Assembly (NCBI GenBank): GCA_023146355.1 | Contig: JAGLCH010000223.1 | Span: 1 to 47,975 of the forward strand | Reading direction: 5' to 3' | Source of the DNA: Bacteriovoracaceae bacterium | Lineage (GTDB): Bacteria; Bdellovibrionota; Bacteriovoracia; Bacteriovoracales; Bacteriovoracaceae | Length of the DNA stretch: 47,975 nt | Part shown: in pieces, positions 1 through 47,975 of the stretch | Position numbering within the stretch: position 1 is the stretch's first letter | Layout: each line of letters starts with the position of its first letter | Translations under genes and position numbers: made by a program | The notes under the pieces: model-generated | The model's database searches: none | What the model saw: the letters and a program-made list of their open reading frames with translations, nothing else | Told to the model about the DNA's origin: nothing

Positions 1-768
1 CTACCGGGGTGGATGGCGACTTTCTCTGACCTTGTTACGCTTCTTCTTACTTTCTTTGTTCTTCTGCTTTCATTTGCAAAAACCGAAACTGCAAAATATG
101 AAGCAGCTCTTGGATCACTCCGTAATGCTTTTGGTGGTAACGTTCTAAAGCACGGCGAGGTTGTCCAAAGAGGTAAATCAGCTGACAATGCTCCTACTAT
201 TTTGGAGAGTCAGATGATCATTAAGCCTTTCCCAATTGATTTTATGACTATGGAAGGAATCTTAGAGAAAAGAGAGATTAATAGAGAGTCTGATGAAGAG
301 TATGGTCAGATGAAAGATGATCTTAAGGAGTTTTCTCTGGCAGAGTCTGTTCATGTTTACGAGATGCCTGAAGGAATTAAAGTAAAAGTAAAAGATAAGA
401 TCTACTTTAAAAAGAGCAGTACTAAAATTAGTAAGATCTCTATTGAGGTATTTGATCGCATGGTTAAACTTCTCAAAGGGAAGGGGTGGACTATCTTTAT
501 TGAAGGTCATGCTTCGCGAGGAGAGACGGGTAAAGCGAGTGCTGATGCCCTTGAACTTTCTTCTAAGAGATCAATGGAAGTCCAGCGTGCACTTGTCAGA
601 AGAGGTGTAAGGCCTGATAAGATAACAACTGTGTTTTACGGTGATAACCGTCCTGAAAAAATTGAAGGACGCAGCGATGATGAGCTTGCAAAGCTCAGCC
701 AGCGTGTTGAGTTTATTATTAGAAAGACCGACCTTCGCACAGAGGGACATCTTGTTGATCCAATGTAA
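1..768 (+). CDS. motB: MotB/OmpA-family flagellar stator-like protein, 5' end cut by the window edge
   Basis: The frame stays open back to nt 1 (LPGW precedes the listed Met). It has the MotB-type TM segment FSDLVTLLLTFFVLLLSFA and a C-terminal OmpA-like peptidoglycan-binding region (IEGHASRGE...ELSSKRSMEVQRALVRRGV). Confidence 0.7.
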   Translation, partial: LPGWMATFSDLVTLLLTFFVLLLSFAKTETAKYEAALGSLRNAFGGNVLKHGEVVQRGKSADNAPTILESQMIIKPFPIDFMTMEGILEKREINRESDEEYGQMKDDLKEFSLAESVHVYEMPEGIKVKVKDKIYFKKSSTKISKISIEVFDRMVKLLKGKGWTIFIEGHASRGETGKASADALELSSKRSMEVQRALVRRGVRPDKITTVFYGDNRPEKIEGRSDDELAKLSQRVEFIIRKTDLRTEGHLVDPM

Positions 769-1612
769 AAATATTTGTTCCATCGTAGAAAGGAAAACAC
801 TCCTTGAATTTTTAAGAGAGGACCTTCTACTCTCACGTTCAAAAATAAAAAAGTATTTTAATTCTAAGCAACTCTCTCTTCCTGTTTCTAAGGGGAGTGA
901 GTATGCCGTGCCATTGGCGCTTCTCAATATGGGCATGGTTAATCCTATATACTGCGGACCTTCAATCGAAGTACTCTTTGAGGATCAAAATATTTTGGCA
1001 CTTTTAAAGCCTCATTCTGTTCATTGCCATCCCCATGGTTACCTCGAGAGTGATAATACCCTTTCATTTTTGCGATCAATTGGACATACGCAGGTACTTA
1101 GTACCAATACTAAAGGGATGGATCGTGGACTTTTATTTCGCTTAGATAGTGGCACTTCTGGGGTACTTTTATTTGCTAAAAATGATGCAACCTACAATGA
1201 AATTAGGTCTGGATTTGGCTCTGTTGCTAAGTTGAAAACCTATCAGGCGATCGTTTGTGGCAAGGCCTGTGAGAGCGGACGAATTGATTCATTCTTAGTG
1301 GGAACAGGTCGTAAAGGAAGTCAGATGAGAAGTTGTGACTCAACTGATTTAGGGGCGCAGCTTGCTAACCTTAGCTATAAGACCATTCGCTACGATAAAG
1401 AGCAGGACTTATCCCTGGTGCAAATTGAACTCGAAACAGGAGTTCGACACCAAATTCGCGCGCAGTTTTCAATACTCGGCCTGCCTCTTTTGGGTGATAC
1501 GATATACGGGGGAACAGTGAGTGACAGAATTTATCTTCACGCACTTGAATACAAGCTAGAGTCTGAGAGTATTTCTGTAAGTATAAACGCTAGATGGAAT
1601 CCGCTTATTTAA
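752..1612 (+). CDS. RluA-family pseudouridine synthase with an S4-like N-terminus
   Basis: Catalytic motif FRLDSGTSGVLLFAKN (HRLD..TSG type) and the RHQIRAQ motif are present. The start is uncertain: the ORF track opens at GTG 641, which would overlap motB by 128 nt. TTG 752 follows an AGAGGGA Shine-Dalgarno-like element and keeps the S4-like segment LLEFLREDLLLSRSKIKKY. Confidence 0.65.
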   Translation: MLIQCKNICSIVERKTLLEFLREDLLLSRSKIKKYFNSKQLSLPVSKGSEYAVPLALLNMGMVNPIYCGPSIEVLFEDQNILALLKPHSVHCHPHGYLESDNTLSFLRSIGHTQVLSTNTKGMDRGLLFRLDSGTSGVLLFAKNDATYNEIRSGFGSVAKLKTYQAIVCGKACESGRIDSFLVGTGRKGSQMRSCDSTDLGAQLANLSYKTIRYDKEQDLSLVQIELETGVRHQIRAQFSILGLPLLGDTIYGGTVSDRIYLHALEYKLESESISVSINARWNPLI

Positions 1613-2153
1613 ATCCCTTGTGCACAGTCTCTTGAACTTCAACATTGTTGTGAAGGTGCTCTGCAATAATCTTTTTCTTATTATTCAAAATCAGATCACG
1701 CTTTTCATCTTTTTGGGTTATCGCCAGGCCTCTCATTGCCGCTAGATGTTTTCCCTCTGTTCTTGCGGCCATACTCACATATTCTGAATTAAGTTTAACT
1801 ACTACATAATAAGTGCGCTCAAGACTTTCATTAAGAGCATTTGTTGCAATGAACATGAGAGAATTGGCCAGTTTACTATAGATTTCTCTCCGGTAAGTAT
1901 CTAGTGCCTTGTGCTTCATTTGCACCTGGTAATCAATAGTTGCGTAGAGAACATTCTTATCGCAGCTTAAAGACCAATTTTTAGCGGCCCTTTTTTGCAG
2001 CATGACTAAAGTCGATTTACAGCTTGTTGCATGATAGCGCTCTCCAAAATAGCCCTTATCTCTTAAGGTAAAGAGAAATATAATCATCATCAGTATCCCA
2101 ATCATTAAAATGGGATTTCTCATCATCGCACTCCAAATCTTTGGCGCAAACAT
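1605..2153 (-). CDS. Hypothetical membrane-anchored protein
   Basis: 182-aa ORF with a single N-terminal hydrophobic helix (ILMIGILMMIIFLFTL). No recognisable catalytic motif. Its 3' end overlaps the convergent rlu gene by 8 nt. Confidence 0.4.
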   Translation of the reverse strand: MFAPKIWSAMMRNPILMIGILMMIIFLFTLRDKGYFGERYHATSCKSTLVMLQKRAAKNWSLSCDKNVLYATIDYQVQMKHKALDTYRREIYSKLANSLMFIATNALNESLERTYYVVVKLNSEYVSMAARTEGKHLAAMRGLAITQKDEKRDLILNNKKKIIAEHLHNNVEVQETVHKGFK

Positions 2154-2299
2154 AGGGGGCTCCTGTGGATAAAAATGTGAAATATCGGACTGTTATCTCT
2201 ATTATGACAGGAAATGAGGTAAAAATCACTAAAGTTATCAGCGGAATACCCGATAAATATAGTAAGTTATTTAATAATTAACAATCTTAAGGGAACCTT

Positions 2300-3100
2300 A
2301 TGATTAATGAAGCTCTATTATCAGATAATAAATTTTGGAAAACGATTGAGTTTGTAGAAGCTCTTGAGCATCCAATCCTTGTAAGTGATTTGTTTTCAAG
2401 GATTTCTATTGATGATGAGGATCTAGTTTATGTTCTTGAATTTCTAGAGGACTTTAATTTTATAATTGAGACTGATGATAGTGGTAAAAAAGTACTTCAC
2501 CCGCCACAAAATAAAACTAAAATAGTTTATGATTTCTCAGTTACTCAAATGTACATGGTAAGAAAGATTGAGGAGAGTTTTGCCAAGGGGCAATTTGTTA
2601 TTCTCGACTTTTTTGACCTTCGACAGGTGCACTTCCATGTGCACCAGCTACTCTTTTTAGAAGATGATCTCTGTTTAATTGGTGAGGATTCATCTACTGG
2701 GCGCTTAATTTATTATCCAATTTCTGAGATTCAAGATGTAAAAATCGACTGTGTAGGGCAGTACACTGCCCAGTATAGTGAACTAGAAGTGAATGCATTT
2801 TTAAATGCCATCAGGGCAGTAAATGAAAATAAGGTAAGATTAGTTCTCAAAATTGCTAGTGATGCAGAGGATATTAATCCACGTTATCACTATCTCGGTA
2901 GGCCATTTCTAACGAATAATTGGAATGGTGAAAAAATTTGGGCAGCAACTGTTGAAGAGTCAGATTATCTTTACCAGTGGCTGTTGAGTATTAATGAACG
3001 TGTGGAGATTATGGACCCTAGTTCAGTTAAGCGAGGGCTTCTTGAGTACTGCAAAAAACAGTTGGAGGAAGATGACGGGAGCTTGAAAAATATAGCATAA
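2300..3100 (+). CDS. HTH-WYL-WCX-like putative transcriptional regulator
   Basis: Short N-terminal wHTH-like segment. A central beta-rich part has LIYYPISEIQDV where WYL regulators carry the WYL motif. The C-terminal RVEIMDPSSVKRGLLEYCKK resembles the WCX extension of PafBC-like proteins. This is a pattern match only. Confidence 0.4.
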   Translation: MINEALLSDNKFWKTIEFVEALEHPILVSDLFSRISIDDEDLVYVLEFLEDFNFIIETDDSGKKVLHPPQNKTKIVYDFSVTQMYMVRKIEESFAKGQFVILDFFDLRQVHFHVHQLLFLEDDLCLIGEDSSTGRLIYYPISEIQDVKIDCVGQYTAQYSELEVNAFLNAIRAVNENKVRLVLKIASDAEDINPRYHYLGRPFLTNNWNGEKIWAATVEESDYLYQWLLSINERVEIMDPSSVKRGLLEYCKKQLEEDDGSLKNIA

Positions 3101-3117
3101 GGGGTTATTCCTATAGT

Positions 3118-3741
3118 ATGAAGAATTTTTCGAAGAGCTTTTTTATTCTTTCTTTTCTTCCGGCCTTTGGTTACTGGTATCTGGAAGAGAGTTATTCAAT
3201 TAAAATCGCACTGATTGGTGGTTTAATTCTTGCTTCTTTTGAGCTGCTCTTAGAGTGGCTCTTTACTCGTAAGCTACACTCCCTTTCAAAATTTAATTTC
3301 TTTATTATCCTTTTTCTCGGATCCATTGCTTTCATTGGTGATCAGGGGATCTGGTTTAAGCTTCAGCCTGCAATCTCAGGTATCGCAATTTCTATCTTTT
3401 TGGTATTTAAGCTATTAACTGGTGAAGGACTGATGGTAGAGATGCTTAAGTCACTTAACTCCAGAAAAATCCCGCCAAAGTGGATCATTAGAACTTTAGA
3501 GATGCACCTTGCAATCTTTTTCTTCTTATACAGCACTTTTATGGGTGGGGTGGCCTTCTGGGGAACAACTTCAAGTTGGCTGTTCTTTAAAACAATTGGA
3601 ATGTATTTGGTTTTCGTGATTTTCTTTATCTTTGAGCTAATTTATATCAAAATACTAATTAGAAGATTGGATAAAAGGGCAACTCAAATCTCAGTACTCA
3701 GATCGATGACTGGGGAGATGGACCTTACGGAGGAGATCTAA
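3118..3741 (+). CDS. Polytopic inner-membrane protein, IspZ/YciB (septation protein A)-like
   Basis: Five or six hydrophobic helices. Size and spacing resemble YciB, with FKLQPAISG and WLFFKTIG segments in the positions of the YciB K/W-rich loops. Confidence 0.45.
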   Translation: MKNFSKSFFILSFLPAFGYWYLEESYSIKIALIGGLILASFELLLEWLFTRKLHSLSKFNFFIILFLGSIAFIGDQGIWFKLQPAISGIAISIFLVFKLLTGEGLMVEMLKSLNSRKIPPKWIIRTLEMHLAIFFFLYSTFMGGVAFWGTTSSWLFFKTIGMYLVFVIFFIFELIYIKILIRRLDKRATQISVLRSMTGEMDLTEEI

Positions 3742-3932
3742 TGGCAAATGATACCAAAAACAAAAGAAAATTGGCACGTGACAAGAAGAAAAAGCAAGAC
3801 CGTCACTACAAGGTTACTAAAAAGACAGAAGGTATGAGTGACACGCAAGTAAAAAATGGTCGCTGGCTTCTCTATCTACTAGGGCTTATGGTTGTGGCCT
3901 CATGTGGTCTCGTATTCTGGAATATGAGATAA
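3741..3932 (+). CDS. Small, highly basic, C-terminally membrane-anchored protein
   Basis: 63 aa. The start overlaps the upstream stop (TAATG). The N-terminus is Lys/Arg-rich and there is one C-terminal TM (WLLYLLGLMVVASCGLVFW). Confidence 0.4.
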   Translation: MANDTKNKRKLARDKKKKQDRHYKVTKKTEGMSDTQVKNGRWLLYLLGLMVVASCGLVFWNMR

Positions 3933-4029
3933 TTAAACCGCTTCTAGTGGTAGATACTTGGCCTACACTCATCCGAGCTTTAGTGGGCCTAGTATTTTAC
4001 TCAATATTCAAGGCAAACAGATTATTATA

Positions 4030-4806
4030 TTAAGCTGCAATTCCAAGAGTGGCGCAGAAGATCCACAGTAAAAATGCTGTAAATAGTGGGATTGTCAGAT
4101 TGTCGTCGAGTTTTAATGGAATCATTTCAAAGCAGGTTCCAATAAAGGCAACTCCAAATGCTGTGACCCACATTTCCCAACCAGTGATTCCATGCAGGCT
4201 AAATATTATGAAAATTGAAAGAAATGTAGTTATGAAAAAGGCCGCAGAACCTTCAATTGTTTTATGTTCAACTATGCGATGTTTTCCAAAACGGATTCCG
4301 ATGATTGCGGAGAGAGGGTCAGCAAACGCAAGAGTATAGATCGCGCTGATGGCGATTATCTTGGGAAAGGTGATAATGGTCAGAAGGTTGGCCATGATAT
4401 AGGGAACAGCAGCTGATTCTTTAAGTTGTTCTTCTGCCCTCAGAAGATACTTCGAGAACCTTTCAAACTTTTTAATACGTTCAGGATAGGCAATACGAAC
4501 TTGATCAAGAAGGTATAGTACACTGGCAATGGTTCCGCAGAAGTAAACAATTTGTTGGTGACTAAAGGTTATGCCATAGGCAGTAGCAATGATGAATCCA
4601 TTTGCCATATGAAAAAGACGTCTTGAAATCTGAAGATCTTTTCTAGTGGCCTTGACTTTTGTTTCATCGGCCAAAGTTTCATTTTCTGAATCGTTTAAAA
4701 ATGAAGAAGAGGCGTCTGAAGACTCCTCTTCTTTTATTTTTGAAATATCATCAGTATTCATTTCTTTTGCGTCTTGTTTATCTGTAGATGTACTTTTCAG
4801 TTCCAT
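4030..4806 (-). CDS. CTP-dependent polyprenol/phytol kinase or CdsA-family membrane protein with an acidic N-terminal extension
   Basis: Polytopic. The C-terminal signature ADPLSAIIGIRFGKHRI..HKTIEGSAAFF matches the D..A..G...G...KT.EG motif of the cytidylyltransferase / dolichol kinase family. Confidence 0.55.
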   Translation of the reverse strand: MELKSTSTDKQDAKEMNTDDISKIKEEESSDASSSFLNDSENETLADETKVKATRKDLQISRRLFHMANGFIIATAYGITFSHQQIVYFCGTIASVLYLLDQVRIAYPERIKKFERFSKYLLRAEEQLKESAAVPYIMANLLTIITFPKIIAISAIYTLAFADPLSAIIGIRFGKHRIVEHKTIEGSAAFFITTFLSIFIIFSLHGITGWEMWVTAFGVAFIGTCFEMIPLKLDDNLTIPLFTAFLLWIFCATLGIAA

Positions 4807-4821
4807 TCAATATCCGCAATA

Positions 4822-5817
4822 TTAGAAGCGGAACAAGACCGCCCCTGTGGTTACTCCAGCGCCAAAAGCGTCGAGCATTACAGTTTGTCCCCGCTTGATT
4901 CTTCCATCTCGTATGGCCTCATCTATTGCAATTGGGATTGTTGCTGAAGAGTTGTTTCCATACTTGTTTACAGTTACCACACACTTGCCATCTTGTAACC
5001 TTAACTTTTTTGCAATGTATTCGATGATTCTTATGTTTGCCTGGTGAGGAATATACCAGTCAACGTCGTTGGGTTCCATTTTTGATTGATCTAGCAATTT
5101 CATGGCATTGCCGATCATTGTGCGCGTAGCATATTTAAAAACGGTCCTTCCTTCCATCTGGATAAAGTTGTTTTTAGCATCAATATCTTCGTGAGTAAGA
5201 GGTGAACTTGAGCCACCAGTTTCGATCTTTAGGTATTCCGTTCCGCTGCCATCACAACCTAGAGTTGCTCCCAATACTTCACTAGTTTCATTTTCATCTG
5301 CACGGCCGAGGACTACTGCTCCAGCTCCATCTCCAAATAGGATACAGGTGCCACGGTCACTCCAGTCAACTATTGAGGAGAGGACTTCGGCCCCAACAAC
5401 TAATATGTTTTTGTATGTCCCTGTCTTTATGAAATTATCGGCGATGGTCATGCCGTAAACAAATCCGGAACAAGCTGCCCCCAAGTCAAAACAGGCGCAC
5501 TCATTTTCTATTCCCAGTTTCCGCTGAAGTTCTGCTGAGGCGTGGGGAAGGCGACGGTCTGGAGTACAGGTGCCAAATACTATCATCTCTATATCTTTGG
5601 CCTCAACACCGGCCATATCCATTGCTTTTTTACAAGCTATTGCCGCCATGTCAGAGTTGCTCTCACCGTTTTTAGTATCTGCAATATATCTTGTTTCGAT
5701 TCCAGTTCTCTCTAGAATCCACTCGCTTGAGGTTTCTACTATTTTGGAAAGATCTTCGTTGGTCATGATCTTCTTTGGAAGGTAGGATCCAGTTCCTGTT
5801 ATTTTTGACTTATACAT
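4822..5817 (-). CDS. fabH: 3-oxoacyl-ACP synthase III
   Basis: 331 aa. Active-site context GAACSGFVYG, the HQANIRI and GNNSSATIP motifs, and the typical N-terminus ITGTGSYLP. AGAGAGG RBS. Confidence 0.9.
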   Translation of the reverse strand: MYKSKITGTGSYLPKKIMTNEDLSKIVETSSEWILERTGIETRYIADTKNGESNSDMAAIACKKAMDMAGVEAKDIEMIVFGTCTPDRRLPHASAELQRKLGIENECACFDLGAACSGFVYGMTIADNFIKTGTYKNILVVGAEVLSSIVDWSDRGTCILFGDGAGAVVLGRADENETSEVLGATLGCDGSGTEYLKIETGGSSSPLTHEDIDAKNNFIQMEGRTVFKYATRTMIGNAMKLLDQSKMEPNDVDWYIPHQANIRIIEYIAKKLRLQDGKCVVTVNKYGNNSSATIPIAIDEAIRDGRIKRGQTVMLDAFGAGVTTGAVLFRF

Positions 5818-5914
5818 GTGTGCCTCTCTTTATCATTAATATAATAATAAAATTCTACGACTTATAGATATCAGTTGGATACCCTCATCCGGTGACACAA
5901 TGGTGAAATGATTG

Positions 5915-6211
5915 CTATTTTTTTAGAAACTTTTCTAGGTCATTCACTGTGAAGCATTCCATTATTTGTTCACCGTACTTCTTCTTTAGGATATTTTGAT
6001 CTTCAAAGCGCACAAGGTCAACAAGAGCTTTCTCACACAGTTTCTTTGTATAGTGTAGTTTTAGTTTCAAACAGTGTTTTTTATATTTGTTAATCGCCTG
6101 AGGAAGTCCACGAAAGCTATGCATTGAAAGTACTTCACATTCTTTTGAGGTTGGGGGAGCTTGAGTACACCCCCATATTAAGGTCAAAAGCAAAAGAACA
6201 ACAGGCCTCAT
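5915..6211 (-). CDS. Small secreted protein, possible lipoprotein
   Basis: Signal peptide MRPVVLLLLTLIWGC with an imperfect lipobox. The ATG overlaps the upstream stop (TAATG), so it is probably co-translated with the 6211-7155 gene. Confidence 0.45.
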   Translation of the reverse strand: MRPVVLLLLTLIWGCTQAPPTSKECEVLSMHSFRGLPQAINKYKKHCLKLKLHYTKKLCEKALVDLVRFEDQNILKKKYGEQIMECFTVNDLEKFLKK

Positions 6212-7155
6212 TACATTAGGCCCTCTTCTTTTAGAACCTTTTTAAGTATATTAATACTTTCTAGGGCAAAGTTTCCAAGCTCATCAATCTGAACTTCTTT
6301 AAACGCATCCTTTGGGGATAGCTCTCCCACAGTAACTCTGTGGTCGTAGCGGTTTACCAGGCATAGGATTTCTTCAGAGGAAGTGAGCTTACTCTTTTTG
6401 TTGGCACCAGTGCCCTGGAGATTTTCCTCACTATTCATGACTAAATTAATAATTTCAGCAGTGATGTACTCCTTGTCTTGAAGGAGCATGGCCGATTCTT
6501 TTGCATTCGTGAGGTACTTAAGCTTCTCATCTGGAGTTAGGTCCTCTCGACGTTTAAAAAACAGCTCTTTAATATCACCAAGTCGTGGAAGGGCGATATA
6601 CTGAACTAGCGCCGCTACAGCAATACTTTCTATTTCATTTTCTTTTAGATTAAATTTTGCTGCAAGCTTTGTGGAGAGAGCACTTACGTTGAGGGAGTGC
6701 TTAATTATTTTCTCGTCTTTCTCATCGGTTTTTCTGTCAAAGATCATTTTAAGAGCATCTGGGTTGTTTCGAACTAGACTGACTAAAGTTGTTGCTGCCT
6801 TCTCTGTCATTTTAAAAGCAACTTTACTATTGGGGTCATCCTGCATCTTTTCAACAGCAGTTGCAGTCGCGCCTTCAGCCATATCAACTTTAGATTCAGT
6901 TGCAACATTGGGATCATCCATTGTTTCAGCGAGAACTTCATCAAGATATTCTTGGTATAGCACTTCAGCGTCTGCTTGAATGTGAAACTTGGCCACACGC
7001 TGCTTTTTTAGTTTAAGTAATAATTCATCTTCGACAGTCTTTCCCGTTTCTTTGTAGCAGATGTATGTATCTCTAAAAAAAATGTAGAGGTTAAACGGTA
7101 ATAGCTTTTGTGGCTTAATTGTTGAAATTCTAACTGGAGAGTATGACATGCTCAT
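6211..7155 (-). CDS. HD-GYP-like domain protein with degenerate HD and GYP motifs
   Basis: The helical C-terminal half aligns by eye with HD-GYP (HSLNVSALSTKLAAKFNL...), but the HD(I/V)GK position reads QYIALPRLG and the HHE..DGSGYP position reads NSEENLQGTG. The N-terminus resembles the beta-rich domain often found in front of HD-GYP. Confidence 0.4.
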   Translation of the reverse strand: MSMSYSPVRISTIKPQKLLPFNLYIFFRDTYICYKETGKTVEDELLLKLKKQRVAKFHIQADAEVLYQEYLDEVLAETMDDPNVATESKVDMAEGATATAVEKMQDDPNSKVAFKMTEKAATTLVSLVRNNPDALKMIFDRKTDEKDEKIIKHSLNVSALSTKLAAKFNLKENEIESIAVAALVQYIALPRLGDIKELFFKRREDLTPDEKLKYLTNAKESAMLLQDKEYITAEIINLVMNSEENLQGTGANKKSKLTSSEEILCLVNRYDHRVTVGELSPKDAFKEVQIDELGNFALESINILKKVLKEEGLM

Positions 7156-7293
7156 TCCTTTTAATGCTTATTGTTCACTGTGATTATATCCTTATCGTGA
7201 GAAATCGATTTCATTTTTACACTTTTTTTGATTAAATTTTTTTTAATAATTTACCTTAGACTGAGTTAGTCAGTCTCTTGCTTTGGAGCATAA

Positions 7294-7935
7294 ATGAAAC
7301 TCAGCTATTATTTTGATTTCCAGTCCCCTTATTCTTATCTTTCATGGCAGTGGGTAAAAAAGGAAATCGCCCGAGGAGAGCACCAAATCGAGCTTATTCC
7401 TGTTGTGTTGGGGCAAGTGATTAAGCATCATGATACAAAAGGACCGGCGGAGATCCCCGCAAAGAGAGATTATCTTTTTAAGGATTGTCTCCGCTACTCA
7501 ACAAAAAACGGTATAAAATTCTGCACACCTAAACAATTGCCATTTAATTCTCTGTATGCTTTAAGAATGGCCCTTGCATCGGTAGCGGAAAAAAACCAAG
7601 TTTTAGTCATCGATTCTATCTATAATGCCGGATGGGGGGAGGGGAAAGATATCGGTTCCCCTGAGGTTTTAACCGAAATTCTTTGTGGTGTGGGGCTTGA
7701 TGGAGATTGGTTTCTCGAACAGACAACTTCAAAGGGAGCGAGAGTCGAGCTTAAGGTTAATGTTAGGGATGCCATTGGACGTGGTCTATTTGGACTTCCA
7801 AGTTTTTTATGCCATGATGAGCTTTTTTGGGGTAATGATTCTATTCCCAGTTTAGAAGAATTTCTGAAGGGAAATGATTGTTATAATAAAGATACCTTTG
7901 AAAAATTTGTAGATACTTTTAAGGAGTTGAAATAA
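7294..7935 (+). CDS. 2-hydroxychromene-2-carboxylate isomerase / DsbA-like thioredoxin-fold protein
   Basis: N-terminal YFDFQSPYSYLS signature of the HCCA-isomerase/DsbA-like family, and a C-terminal GLPSF...ELFWGNDS motif. Confidence 0.7.
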   Translation: MKLSYYFDFQSPYSYLSWQWVKKEIARGEHQIELIPVVLGQVIKHHDTKGPAEIPAKRDYLFKDCLRYSTKNGIKFCTPKQLPFNSLYALRMALASVAEKNQVLVIDSIYNAGWGEGKDIGSPEVLTEILCGVGLDGDWFLEQTTSKGARVELKVNVRDAIGRGLFGLPSFLCHDELFWGNDSIPSLEEFLKGNDCYNKDTFEKFVDTFKELK

Positions 7936-8486
7936 TGAAAAAAATTATATTAATACTTGTGCTTGCAGGCCTATCGGTTGCTGCTATCTCAGCAAATCCA
8001 GTTGTTGAAATGAAGACCACGATGGGAAATATAGAGGTTGAACTCTTGAAAAAAGATGCACCAATCTCCGTAAAGAACTTTTTAAAATATGTTGAAGCAA
8101 AAAAATATGATGGGACCGTTTTTCACCGTGTCATCAGCAACTTTATGATTCAGGGGGGAGGCTTTACGACTTCAATGGATAAAGTTAGTGGCTTTGCTCC
8201 TATTAAAAATGAAGCAAAAAATGGGATCTCAAATACAGAGGGAACACTTGCAATGGCACGTACTAATGACGTTAACAGCGCGACCAACCAATTCTTCATC
8301 AATGTAAAAGATAATAATTTCCTCAATCACAGTGGTCAGAATTATGGCTATGCCGTTTTTGGACGAATAGTGAAAGGGATGTCGACAGTTAATAGAATAA
8401 AAAAAGTTAGGACTGGCAGCAAGGGTGGATACCAAAATGTACCGTTACTACCAGTAGTTATTAATAGCATTCGAGTAAAAAAGTAA
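7935..8486 (+). CDS. ppiA: Periplasmic cyclophilin-type peptidyl-prolyl isomerase
   Basis: Signal peptide, then FHRVISNFMIQGGGF, GTLAMART and SATNQFFIN, which are classic cyclophilin motifs. Confidence 0.85.
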   Translation: MKKIILILVLAGLSVAAISANPVVEMKTTMGNIEVELLKKDAPISVKNFLKYVEAKKYDGTVFHRVISNFMIQGGGFTTSMDKVSGFAPIKNEAKNGISNTEGTLAMARTNDVNSATNQFFINVKDNNFLNHSGQNYGYAVFGRIVKGMSTVNRIKKVRTGSKGGYQNVPLLPVVINSIRVKK

Positions 8487-8504
8487 CTCGATAAAAGAGG
8501 GTAT

Positions 8505-9026
8505 ATGAAAGTAGAAAAAAACAGTGTTGTAAGTATTGAATACACACTTACTGATAGCGAAGGAAATGTACTTGATACTTCAGTTGGGCATGAGCCTCTT
8601 CAGTACGTTCAAGGCGTTGGCGCAATCATTCCTGGCCTTGAAAGAGAAATGAAAGATAAAGTCGTGGGCGACAAGTTCAAAACTGTTATCGCGCCAGTAG
8701 ATGGTTATGGGGAGCGTAACGACTCAATGATTCAAGAACTTCCTAGGACGCAGTTTGGTGAGCAAGAAGTTGCAATTGGTCAGCAGTTTCAGGTTATGAC
8801 CGGGCAAGGTGCTCACAATCTTACAGTAATGGAAATCAAAGATGACGTTGTTATCGTTGATGGAAATCACCCTATGGCAGGAATCACTCTTAATTTTGAT
8901 ATCGAAGTTAAAGAAGTACGTGTTGCCACTGAAGAGGAGCTTAAGCCATTCGCAAGTGACGATGGTGGTGGCTGTGGAAGTGATTCCGGTGGATGTGGGG
9001 GCTGTGGCGGAGGATGTCACTCTTAA
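8505..9026 (+). CDS. slyD: FKBP-type PPIase SlyD with a Cys/Gly-rich C-terminal tail
   Basis: VVSIEYTLTD...GNVLDTS start, IF-domain insertion, HPMAGITLNFDIEV, and the tail DDGGGCGSDSGGCGGCGGGCHS. Confidence 0.85.
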   Translation: MKVEKNSVVSIEYTLTDSEGNVLDTSVGHEPLQYVQGVGAIIPGLEREMKDKVVGDKFKTVIAPVDGYGERNDSMIQELPRTQFGEQEVAIGQQFQVMTGQGAHNLTVMEIKDDVVIVDGNHPMAGITLNFDIEVKEVRVATEEELKPFASDDGGGCGSDSGGCGGCGGGCHS

Positions 9027-9036
9027 TCGGTCTAGC

Positions 9037-9381
9037 ATGAATAAGCATGAACAAGCTGAAATTAAAGAAGCAATAAAAAAAGAAATTTGTCAGATATTAG
9101 AGGATATAGTGGGTCTCAAGGAAAACTCGAGACCCATTCCTCCTGACAATGCAATTGGTCGACTCACTCGTATGGAGGCCATCAATGAAAAATCGATTGT
9201 TGAAGCAAATCTAAGAAAAACAAAATTACGATTAGAGCGACTTAATGCCGCTCTTGACCGCGTTGATACTGAAAGTTTTGGCGAGTGTGTTATATGCGAA
9301 GGACCCATACCTATGAATAGGCTGCGAGTACTTCCTGAAAGCACAGTATGTGTGGATTGTTTAAACAATTCAGACGATTAG
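9037..9381 (+). CDS. DksA/TraR-family C4 zinc-finger protein
   Basis: Coiled-coil N-terminus plus CVICEGPIPMNRLRVLPESTVCVDC (CxxC-x17-CxxC). The listed ORF start at 8842 lies inside slyD, so the in-frame ATG at 9037 just after the slyD stop is preferred. Confidence 0.75.
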   Translation: MNKHEQAEIKEAIKKEICQILEDIVGLKENSRPIPPDNAIGRLTRMEAINEKSIVEANLRKTKLRLERLNAALDRVDTESFGECVICEGPIPMNRLRVLPESTVCVDCLNNSDD

Positions 9382-9683
9382 GCCATTGTGTGTGATTGAA
9401 CCATTGGTCTTTTCTTATCGTATTTTGGTCCTTGAATTTGGCGCTTACCTTTTTCAACAGTCAATTCTCGTCCGCCCATGTCTTTCCCATTTAAGGCAGC
9501 GATAACGTTATTGGCATCCTGTTGCTTTTCCATTTCAATGAATCCATAACCTTTTGACTTGTTGTTGTAAGAATTTCTTACAATCTTAGCAAGCGAGACT
9601 TCACCAAACTCAGCAAACATCTCTTTTAATTGGTCTTCATCAGTTGTGAATGGGATATTCCCGATATAAAGTTTATAGCTCAC
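9378..9683 (-). CDS. RRM-type RNA-binding protein
   Basis: RNP2 KLYIGNI and RNP1 KGYGFIEM. The listed TTG start lies inside a GGAGG RBS, and a GTG 5 nt downstream of that RBS (9683) is the more likely start. Confidence 0.85.
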   Translation of the reverse strand: MSYKLYIGNIPFTTDEDQLKEMFAEFGEVSLAKIVRNSYNNKSKGYGFIEMEKQQDANNVIAALNGKDMGGRELTVEKGKRQIQGPKYDKKRPMVQSHTMA

Positions 9684-9798
9684 AGTTACCTCCAAGTATC
9701 TTTGATCTATGAGATTGGATACTTAGTCTGAACCATGGATAAGAGGGAATCAAATAAAGAAAACTAAAATATTAGCAAAAGAATTTCTTGGTTTTTTC

Positions 9799-10764
9799 TT
9801 AACGTCGTTTTGCCTTTATACAAAATCTCATGGGAGCGGGGTGTCCTTCAACCGTTTTCGTTGGATCTTCAGGGTCGATAAAGTCATTTAATGACTGAAA
9901 TGGAGCAGGGCACCATGGGGTATTACGTTGTTCCTCATCAGTTAGAGGAGTTGCAGCAATTACTTCTACGTCTATAAACTTCGCCTTTTTTGCCCAGTTG
10001 ATGAAACAGCTCAGAGTAGGAATAAACCAAACATTTCTCATCTTTGCATATCTATCCTCTGGGAAAAGAGCGTAGGACTCCTCGCCTGGAATACCAATCG
10101 TTTCCAAAATGGCCTCACCGCCTGGAACTAATGCCTCGCGAATATCAATTAGCTGTTGAATAGGGTGGCGATGATGGTAGATAATTCCCATAGAAAAAAT
10201 AGTGTCGAAGAGGCCTTTAAAGCAATCTAGATGTTCAACACCAAATAGCTCAAAGTGAAGTTTGGAACTGTTTGCATATTTATTCATTACCTGAAATTGA
10301 GCATCACAAGCTGTCATGGGGTCAATACCAATTACGAGCTCAGGGTTTTGCTCAAGCATTCTGAACATGAAGTAACCATTGTTACAGCCAATATCTAGAA
10401 TCTTTTTCCCTTCCAGTGAGGAGATAGAATTTTTCAGGCGCTCCCACTTAAAGTCTGAGCGCCATTCAGCATCGAGTTCAATTCCAAAAAGGTTAAATGG
10501 CCCTTTTCGCCAAGGAAGCATCGACTGCATACTATCAATAATTTGTTTTTTTTCTTCCTCTGAAATTTCAGAGCTATCGCCAATAGTGACTGCAGCTTGA
10601 GAATAGTTAAATGACTTTGTGTGTACTTCGGGGAGAGATTTTAGTGCATTGAGGTAATCGAGGTTCGATTCTCTGTCCCACCATAAATCTCTTTCTTTTT
10701 TGATTTCAATAAGACGATTAAGGTCAACATTATTTTGATATTCGTTTAGGTACTCCAAGGTCAT
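9799..10764 (-). CDS. cmoB: tRNA U34 carboxymethyltransferase
   Basis: 321 aa. SAM-MTase motif ILDIGCNNGYF and the conserved WRSDFKWERL segment typical of CmoB. Overlaps cmoA by 1 nt. Confidence 0.85.
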   Translation of the reverse strand: MTLEYLNEYQNNVDLNRLIEIKKERDLWWDRESNLDYLNALKSLPEVHTKSFNYSQAAVTIGDSSEISEEEKKQIIDSMQSMLPWRKGPFNLFGIELDAEWRSDFKWERLKNSISSLEGKKILDIGCNNGYFMFRMLEQNPELVIGIDPMTACDAQFQVMNKYANSSKLHFELFGVEHLDCFKGLFDTIFSMGIIYHHRHPIQQLIDIREALVPGGEAILETIGIPGEESYALFPEDRYAKMRNVWFIPTLSCFINWAKKAKFIDVEVIAATPLTDEEQRNTPWCPAPFQSLNDFIDPEDPTKTVEGHPAPMRFCIKAKRR

Positions 10765-11498
10765 TATTTAATTCCAATGAAACATGCAAAGTTATACCAG
10801 CGAAAGATTACTTCAACTTTTTTAAAGCCTGCTTTTTTTAGAAGCTCAATTTGTCTTTCAGGTGTAAGGGGAACGAGAACGTTTTCAAGCGCTTCGCGTT
10901 TTTGTGAGATCTCTAGTTCAGAGTATCCATTTCGCCTCTTGAAATCGTAGTACAGGTCAATCAAAAGATCATTAACAGTATGGTTTGTGCATTTAATCTT
11001 TTCGCTAAGAACAAAGACGCCACCTGGTTTCAGTGAGCGATAGATCTTTTTTAGTAGCTCTGGTCTTTTCGCAGTATCGATAAATTGTAGAGTATAATTC
11101 ATAACTGCAAACATAGATTTTTGAAGCTTGATATTTTCAATGCTGTCGCAAATTAACTCTGTATTTGTGATTTTTTTTCGTTTTAATTTAGCACGACATT
11201 TTTCAAGCATTGGCCCTGAACTATCGATGCCTATAAAGTTTGCCTTTTGTTTTTTATTTTTTAAAAATTTATCAACAATTGAAATGGTTGTTCCCGTAGA
11301 GCACCCGATATCGTATATTATTTCGTTATCAAGCTTTAGTCGCCCCGCCAAATCTAAAATTATTCGATGAATCTCATCGTAGAAAGGGATCGAACGGCTA
11401 AGCATATCGTCAAATACTTCTGCTACATCGCTGTTAAATTCAAAGCCTTTAATTTTCTTAAGCTCTGTGTCGAATATTTTGTCCTTTTTTGATTCCAT
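10764..11498 (-). CDS. cmoA: Carboxy-S-adenosyl-L-methionine synthase
   Basis: 244 aa. FDDMLSRSIPFYDE, the IYDIGCSTG SAM motif and NYTLQFI match the CmoA family. Paired with cmoB. Confidence 0.85.
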   Translation of the reverse strand: MESKKDKIFDTELKKIKGFEFNSDVAEVFDDMLSRSIPFYDEIHRIILDLAGRLKLDNEIIYDIGCSTGTTISIVDKFLKNKKQKANFIGIDSSGPMLEKCRAKLKRKKITNTELICDSIENIKLQKSMFAVMNYTLQFIDTAKRPELLKKIYRSLKPGGVFVLSEKIKCTNHTVNDLLIDLYYDFKRRNGYSELEISQKREALENVLVPLTPERQIELLKKAGFKKVEVIFRWYNFACFIGIK

Positions 11499-11753
11499 AA
11501 CCTTTGAATTACTGCACTAGGAACATTTTTACAAGAGATGTTAGCTAGAAACTAAATTTTGCTAGAAGTTAAATGACTTTTAAATGCTGTGAGCTTATAA
11601 TAACAGTTACTTATGTTGTTAAATCAAATGTATTGTAGCTTACTCAAGTTAAATTACCTTTTGATTAATTCAGTCGTAGGTTAAAAATGTTATATAACTT
11701 TTGTGCAAGCAGTAATCGATATTCCAGAAGGGATTATCTTGAAAGGATAGGAT

Positions 11754-12455
11754 ATGAATACATTGTTTTCTGAGGGTAAGACCATATGGATCTTAGAAGA
11801 AAATCTACAAATGATATCTTTATATAAAGACATCTTAGATTTCAGATATGATACCACTTACTTTACTTCATTGGATGAATTTCAGGGGATGCTGGGAGAT
11901 GCATCAAACAAGAAACCAGATCTCGTAATTAGTGAACTGATGGTTGGTGAAGACAACATCTTGAAGTTCATGCCAAAATTTAAAGAGGGTGATTTCTCAT
12001 GTACACCACTAATTGTAATCTCAGAGATTGAAGATCTCGATGCAATTCGCTTTTGCTTTGATAATGGTGCTACAGACTATTTGGTAAAGCCAATTAAGAA
12101 AAATGAAGTACTAATCAAAATTGAAAATGCACTTGTTGGCCGTCAAAATGCTATATTAGGCATGGATCGTCGTGAGCTAAGCTTAGATGGTGCAAAAATA
12201 GATAACCTCACTGCGAAGCAGATTCAAGTGCTTTCGCTCTTCTTAAATTCGCCGTCAAGAATTGTTAATAGAACAGATATCTTGGACAAAGTTTGGGGTA
12301 ATACTACAGTTCATCCAAAGACAGTTGATGTTCATCTATATAACTTGCGCCGCAAGCTTCATGAGTATGGGTATCTTATCCGCTCTGAGGGTGGTGGTCG
12401 CTGGATTCTTCTCTCAAATCGAGTTGAAGACCCTTTGCCAATGGCACAACACTAA
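11754..12455 (+). CDS. OmpR/PhoB-family response regulator with Glu at the phospho-acceptor position
   Basis: Receiver plus winged-helix output (VWGNTTVHPKTVDVHLYNLRRKL). The acceptor context reads PDLVISELMVG where PhoB has DLILLDWMLP. The conserved Ser/Thr (VISE) and Lys (VKPI) are kept. Confidence 0.75.
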   Translation: MNTLFSEGKTIWILEENLQMISLYKDILDFRYDTTYFTSLDEFQGMLGDASNKKPDLVISELMVGEDNILKFMPKFKEGDFSCTPLIVISEIEDLDAIRFCFDNGATDYLVKPIKKNEVLIKIENALVGRQNAILGMDRRELSLDGAKIDNLTAKQIQVLSLFLNSPSRIVNRTDILDKVWGNTTVHPKTVDVHLYNLRRKLHEYGYLIRSEGGGRWILLSNRVEDPLPMAQH

Positions 12456-12468
12456 ATTATATATACTT

Positions 12469-12492
12469 GGGGCCCGCTTTTGCGGGTCTTGT
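12469..12492 (+). terminator. Rho-independent terminator after the response regulator gene
   Basis: GGCCCGC-TTTT-GCGGGTC hairpin with one G-U pair, followed by a T-rich tract. Confidence 0.6.
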
Positions 12493-12563
12493 TCTATCTG
12501 GTCAACAAGTTAAAATTCTGATACAAAACCTAAAATTAAATAACCATAATAATGTAGGACAAA

Positions 12564-13691
12564 ATGCTATATTTTGATCATGCTGCATCAACTCCACTTA
12601 ATACTGCTGGACTTGAGGTACTTAAAAAGTCACTAGAAGTGGATTTTGCAAATCCATCAGCTGCTCATAAGCTTGGAAAGGTTCTCTTAAAGAGAATAGA
12701 AGCTGCGCGAAAAACATTTCTTGAGTTGCTTAGGGCAACTGAGTATGACTTTATTTTTACCTCTTCGGCAACTGAATCTAATAATACTGTGATCAAAGGA
12801 TTAGAGCTTTTTATTGAGGATTCAGTTATCGCATCAACTGGAGATCATCCTAGCTTAAGTGGACCGATTGCTTCTCTTAAAGACTTTTCATTAACGGAGC
12901 TTCCTCTTCTTGTTAGTGGAGAGGTCGACTACAGTGCCCTTGAGAAATTAGACCTTTCAAGTATCACTCTTCTTGCTATTGCCCATGTAAATAACCACAC
13001 AGGTAATATTCAGGATGTTGAGCGAATCTCACAGATTATTAAATCTAGGTCTCCAAAAGCTCATGTCCACGTTGATGGAGTCCAGTCTTTTGGAAAAATT
13101 CCATTCTCCCTAAAGGGAAGTGCTATAGATAGCTACTCCATATCGGGACATAAGATAGGTGCCTCGAAAGGAATCTCTGGCCTTTATTTAAAAAAGGGAA
13201 TTGCTCTTTCTTCTCTTCTCTGTGGTGGTGGTCATGAAGGGGGAAGACGTTCTTCTACTCTTTTTGCTCCACTTATTTTTGGCTTTGAAGCAACAGCATT
13301 AGATGTATTTAATAAACTTGAAGATCATTACGATTTAGTCGAAGCTTATTACCAAAAAGTTAAGAGCTCTATCGAAAGAGAGCTGCCGAGTATTAAATTT
13401 CCATTTGAAAATGTTTCTCCTTATATTTTAACTTTTGTGGTTCCAAAAATTTCGAGTGACATTGTGATGCGCCACCTAGAGCGTGATGACGTGTTTGTTG
13501 CCAGTAGCTCAGCTTGTTCGTCAAAAGTTAAGGGATTCAGTCCTGTGTATCAGGCGTTAAAACTACCTGTTGAGGAGCACAAAAATGTTCTCCGTATTTC
13601 TTTTTCATATACTCAAACTGAAAATGAGTTGAATCAGTTTGTAGATAAATTTACTCAGTGTTTAAGCAGTTTGAAATTTCTAATTAAATAA
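12564..13691 (+). CDS. NifS/IscS-family cysteine desulfurase
   Basis: Class-V aminotransferase fold. PLP-lysine context SISGHKIGASKG and the active-site Cys loop SSSACSS. Confidence 0.8.
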   Translation: MLYFDHAASTPLNTAGLEVLKKSLEVDFANPSAAHKLGKVLLKRIEAARKTFLELLRATEYDFIFTSSATESNNTVIKGLELFIEDSVIASTGDHPSLSGPIASLKDFSLTELPLLVSGEVDYSALEKLDLSSITLLAIAHVNNHTGNIQDVERISQIIKSRSPKAHVHVDGVQSFGKIPFSLKGSAIDSYSISGHKIGASKGISGLYLKKGIALSSLLCGGGHEGGRRSSTLFAPLIFGFEATALDVFNKLEDHYDLVEAYYQKVKSSIERELPSIKFPFENVSPYILTFVVPKISSDIVMRHLERDDVFVASSSACSSKVKGFSPVYQALKLPVEEHKNVLRISFSYTQTENELNQFVDKFTQCLSSLKFLIK

Positions 13692-13699
13692 GGGATCCA

Positions 13700-14920
13700 A
13701 TGAAAGAAGTTCTAATGATTAATGTTGATGAATTGTGGCTAAAGGGAAAAAACCGCCCTCAATATTTTCGCGCAATCAAGTCTCACCTGAAGGATTTATT
13801 TAAAAAGTCCCATGGGGTGTCAACGACAATTATAAATGTAAACCAAAGGCTTGTTGCAACAAGCGAGAAGGCATTTGCCAGAGATATTCAGGATAGAATT
13901 ATAAATGTTCCCGGCGTTCACTCTATTTGCCTTGCCGAAATGGCACCTCTGGACCTTGAGGAGGCAAGCAAGATTGCAATTGCTCAACTCGATAAGATGG
14001 AGTCTTTTCCAAAGACCTTTAAGGTCACCTGTAAGCGAATAAATAAACAGTTTGATATGAGAAGCATGGATGCCGCTAGAGAAATGGGGGCAATCTTGCT
14101 TAGACACTACGATGGAACTGAAAATGCCCTTAAGGTAGATGTTCGTAAGCCTCAGGTTTTCGTTGATCTTAAAATTCACCGCGATGGAATCTATGTCAGT
14201 ACAGAGAAGAGATTGGCCATTGGTGGGCTTCCATGGGGGACAAGTGGTCACTTGGTAACTATGCTTTCTGGCGGATTTGATTCCCCTATTGCTAGCTATA
14301 TGATGGCCCGCCGTGGTTGTAAGCAAACGTTTGTGTTTTTCTATGCTTACCCTTATGTGGGGGAGGAAGTTAAGGAAAAACTTTTAGATATGGCCAGTAA
14401 GCTTGGAGAGTTTCAACGGGGCTCAAAAATCTATATTGTTCCCTTTGGAGATCTGCAGGACTTAATTGCGAAGAGCTGCAAGGAAGAGTATCGCACACTT
14501 CTGTTTAGAAGAATTATGGTTGAATGCTCTACTGAATTGGCGTCAAGAATAAAGGCCTCTGCGCTGCTTACAGGGGATGCGCTAGGACAGGTTTCAAGTC
14601 AGACCTTAGAGAATATTTCCTATATAGATAGGGTTTCTAAGCTTCCTATCTTTAGACCTTTGATTGGTTTTAATAAAATTGAAATTGTTAATATGTCTAA
14701 AGTCGCAGGTACCCATGATATTTCAGTAAGGCCTCACGATGATGCCTGTAGCTTGTTTGCACCAAAACACCCTGTGATTAGGCCTGATCTTGAGTATCTT
14801 AAGGAATTTGAATCGAGCTTCAAATATGAGGATGCTGTAAAGAATGCTGTTGATCGTTCTGAGATTTATGCAATCAGCTCTATTGGTGAGGTAAAACTGG
14901 TCTCTGACCCGATAGAATAA
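13700..14920 (+). CDS. thiI: tRNA 4-thiouridine synthase ThiI (short form, no rhodanese domain)
   Basis: THUMP-like N-terminus and PP-loop MLSGGFDSPIASY. At 406 aa it ends before the point where the E. coli-type rhodanese extension would start. Confidence 0.85.
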   Translation: MKEVLMINVDELWLKGKNRPQYFRAIKSHLKDLFKKSHGVSTTIINVNQRLVATSEKAFARDIQDRIINVPGVHSICLAEMAPLDLEEASKIAIAQLDKMESFPKTFKVTCKRINKQFDMRSMDAAREMGAILLRHYDGTENALKVDVRKPQVFVDLKIHRDGIYVSTEKRLAIGGLPWGTSGHLVTMLSGGFDSPIASYMMARRGCKQTFVFFYAYPYVGEEVKEKLLDMASKLGEFQRGSKIYIVPFGDLQDLIAKSCKEEYRTLLFRRIMVECSTELASRIKASALLTGDALGQVSSQTLENISYIDRVSKLPIFRPLIGFNKIEIVNMSKVAGTHDISVRPHDDACSLFAPKHPVIRPDLEYLKEFESSFKYEDAVKNAVDRSEIYAISSIGEVKLVSDPIE

Positions 14921-14925
14921 TCCGC

Positions 14926-16197
14926 TTGAAATCTACACCATTCAATAAGAGAATAGAGGGAGTGAAAATAAAATATTTGCTCCCTCTTTTACTATTTCTT
15001 GTTGCCTCTCAGTCTTTTGGGGGGATGAAACGCATTCTTCTCAAGTGGGATGACCCAATGATTGCTTCGGGTGGCCATCAGGGAGAGATATTCCAAGTTG
15101 GCGCAGTTGGGCATAAATCTGTGCATCAATTTACTTCCAGTAAAAATCGCTATATTTGGAAATCTGCACTCGATGGTTTTTTTCTTTTGAAGGTTTCCCC
15201 ACTAAATAGCGATGGACTTGTAGTCTCTGAAGAAATTCAAGAGAAAAAAATCTTTATCAGTAACCCTCCCGATGGAGTTAAATTCCTACGTCAGTATCTT
15301 TGTGAAGAGGATTATCGATATGATTGGAATAAGGCAGTTGGAAAGGCAAAATATCTCCTTAGGCTGTATGATATGACAGCAAGTAGAGTCGTCTATCGGC
15401 AACTTTCTCGAAGTAACCAAGTTAGCTTTCAAAAAGAAATGTTTGTAAAAGGTCACCGCTACCACTTTAGTGTTATTGAAGGCAGAGTAGGGGGAGAGGT
15501 TAGACTTGGAGTAAATCGCTATCTCGACTTTAGAGCATGTGATGAAAGGCCTCAAAAAGTATTGCCACCTCTCACTAAAATGGGTGCAAATATTTATTAC
15601 ACTCCTCGCTATTCTATCCATAAACAAGAGGGTTCCAGCACTCTTGGTAGTGAACCGTTTTCCTATGTCTCCTTTGGTGGAGACTTTGAATCTCCACGAC
15701 TTGGAAAAAGTAGCTACTGGGGTCGCTTTGATTATCATAGTTACAATAGACCCTCCGGTTCTATCTTTATTGAGGAAATAAGTGCTGAAGTTCTTTATAA
15801 AAGGCATATGGGCGTAAGTTGGACTCTTTTGGCCGGTTTAGAATATGAAGACTTTGGAAGCTTTAATAGTGAAGCAGAGGCAGTATCAGGTAGTATTTTA
15901 GAAGATCGTCATCGCTTGGTATATGGTGAGCTTGGGGCGATTAAGTTATTTTGGCCTTTAGATAAACGTCTTGAGGTTAAATTTGTTTTGGGATACTCGG
16001 TTTATAGCTCAACTATCTTTGGAGACGCGAAAAGCTCAAAACAAAGTGTCTACACGGGCCATAAATTCAAGCTCGTAACCGACCTCTACCTTACACAAAA
16101 CTTTTTTATTAAAGGTGGAATTGAGGGGAGAGTTCTCTCCGGAAATGATAATTATTCACGCTACGATATATTTTTTGGACCAGGGGTGAGTTACTGA
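14926..16197 (+). CDS. Putative outer-membrane beta-barrel protein
   Basis: Signal peptide (KYLLPLLLFLVASQSFG), a C-terminal half with alternating hydrophobic residues, and a terminal aromatic (GPGVSY). The start is uncertain (TTG 14926 or GTG 14962). Confidence 0.45.
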   Translation: MKSTPFNKRIEGVKIKYLLPLLLFLVASQSFGGMKRILLKWDDPMIASGGHQGEIFQVGAVGHKSVHQFTSSKNRYIWKSALDGFFLLKVSPLNSDGLVVSEEIQEKKIFISNPPDGVKFLRQYLCEEDYRYDWNKAVGKAKYLLRLYDMTASRVVYRQLSRSNQVSFQKEMFVKGHRYHFSVIEGRVGGEVRLGVNRYLDFRACDERPQKVLPPLTKMGANIYYTPRYSIHKQEGSSTLGSEPFSYVSFGGDFESPRLGKSSYWGRFDYHSYNRPSGSIFIEEISAEVLYKRHMGVSWTLLAGLEYEDFGSFNSEAEAVSGSILEDRHRLVYGELGAIKLFWPLDKRLEVKFVLGYSVYSSTIFGDAKSSKQSVYTGHKFKLVTDLYLTQNFFIKGGIEGRVLSGNDNYSRYDIFFGPGVSY

Positions 16198-16283
16198 CCA
16201 TTTTCGTCCATTTCTTTTCAGGTTTCTCCATAGGTAAAATCAAATATCTTGGAACTGATTAGTTTCTATTATAAAATATTTAA

Positions 16284-17924
<1,641 letters not shown>

Positions 17925-17930
17925 AAACTT

Positions 17931-19859
17931 ATGGCAAGTATTCAAAGTATGTTCCTATTTCTTTCCGGCTTCATTGTTATTAGTTTAGCAGCGAAGCAGG
18001 TTGGAAAGTATTTTAAAGACTATAAACTTCCACTCATTAGTGGCTTTTTATTCACTGGAATTATCGCCGGCCCATATGTTTTAGGACTTATTGGCAGTGA
18101 TGCGGTAAAAAGCTTGTCATTTATTGATCAGATCTCACTTGCCTTCATTGCCTTCATTGCAGGTAGTGAGATCTATGTCGAAGAGTTTAGATCTCTTTTT
18201 AAGAGTATAAGAAAAGTTACTGCGTTTATGGCAGTCACAACGCTCACTGTTGTCGCAACTGTAATCTTTCTTTTTTCTGACCAAATTCCCTTTATGGGCG
18301 CTATGAGTCTATTAGAAAGAATAGGTGTTTCTCTTTTGGCCGGAGGGATCTTATGTGCAATCTCTCCTTCCTCTACTGTCGCCGTTATTAAGGAGTTGAG
18401 AGCGAAGGGTCCATTTACCCAAATATCATTAGGCGTTACCGTCTTTATGGATGTCATCGTCGTCACTCTTTTTGCATTTAACTCATCTATCGTTGATGCA
18501 ATATTTAAAGATGTTGGTTTCAATCTGTGGTTTTTAATCACCTTGATTCTAGAGATTGGAGCTTCAGTTGTTTTAGGTATTGCTGTTGGTAAGCTGATGT
18601 GTGTCGTCACAGGTCTGCGCATTCCTCCAAAGGTAAAAGCTATTACCTATTTGGTTATGGGTTATATGGTGTTCTCTGGAACCCACTTTTTTGAAGAGTT
18701 TATGCATCATCAGTTTGCGATTGAAGTGGTATTTGAACCTCTTTTGATCTGTATGATTGCAAGCTTCTTTGTTTCAAATCGCTCTGAAAATCGCGATGAG
18801 TTTTTGACGATCATGGAAAAGACATCCATGCCCATCTATGTGATTTTCTTTACTCTCACTGGTGCTTCTCTAAATCTAGAACTTCTTTCTTCGGTGTGGG
18901 CAATTGCTCTTACTATTTTCATTGCGCGAGTTGGTGGACTATTTGTTGGGAGTTTTGCTGGTGGAATGCTGGATGGTCAAAAGGCTAAAGTCAGTTCTCG
19001 CTTTTGGATGTCATTTATAACCCAGGCAGGAGTGGGACTTGGTCTTGCTAAAGAGGTATCTGTTTCCTTTCCCGAATGGGGAGATGAATTTGCAACTCTC
19101 GTTATTTCAGTCATCGTTATTAATCAGATCTTAGGACCTGCATTTTTTAAGTTTGCCATTATATCTCTAAAAGAATCTCACACTCGAAAGAGCGACTCTC
19201 TCTACGAGGGAAAAAGAAAGGCAGTTATATTTGGTATCTCTGGTCAGTCGGCCACCTTAGCACTACAGCTAAAGTCTCATCACTGGAAGGTTAAAATAGC
19301 TTGTCCCCGTAGAGATGAAGTAGAGGAAGTGATGAACTCTGAGATTGAAGTTCATCCATTGCCTGACTTTGAGCTGTCTACGATTCGTGAACTCGGAGCA
19401 GAAAAAGCGGGAGCTTTTGTCTTCATGCTTAGTGATGATGAGAATTATGTTCTTTGTGAGCATATTTATGAGCACTATGGAGAGGCAACTATGATTGTTC
19501 TTCTCAATGAACGTGCAAATTACGACAAGTTTAAAGAGTTAGGTTGTCTTATTGTTTCTCCGTCAACTGCAATTATAAGTCTTCTCGATCATTTTGTAAG
19601 ATCTCCATCAGGTGCTTCACTTCTTCTTGGAATGGAAGATAAACAAGATATTGTGGACATTACAGTGCGCAACCCTAATCTCTATGGCGTGTATCTAAAA
19701 GATATGCGTCTGCCTCTGGATGTTCTTATTGTGTCGCTTCATCGGCATGGGAGAAATCTCGACGTGCATGGAAATATCAAATTTCAAGTTGGTGATATCG
19801 TCACGATCGTTGGAAGTGAAGAGAGTCTTGAGGATGTGACAATACGATTTGGGGTATAG
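17931..19859 (+). CDS. CPA2-family cation:proton antiporter with C-terminal RCK/TrkA domains
   Basis: About 12 TM helices of Kef/NapA type, followed by a soluble region with a Rossmann-like segment (AVIFGISGQS) and a TrkA-C-like end (GDIVTIVGSEE). Confidence 0.75.
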   Translation: MASIQSMFLFLSGFIVISLAAKQVGKYFKDYKLPLISGFLFTGIIAGPYVLGLIGSDAVKSLSFIDQISLAFIAFIAGSEIYVEEFRSLFKSIRKVTAFMAVTTLTVVATVIFLFSDQIPFMGAMSLLERIGVSLLAGGILCAISPSSTVAVIKELRAKGPFTQISLGVTVFMDVIVVTLFAFNSSIVDAIFKDVGFNLWFLITLILEIGASVVLGIAVGKLMCVVTGLRIPPKVKAITYLVMGYMVFSGTHFFEEFMHHQFAIEVVFEPLLICMIASFFVSNRSENRDEFLTIMEKTSMPIYVIFFTLTGASLNLELLSSVWAIALTIFIARVGGLFVGSFAGGMLDGQKAKVSSRFWMSFITQAGVGLGLAKEVSVSFPEWGDEFATLVISVIVINQILGPAFFKFAIISLKESHTRKSDSLYEGKRKAVIFGISGQSATLALQLKSHHWKVKIACPRRDEVEEVMNSEIEVHPLPDFELSTIRELGAEKAGAFVFMLSDDENYVLCEHIYEHYGEATMIVLLNERANYDKFKELGCLIVSPSTAIISLLDHFVRSPSGASLLLGMEDKQDIVDITVRNPNLYGVYLKDMRLPLDVLIVSLHRHGRNLDVHGNIKFQVGDIVTIVGSEESLEDVTIRFGV

Positions 19860-19939
19860 GGAACTATTGTTACACGTTGTTTTTAGATAGACTGCGTGCT
19901 AAATTCTGACTGAGTGTTGCGTTAAAATAAAGGTTACCT

Positions 19940-20596
19940 GTGATTGAATATGTTATTCCTGAAAATCCCGATGATAGAATATTAAATCGAGCATCTCTCT
20001 TGATGGAGGAAGGCGGCATTGTCTGTTTTCCTACAGATACCAACTGGGTATTCGCTGCCAGTACTGATTCAAAGAAAGGTATTGATGCCCTTTATGTAAT
20101 AAAAGGTGCAGAGAAGGGGAAGCACTTCAGCATGATGTGTAGTAACATTTCTGAAGCAAGTCAGTACGGTATAATATACGACAGCGCTTTTAAAAAGATC
20201 CGCAAAGTTCTTCCGGGGCCCTTCACTCTCATTTTTGAGCCAACAAAAGAACTCCCCCGGGCCATTCGTGGCTATCGAAAAGAAAAAGAAATCGGAATTC
20301 GTATTCCTGCTTCAAATTTATGTAAGCGGTTACTGGAAGCAACAGGCAAACCAATTATTACGACATCAATTACCCATGAAATGCTTGAGAAAACAGATGC
20401 TGGAATCTACTTAGATCAAGATAGCATGATCTATAGCTACCAGCTTGAAGAAGCATATGGGCATCGCCTAAAGATGATTATTGATCCGGGAGACTTTGAG
20501 TTTCATGGAAGTAGTTCTGTAATTAGCTTTGCTACAGATGATGGATCTCCCGAGGTTATCCGAGCTGGAGCTGGTGACGTCTCTGTCTTTCTCTAA
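19940..20596 (+). CDS. YrdC/YciO/Sua5-family protein (L-threonylcarbamoyladenylate synthase family)
   Basis: CFPTDTNWVFA (PTDT.Y.L type), LPGPFTLIF, GIRIP. GTG start. Single-domain size of 218 aa. Confidence 0.7.
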   Translation: MIEYVIPENPDDRILNRASLLMEEGGIVCFPTDTNWVFAASTDSKKGIDALYVIKGAEKGKHFSMMCSNISEASQYGIIYDSAFKKIRKVLPGPFTLIFEPTKELPRAIRGYRKEKEIGIRIPASNLCKRLLEATGKPIITTSITHEMLEKTDAGIYLDQDSMIYSYQLEEAYGHRLKMIIDPGDFEFHGSSSVISFATDDGSPEVIRAGAGDVSVFL

Positions 20597-20681
20597 TTCT
20601 GTGAGTTCATTCTCACCTCCTTGTTTTCCCCTTTTAAGAGTTGTATTATAAGTGTCTGTTAAAAATTAAAAAAGGTTATTT

Positions 20682-21464
20682 ATGGAAGAAATTAAAGATC
20701 AGGAAACTCCTAATCAAGATCCAATTAGTGAAGCTCAAAAAAGAAAAAAATATATCATCAAAGAGATCTATTCGATTATTCTTATCGTTGTGGGAGTATT
20801 CGCATTCCGCTCTACCTTCTATGAGCCATTTCGTATTCCAACTGGGTCGATGATCCCAACTCTTATGATTGGCGACTTTATTGTTGTTGATAAATGGGCG
20901 TATGGATTTAAGGTTCCGTTTTCTGATATGTTTACTGACCCAGTATATGTGACAACACCCTCATCTCCTGAAAGGGGAGATGTTGTAGTTTTTAAATATC
21001 CTGTGGAGCCAAATATTAACTATATTAAGAGAGTTATTGGGGTTCCTGGTGATGAAGTTGAGATGATTGATAAGGTTGTCTATGTAAATGGAAAAGTTAT
21101 TGAGAGGGAGATCATACCAGGGAAAGAGATATTTGCTGATATGGATGAGAAATTTCAACAATATTCTTTCAATTTTTACAAAACAAAAACTGGAAATCAT
21201 ACTCACATTGTTCAAACAGAAAGACAGTCTTATAATAAGGCGACTATTCCTACATTCACAGTCCCAAAAGATAAGTATTTTGTAATGGGCGACAATCGCG
21301 ATTTTTCAGCGGATTCTCGCTGGTGGGGGTTTGTTCCTTTTGAAAATATTAAGGGTAAGGCGCGTTTTATCTGGTTCTCAATGCGTTTCCCTTGGGATCA
21401 AAATGGCTTTAAAATGCGCTTTCACCGGATTGGTCATTTGATCGATTGGTGGCAGGAAGACTAG
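20682..21464 (+). CDS. lepB: Signal peptidase I
   Basis: Catalytic Ser box PTGSMIPTL, Lys box YIKRVIGVPGD and GDNRDFSADSRWWG. Confidence 0.9.
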   Translation: MEEIKDQETPNQDPISEAQKRKKYIIKEIYSIILIVVGVFAFRSTFYEPFRIPTGSMIPTLMIGDFIVVDKWAYGFKVPFSDMFTDPVYVTTPSSPERGDVVVFKYPVEPNINYIKRVIGVPGDEVEMIDKVVYVNGKVIEREIIPGKEIFADMDEKFQQYSFNFYKTKTGNHTHIVQTERQSYNKATIPTFTVPKDKYFVMGDNRDFSADSRWWGFVPFENIKGKARFIWFSMRFPWDQNGFKMRFHRIGHLIDWWQED

Positions 21465-21538
21465 GGTCGTGGGGGAGTACAACTTTCCATATAAAGCGAT
21501 CGAACCAATTCATTATTTTTCTTAAAAAGATAAAGAGA

Positions 21539-21573
21539 GGACCCAATATTTAAAAAATGCTGGGTCTTTTTTT
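21539..21573 (+). terminator. Probable rho-independent terminator after lepB
   Basis: GGACCCA ... TGGGTC stem with a 15-nt AT-rich loop, followed by TTTTTTT. Confidence 0.5.
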
Positions 21574-21607
21574 ATACCTTCGGGTCTGAGTAAGTAGGAG
21601 ATATTAT

Positions 21608-22459
21608 ATGAAATTTTCAAATGAAGGTGCTCGTATAAAGTACGCTCTTGGAATTAATGAAACACAAGCAGAGGCACGCAAGAAGATATCCCATTTGGCC
21701 ATTGGTGCTCACCAGGATGATATTGAAATTATGGCACTTCATGGAATTGTTGAATGCATGGGTGCCGAAAAAAAACATTTTGCTGGTATGACTTGTACTG
21801 CTGGTGGCGGAAGTTCGCGTAGTGGTTACTATCAAAATTTTACTGATGCGCAAATAGAGAATATTAGAATTAGAGAGCAGGAAAGAGCTGCGGAAATTGG
21901 TGGGTACAAGCTAATTGCTCAACTGGTTCACAAGAGCTCTGCTGTCAAAGAGGGAGACTCCGACTTTATTAATGACCTTACCCTTGCAATCAAAGAGCTA
22001 TCTCCAGATGTAGTTTATACTCATAATCTTGCTGACAAACATGATACCCATGTCGCTGTATCAATTGCAGTGATTAAGGCCATTCGCTCACTAGATAAAA
22101 GTATGAGGCCATCAAAAATATATGGTTCTGAAGTCTGGCGCGGTCTTGATTGGATGCAACCCGAGGACAAAGTGTGCTTGGATATAAGTGGCGAGGAAGG
22201 TTTTGCACATTCGCTTATCAGTGTATTTGACTCACAGATCGGTGGTGGCAAGCGTTACGATCTCGCGACCCTTGGGAGAATGAGAGCAAATTCTACTTAT
22301 GCTGATTCTCACTCTACTGATGTGGCCACCCACCTTTGGTATGCTATGGATCTTACTCCACTTATTGAAGATGATCATTTAGACATCGGCAGTTACGTTA
22401 AAAACATTCAAATGAACTTTGTAAATGATGTCGAAAATCGTATTTCTAGATTTTTGTAA
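21608..22459 (+). CDS. PIG-L/LmbE-family N-acetylglucosaminyl deacetylase
   Basis: AHQDDIEI (the HPDD.E zinc motif) near the N-terminus and a later HDTH motif. Strong AGGAG RBS. Confidence 0.65.
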   Translation: MKFSNEGARIKYALGINETQAEARKKISHLAIGAHQDDIEIMALHGIVECMGAEKKHFAGMTCTAGGGSSRSGYYQNFTDAQIENIRIREQERAAEIGGYKLIAQLVHKSSAVKEGDSDFINDLTLAIKELSPDVVYTHNLADKHDTHVAVSIAVIKAIRSLDKSMRPSKIYGSEVWRGLDWMQPEDKVCLDISGEEGFAHSLISVFDSQIGGGKRYDLATLGRMRANSTYADSHSTDVATHLWYAMDLTPLIEDDHLDIGSYVKNIQMNFVNDVENRISRFL

Positions 22460-22468
22460 GAGGAATGA

Positions 22469-23251
22469 ATGGAAGTAATTATTTTAAAAAATAGTGAACG
22501 TTGTTGCCTTGAAGCTGCTAAAATCGCTGTAAAATATCTTAAGGATTTGGACACTCCGGTCTTTGGTCTGCCCACAGGTAGTAGTCCTTTGGGGTTTTAT
22601 CGTCAGCTCATTCGCATGCATCAAGAAGAAGGCCTAAGTTTTAAAGGGATGACCTCATATAACTTAGATGAGTATGTTGGAATAGGAACTCATCATCCCG
22701 CAAGTTACTGCACCTTTATGGAGAACAATTTTTTTAAGTATATAGATGCTGACAGTAAAAATCTTCATCTTCCCAACGGGATGGCAAATGATATTGTAAA
22801 AGAATGCTCAGACTATGAAGAGATGATCTCTAATGGGGGAGGAATTGATCTGCAACTATTAGGGATTGGTGGAAATGGTCATATTGCTTTTAATGAACCC
22901 GGCTCTTCTCTCACTTCTCGTACTAGAGTTAAGACATTGACGGATAAGACTAGACAAGATAATTCTTCGGCCTTTGAGAGTCTTGATCACGTTCCAATGC
23001 ATGTTATAACTATGGGGGTTGGAACAATAATGGAAACTCGGCATATTGTAGTTTTGGCATTTGGAGCAGATAAAAGTGAAGCAGTTGCAAATATGGTTGA
23101 AGGGCCAATTACATCGAGTTGTCCTGCATCTATCCTTCAAATGCATCCTAGGGCAACAATCATTATAGATGAAGCGGCGAGCATAGACCTAGCACGTTCG
23201 GATTACTATAAATGGGTATATAATAACAGGCCACATTGGCAACGATCATAG
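22469..23251 (+). CDS. nagB: Glucosamine-6-phosphate deaminase
   Basis: GLPTGSSP, NLDEYVG and LGIGGNGHIAFNEPGS motifs. 260 aa. Confidence 0.85.
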   Translation: MEVIILKNSERCCLEAAKIAVKYLKDLDTPVFGLPTGSSPLGFYRQLIRMHQEEGLSFKGMTSYNLDEYVGIGTHHPASYCTFMENNFFKYIDADSKNLHLPNGMANDIVKECSDYEEMISNGGGIDLQLLGIGGNGHIAFNEPGSSLTSRTRVKTLTDKTRQDNSSAFESLDHVPMHVITMGVGTIMETRHIVVLAFGADKSEAVANMVEGPITSSCPASILQMHPRATIIIDEAASIDLARSDYYKWVYNNRPHWQRS

Positions 23252-23271
23252 GCTTAAAGGACTGAGGTTTT

Positions 23272-23895
23272 ATGGATTTTTTTGAAATATTGGGTTACGT
23301 TGCTTCATTTATCGTTTTAATTTCAATTGCAGTAAAAAATGTAAAGCGGTTTCGCTGGATAAACTTATGTGGTGCCAGTTCATTTGTTGTCTATGGTCTC
23401 TCTATTGGCGCCTATCCTATAGCTGCCATGAACTCAATTATTGTTTTCCTTGATATCTATTTCTTATATCAAATATATAATCGAAAAGATTACTTCGACA
23501 TAAATGAGGAGCTTGAGGGGCACGAATTTTTCATTAAGCGTTTTTTTGATTTTTATGGAGATGAAATTAAGCGCTACTTTCCAGAGTTTTCTTTTGACCA
23601 GATTACCTCTCCAAAGCTGATTTTAGTTTCTCGTAACATTAATCCTGTAGGGCTTTTTGTTTATGAGAAGGATCTAGACTCAAGATCAATTATTATTCAT
23701 CTCGACTTTGCTTGTCCCGATTACCGTGACACCAAAAACTTTTTTTACTTACTTCAAGAGAAAATTGAGGATTTTAAGCGGGAAGGGCATGTACGCTTTG
23801 TCAGTAAATCAAGTTCCCCAGATCATATCAAGTACTTAGAAAGAGTAGGGTTTAAACGTTCAATTAGTGGTGATCGCTATGAGCTTCCTCTTTAG
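23272..23895 (+). CDS. Hypothetical protein: YgjV-like 3-TM N-terminal domain plus a soluble, possibly GNAT-like, C-terminal domain
   Basis: The N-terminal 70 aa align by eye with the first half of YgjV (G.V..F......K..FR..N......VYG...G.YP). The C-terminal alpha/beta part ends ...IKYLERVGFKR, which is GNAT-like, but no clear acetyl-CoA motif is present. Confidence 0.35.
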   Translation: MDFFEILGYVASFIVLISIAVKNVKRFRWINLCGASSFVVYGLSIGAYPIAAMNSIIVFLDIYFLYQIYNRKDYFDINEELEGHEFFIKRFFDFYGDEIKRYFPEFSFDQITSPKLILVSRNINPVGLFVYEKDLDSRSIIIHLDFACPDYRDTKNFFYLLQEKIEDFKREGHVRFVSKSSSPDHIKYLERVGFKRSISGDRYELPL

Positions 23896-24071
23896 TCCCA
23901 AATACGATTAGCATTGCGCATTTCTCTTGGAAAAGAGTATTATTATTTATAATTACCTGAAATAATGTGAGTTGTTTTTTTCATTCTGTGCTAGCGGGAA
24001 TGATCAAAATCTGATAATTTTAATTGATTAGTTCAAGTTAAATAAATCCCTTTTTCACATAGGAGAACCTA

Positions 24072-25073
24072 ATGGCCTTTAACCTCAGAAACCGCAATTT
24101 TTTAAAGTTACTCGATTTCAGCTCAAAGGAAATCAAACATATGATTGATCTTGCGATCGACCTCAAGCGAGCTAAGTATGCGGGGATCGAGGAGCAAAAA
24201 CTTAAAGGTAAAAACATTGCTCTCATTTTCGAAAAAGCATCAACAAGAACTCGTTGCTCATTTGAAATTGCTGCCTACGACCAAGGTGCCCACGTAACAT
24301 ACCTCGGGCCAAGTGGTTCACATATTGGAAAAAAAGAATCTGTTGCAGATACTGCCCGTGTTCTTGGTCGCCTTTATGATGGAATTGAGTACCGTGGCCA
24401 TGGTCAAACAATTGTTGAAGACCTAGCAAAGTATTCTGGAGTACCAGTATGGAATGGCTTAACAGATGAGTTTCATCCAACCCAAATTCTTGCTGACTTT
24501 ATGACAATGATTGAGCACTCAGATAAGCCACTTCATAAAATGAAATTCTGTTACTTAGGTGATGGGAAAAATAATATGGGCAACTCACTTATGGTTGGTG
24601 GAGCAAAAGTCGGTCTAGATTTTAGAATTGCTGCTCCTAAACAGTGTCAACCCGATGCAGAACTGGTAGCGCAGTGTCGTGAGATTGCAAAAGAAACTGG
24701 CGCAAAAATTACCATCACTGAAGATGTAGCAGAGGCCGTTAAAGACTGTGACTTCCTTTATACAGACGTATGGGTATCAATGGGTGAGCCTGATTCAGTA
24801 TGGGAAGAGAGAATTAAGCTTCTCACTCCTTATCAAGTTAATGCAGATGTAGTGAAGAAAACGGGAAATCCACATGTTAAATTTCTCCACTGTCTTCCTG
24901 CTTTCCATAATAGAGATACTCAAGTTGGTGAAGATATTTTTCAAAAATTTGGGCTTGATGGACTTGAAGTCACAGAAGAAGTATTCGAATCTCCAAACTC
25001 AATCGTTTTTGATGAGGCTGAAAATAGACTACACTCTATCAAGGCAATTATGGTTGCAACTCTAGGCGCATAA
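24072..25073 (+). CDS. argF: Ornithine carbamoyltransferase
   Basis: [25 protein letters not shown] and HCLPAFHN are the canonical OTC motifs. It sits in an operon with arginine deiminase, so it may act catabolically (arcB role). Confidence 0.9.
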
Positions 25074-25082
25074 GGAGAAATC

Positions 25083-25940
25083 ATGACCCTAACTGGAGAT
25101 CTGGAAAAGATTCATTCTAAATATCAGAGTATCTTGGCAGTTACTGAGCCATATTTACTTACATATCCTGGAAACCTTGATCATATGAATCTCAAGCCTT
25201 TTGGGCATGAAATTCCTCGTGAAAATATAATTTCTTGTATTGATTCAACTCGTAAGGATTTTTTCAATGCTCTCCAGATGCTTGATAAGCTCTCTTTTGG
25301 TCCTGTTGGTATGCCAATGGAAAAGTGGGTTTTCTTTGATTGTGGAGAGATGGTTGGTGCCATATATGGCCTTGCAGTCCGCGGAGATAAGCTTGATGCT
25401 GCTATTCTAAAACAATACAGTCTTCCAGCGGACTATACAGACCTCGTACCAGTATCTATGTATATTGCCATTCCGATGGCAAAGCCTGGAGCATGGTTTG
25501 GTCACAATCTTTGCAGCGCTAATAGTTTTCTGGCAGAGCATTATAACTTTTCAGGACTCGCTGTTTTAACCAAGGCACTTGGGGTTAAAACAATGAATAT
25601 TCATGAGGCCTTTGGGGCAACTCAGTGGGAATCTGGATCTCTAAATATTCACCTCCAATTGGCGAATATGGAAGTTCATAGTTCCTACACTCCAGCGCAC
25701 TCATTTGAGAAGACGATGACTTATCGTTCGCACTATACAGATGAAAAACTACTAACAGCACTTTCTGGTACACCTAGAGTTGCAGAAGAGTTTGATTTTC
25801 TAGTAGACGTGTCTGATCCTGAGTTTTACAAAAATATGCAAAAGAAGATTGAGGCAAAAGAAGAGGATTATACAATCGTTGGAAGGCCTGTATATCAAGA
25901 TGGCAAAACTTTTCTTCCTTTGAAGAAAGGTCATATCTAA
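25083..25940 (+). CDS. Conserved-looking hypothetical protein embedded in the arginine deiminase operon
   Basis: 285-aa soluble ORF. It lies 9 nt after the OTC stop with an AGGAG RBS and ends 9 nt before arcA. I recognise no family motif in it. Confidence 0.55.
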   Translation: MTLTGDLEKIHSKYQSILAVTEPYLLTYPGNLDHMNLKPFGHEIPRENIISCIDSTRKDFFNALQMLDKLSFGPVGMPMEKWVFFDCGEMVGAIYGLAVRGDKLDAAILKQYSLPADYTDLVPVSMYIAIPMAKPGAWFGHNLCSANSFLAEHYNFSGLAVLTKALGVKTMNIHEAFGATQWESGSLNIHLQLANMEVHSSYTPAHSFEKTMTYRSHYTDEKLLTALSGTPRVAEEFDFLVDVSDPEFYKNMQKKIEAKEEDYTIVGRPVYQDGKTFLPLKKGHI

Positions 25941-25949
25941 AGGAATTTT

Positions 25950-27203
25950 ATGATACCGCACGTTTATTCTGAAATTGGAAGGTTGAAGAAAGTCATGGTA
26001 CATGCTCCCGGTCCAGAAGTAGATATTGTTACACCTAATGGTGCTAACGATCTTCTTTTTGAAGATATTCTCTTCGGCGACCTCGCTAGAACTGAGCACG
26101 AAATTATGTGTAAGGTTTTCCATAAGTATGGAGTGGAGACATGCCACGTTTTAGATCTTTTAATTGAATCACTGGTAGCAGCACCTAAAGACGCAGTTTA
26201 TGGGCTTGTTCAAGAAATTATAAATCTTGAGGGCCTAGGAGATTCAGTACTTGATAAGCTAAAAGGCCTAACTCTTGATGAGCTAGGTCATGCATTTATT
26301 GAGGGGATTGAACACGGCCCTAAGGATATGACAGATGATAACCTCTATATCCTCGCCCCTATTCCAAACCTGATTTTTGCTCGTGATCCTGTAATTATGT
26401 GTCACGACAAAGTTCTTGCTACCTCGATGGCAGAAAAGGTTAGAACGAGAGAAGCTCGATTGATGGTATTTATATTTACGAATCATCCTGAGCTAAAAGC
26501 ACCTGAATCTATAATCGATATGAGTAAAATCGGAAAATGCGATACTGATAAGCTAACCCTTGAGGGGGGAGACTTTCTCGTTATTGATGAAAAGACTATC
26601 GCTATCGGGTGTTCACTCAGAACAACGATTGATTCTATTAAGCTAATTGGAACGGAACTCTCTAAGCTTGGTATTGAGAATTTAGTTGTTCCTATGCTTC
26701 CAAAACAGGTGGCATTTATTCATATGGATACAACCTTTACTCGGATCAGTGAGAATGAGTGCTTGTTCTACCCGCCAATTTACGCAAAGGATAGTCCAAC
26801 ACGCTCAGATATTCTTTACTTTGACTTAACGAAGCGGCCGCTAGTAGAGAAAAAGTACGATTATATCATCGATTGTTTCTCCGATATTGGGATTGAAATG
26901 AATCCTATATATTGTGGTGGTAAGGAAAGTCTTATCGACCAGCAACGTGAGCAGTGGACACAAGGATCAAACTCAGTGTGTATTGCTCCTGGTATCATCC
27001 TAACTTACTCTCGTAATGTGAAGACTATCGAAGAGTTGGCAAAGGCCGGATATATGTGTGTGTCCGCAGAAGAGGTGATTAAGCCACACTTTAATGCTGA
27101 TTTAAATCGTAAAACCGTAATCCTTTTAAAAGGCGAAGAGCTCTGTAGAGCGAGAGGGGGACCTCGCTGCCTTACACACCCACTATTTAGAGAGAAGCTC
27201 TAA
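25950..27203 (+). CDS. arcA: Arginine deiminase
   Basis: 417 aa of the guanidino-group-modifying fold. Motifs LIFARDP, LEGGDFLVI, FIHMDT and the C-terminal catalytic Cys context GGPRCLTHPL. Confidence 0.8.
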   Translation: MIPHVYSEIGRLKKVMVHAPGPEVDIVTPNGANDLLFEDILFGDLARTEHEIMCKVFHKYGVETCHVLDLLIESLVAAPKDAVYGLVQEIINLEGLGDSVLDKLKGLTLDELGHAFIEGIEHGPKDMTDDNLYILAPIPNLIFARDPVIMCHDKVLATSMAEKVRTREARLMVFIFTNHPELKAPESIIDMSKIGKCDTDKLTLEGGDFLVIDEKTIAIGCSLRTTIDSIKLIGTELSKLGIENLVVPMLPKQVAFIHMDTTFTRISENECLFYPPIYAKDSPTRSDILYFDLTKRPLVEKKYDYIIDCFSDIGIEMNPIYCGGKESLIDQQREQWTQGSNSVCIAPGIILTYSRNVKTIEELAKAGYMCVSAEEVIKPHFNADLNRKTVILLKGEELCRARGGPRCLTHPLFREKL

Positions 27204-27211
27204 AAGTATAT

Positions 27212-27236
27212 TGCCTCCCAGATGGGAGGCATTTTT
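27212..27236 (+). terminator. Rho-independent terminator after arcA
   Basis: TGCCTCCC-AGAT-GGGAGGCA perfect 8-bp stem followed by TTTTT. Confidence 0.8.
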
Positions 27237-27290
27237 GTATTTGGGCCAGAAAGTCGGTACCAAATTCTCTGGTATTGAATCCTATTCTCT

Positions 27291-27304
27291 GCGATAATTA
27301 TCGC
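27291..27304. promoter_or_regulatory. Perfect 14-bp palindrome GCGATAATTATCGC upstream of the branching-enzyme fusion gene
   Basis: Read directly from the sequence, about 30 nt upstream of ATG 27333. Candidate operator for a dimeric regulator. There is no functional evidence. Confidence 0.25.
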
Positions 27305-27332
27305 ATTAGTAGGATTAAGACAGGTGTAAAGC

Positions 27333-30300
27333 ATGGATGCTATTTATGACAACATTGTCATTGGAAGTGAACTCACTTCTTTTGCCACGACTAAGTCGTT
27401 ACTAGAACTATCTAGTAACTCAATTCAGTTATGTTCGCTTTCTAAGCGAGATATATTTTCTTATGACCAGTACAAAATTCACCGCCCATTTTTCTTCTTT
27501 AACCGAGAAGTTGAGACATGGAAGTTAATTGATAGTTTAGGGCTTCGTTGTGAAGTTGCCACTATCGATTTGAAGGATTTTCTTCCCCATATATTTATTA
27601 GTAATTCCATTGAAAGGATCCCCCTTGGGGTTATGGCCCTTCTCACATCATCTATTGTTACAATAAAAGCAAAGCTTGCATTGCTCAAAAATATTTTTTT
27701 GCCCATCGAGTTATCACAAAACACCTCATTATATGATTACTTAAATAATATCTTTGAAAGTGATGAGGCAGAAGTTGTTGCTGAAATAATCTGTTCAAAG
27801 CTAAGAGGAGGGGAGCCTAGAAAGTTAGACTATCTTGGACTTTACCCCGAATTGCTCCCTCTCTCTCACAGCAAAGTTTCACTTTATAGTGCTTTTACAA
27901 AAGGACTGCGTAGAGAGTTTGGCGGTCAAAATAGAGTTAGAGTGATAAGTGGCGGTGAGGTTAAGATAAAGTCTAAGCTAGTGACTGAGCTTGGAGTTAA
28001 TGTTCATTATGGTGTAACTGTAAACTCGATAAAAAAGAGTGGAGCTACTTATCGTATCTATGCCGGTGACTCAGTTTATCTCTGCCATAATATTGTTTTT
28101 GCATGTCCTGCAGTTCTCTCTGGTGGCCTTCTGAAGGATATTGATCTTGAGTTGTCTGACTTGCTTCGTTCAATACAATATTCTCGATCGATAGAAGTAT
28201 CTCTAACATTTAAATCAGAGGATCTTTCTCTCCCAATTAAGGGAAGGGGTATTATTTTTCCAGAGCAGGAAAAAACTAGAATTCGCCGATTAAATCTTCT
28301 TGGCAAGGATCATCAGTTTACTTATATCCGATGCATGTTCGATGGTCATGATGGTAATTTATGGGGTAGATCTGATTCAGACCTTGAAGATCTAGCTTAT
28401 TTGGAAGTGAAGTCAATACTTCGTTCAAGTGGAATTGTTATTGATTCATGGATTAATAAAAAAGAGAATAACCTGCCCCTTTACCATATCGGTCATAAAG
28501 ATATTGTAGAGTTAATTGAGTCAAGGCTTTCTGCCTTAAGTGGAGTTCATATGATTGGTAATTTTTTGCAAGGGATTAGATTGGAAAATATTTTAAGACG
28601 AAAAGTTGTTCCTATTGAAGGTGCTAGTATCCCTAAAATAGTTCTGGATGACCCTTATCTTGGGCCGCAAACAGAAGATGTGGTTGACCGAAGAGAGCGA
28701 ACATATCAAAAAGAAATCGAATTATCTCGTGAGCAGGGGGACCTTGTTTCCTTCGCTTCAGGGCACCACTATTTCGGAATTCATCAACAAAAAAATCAAC
28801 TTATAATTCGCGAATGGGCACCAAATGCAACGAGTTTATACCTTCTTTGTGAGCATAACGAGTGGGGCAAAAGAGATGGATATTGTTTTCGTTCTCTCCC
28901 AAATGGCGTATGGGAACTATCATTAGAAAGTAAGCTTCTAGACCACCTTGATCAGTATCGATTACTTGTAGAGTGGGATGGTGGTTCTGGTGAAAGAATT
29001 CCTAGCTACGCAAACTATGTGGTTCAAGACCCAAAAACACATTCATTTTCTGCCTGTGTCTGGAGTCCTAAGAAAAAATATAAATTTAAAAGCTCTCTAC
29101 CCAAAAAAAATCCTGCTCCAATCATTTATGAGTGTCATGTGGGAATGAGCTCAGAGGAGGGGAAGGTCAACAACTATAATGACTTTACTGATAATGTACT
29201 CCCTGGAATTGTCGAGGGTGGGTACAATACCGTTCAGATCATGGCCATTCAAGAACATCCTTACTACGGTTCGTTTGGTTATCAGGTATCAAACTTTTTT
29301 GCTCCTAGCTCGCGCTCGGGAACCCCAGATGAATTAAAGCGACTCATCGACACCGCTCATGGGCTTGGGGTAAAAGTCATTATGGATATTGTCCATTCAC
29401 ACGCTGTTAAAAATGAAAATGAGGGACTGGGTAATTTTGACGGTACAAGATTTCAATACTTTCATGAAGGGGAGCGTGGGCTTCACCCTGCTTGGGATAC
29501 ATACTGTTTTAATTACGCCAGTAATAGTGTCCTTCATTTTTTACTTTCCAACGTCCGCTACTGGATGGAGGAATTCCAGTTTGATGGTTTCCGTCACGAC
29601 GGAGTGACAAGTATGCTTTATCTCCACCACGGTCTTGAGAAATCATTCTCGCAATATAGTGACTATTTTGGTGATGACGTGGATCATGATGCAATTACCT
29701 ATCTTAGCCTTGCCAATAAAATGATGAAAGATATTAATCCCAACTCCATTTCTATAGCAGAGGACATGAGTGGCCTTCCTGGTATCGCAGCACCTGTTGA
29801 AGATGGTGGCCTTGGATTTGATTATCGTCTTGCAATGGGGATTCCAGACTTTTGGATTAAAATGATTAAAGACCGAAAGGATGAAGAGTGGAGCGTAAAA
29901 GAGATCTGGGATACTTTAATGGATGTTCGCTATCATGAGGGAAGCATTTCATATGTTGAGTCTCATGATCAAGCACTTGTTGGAGATAAGACTACACTAT
30001 TTAGATTAATTGATAAGGACATGTATACCAATATGAGTCTTGAGACTCGAAATCATACTGTAGACAGAGGCATTTCTGTTCAAAAGCTTATTCGCTTGAT
30101 TACTTTAATTACATCCAAAGACGGCTACCTAAACTTTATGGGCAATGAGTTTGGACATCCTGAATGGATCGATTTTCCAAGAGTTGGTAATGATTGGTCA
30201 TACCATTATGCTAGAAGGCAATGGAGTTTGAGAGATAATCCTAAACTGTGCTATAAGTTTTTATCTGACTTTGATAATTCTATGCTTGAACTCGCTAAGA

Positions 30301-30599
30301 AATATAAGCTGCTTGATTGCGACTGCGCTAATGAATTTTGGATTCATGATGGCGACAAAGTTATTGCTGTTCAGCGTGGTGAGCTATATTTTGTCTTCAA
30401 CTTCGCCCCCCAGAATTCATATAGAGACTATATGATCGCCTTCCCCAAAGGTGAGTATGAACTTGTGATGCATTCCGATCAAGAGTTGTTTGGAGGTTAC
30501 AATAATTTACCATCTGTGGGATACAAGCAGTCAACATTTGATGACAAACTGTCTTTATACATCCCTTCGAGAACAGTTCAGGTATTTAGGAAAGTCTGA
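27333..30599 (+). CDS. Fusion protein: degenerate protoporphyrinogen-oxidase (HemY)-like N-domain plus eukaryote-type GH13 1,4-alpha-glucan branching enzyme
   Basis: Residues 1 to ~422 align by eye with HemY/PPO ([38 protein letters not shown]...[16 protein letters not shown]), but the FAD GxGxxG motif reads GSELTS. From residue ~436 the sequence is GBE1-like: [101 protein letters not shown]. One uninterrupted ORF. Confidence 0.85.
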   Translation: [1088 protein letters not shown]

Positions 30600-30608
30600 T
30601 TAAATCTA

Positions 30609-30641
30609 ATTGATTCTCAGGTACCTTGCTTGAGAATCAAT
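30609..30641 (+). terminator. 11-bp inverted repeat just after the fusion gene (possible terminator or RNA stabiliser)
   Basis: ATTGATTCTCA ... TGAGAATCAAT with an 11-nt loop. No T-run follows, so intrinsic termination is uncertain. Confidence 0.35.
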
Positions 30642-30822
30642 GTTACTAGAAACTTGAAAAATACTTAAGTGTTGTAGTCAGTTTAGTAAATGCATATGGC
30701 ATATTTGTACTATCTCATTTTTTTTAAACTCAAGTCGCTTAAGTGTCATAATAGTAAAGTCGGGGCAATCACCTTTTCCCAATCGCCCTAATTGGGACGA
30801 TAACTCAACGTAAGAGGAATCT

Positions 30823-31257
30823 ATGAGTTCAATGTTAAAAAATATTAATAGAGAAGATCTAAAAAAGTTCGTTCACTATATTTTGTTTGAAAATAATACC
30901 TCAGGTACATCGGTATTAGATACTCAACAGATTTCTTTAATGGAGTTAGGGGAGGAGGGTGTTGTACTACGGGCACCAACAAAATCTTGCCAGCAAAAAC
31001 ATAACCTTACTCTGTACCTCTATTTTATGCCATTAGAATTAAAAATAAAATCCTCTCGGGATTTAAAAAGTAAAAAAAATAAACATCTCTCAGTTATCGG
31101 AATCGTTAAAGATAAAGAGCTAGTTGAGGGGGAGGACTACTGCTATATCAAAGTAGATTTTACTCAGTTTGATGAGTACCAGTGGGAGCAGTTCTTAATG
31201 CTATATGAAGAGAGGCAAGAACTGATGAATAAAGTTGCACGAGATACTTGCGAGTAA
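30823..31257 (+). CDS. Hypothetical small protein, possibly a degenerate PilZ-like beta-barrel
   Basis: AAGAGGA RBS. The segment ISLMELGEEGVVLRAP...LTLYLYF resembles the PilZ core (DiS.gG...l.l.l), but no RxxxR motif is present. Confidence 0.4.
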   Translation: MSSMLKNINREDLKKFVHYILFENNTSGTSVLDTQQISLMELGEEGVVLRAPTKSCQQKHNLTLYLYFMPLELKIKSSRDLKSKKNKHLSVIGIVKDKELVEGEDYCYIKVDFTQFDEYQWEQFLMLYEERQELMNKVARDTCE

Positions 31258-31262
31258 ATGAA

Positions 31263-32585
31263 ATGGCACTAGATAAAAATGATAAAAAACATCAGCCTAT
31301 TTTGGAATATTTTCAAGGGAAAAAGGCATTAGTTGTTCACCCTTCTAGTTCGATTCGAATGACTATTCGAAAGGTTTTGACTGGAATTGGTATTAGTAAT
31401 AACGATATCACTCAAACAGATTCTCTTAAGGAAGCGACTAAAATAGTAGTGGATGAAAGGCCGAATTTTGTCTTTAGCTTTATGAACTCGGAGGATGAGA
31501 GCTGTCTAGAACTTTCTGAGTTATCGGCAAAGTCTTGTCCAAACCGCCTTCGTGGAGGTTTTTTTCTCCTCACCTCAGAGAACTCTAGTTCAATTTCGAG
31601 CTTAATGTACGACTATGAAATTGATGCAATTATTACGCAGCCTTATACCAATAAATCACTTGAAAGTGCGATTCTCAATTCTATTGAGCCTAAAGTAAAA
31701 CCCACTCCTGCATTTACAATTCTTTGTAATGGTAAAGAGCAACTTTTTCTAAACGATGAAGATAAGGCGTATGATATTTTTACCGAGGCCACAATGATTG
31801 GTAAGGGAGTTGCAACAGCATTTTATTATTTGGCGAGAATTGAGTCTCTAAGAAATAACGCAGATGATGCTATTAGTTTTATCGCAGATGGCCTAAAAGA
31901 TAATCCGAAGAACTACTACTGCTTGTCTTTTGGAACAACTCTTCTTTTTGATCAGAAAAGATATGTTGAGGCGTATGACTATGCTCAAAAGCTTCTAGAG
32001 AATTACCCTCTATCTCCCATGCGAATACCTGAACTTATTAGGCTTTCTATTGCGACTCAAAATTTTGAGGACATTGTTGGATTTGGCGAACTCTTTAAGG
32101 AGCTTGAAAACCTTGGTGGAACAGTTAAGCGCTACATTTCTGCAGGCCTTGCAACTTGTGGACGTTATTTGGTAAAAAAAGATGACTTCGAATCTGCATC
32201 CCCAATCTTAAAAGAAGCACTTTCTTATTCTAACGGGAAAGTCATGATTTTAGAGAATATTGTATGGAGTTATTGCCTTGCAGGAGAACTTCTTCAAGGG
32301 AGAGCTGTTTATCAAAAAATGTGCGAAGTATTTAAGATTGATGAGAATAGAATGAAGGAATATGATTTACGCATGGTGAATGAGTTCTCAAATGATATTA
32401 CTGAAACGATTCTGTTAGGTGCCAAGATTATTGGAGAGGGCGTTTCTTCTTTTTCAGTTTTTAAGCTGGTTCTGAATTCGATGATTGGGCTTGATCGAAA
32501 GGAAGAGCTTAGAGAGGATATCATTCATACTGCAATCAAGAAATTTCCTGAGAGTAAGGATGAATTTCTAAAGTATCTAAATTAA
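31263..32585 (+). CDS. Pseudo-receiver domain plus TPR-like helical repeat protein
   Basis: Receiver-like fold (KKALVVHPSSSIR...PNFVFSFMN...FFLLTSE...ITQPY) with the acidic pocket, acceptor Asp and conserved Lys all substituted. The C-terminal ~290 aa are helical-repeat. ATG 31263 is preferred over the listed TTG 31248, which overlaps the upstream gene. Confidence 0.6.
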   Translation: MALDKNDKKHQPILEYFQGKKALVVHPSSSIRMTIRKVLTGIGISNNDITQTDSLKEATKIVVDERPNFVFSFMNSEDESCLELSELSAKSCPNRLRGGFFLLTSENSSSISSLMYDYEIDAIITQPYTNKSLESAILNSIEPKVKPTPAFTILCNGKEQLFLNDEDKAYDIFTEATMIGKGVATAFYYLARIESLRNNADDAISFIADGLKDNPKNYYCLSFGTTLLFDQKRYVEAYDYAQKLLENYPLSPMRIPELIRLSIATQNFEDIVGFGELFKELENLGGTVKRYISAGLATCGRYLVKKDDFESASPILKEALSYSNGKVMILENIVWSYCLAGELLQGRAVYQKMCEVFKIDENRMKEYDLRMVNEFSNDITETILLGAKIIGEGVSSFSVFKLVLNSMIGLDRKEELREDIIHTAIKKFPESKDEFLKYLN

Positions 32586-32587
32586 TA

Positions 32588-32612
32588 AAAAAGGCCCTAG
32601 GGCCTTTTTTTA
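32588..32612. terminator. Bidirectional terminator between convergent genes
   Basis: AAAAAA-GGCCC-TA-GGGCC-TTTTTTT palindromic hairpin flanked by A- and T-runs. It lies between the + gene end (32585) and the kce end (32610). Confidence 0.6.
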
Positions 32613-33428
32613 TAATCCTAAAATTTCTCTTGTCTCTGCGGGGGTTGCTACTGGTCGATCCATCTCAAGTGCTATCCTTGCAACTCGCGCTACAAACTCT
32701 GCATTAGATTTGGCATGAACACCTTTAGTGAAATACATATTGTCTTCAAGGCCAACACGCACATGACCACCCATAGCTATGGCGTGGGCCGTAAGTGGAA
32801 GTTGAAAACGTCCAACCCCAGCGACACACCATGTTTGTCCTTCAGGTAGCATATTAACGAGCATATTGAGGTTATGAATAGTTCCACTCATTCCACCTGG
32901 AACTCCGAGTACAAAGTCAATATGGTGTTTTGCTGGAATCCATCCCTTCTTTACATATTTTGGAACTGCTTCCATCATACCGTAATCGAAGATCTCAAGC
33001 TCAGGCATTACGCCATACTTAACTTCATCTGCTGCTATTGTTTTGATAATGTGTTCTGTATTTTCAAAAATTTCTGGTCCAAAATTTAGGGTGCCCATCG
33101 AAAGAGTTGCCATCTCAGGTCTAAGTGTCAGTGGTTCACATCTTAGTTTGAGAGGAGTTCCTGCAGCACCACCTGTAGTGTACTGGATAATTACATCCTT
33201 ATTTCTTTCTCTGATCTTTTCTGTTACTTCTTTGAATGTTGCTACATCTTGAGTTGGGTTACCATCAATATCTCTAACGTGAAGATGGATGATACTGGCC
33301 CCAGCGGCCGCAGCATCTGCTGCAGCGTCTGCGAGAGCATCAGTGGTCTCCGGGAAGTATGGATAGATCTCTTTATTTACTTCAGCACCAATAACAGCGC
33401 ATGTAATGATTAGTGGTTTACCTGCCAT
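32610..33428 (-). CDS. kce: 3-keto-5-aminohexanoate cleavage enzyme (BKACE family)
   Basis: 272 aa. LIITCAVIGAE N-terminus and IIHLHVRD, a TIM-barrel BKACE signature. Located in the lysine-fermentation cluster. Confidence 0.85.
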   Translation of the reverse strand: MAGKPLIITCAVIGAEVNKEIYPYFPETTDALADAAADAAAAGASIIHLHVRDIDGNPTQDVATFKEVTEKIRERNKDVIIQYTTGGAAGTPLKLRCEPLTLRPEMATLSMGTLNFGPEIFENTEHIIKTIAADEVKYGVMPELEIFDYGMMEAVPKYVKKGWIPAKHHIDFVLGVPGGMSGTIHNLNMLVNMLPEGQTWCVAGVGRFQLPLTAHAIAMGGHVRVGLEDNMYFTKGVHAKSNAEFVARVARIALEMDRPVATPAETREILGL

Positions 33429-33437
33429 GATAATCTC

Positions 33438-34679
33438 CTAAATCTTTGCACATTCAATGAGTGACTCTTCAATTGCCTTTACTACATAATCCATATCTTT
33501 ATATGTATGTGTTGCAGCGATATAGCCGTGATGGAAAGGTTGAAGGAATACTTTCTTTCTAATTAGCTCAGTATAAAAAGCAGGACGTCTCTTTTTATAT
33601 TTTTTATCAGCATCTTTGTTGAAGGTGATAAATGGCATCCATGGACAACCTGACAGAGTTACACTTACTGGTGAGTTTGCAATCACAGGTTGTAACTTTT
33701 CTTCTAGATAGTTTCCTAGCTTCTTGATTGTTCCTAGGATGTCATCTCTTTCCATAATCTCAATGGTCTTAAGAGCAGCAGTCTGTTCGAGACTGTTTGG
33801 AAAGAATGTAGAGCTTAGGAAGACTTCGTTGGCGATAACATTCATTATTTTACGTTGGCCCACGACTGCACCAATTGGATAACCATTTGCCATCGCTTTG
33901 CCGAATACAGATAGGTGAGGAGTTACGCCAAATTCTGCTTGGGCACCACCCATATTTACGCGAAATCCTGAACGTATCTCATCAAAAATGAGAACAATAC
34001 CGTGCTTCTCAGCAAGTTCTTTACAGCCCTCAAGAAATCCCGGTTTTGGCATTTCAACTTCGAATCCAAGAGGGTGACCAATTGGAGTTACAATAATTGC
34101 AGCAGTATCTGTACCGTGCTCTTGAATTAGCTTTTCAAGGCTTGCAAGATCATTGTAATGAAACTCATGAACATCTTCATAAGTTTTCGGAAGAACTCCT
34201 CCCTTTACTTCAACGCACCAGTCATGCCACCCATGGTAACCACAGCGAAAGACTTTTGATCTTTTAGTATATCCGCGAGCAATTCTAATCGCAGTTGTTG
34301 TTGCATCAGAACCAGTTTTTACAAATACTGACTGTTCACAACTTGGGATGATCTCACGTAGTTTTGCTGCGAGTTTATTTTGAACTTGTTGGGTAAGGCT
34401 CATGCAGAAGCCTTTATTTTGCATCTGGTCGATAACTGCATTGTCGATCTCTTCAACACGGTGACCAATAATGATTGGTCCATATGAGCAGAGCATGTCA
34501 ATATACTCGTTACCATCTACATCTTTAACTCGTCCGTCTTTAGCCGATTCTAGGAAAATAGGATATTCGCCGGCAACAAAGTTATATGGACGACGGATAC
34601 CTAGGATTGCTCCAGGGATCAGATCAAGTGCTTCTTCGTATAGCTCATTTGATTTATCTAGTGTTAGTTTTTCAGTCAT
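33438..34679 (-). CDS. Class-III (GSA-aminomutase-like) PLP aminotransferase; probable 3-aminobutyryl-CoA aminotransferase (Kat-type)
   Basis: DVDGNEYIDMLCSYGPIIIGH, FDEIRSGFR and PLP-Lys context SVFGKAMANGYPIG. ATG 34679 follows AAGGGAG and sits 1 nt after the kamE stop. The function is assigned from operon position and was not tested. Confidence 0.55.
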   Translation of the reverse strand: MTEKLTLDKSNELYEEALDLIPGAILGIRRPYNFVAGEYPIFLESAKDGRVKDVDGNEYIDMLCSYGPIIIGHRVEEIDNAVIDQMQNKGFCMSLTQQVQNKLAAKLREIIPSCEQSVFVKTGSDATTTAIRIARGYTKRSKVFRCGYHGWHDWCVEVKGGVLPKTYEDVHEFHYNDLASLEKLIQEHGTDTAAIIVTPIGHPLGFEVEMPKPGFLEGCKELAEKHGIVLIFDEIRSGFRVNMGGAQAEFGVTPHLSVFGKAMANGYPIGAVVGQRKIMNVIANEVFLSSTFFPNSLEQTAALKTIEIMERDDILGTIKKLGNYLEEKLQPVIANSPVSVTLSGCPWMPFITFNKDADKKYKKRRPAFYTELIRKKVFLQPFHHGYIAATHTYKDMDYVVKAIEESLIECAKI

Positions 34680-34680
34680 C

Positions 34681-35424
34681 TTATGCTCCCTTCTTATCAA
34701 TTAGTTTCATTACAATAAATGTTGCAACATCAGTTGGCACTGATCCAGGCCCAAAGCCGGCATCAAATCCAAGTTCAATTGCAAGGTCATTTGTTACTCG
34801 GGGTCCACCTGCCACAAGTACAAAGCGGTCTCTAACTCCCTCTGCTTCACAGAGCTCAATAAACTCAGTGAAATTTCTTATATGGGCATCTTTTTGAGTA
34901 ACTGTTTGAGATACTAGAATTGCTTCAGCATTTGTTTCCAGGGCCTTCTTGAGGAGCTCTTCACATGGAACCTGTGCTCCCATATTAAATGCTTCCATCT
35001 CAGGGTATCTTTCTAGGCCATAGTTTCCACTATATCCCTTCATATTCATGATCGCATCAATACCAACAGTGTGGGCATCAGAGCCAATTGAGGCACCAAC
35101 TACAGGAACCTTTCTATTTAGCTCCTCTTTGATTTTTTTGTTGATCTGGTAGTAATCCCAGTTCTCAGTCTTAACTTCTGTTGCAACAATTGTTGAGTAG
35201 TCTAGTGTTGGCCTTGCCTTTCCATAAACGACAAAATAAGTGAAGCCCTTACCAATTGTCTCTGAAAAAGAAATTTGTGGCTCATCAATATTTAGCAGTC
35301 TTGCATATTCTTCTGCCGCTTTTTTTGCCTTTGCTCCATCGTCGATTGGAAGAGTAAAGGATAGTTGGATGATGCCATCGTTAAGGGTGTCTCCATATGG
35401 TTTAATGATTTCTTGATTACTCAT
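34681..35424 (-). CDS. kamE: Lysine 5,6-aminomutase beta subunit (B12- and PLP-binding)
   Basis: DxHxxG cobalamin motif (GSDAHTVGIDAIMNMKGY) and a Rossmann-like B12 domain with VLVAGGPRV. The start ATGAGTAA overlaps the kamD stop. Confidence 0.85.
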   Translation of the reverse strand: MSNQEIIKPYGDTLNDGIIQLSFTLPIDDGAKAKKAAEEYARLLNIDEPQISFSETIGKGFTYFVVYGKARPTLDYSTIVATEVKTENWDYYQINKKIKEELNRKVPVVGASIGSDAHTVGIDAIMNMKGYSGNYGLERYPEMEAFNMGAQVPCEELLKKALETNAEAILVSQTVTQKDAHIRNFTEFIELCEAEGVRDRFVLVAGGPRVTNDLAIELGFDAGFGPGSVPTDVATFIVMKLIDKKGA

Positions 35425-36979
35425 TGATAACCCCCTCTTTCTCAATTTGGCTCATAATTGGGTTAGTGTAGTCTGCTGATTTTATAAATACACCTTCAAG
35501 GCCTTTTCCCCCGTCCATTGCACGCTTTATATCTGCAAAGTGACCTTTGCCTATTGCTTGCATAAATCCCTCATCTTCAAGTTGAGTTAGAAAGCTTTCA
35601 ACTTCATCAAGAACGTGTTGTGCACGTTTTTGTATCAGGCCATCCTTTTTAAATTCAATTTCACTTCCAAGGTCTTTCGCTACGTTAAAAATATAATTGA
35701 TATTTTTAAGTGCTTTAGCACGGTCTTGCATCAGTGGTGTATGGATGGCCTCTGTGAGTATGCCGGCAAGGTGAATCCCTTGGTCAGTGGTGACGGAGGC
35801 AATATTAAACATCGTATCCATTACATGAGAATAGAATATATCAGTGCTTTTATATTTTGTTGGAGGCATGTATTTCAGTGGAGCATTAGGGAATAACTCA
35901 CGTGCTAGTTGCGCGTGGGCCAGTTCTAACAGAAATGCGTTTTCAACTTCAGGATTAATCTCAAAAGCATGACCTAGTCCTAGAAGATCATCGGTGAGGA
36001 GTGCTCTTTTTCCAATTGCTTCATTAATCAATTGTGACGCTGTTACAGTGTAGGCATTGTCAATTGCATCAGATGTCGTGAGGTAGTTGTCTTCACCCGT
36101 ATTGATTACAATCTTAGCTCTTGAGCACAGTAGGCGAGAAAAGTACTGGTCAATAAAAGTTCTCTGAATATTAATGTCACGGAAAAGGATGCCATACATT
36201 GAGTCATTGAGAAGCATATCAAGATCTTCAATCGCAGCACAGGCCGCAATCTCTGCCATGCATAGCCCGGATGAGTAATTTACAAGGCGAACATAGCGTC
36301 CTTCTTTTTTCATTTCATCATCAAGTGCTTCACGCATAATTTTAAAGTTTTCTTGTGAAGCATAGGTACCGCCAAATCCCTCGGTAGTGGCACCATAAGG
36401 TACATAATCTAAGAGAGACTGCGCGGTAGAACGAATAACTGCAATAATGTCAGCACCAGAATTAACTGCTGCCCGTGCCTGGGTTCTATCTTCATAGATA
36501 TTTCCGGTGGCAACAATAAGGTATTTCCAGGGGGTGGGTGGAAGAGGACAGCTTGCCTGCTTCTCTGCTTTTCTAAAGCGTGTTCTATCTAAAATACCAA
36601 CTGCTGAATCTGATAATTCTTTTTCTTTTTTATCTATTTCGCTTTTAGAAAATTCTGTGATGTTCCCAAAATCGATTTCACCACTAGCGATAAGGTCTGC
36701 TGTGGTTTTAGCATCGCGACCAGACTTTAGTACTGCTGCTGCAAAGTGCCTTGAAGATCCTGTCGCCAGCTTGCCTTTCTCTTTTAATATTTCAATCAGC
36801 GCATTGGGGAGTGGGATACCTTCATCAGTGATTCCATCAACTCCGTAAAGTCTAAGTATTGTTCTTTCAACAGAAACGGAGGATCTACTTTTTACAAAGT
36901 CCTCAACTTGAGCAGCAATATTATCAGCGAGTGTTTTTACTCTCTGAACCTGCTCGGGACGAAGGCCAATTTGTGCCAT
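35417..36979 (-). CDS. kamD: Lysine 5,6-aminomutase alpha subunit
   Basis: 520-aa TIM-barrel subunit. Size, partnership with kamE, and conserved stretches (VERTILRLYGVDG, YASQENFKIMREAL, NTGEDNYLTT) fit KamD. Confidence 0.85.
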   Translation of the reverse strand: MAQIGLRPEQVQRVKTLADNIAAQVEDFVKSRSSVSVERTILRLYGVDGITDEGIPLPNALIEILKEKGKLATGSSRHFAAAVLKSGRDAKTTADLIASGEIDFGNITEFSKSEIDKKEKELSDSAVGILDRTRFRKAEKQASCPLPPTPWKYLIVATGNIYEDRTQARAAVNSGADIIAVIRSTAQSLLDYVPYGATTEGFGGTYASQENFKIMREALDDEMKKEGRYVRLVNYSSGLCMAEIAACAAIEDLDMLLNDSMYGILFRDINIQRTFIDQYFSRLLCSRAKIVINTGEDNYLTTSDAIDNAYTVTASQLINEAIGKRALLTDDLLGLGHAFEINPEVENAFLLELAHAQLARELFPNAPLKYMPPTKYKSTDIFYSHVMDTMFNIASVTTDQGIHLAGILTEAIHTPLMQDRAKALKNINYIFNVAKDLGSEIEFKKDGLIQKRAQHVLDEVESFLTQLEDEGFMQAIGKGHFADIKRAMDGGKGLEGVFIKSADYTNPIMSQIEKEGVINE

Positions 36980-37221
36980 TATCAGCTCCTTTTATAACGT
37001 TAGGGTTTGGGTTGTTTGGGTATAGTTTAAGTACCTAAATTATCAAATTCTAGAGCATTTTAAAAGAGTTCAGCACACAATTGTTAATTGTAATGAAAAA
37101 ACTACCATTATAAGAAGTTTTATTCTTACAATGGCCAGCTCTATGGTTGACTTTGCGCATCATGTTATGTAGTTTTCACAAACGAAACTTAGCTAAGCAA
37201 ACCATCATAGGGGGATATATT

Positions 37222-37548
37222 ATGTTTAAGAAGGTATTATTGCTTTCTTTGGCCTGTATTTTACTTACAGGTTGTAAGAAGAAGAGTTCAGTTCCTTACT
37301 TTTCAAAATTAAAAAGTGGGAAAATTATCAGTAAGTTTATTCCAGCACGTTTATTTGCAAAGGAAACATCTAGAGTTATTAATACTCTAAGTGCTTCAAC
37401 ATTAGAAACAATCTCAAAACAAAAAACTAAGAGTGATTGGAATCTGTCAGGTGTTGATCTTGGCCTATCACTTAGTAGTACTGTAGGTGTAGGTCCTGTT
37501 TCTGTTGGCACCAATCCTGTTTTTATACTTTATTTTAGAAAGAAGTAG
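37222..37548 (+). CDS. Lipoprotein carrying one copy of the W...SxSG...aromatic-basic module
   Basis: The in-frame ATG 37222 follows GGGGGA. It has a canonical lipobox (LLTGC) and a C-terminal module DWNLSGVDLGLSLSSTVGVGPVSVGTNPVFILYFRKK. Confidence 0.6.
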   Translation: MFKKVLLLSLACILLTGCKKKSSVPYFSKLKSGKIISKFIPARLFAKETSRVINTLSASTLETISKQKTKSDWNLSGVDLGLSLSSTVGVGPVSVGTNPVFILYFRKK

Positions 37549-37556
37549 GAGAAATC

Positions 37557-38807
37557 ATGAAATTTATTTTTATTGCTTTAATAGTGTTGTCTAGTGCAAC
37601 TTTTGCTTCAACAGACTTTACAGGCCAGCTTCCGAGTAGTTGGGTTCAGTTGCCTGAGGATGGTGGAGTTCAATCTGGTAGTATAATGAAGGGCGGACAG
37701 TCTCTCGGTGCTGCTGCGGAGGCCGTTGATACAATCTTTTCCTCTAATCATGACGTTTTGAAAAAGGTTAAAACAGTTGAGAAGAATGGCTGGAGTCTTA
37801 CTGGCTTCCAGACAGGCCTTTATATCTCTGAGTCTGGACTTGTTGGTCTTGCAACTATGAAGGGTGTTCAGGGGATTCGACTTCATTGGAAAAGATATGA
37901 CGTTCCTGAGGTAAAAGAGACTGTCAGTAATAATACTATTCCTTTAACCTCAAAAATGACTTCAAATGAGATCCTTGCAGAAATTGGGCCGGCAATTCAA
38001 ATTGCTCTCAAATCAAAAAAAATCAAAGTTAAGGATGAGCGTCTTGTTCGAGCGGGCATAACAAATGCAGCAAGCAAATACCAAAAAATGATTCAAGGTA
38101 TAGAGTCTGCTCCTACTTCACAGTGGTTTGTTAATAAGCTTAGATTTGACATATCAATCTCAGCATCAGGGGTTGTTGTTCCTGGAGCCTCTGCTGGCGC
38201 TGCGATGAGGTTTCGCTTTGAATGGAGCCGTAAAGAAAGTGATCTAGTTAGGACTAGGATTAATTATAAAACTCCTACGTCAAAATTTGTTGCAGCAATG
38301 CTTGAGGATGTTGAGTTCTTCGAATTGCACTCGAAGGGGAATCCGAAGTTTAAGCTAACTAGCTTCTTAACTGGAATTAGCCTGACTGCTTCAGGAAATA
38401 TCGCCCTAGTTAAATCAAAAGTTGGAGTCGCTGGATATATTTATTTTGCTCGCAGGAAGGCACGTGTAGCAAGTGTCCCCGCAAAAAGTACAAAGTATTC
38501 ATACTCTTTACTGGCCAAATCTACTCCTCAACTTGAGTCATATGCAAATAGAAGTAATATTGAATTTGCAAAGAACTCAAATGGCACAACACTGTTCCAT
38601 TTGGACCGGGATAACTTTAGACGAGGACTTCTTAAAGCTGGGGAAATTTCACGCTTCTTTGTTGATAGGGCAGAGAGATCTCAGGGAAAGGTTTGGGGAA
38701 TTAATATAGTTGAAAATCAATTCAACCTATCTGTTTCTGGAACTGTTGGCGTTGCTGGTATTTCAGGTAGCTCAGTGTTTAGTATGTTGTATAAGAGAGT
38801 GGAATAG
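37557..38807 (+). CDS. Secreted 416-aa protein made of four copies of the same module
   Basis: AGGAG RBS and signal peptide MKFIFIALIVLSSATFAS. The four modules end in HWKRY, EWSRK, YFARRK and LYKRVE. Confidence 0.65.
   Translation: MKFIFIALIVLSSATFASTDFTGQLPSSWVQLPEDGGVQSGSIMKGGQSLGAAAEAVDTIFSSNHDVLKKVKTVEKNGWSLTGFQTGLYISESGLVGLATMKGVQGIRLHWKRYDVPEVKETVSNNTIPLTSKMTSNEILAEIGPAIQIALKSKKIKVKDERLVRAGITNAASKYQKMIQGIESAPTSQWFVNKLRFDISISASGVVVPGASAGAAMRFRFEWSRKESDLVRTRINYKTPTSKFVAAMLEDVEFFELHSKGNPKFKLTSFLTGISLTASGNIALVKSKVGVAGYIYFARRKARVASVPAKSTKYSYSLLAKSTPQLESYANRSNIEFAKNSNGTTLFHLDRDNFRRGLLKAGEISRFFVDRAERSQGKVWGINIVENQFNLSVSGTVGVAGISGSSVFSMLYKRVE
37791..38804 (+). repeat. Four protein-level repeats of a ~37-aa module within the 416-aa ORF
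   Basis: Modules lie at nt 37791-37898, 38124-38234, 38349-38459 and 38694-38804. Each is preceded by a helical linker. Shared pattern: W/F-x-hydrophobic ... h-S-h-S/T-x-S-G-x-V/I ... G ... h-x-h-x-aromatic-x-K/R-K/R. The similarity is at the amino-acid level only, not the DNA level. Confidence 0.6.
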
Positions 38808-38815
38808 GGGTAAGT

Positions 38816-39145
38816 ATGAAAAATATATTTGTAATTTGTTTGACGATGATGTTGTTTTCAAGTGCTTTTGCGACCACGCCAAGCTTGTATAAAAGTAAAT
38901 ACTCAAAGTATACTTTTGGGGTTTCTGAGAAAATATCGAAAATGATTCATGAAGAATTAAGCTCCGTAGACGCTATCCTTCAGGATGTTGACGCAATGGT
39001 GGGGCTGGATTCTGATGCTGGCCATACTCCATGGGCATTCTCGAGATTTCGTTATAGAGTAGGTGCTTTTTTTACTATGAAGATACCTCGTATTGCATCA
39101 TTTAAAATTCAATCTCATCTAGAGTTTTATTTTACTAAAAAATAA
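38816..39145 (+). CDS. Small secreted protein with one divergent copy of the module
   Basis: Signal peptide MKNIFVICLTMMLFSSAFA and C-terminal TPWAFSRFRYRVGAFFTMKIPRIASFKIQSHLEFYFTKK. The Trp is at residue 73, the same position as in the 37222 lipoprotein precursor. Confidence 0.55.
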   Translation: MKNIFVICLTMMLFSSAFATTPSLYKSKYSKYTFGVSEKISKMIHEELSSVDAILQDVDAMVGLDSDAGHTPWAFSRFRYRVGAFFTMKIPRIASFKIQSHLEFYFTKK

Positions 39146-39186
39146 AAGTATTTAACTATTTTATTAAATACTTTTTAAGAGTTTAT

Positions 39187-39220
39187 ATGCCTCCGGTACT
39201 TAATCGGAGGCATTTTAATT
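39187..39220 (+). terminator. Rho-independent terminator closing the three-gene cassette
   Basis: ATGCCTCCG-(9 nt)-CGGAGGCAT perfect 9-bp stem followed by TTTTAATTTT. Confidence 0.75.
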
Positions 39221-39292
39221 TTCTGCAGAGGAGAAGTGTTTTAACGTGGTTTTCTAATTCATGTTATATTCTTTTTTGATATCAAATAGGAA

Positions 39293-39658
39293 ATGGGCGC
39301 AATGACAAATTTTTTGATCTATATAAAAAGTGAATTGGCTTACTTAGCTCTACTCTTTATTTTTTTTGTTTTGCCACTAGGCCTTTTTTTTCAATTTTCA
39401 AGTTACCCATTACCAAAAATTCAGTATGTCGTTCTTGGGGTATTACTTCTCTCGCAATATTTCTTTTACAGTGAAAAGGCCTATCGTCGACGAACTGAAT
39501 GTAAGGCATCCCTCCAATTAAGGAAGGAGATGGGTAAAATGCCATCAATTAAAATAACTAACGCACGTGTTAATCTTCTTATTGTTTGTAGGGGCGTAAG
39601 CATCTGTACTGCCGCTTTATCTGTCCTGACTCTCATGGTTATTTATCGACAGTTTTGA
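39293..39658 (+). CDS. Hypothetical small membrane protein
   Basis: Three hydrophobic segments, no homology recognised, weak start context (ATG 39293 or 39302). It could be spurious. Confidence 0.3.
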   Translation: MGAMTNFLIYIKSELAYLALLFIFFVLPLGLFFQFSSYPLPKIQYVVLGVLLLSQYFFYSEKAYRRRTECKASLQLRKEMGKMPSIKITNARVNLLIVCRGVSICTAALSVLTLMVIYRQF

Positions 39659-39680
39659 CTGGTAAAGGCGTGAGGGATTT

Positions 39681-41258
39681 TTAGTGTAGCTTTTTCTTGA
39701 TCTCTCTTTTGAACTCTTCTGAAAGGGGGAAGTGCATTGCAATTTTAAGGGGTGTCTTCCCATTTAGAATTGTATGCTCTAGGTTATTCTCGGTAATCTT
39801 TAATACCTCAAATGGCATTCTTCCAATAAGATCCTTAACGGTCAGCTCTCGATCAATCTCTCGATCAAACTCTAAATCTTTCATTTTGTAGAGTGATATC
39901 TCTTTGTTTTGAAGGATACTAGGGTAGTGAGTGGATGCTAAAAATACTAAATCTTTTTGTCCCATAATTTTCAGAGTAATGTCGCACAAAGTGGCACCAC
40001 TTTCTGGACTAGTTGATTGAAACAACTCATCAGAAAAGATGTAACTACTATCTTCAAAATCTTGAGAGTAAAACTCCAGCTCCTGACCAAAACTTGAAAT
40101 ATTTTGGTCAAGTGAGCCTGAACTTTTGAGTAGAATGTTGATTGTTGTGGGGTATTTTAGCTTTATGCTCTTTGCAGGAATAGGTAGGCCAAACCTAACA
40201 CATTGTAGAATGAAATAAAGTGTTTTTAGAATCGTTGTTTTACCTGACATATTTGAGCCATAAATAATATTGGCGCCACTATCTAATAAAATGTTTAGGG
40301 GGATATATTTATCTTTTCTATTTTCCTTAAGTATGGGAAGAATTCCGTCTTTGAGTTCAATTTCAGTTGTTTGGGTAAATACAGGAAGACAGAGTTTATT
40401 ATCTAGTGCTGTTAGGCAAATGGTATATTTTAAAAGGCGGTCCTTCCTTGCATGATAGATGCGAAGAAACACTTCGGTATATGCTGAGATCTCATAATTG
40501 ATTTCCCTCAGTTTTACATCGATTGTCTGCTTAAACAGAGTCGTGAGTTCTTCTCTCTTCTTTTCAATTTCTTGAAGAACTGGAGTCAATTTATAATCAA
40601 TAGTATAGTGCGTACCCTCTTTGGTTACTTTTAGTTCACTTGATTTAGATGCCTTTTTTACCACATCTGTTTCAGATTCAAATGACTTGGGGTAGGGGTA
40701 AATCATTCGATGATTTATTTCCTTACTAACCTTCTTTTCATAATCTTTTAGCACATGGTTAAATGTATCATCGACAGTATGGATTTCCTCTCTTAAGGAT
40801 TTTTCTACAGGACTTAGCTTTAAAGAAGTGGCCTCACCATCAGCATATTTTTCTAGGATACCAAGAAGAAGATCTATGGTACCCGTATTTGAAAGAAGAG
40901 GGTGGTGTTTTCCTTCACGCGCAATGAGGTCTCGCTCGACCTTTAAGAACTGGTAAAGTTGGTGAAGATGAAACTGCTCAAGTTCTTTCTTTTGTAGAAA
41001 GGGGATTAGGGAGTCTAGTTGAGGAAGCAGGCGTCCTCTACTGATTAGTTGGTCAATCGAAATTTCTCCAGCATCATGAAGATCTAGTAACTCCCCGAGT
41101 TTCTTGAAGTGCGCCACGCCCTGCTCTTTACTCAGAGGCACTAGGATTGTATGAGGAATTAGTGGTATATCTCGATTAAAGGTTTCCAGGTAATTCTTTA
41201 TACCAAGCTCTACGTGGAGCTCACTTTTAATGCTGTCTTGTACTAACTCTAACCGCAT
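39681..41258 (-). CDS. MutS-domain-V-only ABC-type ATPase with a helical N-terminal region (no mismatch-binding or clamp domains recognisable)
   Basis: Walker A GSNMSGKTT (nt 40236-40259), Walker B/D-loop-like IFSDELFQSTSPESG and LASTHY (MutS FATHY). The start overlaps the upstream P-loop gene by 32 nt. Confidence 0.75.
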   Translation of the reverse strand: MRLELVQDSIKSELHVELGIKNYLETFNRDIPLIPHTILVPLSKEQGVAHFKKLGELLDLHDAGEISIDQLISRGRLLPQLDSLIPFLQKKELEQFHLHQLYQFLKVERDLIAREGKHHPLLSNTGTIDLLLGILEKYADGEATSLKLSPVEKSLREEIHTVDDTFNHVLKDYEKKVSKEINHRMIYPYPKSFESETDVVKKASKSSELKVTKEGTHYTIDYKLTPVLQEIEKKREELTTLFKQTIDVKLREINYEISAYTEVFLRIYHARKDRLLKYTICLTALDNKLCLPVFTQTTEIELKDGILPILKENRKDKYIPLNILLDSGANIIYGSNMSGKTTILKTLYFILQCVRFGLPIPAKSIKLKYPTTINILLKSSGSLDQNISSFGQELEFYSQDFEDSSYIFSDELFQSTSPESGATLCDITLKIMGQKDLVFLASTHYPSILQNKEISLYKMKDLEFDREIDRELTVKDLIGRMPFEVLKITENNLEHTILNGKTPLKIAMHFPLSEEFKREIKKKLH

Positions 41259-42216
41259 GAAAGTCCTCTTTGAAGATATTTGTTACTGGAACAGTACCAG
41301 GGTCTAAATCAAACTCACTATCTTCTTCTTTGATAAATATATGCTCAACTATCACCGGATGGAATAGAGCTAGAAGTGGATTAAAGATCCTCTTATTAAC
41401 CGACTGCTTAAGTGTAATGTTGTGGTACAAGGTAAAATTATCAAGCACAACTGTTAGCTTTTTGTATGGTGCGAGAAAACTATATAAAGATTTGGTTAAT
41501 GCTCCTGCTAGATAAAGTATACACTCTTTATCCAGCATCTCTTCTAGTTGTGATTTGAGTTCATTATCCATGAAGGGAATCATTGTACTCTTATATTGGA
41601 GCGTGTTATTCGGACCAAGAAGGATTGATTTTACTGATTCTGTTTTGTGCTCTGAAATTGCGCTATGCCGTTTAGGGTCGCACGTGGGAAACTTCAGGGG
41701 TTCGAGTAGGTCTTCTGCTTTTTGTCGCTGCTCTTTTCTGCTCGAAATAAGAAGTGAAAAGTAGAATGCGTCAGATACTTCCGGAGATGCCACAAACTGA
41801 CGGTCAATAGATCCATCTATCATCAAAGTTAGATCATTGAAGCTCTCACTAATTGTTTTTTTTATTTTTTGAATCTCATGCTTCTCATTTGGGCCCTCCA
41901 GAATAATCTTAAAAGGAGTAATGGTCCTGCCCATAACAAATTGCTTTTTATAGGTAGGAGGAGAAAAGACTTTTATGGTTTCGTATTTTCCATTGTGATC
42001 AGTGAGATGAGTACCTGCTGTAATAAAATAGCTATCGGTAATTGTTGTGATTATAGGTTTACTATGGCCCTCGTAGTTATCGAGTTTTTCCCCATTTAGT
42101 CCAATGGAGGTAATACAGATTGGGGAAGCTTCCCGACTTAACTTGTCATAAACAAAGTTGAAGCTAGTAGTCTTCCCCGCATTTTTATCAGATCCGATAA
42201 ACGAGATTGTGTACAT
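41227..42216 (-). CDS. P-loop NTPase of unknown function
   Basis: N-terminal Walker A IGSDKNAGKTT (nt 42166-42195) and a possible Walker B LTLMIDGS. The ATG lies 2 nt after the kdd stop. Confidence 0.6.
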   Translation of the reverse strand: MYTISFIGSDKNAGKTTSFNFVYDKLSREASPICITSIGLNGEKLDNYEGHSKPIITTITDSYFITAGTHLTDHNGKYETIKVFSPPTYKKQFVMGRTITPFKIILEGPNEKHEIQKIKKTISESFNDLTLMIDGSIDRQFVASPEVSDAFYFSLLISSRKEQRQKAEDLLEPLKFPTCDPKRHSAISEHKTESVKSILLGPNNTLQYKSTMIPFMDNELKSQLEEMLDKECILYLAGALTKSLYSFLAPYKKLTVVLDNFTLYHNITLKQSVNKRIFNPLLALFHPVIVEHIFIKEEDSEFDLDPGTVPVTNIFKEDFHAVRVSTRQH

Positions 42217-42218
42217 CT

Positions 42219-43256
42219 TTAGCAGTACACGCGCTCGAAAAGTTCTCTTAGTTTCTTATGTTCTCTGATTACCTTTAAAGAGATCTCATCGTTGTTTGGA
42301 GCATAACCATTACCAACAATTAAAAGAGCATCAGAGCCAATTCCCTCTGCCCCAAGTGCGGCCTTTGAGAAGCTTGTTGCCATCGAGAAGAGGTAAACTG
42401 TTCCATCAACTTTCGCTGCCATGATTGAAGACATTTCAATATTGTCCACAGATGCAACGTTGATTACGAGGTCGGCCATCTCACCATTTGTAAGGTCAGA
42501 TATTGATCTTTGTACTGCAAGAGGGTCAGTCGCATCGACATCGAGAATATGGTCACAGCACTCGAGTTCTTTAAGTCTCGCTTGTCCACCTTTACCAGGT
42601 TCAATTGCAATCAGTTTTCCTGTGTTTCCAAGAATCTCTCTTGCAACAACAGAGCAAAGTGATCCTGACTTTCCACCTGCCCCAATAATCACTACAGTTT
42701 GTCCAGGTTTAACAAGCTTATAGGCCTGAGCTGGAGCTCCCGCGACGTCAAGTACAGCAAGAGCTAGAATCTGGTCCATATCTGTTGGGATCTTAGCAAC
42801 TGGTCCCGATGGGAAAAATATTGCGTGGCCCTTAATTTTTACTTGGTCACGCTCAGGGAAAATTTCAATAATTTCATCAATGTGAAGTGGTGTTAGTGAA
42901 AGAGAAACAAGCGATGCCATCTTGTCACCAACAGTGAAGCCATTTTTATTAGGGTATTCTGGGCCGATCTCTTTAACTGTTCCAAGAAGCATCCCTCCTG
43001 AACCCGTTACAGGATTTTGCTGCTTTCCACGCTCGGCAACAATTCCACAAATCATCTCACCGACTTTCTTAAGGTCGCCGCCACAGGCCTCTTTCATTTG
43101 AGTGAAAGATGCAGAGTCGATATTGAGTGTATCAACTTCAACGAGTAGCTCATTTGAGCGGATGGGTAGGGTATTATCAATTTTTTGGGCATTTTGTGGA
43201 AGCGCATTCGCTGGCTCGATGACGCGATGTGTTCCATACTGGCAGATGTGAGTCAT
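42219..43256 (-). CDS. kdd: L-erythro-3,5-diaminohexanoate dehydrogenase
   Basis: 345 aa. N-terminal YGTHRVIEP...LPQ and the LNIDSASFTQ segment match my recollection of Kdd. Rossmann motif VVIIGAGGKSG. Confidence 0.8.
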   Translation of the reverse strand: MTHICQYGTHRVIEPANALPQNAQKIDNTLPIRSNELLVEVDTLNIDSASFTQMKEACGGDLKKVGEMICGIVAERGKQQNPVTGSGGMLLGTVKEIGPEYPNKNGFTVGDKMASLVSLSLTPLHIDEIIEIFPERDQVKIKGHAIFFPSGPVAKIPTDMDQILALAVLDVAGAPAQAYKLVKPGQTVVIIGAGGKSGSLCSVVAREILGNTGKLIAIEPGKGGQARLKELECCDHILDVDATDPLAVQRSISDLTNGEMADLVINVASVDNIEMSSIMAAKVDGTVYLFSMATSFSKAALGAEGIGSDALLIVGNGYAPNNDEISLKVIREHKKLRELFERVYC

Positions 43257-43426
43257 TAGTGCTCCTTAAATAGGGTGTTAATCTTCTTCAAAAGTACCAA
43301 ATTTCTTTCAAAGGTTCCACCCTTGCACTGTTTTATTTATCACAACAATTGTCACTCTCTTTTGGTGGTTTGGCCTCCCCATTTGGTATATGATGTGTTT
43401 GATACTTAAATTTGATAGGGGACTTC

Positions 43427-46372
43427 ATGGAAGTAAGTAACTACAGTTGTTATCACGATTTGATGCCTAATAGAGTCAAAAATATTCTTGTTGTTTCAAG
43501 CCCGTATGATGCTTTTATTATGGAGCAGGATGGTGGACTTCTAGAACATGTTTTCATGCAGGTGCGGGGAATTAGTTTAGTCGAACCACCACGATTTACA
43601 GTTGTTTCTTCTGGAGATGAGGCATTTGAAATACTTGGATTAAAGAAGTTTGATCTCGTTCTCTCCATGCCCCGTTACCTAGATAAAGAAAAAACGATTA
43701 TTTTTGCAAAGGCCATCAAAGAAATTCAGCTTGTTCCGGTTGTTTTGATGGTTCGAAGTGCCAAAGAGCTTAGTCACAAAGTTAAAAACTATCCTAAAGA
43801 TATCATTGATAATGTTTTTATGTGGTCAGGTAATCGAAGTGTACTTTGGTCTGTTCTTAAGTGGTGTGAAGACCGAATGAACGCTGAGCATGATACCCAG
43901 TTGGCAGATGTTAGAACAATCATCGTTATTGAGGACTCACCTTACTATTACTCATCATTGCTACCCATGCTTTATCGCTCAATTGTAAAGCAAACTCAAG
44001 CAGTAATGGACGATACTTTAAGTGATGAGCACCGCTTAGTTAAGCTTCGAGCGCGCACAAAGATTCTATTGGCGACAGATTATGAAGAGGCCGAAGTCCT
44101 ATATAAAAAATTTCGTCCCTATCTTTTGGGGATTGTCTCCGATACTCGCTTTCCTAGAGCAGGGGAAGTTGATGCTGAGGCCGGAATAAAATTTTTAAAA
44201 ATGGTTAAGAAAGATATGCCTGAACTTCCATTACTTCTCACAAGTACTGAGGGAATTAATAGAGAAAAGGCAAAAGAGATCCCTGCAAGGTTTCAGGATA
44301 AAAACTCTGCCCACCTTCACAAAGAGCTACGCAAGTTTCTTGTTAGTAATATGGGGTTTGGAGACTTTATATTCAGACTTCCATCTGGGGAAGAGGTGGT
44401 CCGTGCATCAAATTTTAAGGCGATGGAAAAAGCACTAAAGCATGTTCCAAAAGAGTGTCTTCTTTATCATAGTATGCAAAACCACTTTTCCAACTGGTTT
44501 TTTGCAAGGGCCGAAGTAGAGCTAGCATCATACTTTAGAGCAATGAATCCTCACGAATTTGATTCGCCAGAAGAGATCAGGAAGTGTTTGGTTCAAGCAT
44601 TGCGCGACCATAGAAAGCAGAGACAACGTGGTATTATCGCTGAATTTAATTCTGGAGAATTTGATTTTGATTCAGTCTTTTCCAAAATGGGAGAGGGCTC
44701 TCTGGGAGGCAAGGCCCGTGGTCTTGCCTTTATGTCTCGCTATCTGAATGAAAATATTCATCGTTTCGATGAGTATCAGAATGTAAGTGTTTCCCTTCCG
44801 AAAACTGTTGTCATTGGAGCGGAATATTTTGACGAGTATGTTGAGGAAAATGATCTCTATGATTTATCGGAGCATGCATTCACAAATAAAGAAATAGCAC
44901 TAAAATTCTCTAAAGGGAGATTGCCAGAGACACTGGCAGCAGACCTTCGTGAGTTACTTGAAGTTGCAGACTATCCACTCGCTGTACGATCTTCTTCTCT
45001 TTTGGAAGATAGTCAGGAACAGCCATTTGCTGGGCTCTACGCAACCTATATGCTTCCCAATAATGATCAAGATTTTGATGAGCGCTTCTTTCAATTGGCA
45101 CATGCTGTAAAGATGGTTTACGCATCGACCTACTTTGAAGCACCAAAGGCGTTTTCTCGCACAACAAAACATCGCACAGAAGAAGAAAAAATGGCGGTTG
45201 TTATTCAGCAGGTTGTTGGGGATGTGTATGGGGAATATTTTTATCCACTTTTATCGGGGACGGCACAATCACATAACTTCTATCCTTTAAATTTTATGAA
45301 AGCAGAAGAGGGGGTCACCCAGATTTCCATGGGGCTCGGTAAAATCGTAGTTGAGGGTGGACAGACTATTCGATTCTCTCCAAAGTTTCCTAAAAAAATC
45401 GTACAGTTTTCTTCTGCCATAGACACAGTTCAAAGTTCTCAGAAGCAATTCTACTGTCTCCGTATGACTGGTGGAACATCTACGGGCGCATGGGTCGACG
45501 AAGATGTTACTCTTATTAAACGTGATGTTTCTGATGCTAAGAATGAAACACCATTTTATCTCATCGCAAGTACTTACGAGGCCAATAACGCCCGTGTGCG
45601 TGATTCATTTGATGGTAAAGGTATACCCATTTTAACCTTTGCTAGTATCTTAAAATATGGAGAGTTTCCCTTGGCCCAGGTTATTGAAACTATGCTTGAT
45701 ATTGGTAAGCGTGGTTTTGGTTGTGATATTGAAATTGAGTTTGCAGTTAACCTCAATCAGAACTACTTGGAAAGTGGCGGAAAGAAATGGGAGTTTGTGC
45801 TTCTCCAAGCAAGACCAATGATTACAGCAGATGATGGGCTCGATGTTAGCATTAGTAATAATGAAATTGAAAAATCTATGTGTTACTCCACCAACGCTCT
45901 TGGCCGCGGTGTGAGTAAAGATATCACTGATATAATCTATCTCGACCCCGAGCACTTTAACTCTATTAATTCGATGAATATCATCCCTGAGATTTCCAAG
46001 CTAAATGCGGAGCTTGAAAAAGAAGATCGAAAGTATCTTCTAGTTGGGCCTGGACGTTGGGGATCTTCTGATCACTGTTTAGGTGTTTCAGTGCAGTGGA
46101 ATGATATCTCAAGTGTTGGTGGGATCATTGAAGCTGCGACCAGCGATTTTAGACCCGACCCCTCGCAAGGGACACACTTTTTCCAAAATATCACATCATT
46201 GGGGATTGCTTATTTTACTGTCCATAATCGAGAAGATCAGCTGGACTGGGATTGGTTTAAAAATTGCGATGATGAGGCCGATTTTAAATTTATCAAGCAT
46301 ATTCGGCTAGAGAAACCCATAACTATTAAAGTCGATGGGAAGAAAAATGCAGGTGTTGTGATTATAAATTAG
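43427..46372 (+). CDS. Pseudo-REC + REC + PPDK_N (PEP/pyruvate-binding ATP-grasp)-like protein
   Basis: First receiver-like domain has FDLVLSMPRY (no acceptor Asp). Second has VIEDS...LLGIVSDTRFP...LLLTST (acceptor Asp present). The C-terminal ~560 aa contain GSLGGKARGLAFM and VRSSSLLEDS, as in the nucleotide-binding domain of PEP synthase / PPDK, but no GGxTSH swivel histidine is seen. ATG 43427 follows AGGGGA. Confidence 0.7.
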   Translation: MEVSNYSCYHDLMPNRVKNILVVSSPYDAFIMEQDGGLLEHVFMQVRGISLVEPPRFTVVSSGDEAFEILGLKKFDLVLSMPRYLDKEKTIIFAKAIKEIQLVPVVLMVRSAKELSHKVKNYPKDIIDNVFMWSGNRSVLWSVLKWCEDRMNAEHDTQLADVRTIIVIEDSPYYYSSLLPMLYRSIVKQTQAVMDDTLSDEHRLVKLRARTKILLATDYEEAEVLYKKFRPYLLGIVSDTRFPRAGEVDAEAGIKFLKMVKKDMPELPLLLTSTEGINREKAKEIPARFQDKNSAHLHKELRKFLVSNMGFGDFIFRLPSGEEVVRASNFKAMEKALKHVPKECLLYHSMQNHFSNWFFARAEVELASYFRAMNPHEFDSPEEIRKCLVQALRDHRKQRQRGIIAEFNSGEFDFDSVFSKMGEGSLGGKARGLAFMSRYLNENIHRFDEYQNVSVSLPKTVVIGAEYFDEYVEENDLYDLSEHAFTNKEIALKFSKGRLPETLAADLRELLEVADYPLAVRSSSLLEDSQEQPFAGLYATYMLPNNDQDFDERFFQLAHAVKMVYASTYFEAPKAFSRTTKHRTEEEKMAVVIQQVVGDVYGEYFYPLLSGTAQSHNFYPLNFMKAEEGVTQISMGLGKIVVEGGQTIRFSPKFPKKIVQFSSAIDTVQSSQKQFYCLRMTGGTSTGAWVDEDVTLIKRDVSDAKNETPFYLIASTYEANNARVRDSFDGKGIPILTFASILKYGEFPLAQVIETMLDIGKRGFGCDIEIEFAVNLNQNYLESGGKKWEFVLLQARPMITADDGLDVSISNNEIEKSMCYSTNALGRGVSKDITDIIYLDPEHFNSINSMNIIPEISKLNAELEKEDRKYLLVGPGRWGSSDHCLGVSVQWNDISSVGGIIEAATSDFRPDPSQGTHFFQNITSLGIAYFTVHNREDQLDWDWFKNCDDEADFKFIKHIRLEKPITIKVDGKKNAGVVIIN

Positions 46373-46417
46373 GCCGTAAGAAAAATCTCAAAAAGGAGCA
46401 GGTGCTATTTATTTTTG

Positions 46418-46446
46418 TTGGAAAAAATATTTCCCAATGGTAAAAA
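46418..46446 (+). promoter_or_regulatory. Candidate sigma70-type promoter for gdhA
   Basis: TTGGAA, a 17-nt spacer, then TAAAAA, about 80 nt upstream of the gdhA ATG. Pattern match only. Confidence 0.3.
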
Positions 46447-46518
46447 TGAATGAGTTTTATGATTTATTATGATTCTATTACAACCCAAATACTTTATTCT
46501 TTCATTTTGTTTCAGTAA

Positions 46519-47886
<1,368 letters not shown>

Positions 47887-47908
47887 TTTATCTTTTTTTG
47901 TAATACAG

Positions 47909-47932
47909 GGCCCAAAGTATATTCTTTGGGCC
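47909..47932 (+). terminator. Probable terminator after gdhA
   Basis: GGCCCAAAG-(6 nt)-CTTTGGGCC 9-bp stem. The downstream T tract is weak. Confidence 0.45.
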
Positions 47933-47975
47933 TATCTTCACAGTTATTTTGAAATTTATTAAGAAATTGAAAGCA

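Follow-up and report, generated by a model that had tools for sequence, protein, structure and literature searches.

A three-gene cassette of predicted exported helix-hairpin proteins in Bdellovibrionota, with sequence similarity to Pepco/Trypco1 domains and a possible composite beta-sheet or barrel

We describe a cassette of three genes, p1, p2 and p3, in a 47,975-nt stretch of DNA from a Bacteriovoracaceae bacterium (contig JAGLCH010000223.1 of assembly GCA_023146355.1), which was analysed as a whole and is referred to below as the window. The three products are predicted to leave the cytoplasm and share a helix-hairpin unit that is, as judged by sequence comparison, homologous to the Pfam Pepco and Trypco1 domains. 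Overall, we consider it an even bet that the trio is an exported, heteromeric derivative of this cytoplasmic, protease-gated immune effector family, one whose chains build a composite, amphipathic sheet or barrel of beta-strands in the envelope.

Results

The cassette consists of three consecutive plus-strand open reading frames, exactly where a sequence-only reading of the window had placed them, and independent gene callers run on the source contig return the same three genes: p1 (37222-37548, plus strand), a predicted 108-aa lipoprotein; p2 (37557-38807, plus strand), a secreted protein of 416 aa with four tandem helix-hairpin units; and p3 (38816-39145, plus strand), a secreted protein of 109 aa. 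The control signals described in that reading are borne out as well. The p1/p2 and p2/p3 spacers are 8 nt each, a purine-rich, RBS-like stretch lies ahead of every start (GGGGGA for p1, AGGAGA for p2 and GGGG for p3), and the strong terminator said to close the cassette corresponds to an intrinsic-terminator-like hairpin on the plus strand (39187-39223, with the hairpin itself at 39187-39213) that has an 11-bp stem with 6 GC pairs, a 5-nt loop and a T-rich tail. A possible plus-strand promoter may be read from the sequence upstream, with TTGACT at 37147-37152, a 17-nt spacer and TAGTTT at 37170-37175; it is absent from the consensus-scan listing because the -10 element matches at only 3 of 6 positions. 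Next to the cassette, the window carries genes for lysine-fermentation enzymes, one for a MutS-V-like ATPase and a small membrane ORF; no protease or sensor gene adjoins the cassette there. In GC content the cassette (0.384) is level with the window (0.392). A tblastn search of plasmid and phage collections with p2 gave no match, and nothing therefore points to a mobile-element origin.

Export signals were read by eye from the translations, and they agree with the earlier proposal that all three proteins are exported, with an LLTGC lipobox on p1 and Sec signal peptides on p2 and p3. The p1 protein reads MFKKVLLLSLACILLTGC, with L-T-G-C at positions 15-18; the end of its signal peptide fits the lipobox pattern [LVI][ASTVI][GAS]C, with Cys18 as the cysteine, and signal and lipobox together span 37222-37275. 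Weak NCBIfam matches to lipoprotein signal regions are also found. A helical linker then leads into a single C-terminal helix-hairpin unit, whose hairpin (aa 72-108, 37435-37545) ends ...YFRKK. In p2, a Sec signal (aa 1-17, ending ...SSATFA before S) is followed by a conserved LPxxWxxLPE motif and the four units, while p3 combines a Sec signal (aa 1-19, ending ...SSAFA before T), a helix and a divergent C-terminal hairpin (aa 72-109, 39029-39142) with the motif KIPxxASFKIxxxxEFYF and the terminus ...YFTKK. Several p1 homologues carry LVGC, LTGC or SGC and others a plain Sec signal; the lipid anchor is not universal, and some p2 homologues bear the lipobox in place of p1. Many p1 and p3 homologues have conserved Pro-rich tails past the hairpin (...FSNxKxPxxP, ...PxGWxxYKP), and the p1 and p3 proteins of the window are without C-terminal tails.

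The six copies of a repeat module that had been picked out by eye lie at the residues claimed (p1 72-108; p2 78-114, 189-226, 264-301 and 379-416; p3 72-109), and the count of one, four and one copies stands for the first five of them but, on the sequence of the window, not for p3. Among modules 1-5, seven of ten pairs give Smith-Waterman z values of 4.2-7.4, scores that were equalled in 0-2 of 300 shuffles; in family-level hhalign comparisons the four p2 units match one another with 91-97% probability (P 1e-6 to 4e-10) and are matched by the p1 family with 85-94%. For the p3 module, pairwise z is 1.4 at most, and it escapes an HMM built from modules 1-5 even when the threshold is E<100 and no filters are applied. 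The p3 family reaches 51% in hhalign against unit 1 (P 1.6e-4), less than 10% against units 2-4, and 77% against the p1 family in an alignment that takes in the signal peptides. In layout p3 does agree, with a signal peptide, then a helix, and a C-terminal hairpin in the same place. Homology of p3 to the other units thus appears faint on these comparisons. The shuffle statistics and the conservation across the family led us to reject a chance or low-complexity repeat as the explanation. As to the form of the module, the Trp start in five of six copies was seen correctly and all six end more or less as described, aromatic and then basic; the central SxSG is exact in only three.

The suggestion that the module is a beta-hairpin with a helical linker before it agrees with the AF2 model of p2 (pLDDT 83.9, pTM 0.86), in which helices (H51-69, H158-183, H240-258 and H351-374) precede each of four hairpins. 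On this model, each unit has one or two helices and after them an amphipathic beta-hairpin of ~38 aa that starts with Trp, turns in a Ser/Gly/Ala-rich tip and ends in aromatic and then basic residues. Across 40 sequences, all four p2 hairpins keep a strict two-residue hydrophobic/polar alternation; on their polar face, charged residues near the base give way to small ones near the tip, and the base bears an aromatic-plus-basic collar. Hairpin 1 (37788-37898, plus strand, aa 78-114; AF2 strands E83-90, E95-98 and E107-113) has W79, G94, G97, G103 and W111 invariant or nearly so and maintains the alternation throughout the family. Hairpin 2 (38121-38234, plus strand, aa 189-226) is long and regular, with AF2 strands E190-208 and E211-224, conserved W190, G205, G214, R220 and W223, and a polar face that is 70-97% charged near its base. 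Hairpin 3 (38346-38459, plus strand, aa 264-301) is modelled with strands E265-276, E282-285 and E293-299, and the C-terminal hairpin 4 (38691-38804, plus strand, aa 379-416) with E380-391, E397-399 and E408-414 and with W380, S392 and G395 conserved.

An exhaustive phmmer search retrieved at least 381 clusters of p2 relatives that match over the full length (E<=1e-3, ~25-32% identity), and the four units are conserved throughout them. The family is known because that search uncovered its members; word-indexed homologue searches with p2, with a 40-sequence family alignment and with a unit-1 alignment returned p2 itself and one further protein, or nothing. The names of 20 homologue clusters are all 'hypothetical protein' or absent.

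The statement that the module cannot be assigned to any family is not supported. Pepco (PF24393) is matched by 27 of 40 scanned members of the p2 family at E<=0.1, with a best E of 9.1e-11, and Trypco1 (PF19493) by 5 of the 40, with a best E of 1.6e-8; Trypco2 (PF19631) is matched by none of them. When ten members were scanned singly, two passed the Pepco cut-off of 27 bits (P0002 with 33.1 and P0005 with 38.1). The P0005 match covers profile positions 40-102 and runs from the segment before a hairpin, which is helical in the AF2 model of the window p2, into the hairpin, and in different family members the match falls in different units. The window p2 itself scores 20.9 bits (E 5e-4), below the gathering cut-off of 27, its best match lying in hairpin 3 (profile 65-106 on aa 257-295); unit 3 alone scores 13.4 bits. 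Neither p1 nor p3 of the window matches Pepco or Trypco1, and their families have essentially no direct match in Pfam.

Pepco and Trypco1 were described as peptidase- and trypsin-co-occurring domains of NTP-dependent conflict systems (Kaur et al. 2020, PMC7159879), and a 2025 preprint handles Pepco, Trypco1 and Trypco2 as one group (bioRxiv 10.1101/2025.11.14.688446). In that work, SsPepco of Streptomyces subrutilus is reported to form SDS-resistant, 9-10-mer, homo-oligomeric beta-barrel pores that are hydrophobic outside, have a charged lumen and depend on an amphipathic helix; it needs cleavage by Avs4 after Ile97 and kills the producing cell (bioRxiv 10.1101/2025.11.14.688446). SsPepco (WP_069919158.1) is a Trypco2 (PF19631) protein, and in hhalign none of the unit, p1 and p3 profiles resembles it (probability <3%). 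Since SsPepco is a Trypco2 protein to which we found no sequence link, any transfer of function to the trio depends on the preprint's grouping and is weakened accordingly.

To find homologous loci, a degenerate DNA pattern was designed by hand from R..FR.GL.[KR]A..[IM]..[FY]F; it returned 27 loci, 15 of them true by hmmsearch. That the three genes travel together, as had been expected, is upheld: the order small, large, small is kept in every homologue context examined, in Bdellovibrionota MAGs, a p1-like gene precedes the large one at all 16 of the 16 loci with an upstream flank, and a conserved p3 family sits downstream of p2 homologues. The trio was found almost only in Bdellovibrionota. 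No gene besides the trio is common to 18 loci, no peptidase was seen in the contexts examined, and the neighbourhoods consist of housekeeping genes. Four natural p2-p3 fusions occur (L019, L020, P0098 and P0039), and L020 has a non-hydrophobic linker where the p3 signal peptide would be. The AF2 model of P0098 contains three hairpins of 18+15 residues; its p3 part is modelled with pLDDT 30-55 and is uninformative on p2-p3 packing, because the alignment there is only about two sequences deep.

The sequence-only reading had called the module neither curli-like nor OmpA-like. Our comparisons, which covered known outer-membrane proteins and other solved structures in general, gave no sequence or fold match. 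Foldseek finds no PDB match to the p2 model at E<1e-3 (TM-scores <=0.14), nor anything meaningful for the p2 and P0098 models in the PDB and BFVD; searches of PDB chains, NCBIfam and PADLOC by sequence and profile were equally unproductive, and no outer-membrane protein family of Pfam or NCBIfam matches the window proteins. The p2 fold is a structural-genomics target, because it has no neighbour among solved structures.

Discussion

The model that we consider evenly balanced can be set out as follows. The cassette would encode three Sec-exported paralogues of one structural unit, with one copy in p1, four in p2 and a divergent one in p3. Once exported, the six hairpins would join along their edges to form a single amphipathic sheet of beta-strands or a closed barrel, to which a 1:1:1 heterotrimer would give 12 strands; the ring may also be larger. 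Of the two faces of this sheet, the hydrophobic one would meet lipid or the helices and the charged or small one would border a lumen or be turned towards solvent, and the lipid on p1 would tether the assembly to an envelope membrane in this organism. An immune pore-former would in this way have given rise to a derivative that is located in the envelope and needs no protease. The idea of a multi-chain sheet or barrel, which had been put forward as speculation, is made plausible by the natural p2-p3 fusions and by the barrels of the preprint; complex formation, barrel closure as opposed to a helix-packed sheet, location and insertion in a membrane, and a role in predation, as a channel or in defence are steps that we infer.

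At the same time, the trio may consist of soluble periplasmic alpha/beta proteins whose helices permanently cover the hydrophobic face of the sheet, serving as scaffold, binding or lipid-carrying proteins and not as a pore, and although we think this rather unlikely it is a serious possibility. The predicted p2 monomer is confident and compact (pTM 0.86), and as a model it fits a soluble alpha/beta protein, with helices burying the hydrophobic sheet face, equally well as a pore protomer. A two-layer alpha/beta sandwich would also yield the dyad alternation, no structure of an outer-membrane protein, porin or pore-forming toxin is matched by Foldseek, and the units have no direct link to SsPepco, the experimentally shown pore former. 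Set against this, a globular sandwich would not usually contain hairpins of 18+15 residues that have an aromatic-plus-basic collar and small tips free of charge, the domain family to which the units are homologous has been presented as a membrane-active effector (bioRxiv 10.1101/2025.11.14.688446), and the single-unit p1 and p3 would expose sheet edges unless they paired with p2.

A far smaller chance attaches to p2 as a conventional BAM-inserted outer-membrane protein, in which the four hairpins form an 8-stranded barrel with large helical loops and p1 and p3 are accessory envelope proteins. Four hairpins do amount to eight amphipathic strands, and the C-termini deserve attention here. The claim that no outer-membrane beta-signal is present holds for the window p2, which ends ...SMLYKRVE, but not family-wide: 59 of 151 members end in F, as ...NxxF-COOH, and these ...F(Y/Q)NxNF-COOH termini resemble the C-terminal signal of outer-membrane proteins. 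Many other members are without a terminal aromatic residue, and none of the window p1, p2 and p3 ends carries a BAM-type C-terminal beta-signal. The BamC_C-like lipoprotein encoded two genes upstream in one homologue context could be taken as a further hint, but it is not conserved among the loci. The Foldseek comparison with the PDB matches no closed, outer-membrane-type barrel to the p2 model, sequence homology points instead to the cytoplasmic Pepco/Trypco1 domains, and the long helical segments between all hairpins differ from the short periplasmic turns and long external loops that are usual in such barrels. If anything still less probable is a canonical anti-phage abortive-infection effector like Pepco/Trypco, latent until activated by a protease encoded elsewhere: the relationship of the p2 family to Pepco/Trypco1 and the Pro-rich tails of many p1 and p3 homologues, which recall the cleaved C-terminal tail of SsPepco, speak for it, and against it stand the export of all three proteins, the lack of a PADLOC match, of a protease or sensor gene beside the cassette and of a conserved neighbour among the 18 loci, the housekeeping neighbourhoods and the tail-less p1 and p3 of the window.

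Returning to the composite sheet or barrel in the envelope, a bolder form of it can be imagined, which we regard as doubtful. The trio would be a self-assembling, BAM-independent, hetero-oligomeric beta-barrel in which the order of hairpins around the ring mirrors gene order (p1, u1-u4, p3). Its source would be a 'suicide pore' domain of cytoplasmic immunity, which predatory Bdellovibrionota would have put to use outside the cell as a means of perforating prey membranes or as a novel kind of channel in the envelope.

So far, the Pepco/Trypco group is known only from anti-phage systems, in which it supplies cytoplasmic death effectors gated by a protease. If its assembly is as we propose, the trio would give that effector group its first version that is exported, heteromeric and covalently pre-linked, and would be an example of an immune pore module put to new use in the cell envelope. 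It would also represent a third way of building a multi-chain membrane beta-barrel, beside the toxin-type and the TolC-/secretin-type barrels, and a conserved candidate for breaching prey membranes or specialising the predator envelope. Even if the proteins are soluble in the periplasm, they constitute three linked protein families found almost only in predatory bacteria.

Comparison with known systems

Among known systems, the Pepco/Trypco1 proteins share with the trio a homologous helix-hairpin unit that is of similar small size (~75-115 aa). They differ in being small, stand-alone proteins (~110-120 aa) that sit beside a trypsin- or caspase-like protease with sensor domains and, judging from the preprint's E. 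coli toxicity assays, in having no export signal. The trio has no protease partner, and no peptidase neighbour appears in the homologue contexts examined; its units are exported, with signals on p1 and p3 as well, occur four in tandem in the 416-aa p2 and are spread over three co-conserved genes. SsPepco combines an amphipathic helix with amphipathic strands and oligomerises through the pairing of strands, and the trio hairpins show a like polarity pattern. It is a homo-oligomer of one chain that needs cleavage, whereas the trio would bring pre-linked units of different chains together outside the cytoplasm.

In the beta-pore-forming toxins (alpha-hemolysin/leukocidin, aerolysin, MACPF/CDC), each protomer gives an amphipathic hairpin of ~35-40 aa to a composite barrel, and the two-component leukocidins are a precedent for hetero-oligomeric barrels. 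The trio hairpins likewise alternate hydrophobic with Ser/Thr/Gly residues. There is no sequence or fold match between them, and the trio is set apart by helices flanking every hairpin, four covalently linked units and a lipoprotein partner.

From the same predatory phylum, PopA of Bdellovibrio bacteriovorus is a pentameric outer-membrane protein with a composite beta-wall, reported to enter the prey inner membrane (PMC12228718), and it resembles the trio as an oligomeric, non-canonical beta-structure protein of the envelope. Relatedness to PopA was considered and rejected, the sequences being unrelated and PopA absent among the Foldseek matches listed (PDB copy to April 2026). PopA is a single-gene homopentamer of porin-like barrels and the trio a helix-hairpin repeat. 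With PopA, composite beta-walls are known from the predatory lineage.

The cassette and its genomic setting

The cassette comprises three consecutive plus-strand ORFs, p1 (37222-37548, 108 aa), p2 (37557-38807, 416 aa) and p3 (38816-39145, 109 aa), set 8 nt apart, and purine-rich, RBS-like stretches can be read from the sequence. The same three products are called independently on the source contig, a 116-kb Bacteriovoracaceae MAG scaffold on which p2 is annotated as 'hypothetical protein KAG61_07600', in agreement with our ORF scan; the three ORFs are real and arranged as the sequence-only reading had described them. The terminator that it had placed at the end of the cassette was likewise located: a terminator-like hairpin 3' of p3 (39187-39213) has 6 GC pairs in its 11-bp stem, and a T-run. 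Read by eye, p1 carries an LLTGC lipobox (Cys18), and p2 and p3 carry Sec-type signal peptides ending TFA/S and AFA/T, respectively.

The flanking genes lie on the minus strand, opposite to the cassette, and belong to a lysine-fermentation cluster: kce/BKACE, a class-III aminotransferase and the B12-binding and alpha subunits of D-lysine 5,6-aminomutase on one side (32610-36979), and a MutS-V-like (MutS-domain-V) ATPase, a 329-aa ORF and a KDD-type (KDD_N) dehydrogenase on the other (39681-43256). Because the cassette and the next small ORF sit reversed midway in what is apparently a single cluster, the arrangement suggests insertion into a lysine-fermentation operon, although the GC content of the cassette matches that of the window (0.384 vs 0.392). 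Directly past the terminator lies a plus-strand hydrophobic ORF (39293-39658; 121 aa, or 118 aa on the source contig), to which a promoter-like site at 39241-39270 belongs; it has no Pfam or PADLOC match and is not kept beside the trio in other loci.

The repeat unit and its family

A module of about 37 residues had been proposed to occur in one, four and one copies across p1, p2 and p3, and all six strings are found where they were placed. Modules 1-5, from p1 and p2, give Smith-Waterman z values of 4.2-7.4 in 7 of 10 pairs, for which shuffling attains the real score in 0-2 of 300 trials. The p3 copy reaches z ≤1.4 against the others, and when the six-frame ORFs of the window were searched, with all filters off, using an HMM built from modules 1-5, only p1 and p2 were recovered, not p3. 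From these results the repeat holds for the 1+4 copies, and the p3 copy appears to be alike in position and pattern only. In hhalign-type profile-profile comparisons, the four p2 units match one another at 91-97% probability and the p1 family matches them at 85-94%; the p3 family matches unit 1 weakly (51%), units 2-4 at <10%, and the p1 family at 77% in an alignment that includes the signal peptides.

A word-indexed homologue search with p2 returned only p2 itself, and exhaustive phmmer against 1.84 billion cluster representatives returned 381 proteins at E≤1e-3 (304 at E≤1e-10), mostly of 380-500 aa, aligning end to end at ~25-32% identity. Those to which a source gives a name are called 'hypothetical protein' and come from MAGs of Bdellovibrionota or 'Deltaproteobacteria'. 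All four modules are kept in a 40-sequence alignment, with G94, G97, G357 and G395 invariant, W79, W111, W190, G205, G214, R220, W223, W380 and S392 nearly so, and an N-terminal LPxxWYxLPE motif likewise retained.

The module had been thought unassignable to any family, a view that the p2 relatives overturn. Window p2 scores 20.9 bits against Pfam Pepco (PF24393; cut-off 27), with aa 257-295 on profile positions 65-106, a sub-threshold match that would not count as an assignment by itself. Among the 40 family members, however, Pepco is hit by 27, at E values down to 9.1e-11, and Trypco1 (PF19493) by 5, down to 1.6e-8, with no other recurring family in the Pfam scan. Of ten members scanned individually, two exceed the curated Pepco cut-off: P0002 (33.1 bits) and P0005 (38.1 bits). 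In P0005, residues 56-118 lie on profile positions 40-102, extending from a stretch ahead of hairpin 1 that our window p2 model shows as helix into the hairpin itself. The matching unit varies, being unit 1 in P0002 and P0005, 2 in P0012, 4 in P0148 and 3 in window p2. Since different members match through different units, the repeat unit is probably a domain of the Pepco/Trypco1 type, present in p2 as four tandem copies, a reading that the profile-profile comparisons support.

Predicted structure

The suggestion that each module is a beta-hairpin with a preceding helix agrees with the AF2 model of p2 (40-sequence alignment; mean pLDDT 83.9, pTM 0.86), which has both for all four: strands E83-98 and E107-113 in module 1, E190-208 and E211-224 in module 2, E265-285 and E293-299 in module 3, and E380-399 and E408-414 in module 4, preceded by helices H51-69, H136-152/H158-183, H240-258 and H351-374. 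Foldseek found no PDB match at E<1e-3 (TM-score ≤0.14) and no neighbour in BFVD, and PDB chains gave no match by sequence or by profile. Family-wide, every p2 hairpin shows strict two-residue alternation, with aliphatic or aromatic residues on one face and, on the other, 50-97% charged residues near the base giving way to Ser/Gly/Ala/Thr towards the tip; each begins with Trp and ends with an aromatic residue followed by Arg/Lys.

Conservation of the trio

The three genes do travel together. Three metagenome contexts with unrelated neighbours share a small/large/small order (114/440/106, 91/442/93 and 109/445/107 aa), and a search of GTDB genomes, one for each species, with a degenerate DNA pattern for a conserved p2 motif gave 27 loci, 15 of them confirmed by the family HMM. 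In 16/16 loci with sequence available on that side, the gene directly upstream is p1-like, and most loci have a p3-like gene downstream. When neighbouring ORFs were compared all against all across loci, no further conserved gene and no protease emerged. The p1 family follows the pattern IP(L/V)xG(L/I)DxxG, a helix, then W.LR..VGxG...GxGP...P+xRxxF, and the p3 family a helix, then W.LRxFxLRxxPxxGxx(I/V)PxxxxxxI(V/I)PExEFxW, which window p3 fits (KIPRIASFKIQSHLEFYF).

The loci are labelled Bdellovibrionales (nine), Oligoflexales (two) and Bdellovibrionota, Pseudobdellovibrionaceae and Bacteriovoracaceae (one each), with one each binned as a 'Pseudomonadota' MAG and a 'candidate division WWE3' MAG. 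The latter two, L006 (JAYWBY010000222.1) and L032 (JBBRLF010000008.1), respectively, hold full trios, and it seems likely that these contigs are mis-binned Bdellovibrionota. Their neighbours (polyphosphate kinase, a HAMP/PAS histidine kinase and an ABC ATPase) leave the taxonomy unsettled. Some genomes hold the trio in several copies, as does the Bdellovibrionales MAG F1-140-MAGs054, with three diverged cassettes (contigs L012, L019 and L023) whose large proteins are 25-48% identical. In one homologue context (L003 385-2512; L004 3193-5320), genes for a CarboxypepD_reg/Big_1 protein of 531 aa and a BamC_C-like lipoprotein of 186 aa precede the trio, a pairing not kept in the other loci.

Natural p2-p3 fusions occur in four cases: L019 (3460-5151, plus strand), L020 (6610-7926, minus strand), P0098 and P0039. 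In L020 a non-hydrophobic linker replaces the p3 signal peptide. Because the P0098 and L019 proteins have lipobox-like N-termini, the lipid anchor can apparently sit on p2 rather than p1; 21/151 p2 homologues have such N-termini, the signal of some p1 homologues is of plain Sec type, and the lipidation site thus appears to shift among homologues.

Proposed assembly and alternatives

Overall, the cassette encodes three exported paralogues of 1+4+1 helix-hairpin units; by their sequences the units appear related to Pepco/Trypco1, and the trio is co-conserved and sometimes fused. A composite sheet or barrel assembled by the trio after export, which we consider an evenly balanced proposition, fits the alternation pattern, the long hairpins in the P0098 model (18+15 residues) and the free sheet edges of the single-unit partners. 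The hairpins would join along their edges to give a single amphipathic sheet, which might close into a barrel, with 12 strands per heterotrimer, or a larger ring. The helices and the aromatic-plus-basic collar would lie at one interface of the membrane, while the tips, with their small residues, would reach across; in this organism p1 would supply the lipid tether.

The confident monomer model is fitted equally well by a soluble periplasmic alpha/beta protein with its sheet covered by helices, an alternative that we regard as possible and rather unlikely. We find it improbable that p2 is a conventional BAM-inserted 8-stranded OMP: 59/151 p2 homologues do end ...NxNF, but window p2 lacks this terminus and no OMP fold or family was matched. 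A canonical protease-gated anti-phage effector is about as improbable, with no protease gene beside the cassette in the window or common to the loci, an empty PADLOC scan, and proteins that are exported, judging from signals read by eye.

The composite assembly could form a channel in the envelope, attack prey membranes or serve in defence; a predation-related role is attractive, if unproven, because the trio was found almost only in a predatory phylum.

Comparison with known systems

Non-canonical composite beta-walls exist in the Bdellovibrionota lineage in PopA, which is unrelated to the trio. The Streptomyces subrutilus effector SsPepco is reported to form heat- and SDS-resistant 9-10-mer beta-barrels with a hydrophobic exterior and a charged lumen, to need an amphipathic N-terminal helix, and to become toxic once Avs4 cuts its C-terminal tail after Ile97 (bioRxiv 10.1101/2025.11.14.688446). 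Its sequence (WP_069919158.1, from the preprint's supplementary table) scores in our Pfam scan as Trypco2 (PF19631, 65.6 bits), not PF24393 or PF19493; the name 'Pepco' thus covers at least three Pfam models. Because SsPepco is a Trypco2 and our profiles of the unit, p1 and p3 do not resemble it (probability <3%), we link the cassette, provisionally, to Pepco/Trypco1 and not to SsPepco; the step from Pepco/Trypco1 to a demonstrated pore would rest on the shared design and on the preprint's treatment of Pepco, Trypco1 and Trypco2 as a single group.

Many p1 and p3 homologues (L003, L012, L017, L018, L022-L025, L030 and L032) carry conserved Pro-rich tails past the last strand (p1 ...FSNxKxPxxP; p3 ...RxxPxGWxxYKP) that recall the cleaved inhibitory tail of SsPepco. 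The window and Oligoflexales-type proteins stop after the aromatic-basic motif (...YFRKK, ...YFTKK), and the homologues appear to fall into tailed and tail-less subtypes.

As originally defined, Trypco1 and Trypco2 are small proteins that occur alongside trypsin-like peptidases in the NTP-dependent conflict systems (PMC7159879). A literature search found no paper describing the trio. Because it has neither the protease partner nor the small stand-alone format of the Pepco/Trypco1 family, the trio should be described not as a member in the usual sense, but as a new exported, tandem, heteromeric variant.

Follow-up and report, generated by a model that had tools for sequence, protein, structure and literature searches.

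The window analysed here is a stretch of 47,975 nucleotides from a Bacteriovoracaceae bacterium (GCA_023146355.1, JAGLCH010000223.1:1-47975). Its minus strand carries genes of lysine fermentation in the order kdd-kamB-kamC-[2.7-kb insertion]-kamD-kamE, followed by a hemL-like gene and kce (Table 1).

Table 1 Features of the lysine-fermentation locus, with positions counted from the first nucleotide of the window.
Feature	Position	Strand	Evidence
kdd, L-erythro-3,5-diaminohexanoate dehydrogenase, 345 aa	42219..43256	-	NF052381, 245 bits (cut-off 200)
kamB-like P-loop NTPase, 329 aa, 37.5 kDa	41227..42216	-	NF052386 match, below cut-off
kamC Shine-Dalgarno sequence AGAGGA, within the 3' end of kamB	41264..41269	-	read off the sequence
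kamC-like MutS2-type ABC ATPase, 525 aa, 60.6 kDa	39681..41258	-	NF052383 match, below cut-off
lineage-specific 2.7-kb block with four plus-strand ORFs	37028..39709	+	collinear flanks in locus L001
kamD	35417..36979	-	NF052384, 757.6 bits (cut-off 600); PF09043, 746.7 bits
kamE	34681..35445	-	NF052385, 358 bits (cut-off 280); PF16554 and PF02310
hemL-like class-III aminotransferase, 420 aa, candidate Kat	33438..34700	-	PF00202
kce	32610..33428	-	NF052387, 371.2 bits (cut-off 382); PF05853, 327 bits

The genes kdd, kamB and kamC form a tightly packed unit with kdd first. Only 2 nt separate the kdd stop codon from the ATG of kamB, the kamB and kamC reading frames overlap by 32 nt, and the Shine-Dalgarno sequence of kamC lies 5 nt from its ATG (41258). 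The two genes are translationally coupled, and the nucleotide-binding and hydrolysis motifs of their products are intact. A sequence-only reading of the region had reported the two open reading frames (525 and 329 aa), their Walker A and MutS motifs and the overlap, all of which were confirmed in the sequence. It had also described the pair as embedded between kdd and kamDE; the gene order agrees with this, but kamC is parted from kamD by a block that includes four ORFs on the plus strand (37147-37548, 37557-38807, 38816-39145 and 39293-39658). At the same site the closest relative, L001, has only 430 nt between collinear flanks. The four ORFs lack homologues throughout the 57 KamB loci surveyed below and have neither a Pfam match above the curated cut-off nor a PADLOC match; the 416-aa ORF gives one weak, sub-threshold match to the Pfam Pepco family. 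The block is lineage-specific and lies outside the kam system.

Downstream of the block, the kamE translation includes the DxHxxG motif (DAHTVG). The hemL-like gene scores below the cut-offs of the glutamate-1-semialdehyde aminomutase models, and the interval between kamE and kce is also its place in nine Bdellovibrionota-type loci. From its sequence and position it is a candidate for Kat, the 3-aminobutyryl-CoA transaminase of an alternative lysine fermentation route, an enzyme described in PMC3149608. The 48-kb window does not include kamA, no cobalamin-related genes were found elsewhere among its scanned ORFs, and no B12 riboswitch or other RNA element was matched by Rfam over its whole length. 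A terminator-like hairpin follows kce (32610-32587). In a promoter and terminator scan of positions 32400-43500, counts did not exceed those of shuffled sequence.

The 329-aa protein begins with a Walker A motif, GSDKNAGKTT, at residue 8, which the sequence-only reading had named as its only recognisable feature; Pfam indeed gives no match. Its sole NCBIfam match is NF052386 (130 bits, E 9.3e-38), which covers residues 4-262 of 329, leaves the last ~65 residues unaligned and falls short of the equivalog cut-off of 210 bits. Homologues in the protein library are about 300-380 aa long. Among 105 family members, residues G8, K11, N12, G14, K15, T16, S37, G39, G42, E43, D46, G108, P109, D134, G135 and R139 are at least 90% conserved; the P-loop GxxKNxGKT and the other invariant residues are all found in the window protein, which shows no other domain. 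The AF2 model (pLDDT 87.5) gave no match at E ≤ 0.001 in a fold search against the PDB, and resembles P-loop proteins of the MinD/ParA/HypB/MobB type (SIMIBI-type) weakly. The best E value of the family profile against PDB sequences was 1.2. Two candidate identities were rejected. A CobA/BtuR-type adenosyltransferase is not indicated, as hhalign against E. coli BtuR gave a probability of 0.3 over 26 columns and no Pfam adenosyltransferase family matched. A MobB-like protein is not indicated either: hhalign against E. coli MobB gave a probability of 6 over 21 columns, all in the P-loop, the Foldseek TM scores were 0.20/0.35-0.37, and the Pfam MobB model reached E 0.01 at best, with canonical KamB only.

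The 525-aa protein carries the motifs GSNMSGKTT at residue 334, SSFGQELEF at 388, SDELFQSTS at 409 and STHY at 442, and its start, M1, is invariant among aligned homologues. Pfam recognises MutS_V only (residues 331-453). The best NCBIfam match is NF052383 (127.7 bits, E 5.5e-37), which aligns residues 153-521 to model positions 147-505 of 508 and remains below the equivalog cut-off of 300 bits; the KamC of L001 scores 145.8 bits. Across 81 members, G334, N336, M337, G339, K340, S388, F390, E393, D410, E411 and H444 are at least 90% conserved, and the Walker A, signature, Walker B and switch histidine are intact in the window protein. No conserved cysteine was found in either the KamB or the KamC family.

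In the sequence-only reading this protein was held to retain the MutS ATPase core alone, behind an unrelated N-terminus and with neither a mismatch-binding or connector domain nor a clamp. The absence of the first two stands, since neither domain I nor domain II (PF01624, PF05188) is matched. The remainder does not, as positions 93-448 of the KamC family profile align to residues 79-439 of Thermotoga maritima MutS2 in the PDB (E 1.9e-20), and the AlphaFold model (pLDDT 89.6) superposes on MutS2 and MutS structures over more than 500 columns (Foldseek TM 0.6-0.67, E 1e-19; TMq 0.62 and TMt 0.66 against T. maritima MutS2, 9kce). From the profile alignment together with this structural alignment, the lever and clamp architecture is retained, and the predicted fold is MutS2-like over the whole length: core/lever, clamp, ATPase and C-terminal helical tail. 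What is missing from the MutS2/MutS plan is domains I and II, KOW and Smr, and nothing else; Smr (PF01713) gives no match and the chain stops at residue 525. With the MutS2 model TIGR01069 the protein reaches 70.8 bits (cut-off 400), and the MutS1 models (TIGR01070/NF003810), which align from about position 545 on, score 35-40 bits against 480-642. The clamp segment carries almost no net charge (family median -1). A defence-system ATPase was rejected as an identity, as PADLOC matches were of Walker A length only and did not exceed 24 bits.

The NCBIfam models that match the two proteins are named 'lysine 5,6-aminomutase reactivase subunit KamB' (NF052386) and 'reactivase ATPase KamC' (NF052383), and the window proteins are positional orthologues of the proteins that NCBI names in this way. 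The genes for canonical KamB and KamC are likewise paired, in this order and as a rule with overlapping frames, and lie between kdd/kamA and kamD-kamE; the canonical proteins match the window pair in length and in the conserved P-loop and MutS-type motifs, and each set is detected by HMMs of the other. They differ in score. Canonical Christensenellales proteins at the equivalent gene position pass the cut-offs (380 bits against 210 for the KamB of L058, 531 against 300 for KamC), whereas the window proteins, at 130 and 127.7 bits, are far under them. HMMs built from the clade of the window recover the Clostridial proteins with E values of 1e-18 to 1e-34. The window pair belongs, as a divergent representative, to a gene pair that is known and has already been named. 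The idea of a reactivase, put forward in the sequence-only reading as if new, holds, but it is already present in curated NCBIfam models, and a bioinformatic proposal of 2020, cited in PMC9164220, had made MutS-like genes in operons of adenosylcobalamin (AdoCbl) enzymes ATP-dependent assembly factors. A further point of that reading, that clusters of Fusobacterium type carry a MutS ORF with a hypothetical ORF beside it, is confirmed by the legend to Figure 2 in PMC3149608.

Gene neighbourhoods were surveyed from the KamB side in 57 genome loci and from the KamD side in 61 metagenome loci. The order kdd-(kamA)-kamB-kamC-kamD-kamE occurs in Bdellovibrionota, Desulfobacterota, SAR324, Cloacimonadota and Clostridia, and in most loci the kamB and kamC reading frames overlap. 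On the KamB side, kdd is upstream in 42/42 loci, kamD lies within 6 kb downstream in 40/45, and tblastn finds kamC next to kamB in 39/45, a number that rises to 40 with L057, where the gene was found by HMM. The gene kamA is immediately upstream of kamB in Desulfobacterota and Clostridia and is absent from 10 of 35 well-flanked loci. The five loci without a nearby kamD include no other B12 enzyme, oraSE among them; their downstream genes encode AAA, Tad, HD, patatin and trypsin/TPR proteins. In the loci surveyed, KamB homologues were confined to lysine-fermentation clusters, and the window conforms to this: kamB lies upstream of both kamC and kamD, and kamC has kamB directly upstream and kamD-kamE downstream, in order but with the insertion. 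In L001 and in most of the other loci these genes lie next to one another.

On the KamD side, kamB is found nearby upstream in 45 of the 61 loci, and kamC is present in 33. Contiguous B-C-D was seen in 25, with about eight more in which kamC is more distant or fused to kamD. In twelve loci kamC is missing and kamB directly precedes kamD; in another 15, no copy of either gene lies within 10 kb. This indicates that the pair, and KamC above all, is not obligatory in cis. In split clusters (the window, L040 and L048) kamBC remain with kdd and not with kamDE. No full-length KamC-KamD fusion was found in the protein database, and of the two candidates in the survey, P0184 has a frameshift-like linker, while L128, a single locus, encodes KamC and KamD in one in-frame ORF of 1008 aa.

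The usefulness of lysine 5,6-aminomutase as a biocatalyst is limited because the enzyme is inactivated by its own turnover. An ATP-dependent helper of the enzyme, E2, was described in the 1970s and was termed a sulfhydryl protein. Recombinant KamDE is active yet subject to suicide inactivation, and the size of the ATP-dependent auxiliary component was estimated at about 80 kDa (PMC3958899; PMC9081730). E2 reportedly acted as an AdoCbl synthetase and passed label from ATP on to E1 (PMC3958899). In native preparations containing E2 the enzyme is allosterically activated by ATP, a property missing in recombinant KamDE (PMC3958899; PMC9081730) and reported to be restored by OraS alone (PMC3958899). 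In the accessible literature we found no paper that assigns E2 to particular genes and no biochemical demonstration of KamB or KamC activity, and for the latter reason the term reactivase is used here as an inferred one.

KamBC is probably an ATP-driven cofactor-exchange chaperone for KamDE. On balance we favour the view that KamB and KamC are an accessory pair of the lysine-fermentation cluster that makes up an E2-equivalent complex and reactivates KamDE by ATP-driven cobalamin exchange. KamB, a P-loop NTPase, and KamC, a dimeric ABC ATPase of MutS2 type without a nuclease domain, would form a complex corresponding to E2. Once KamDE has been inactivated, binding and hydrolysis of ATP by this complex would open the B12-binding domain of KamE; the damaged cobalamin would then leave and intact AdoCbl would rebind. 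The MutS-like lever/clamp dimer would hold a protein and not DNA, and KamB, as the more constant partner, may be the NTPase that faces the client or the cofactor. We count in favour of this proposal that the below-cut-off KamB and KamC matches are the best and essentially the only specific ones, and that the elements on which MutS and MutS2 depend for acting on nucleic acids are absent from KamC. Against it we count the distance of the window proteins from the curated equivalog cut-offs, the siding of kamBC with kdd in split clusters, the kamDE loci that have neither gene or only kamB, and the discrepancies with E2 in size and in cysteine content.

These discrepancies concern the historical E2 of Clostridium sticklandii, the 'activating/sulfhydryl protein'. 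Like the proposed KamBC, it is an ATP-dependent auxiliary of lysine 5,6-aminomutase, and, apart from kamB and kamC, the cluster has no conserved ATPase gene that is still unexplained. KamB and KamC add up to 98 kDa per heterodimer, as against ~80 kDa, and the families hold no conserved cysteine. The proposed task is also that of DdrAB/PduGH and GdrAB (diol and glycerol dehydratase), EutA and MeaB/MMAA, namely NTP-driven release of damaged cobalamin, and in these systems, too, the accessory gene stands beside a suicide-prone AdoCbl enzyme. Their folds, Hsp70/ASKHA-type ATPase in DdrA, GdrA and EutA and G3E GTPase in MeaB, are unrelated to the MutS-type ABC ATPase of KamC and to KamB, which has no close structural relative, and no sequence or structure match to these families was seen for KamB or KamC. 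Compared with MutS2 (TIGR01069; 9kce, 7qv3, 8qpp), KamC likewise lacks MutS domains I and II and shares the core/lever, clamp and ABC ATPase with the GxNMxGKT, S-x-F-x-x-E, DE and TH(Y) motifs; it differs in the absence of KOW and the Smr nuclease domain and in its metabolic gene surroundings, which show no connection with DNA or ribosome functions.

A rival reading makes the 525-aa protein a chance resident of the cluster, a MutS2-like factor directed at nucleic acids in recombination control or ribosome rescue. The MutS2-like architecture, clamp-like element included, would suit such a role. Yet the domains through which it would be exerted (Smr, KOW, mismatch-binding and connector) are lacking, the MutS2 model scores far below its cut-off, the clamp is near neutral and the defence-system matches are confined to the Walker A region. 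Synteny with lysine-fermentation genes is strict in at least five phyla, and even the next most distant relative (E 1e-12) lies again in a kdd-kamA-kamB-kamC-kamD-kamE cluster. We regard a nucleic-acid role as hardly credible; the constancy of kdd and kamD beside the pair and the NCBIfam names support the link to lysine 5,6-aminomutase that the sequence-only reading had preferred to DNA repair. Service to another enzyme of the cluster, either the radical-SAM lysine 2,3-aminomutase KamA (in Fe-S- or SAM-related maintenance) or Kdd, would account for the invariable kdd, with which kamBC stay when clusters split, and for kamA directly upstream of kamB in two groups; Fe-S cluster carriers are, moreover, found among SIMIBI-type NTPases. 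We nevertheless think it very improbable, given that kamA is missing from the window and from more than a quarter of well-flanked KamB loci, that Kdd, an NAD(P)-dependent dehydrogenase, is not known to require an ATPase partner, that neither family has conserved cysteines to hold a cluster, and that kamB directly adjoins kamD in 12/61 loci.

Two further explanations keep KamDE as the client. KamBC might deliver the cofactor or assemble the holoenzyme and not repair it, loading or gating AdoCbl into new apo-KamDE much as the MeaB/MMAA G protein and an adenosyltransferase serve methylmalonyl-CoA mutase; the task might include the AdoCbl synthetase of E2. The synthetase report and the label transfer to E1 agree with this, as do the wording 'metalloprotein complex assembly' of the published proposal (cited in PMC9164220) and the weak SIMIBI-type neighbours of KamB, which belong to a source of many cofactor chaperones. 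The comparisons of KamB with BtuR, MobB and the Pfam adenosyltransferases do not, however, and recombinant KamDE needs no E2 to bind AdoCbl or to be active (PMC3958899), so that we consider delivery unlikely, if worth keeping in mind. That KamBC is purely a regulatory ATP sensor, responsible for the historical allosteric activation without any exchange of cofactor, seems to us improbable. It would explain why activation accompanies E2 and is lost in the recombinant enzyme, but the conserved Walker B glutamate, signature serine and switch histidine of KamC imply real cycles of hydrolysis and not binding alone, and the reported restoration of ATP regulation by OraS alone implies that KamBC is not needed for it.

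If KamBC is the E2 helper, it would add a new architecture to the few B12 reactivases, a MutS-type ABC ATPase with an orphan P-loop protein, and would show a MutS-family machine at work on a protein client. The frequent lack of KamC where KamB persists bears on which of the two proteins to test first. A bolder version of the reactivation proposal, which we put forward tentatively and with more doubt than conviction, would make KamBC a third, structurally unprecedented class of B12 reactivase, a MutS2-type clamp ATPase acting on the cobalamin domain of KamE. KamB would be its indispensable core and KamC a dispensable booster that has been lost repeatedly, as kamB-only clusters in several independent lineages might suggest, and the clade of the window would be a distinct subfamily in which a clamp-tip motif, MIYPYPKE, contacts the client. 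The clamp tip of KamC spans residues 186-192, and this motif is conserved in the KamC subfamily of the window and not in the wider family. The subfamily ranges over Bdellovibrionota, Desulfobacterota, SAR324 and Cloacimonadota, is 22-29% identical to Clostridial members and, for KamB, makes up 81 of 954 clusters at 50% identity. Its members are deposited as 'hypothetical protein' or 'MutS-related protein', and as they fall under the NCBI cut-offs, the existing NCBIfam models could be widened to take them in.

The only specific family matches of the two proteins encoded next to kdd were the NCBIfam models NF052386 (lysine 5,6-aminomutase reactivase subunit KamB) for the 329-aa P-loop protein and NF052383 (lysine 5,6-aminomutase reactivase ATPase KamC) for the 525-aa MutS-like protein. 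Both scored below the curated cut-offs (130 bits vs. 210 and 127.7 bits vs. 300, respectively). In the Christensenellales locus L058, arranged as kdd-kamA-339 aa-588 aa-kamD-kamE, KamB and KamC exceed both cut-offs (380 and 531 bits), and HMMs of the window's clade detect the Clostridial proteins with E-values of 1e-18 to 1e-34. These results place the window pair in a divergent subfamily of the KamB and KamC families that is missed by the current models, a modest novelty. To judge from the jump in gene names from kamA to kamD/kamE, kamB and kamC were presumably named at the first sequencing of the C. sticklandii locus. A KamB profile HMM search found 954 clusters (50% identity) at E ≤ 1e-10, all of proteins of about 300–380 aa without additional domains; the window's subfamily accounts for only 81 of them, at E ≤ 1e-30. 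Named relatives belong to Bacteriovoracaceae, Bdellovibrionales, Desulfobacterales, SAR324, Oligoflexia and Cloacimonadota.

The canonical proteins are labelled "MutS-related protein" and "hypothetical protein" in GenBank deposits. Drawings of lysine fermentation clusters from Fusobacterium nucleatum, a Bacteroidetes contig and Cloacimonas carry "HP" (hypothetical protein) and "mutS", as the sequence-only reading had suggested; the Figure 2 legend that defines these labels gives them no function (PMC3149608). MutS-like proteins encoded in operons of adenosylcobalamin-dependent enzymes were also noted bioinformatically, and ATP-dependent metalloprotein assembly was proposed for them (PMC9164220, citing Krishnan et al. 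2020). The central reactivase claim is therefore not new: curated NCBI models already contain it, as does a bioinformatic proposal in the literature.

Genes and open reading frames of the window discussed in the text
Feature	Positions	Strand	Remarks
Arginine deiminase pathway genes (probable)	24072-27203	+	
Ornithine carbamoyltransferase (probable)	24072-25073	+	followed by a 285-aa ORF
Arginine deiminase (probable)	25950-27203	+	
kce	32610-33428	-	NCBIfam 371 bits, just below cut-off 382; Pfam agrees
hemL-like class-III aminotransferase	33438-34700	-	between kamE and kce; no NCBIfam model at its cut-off
kamE	34681-35445	-	NCBIfam above curated cut-off; Pfam agrees
kamD	35417-36979	-	NCBIfam above curated cut-off; Pfam agrees
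Four ORFs of the inserted block (37028-39709)	37147-37548, 37557-38807, 38816-39145, 39293-39658	+	
kamC-like, 525 aa	39681-41258	-	NF052383 below cut-off
kamB-like, 329 aa	41227-42216	-	NF052386 below cut-off
kdd	42219-43256	-	NCBIfam above curated cut-off; Pfam agrees
986-aa protein, PPDK_N + DUF5752	43412-46372	+	divergent from kdd
Glutamate dehydrogenase-like	46528-47886	+	after the PPDK_N gene

The motifs quoted in the sequence-only reading are present in the 525-aa protein (GSNMSGKTT at residue 334, SDELFQSTS at 409, STHY at 442) and in the 329-aa protein (GSDKNAGKTT at residue 8), and the two ORFs do overlap by 32 nt. Together with the spacing of 2 nt between kdd and kamB, this overlap makes kdd-kamB-kamC a tightly packed unit. 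kamB and kamC are translationally coupled in the window; AGAGGA sits 5 nt before the kamC ATG, and the first methionine of KamC is invariant in the homologue alignment. Rfam detected no cobalamin riboswitch or other RNA element anywhere in the window. The hemL-like gene probably encodes the 3-aminobutyryl-CoA transaminase Kat, which belongs to an alternative route of lysine fermentation (PMC3149608), and the position of the gene is kept in loci L001, L019, L024, L032, L034, L036, L037, L039 and L050.

The pair had been described as embedded between kdd and kamDE, which holds for gene order and fails for the adjacency of kamC and kamD, as four plus-strand ORFs intervene (37147-39658). Their N-termini resemble signal peptides, a lipobox or membrane segments; none has a Pfam match above threshold or a PADLOC match, and the 416-aa ORF has one weak, sub-threshold Pepco match. 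In the closest relative, the Bacteriovoracaceae MAG chromosome L001, whose two proteins are 72% and 58% identical to the window pair, the flanks are collinear and enclose 430 nt vs. 2.68 kb in the window. The four ORFs have no counterpart in any of 57 related loci. The cluster is thus split in this genome by a lineage-specific insertion, also a modest novelty. Another interrupted cluster was seen in a Desulfobacterales MAG (L006 4066-7008), where kamB is separated from kamC by an inserted trypsin-like protease gene and an inserted TPR gene.

The gene neighbourhood analysis proposed by the sequence-only reading was run from both KamB and KamD, and the resulting counts show that the pair is specific to lysine fermentation clusters without being universal in them. 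Among 57 species-representative genome loci anchored on KamB, kdd is encoded on the same strand no more than 7 kb upstream of kamB in 42/42 with enough flank, kamC adjoins kamB in 39/45 by tblastn (40 with L057, found by HMM), and kamD follows downstream within 6 kb in 40/45. In the five loci without a nearby kamD, the downstream genes are unrelated and include no other B12 enzyme. Eighty metagenome loci were anchored on KamD, 61 of which had at least 3 kb upstream. Of these 61, kamB-kamC-kamD are contiguous in 25, kamB-kamC lie 0.7–6.6 kb upstream of kamD in six, KamC and KamD share a single reading frame in one, kamB directly precedes kamD without kamC in 12, and kamB alone or kamC alone stands at a distance in one each. 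Neither gene occurs within 10 kb in the remaining 15 (L060, L066, L072, L081, L114, L116, L118 and eight more), many of which are otherwise complete kdd-kamA-kamD-kamE-kce clusters. Clusters with kamB only arose in several unrelated KamB lineages, including the window's subfamily (L009, L030, L038, L042), and further kamB-then-kamD clusters without a MutS-like kamC are L064, L071, L078, L083, L086, L088, L092, L098, L101, L106, L122 and L123. KamC thus appears dispensable in cis, and KamB is the more constant partner. This quantified co-occurrence, with its frequent kamC-less and kamBC-less clusters, is a third modest addition. The shared frame is a 1008-aa ORF (L128, 7917-10940) joining KamC (8–465) and KamD (488–1000); a 70%-identical partial database protein (P0184) has both Pfam domains and a linker that looks frameshifted. 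The L128 ORF might reflect a genuine gene fusion or a misassembly.

In the sequence-only reading, the 525-aa protein was described as an ATPase core preceded by an unrelated N-terminal region. Profile and model comparisons point instead to a MutS2-like protein over its whole length, which is likewise modestly new. A 20-homologue KamC profile matches T. maritima MutS2 over positions 93–448 (E 1.9e-20), and the AlphaFold model (mean pLDDT 89.6), in which long helices 150–181 and 226–258 flank a small beta element (191–222), aligns with MutS2/MutS structures over more than 500 columns (E about 1e-19, TM 0.6–0.67); the predicted protein thus retains the core/lever, clamp and ATPase domains. Like MutS2, KamC is devoid of domains I and II, but it also lacks the KOW/Smr tail, MutS2's defining part (NCBIfam, Pfam). 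Conserved positions among 81 sequences are almost exclusively ATPase motifs (Walker A G334–K340, S388/F390/E393, Walker B D410–E411, H444), so that KamC is predicted to be a MutS-type ATPase that hydrolyses ATP and is probably a dimer. The clamp tip carries MIYPYPKE, which is conserved within the window's KamC subfamily and not in the wider family. In KamB, the extended P-loop GxxKNxGKT is invariant and is accompanied by SxGxxGE, GP and DGxxxR motifs. Its confident model (pLDDT 87.5) has no significant fold match in the PDB and weakly resembles MinD/ParA/FlhG/MobB-type P-loop proteins. In profile comparisons KamB showed no relation to CobA-type adenosyltransferases, and its similarity to MobB was confined to the P-loop.

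According to reviews, the native lysine 5,6-aminomutase is made up of a KamDE core (E1) plus an ATP-dependent accessory component of about 80 kDa (E2), and recombinant KamDE is active, yet undergoes suicide inactivation (PMC3958899; PMC9081730); the sequence-only reading had named both the inactivation and the ATP-dependent component. We favour, with some reserve, KamB and KamC as an E2-type accessory of KamDE, an ATP-driven chaperone that would swap damaged cofactor for AdoCbl. KamBC, driven by ATP, would open the cobalamin domain of KamDE and allow the exchange, with KamC supplying the motor and KamB being the NTPase that faces the client or cofactor. The analysis shows orthology, synteny and translational coupling of the pair and finds its catalytic motifs intact; we infer complex formation between KamB and KamC, the identity of the client and the exchange reaction. 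Against the E2-type accessory stand the scores under the curated cut-offs, the many kamDE clusters missing the pair, the combined mass of 98 kDa vs. about 80 kDa for E2, the lack of a conserved cysteine in either family and the finding of no assay of KamB or KamC in the accessible literature. That KamBC delivers the cofactor or acts in assembly instead of repair, a role close to the metalloprotein assembly proposal, is less likely, and a purely ATP-dependent allosteric regulator is less likely still.

It also counts against the E2-type accessory that kamBC stays with kdd in split clusters. A role in serving KamA or Kdd is nevertheless quite improbable. kamA lies between kdd and kamB in Desulfobacterota and Clostridia, but the 48-kb window and 10/35 well-flanked KamB loci lack it, which speaks against KamA being the client; kamA is likewise missing from clusters of the Bdellovibrionota and Cloacimonadota type (L001, L019, L024, L037, L040, L045, L048–L050). 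A genuine nucleic-acid role of KamC, as its MutS2-like architecture might suggest, seems most improbable. The charge of its clamp segment is near neutral (family median -1).

Beyond the cluster, the PPDK_N (pyruvate phosphate dikinase nucleotide-binding) and glutamate dehydrogenase-like genes also adjoin kdd in L001, at 89% and 91% identity. In the Christensenellales-type contig L058 (1-4111), the canonical lysine cluster lies directly 3' of microcompartment shell genes (PF00936), an aldehyde dehydrogenase, PTAC and an RnfC-like gene.
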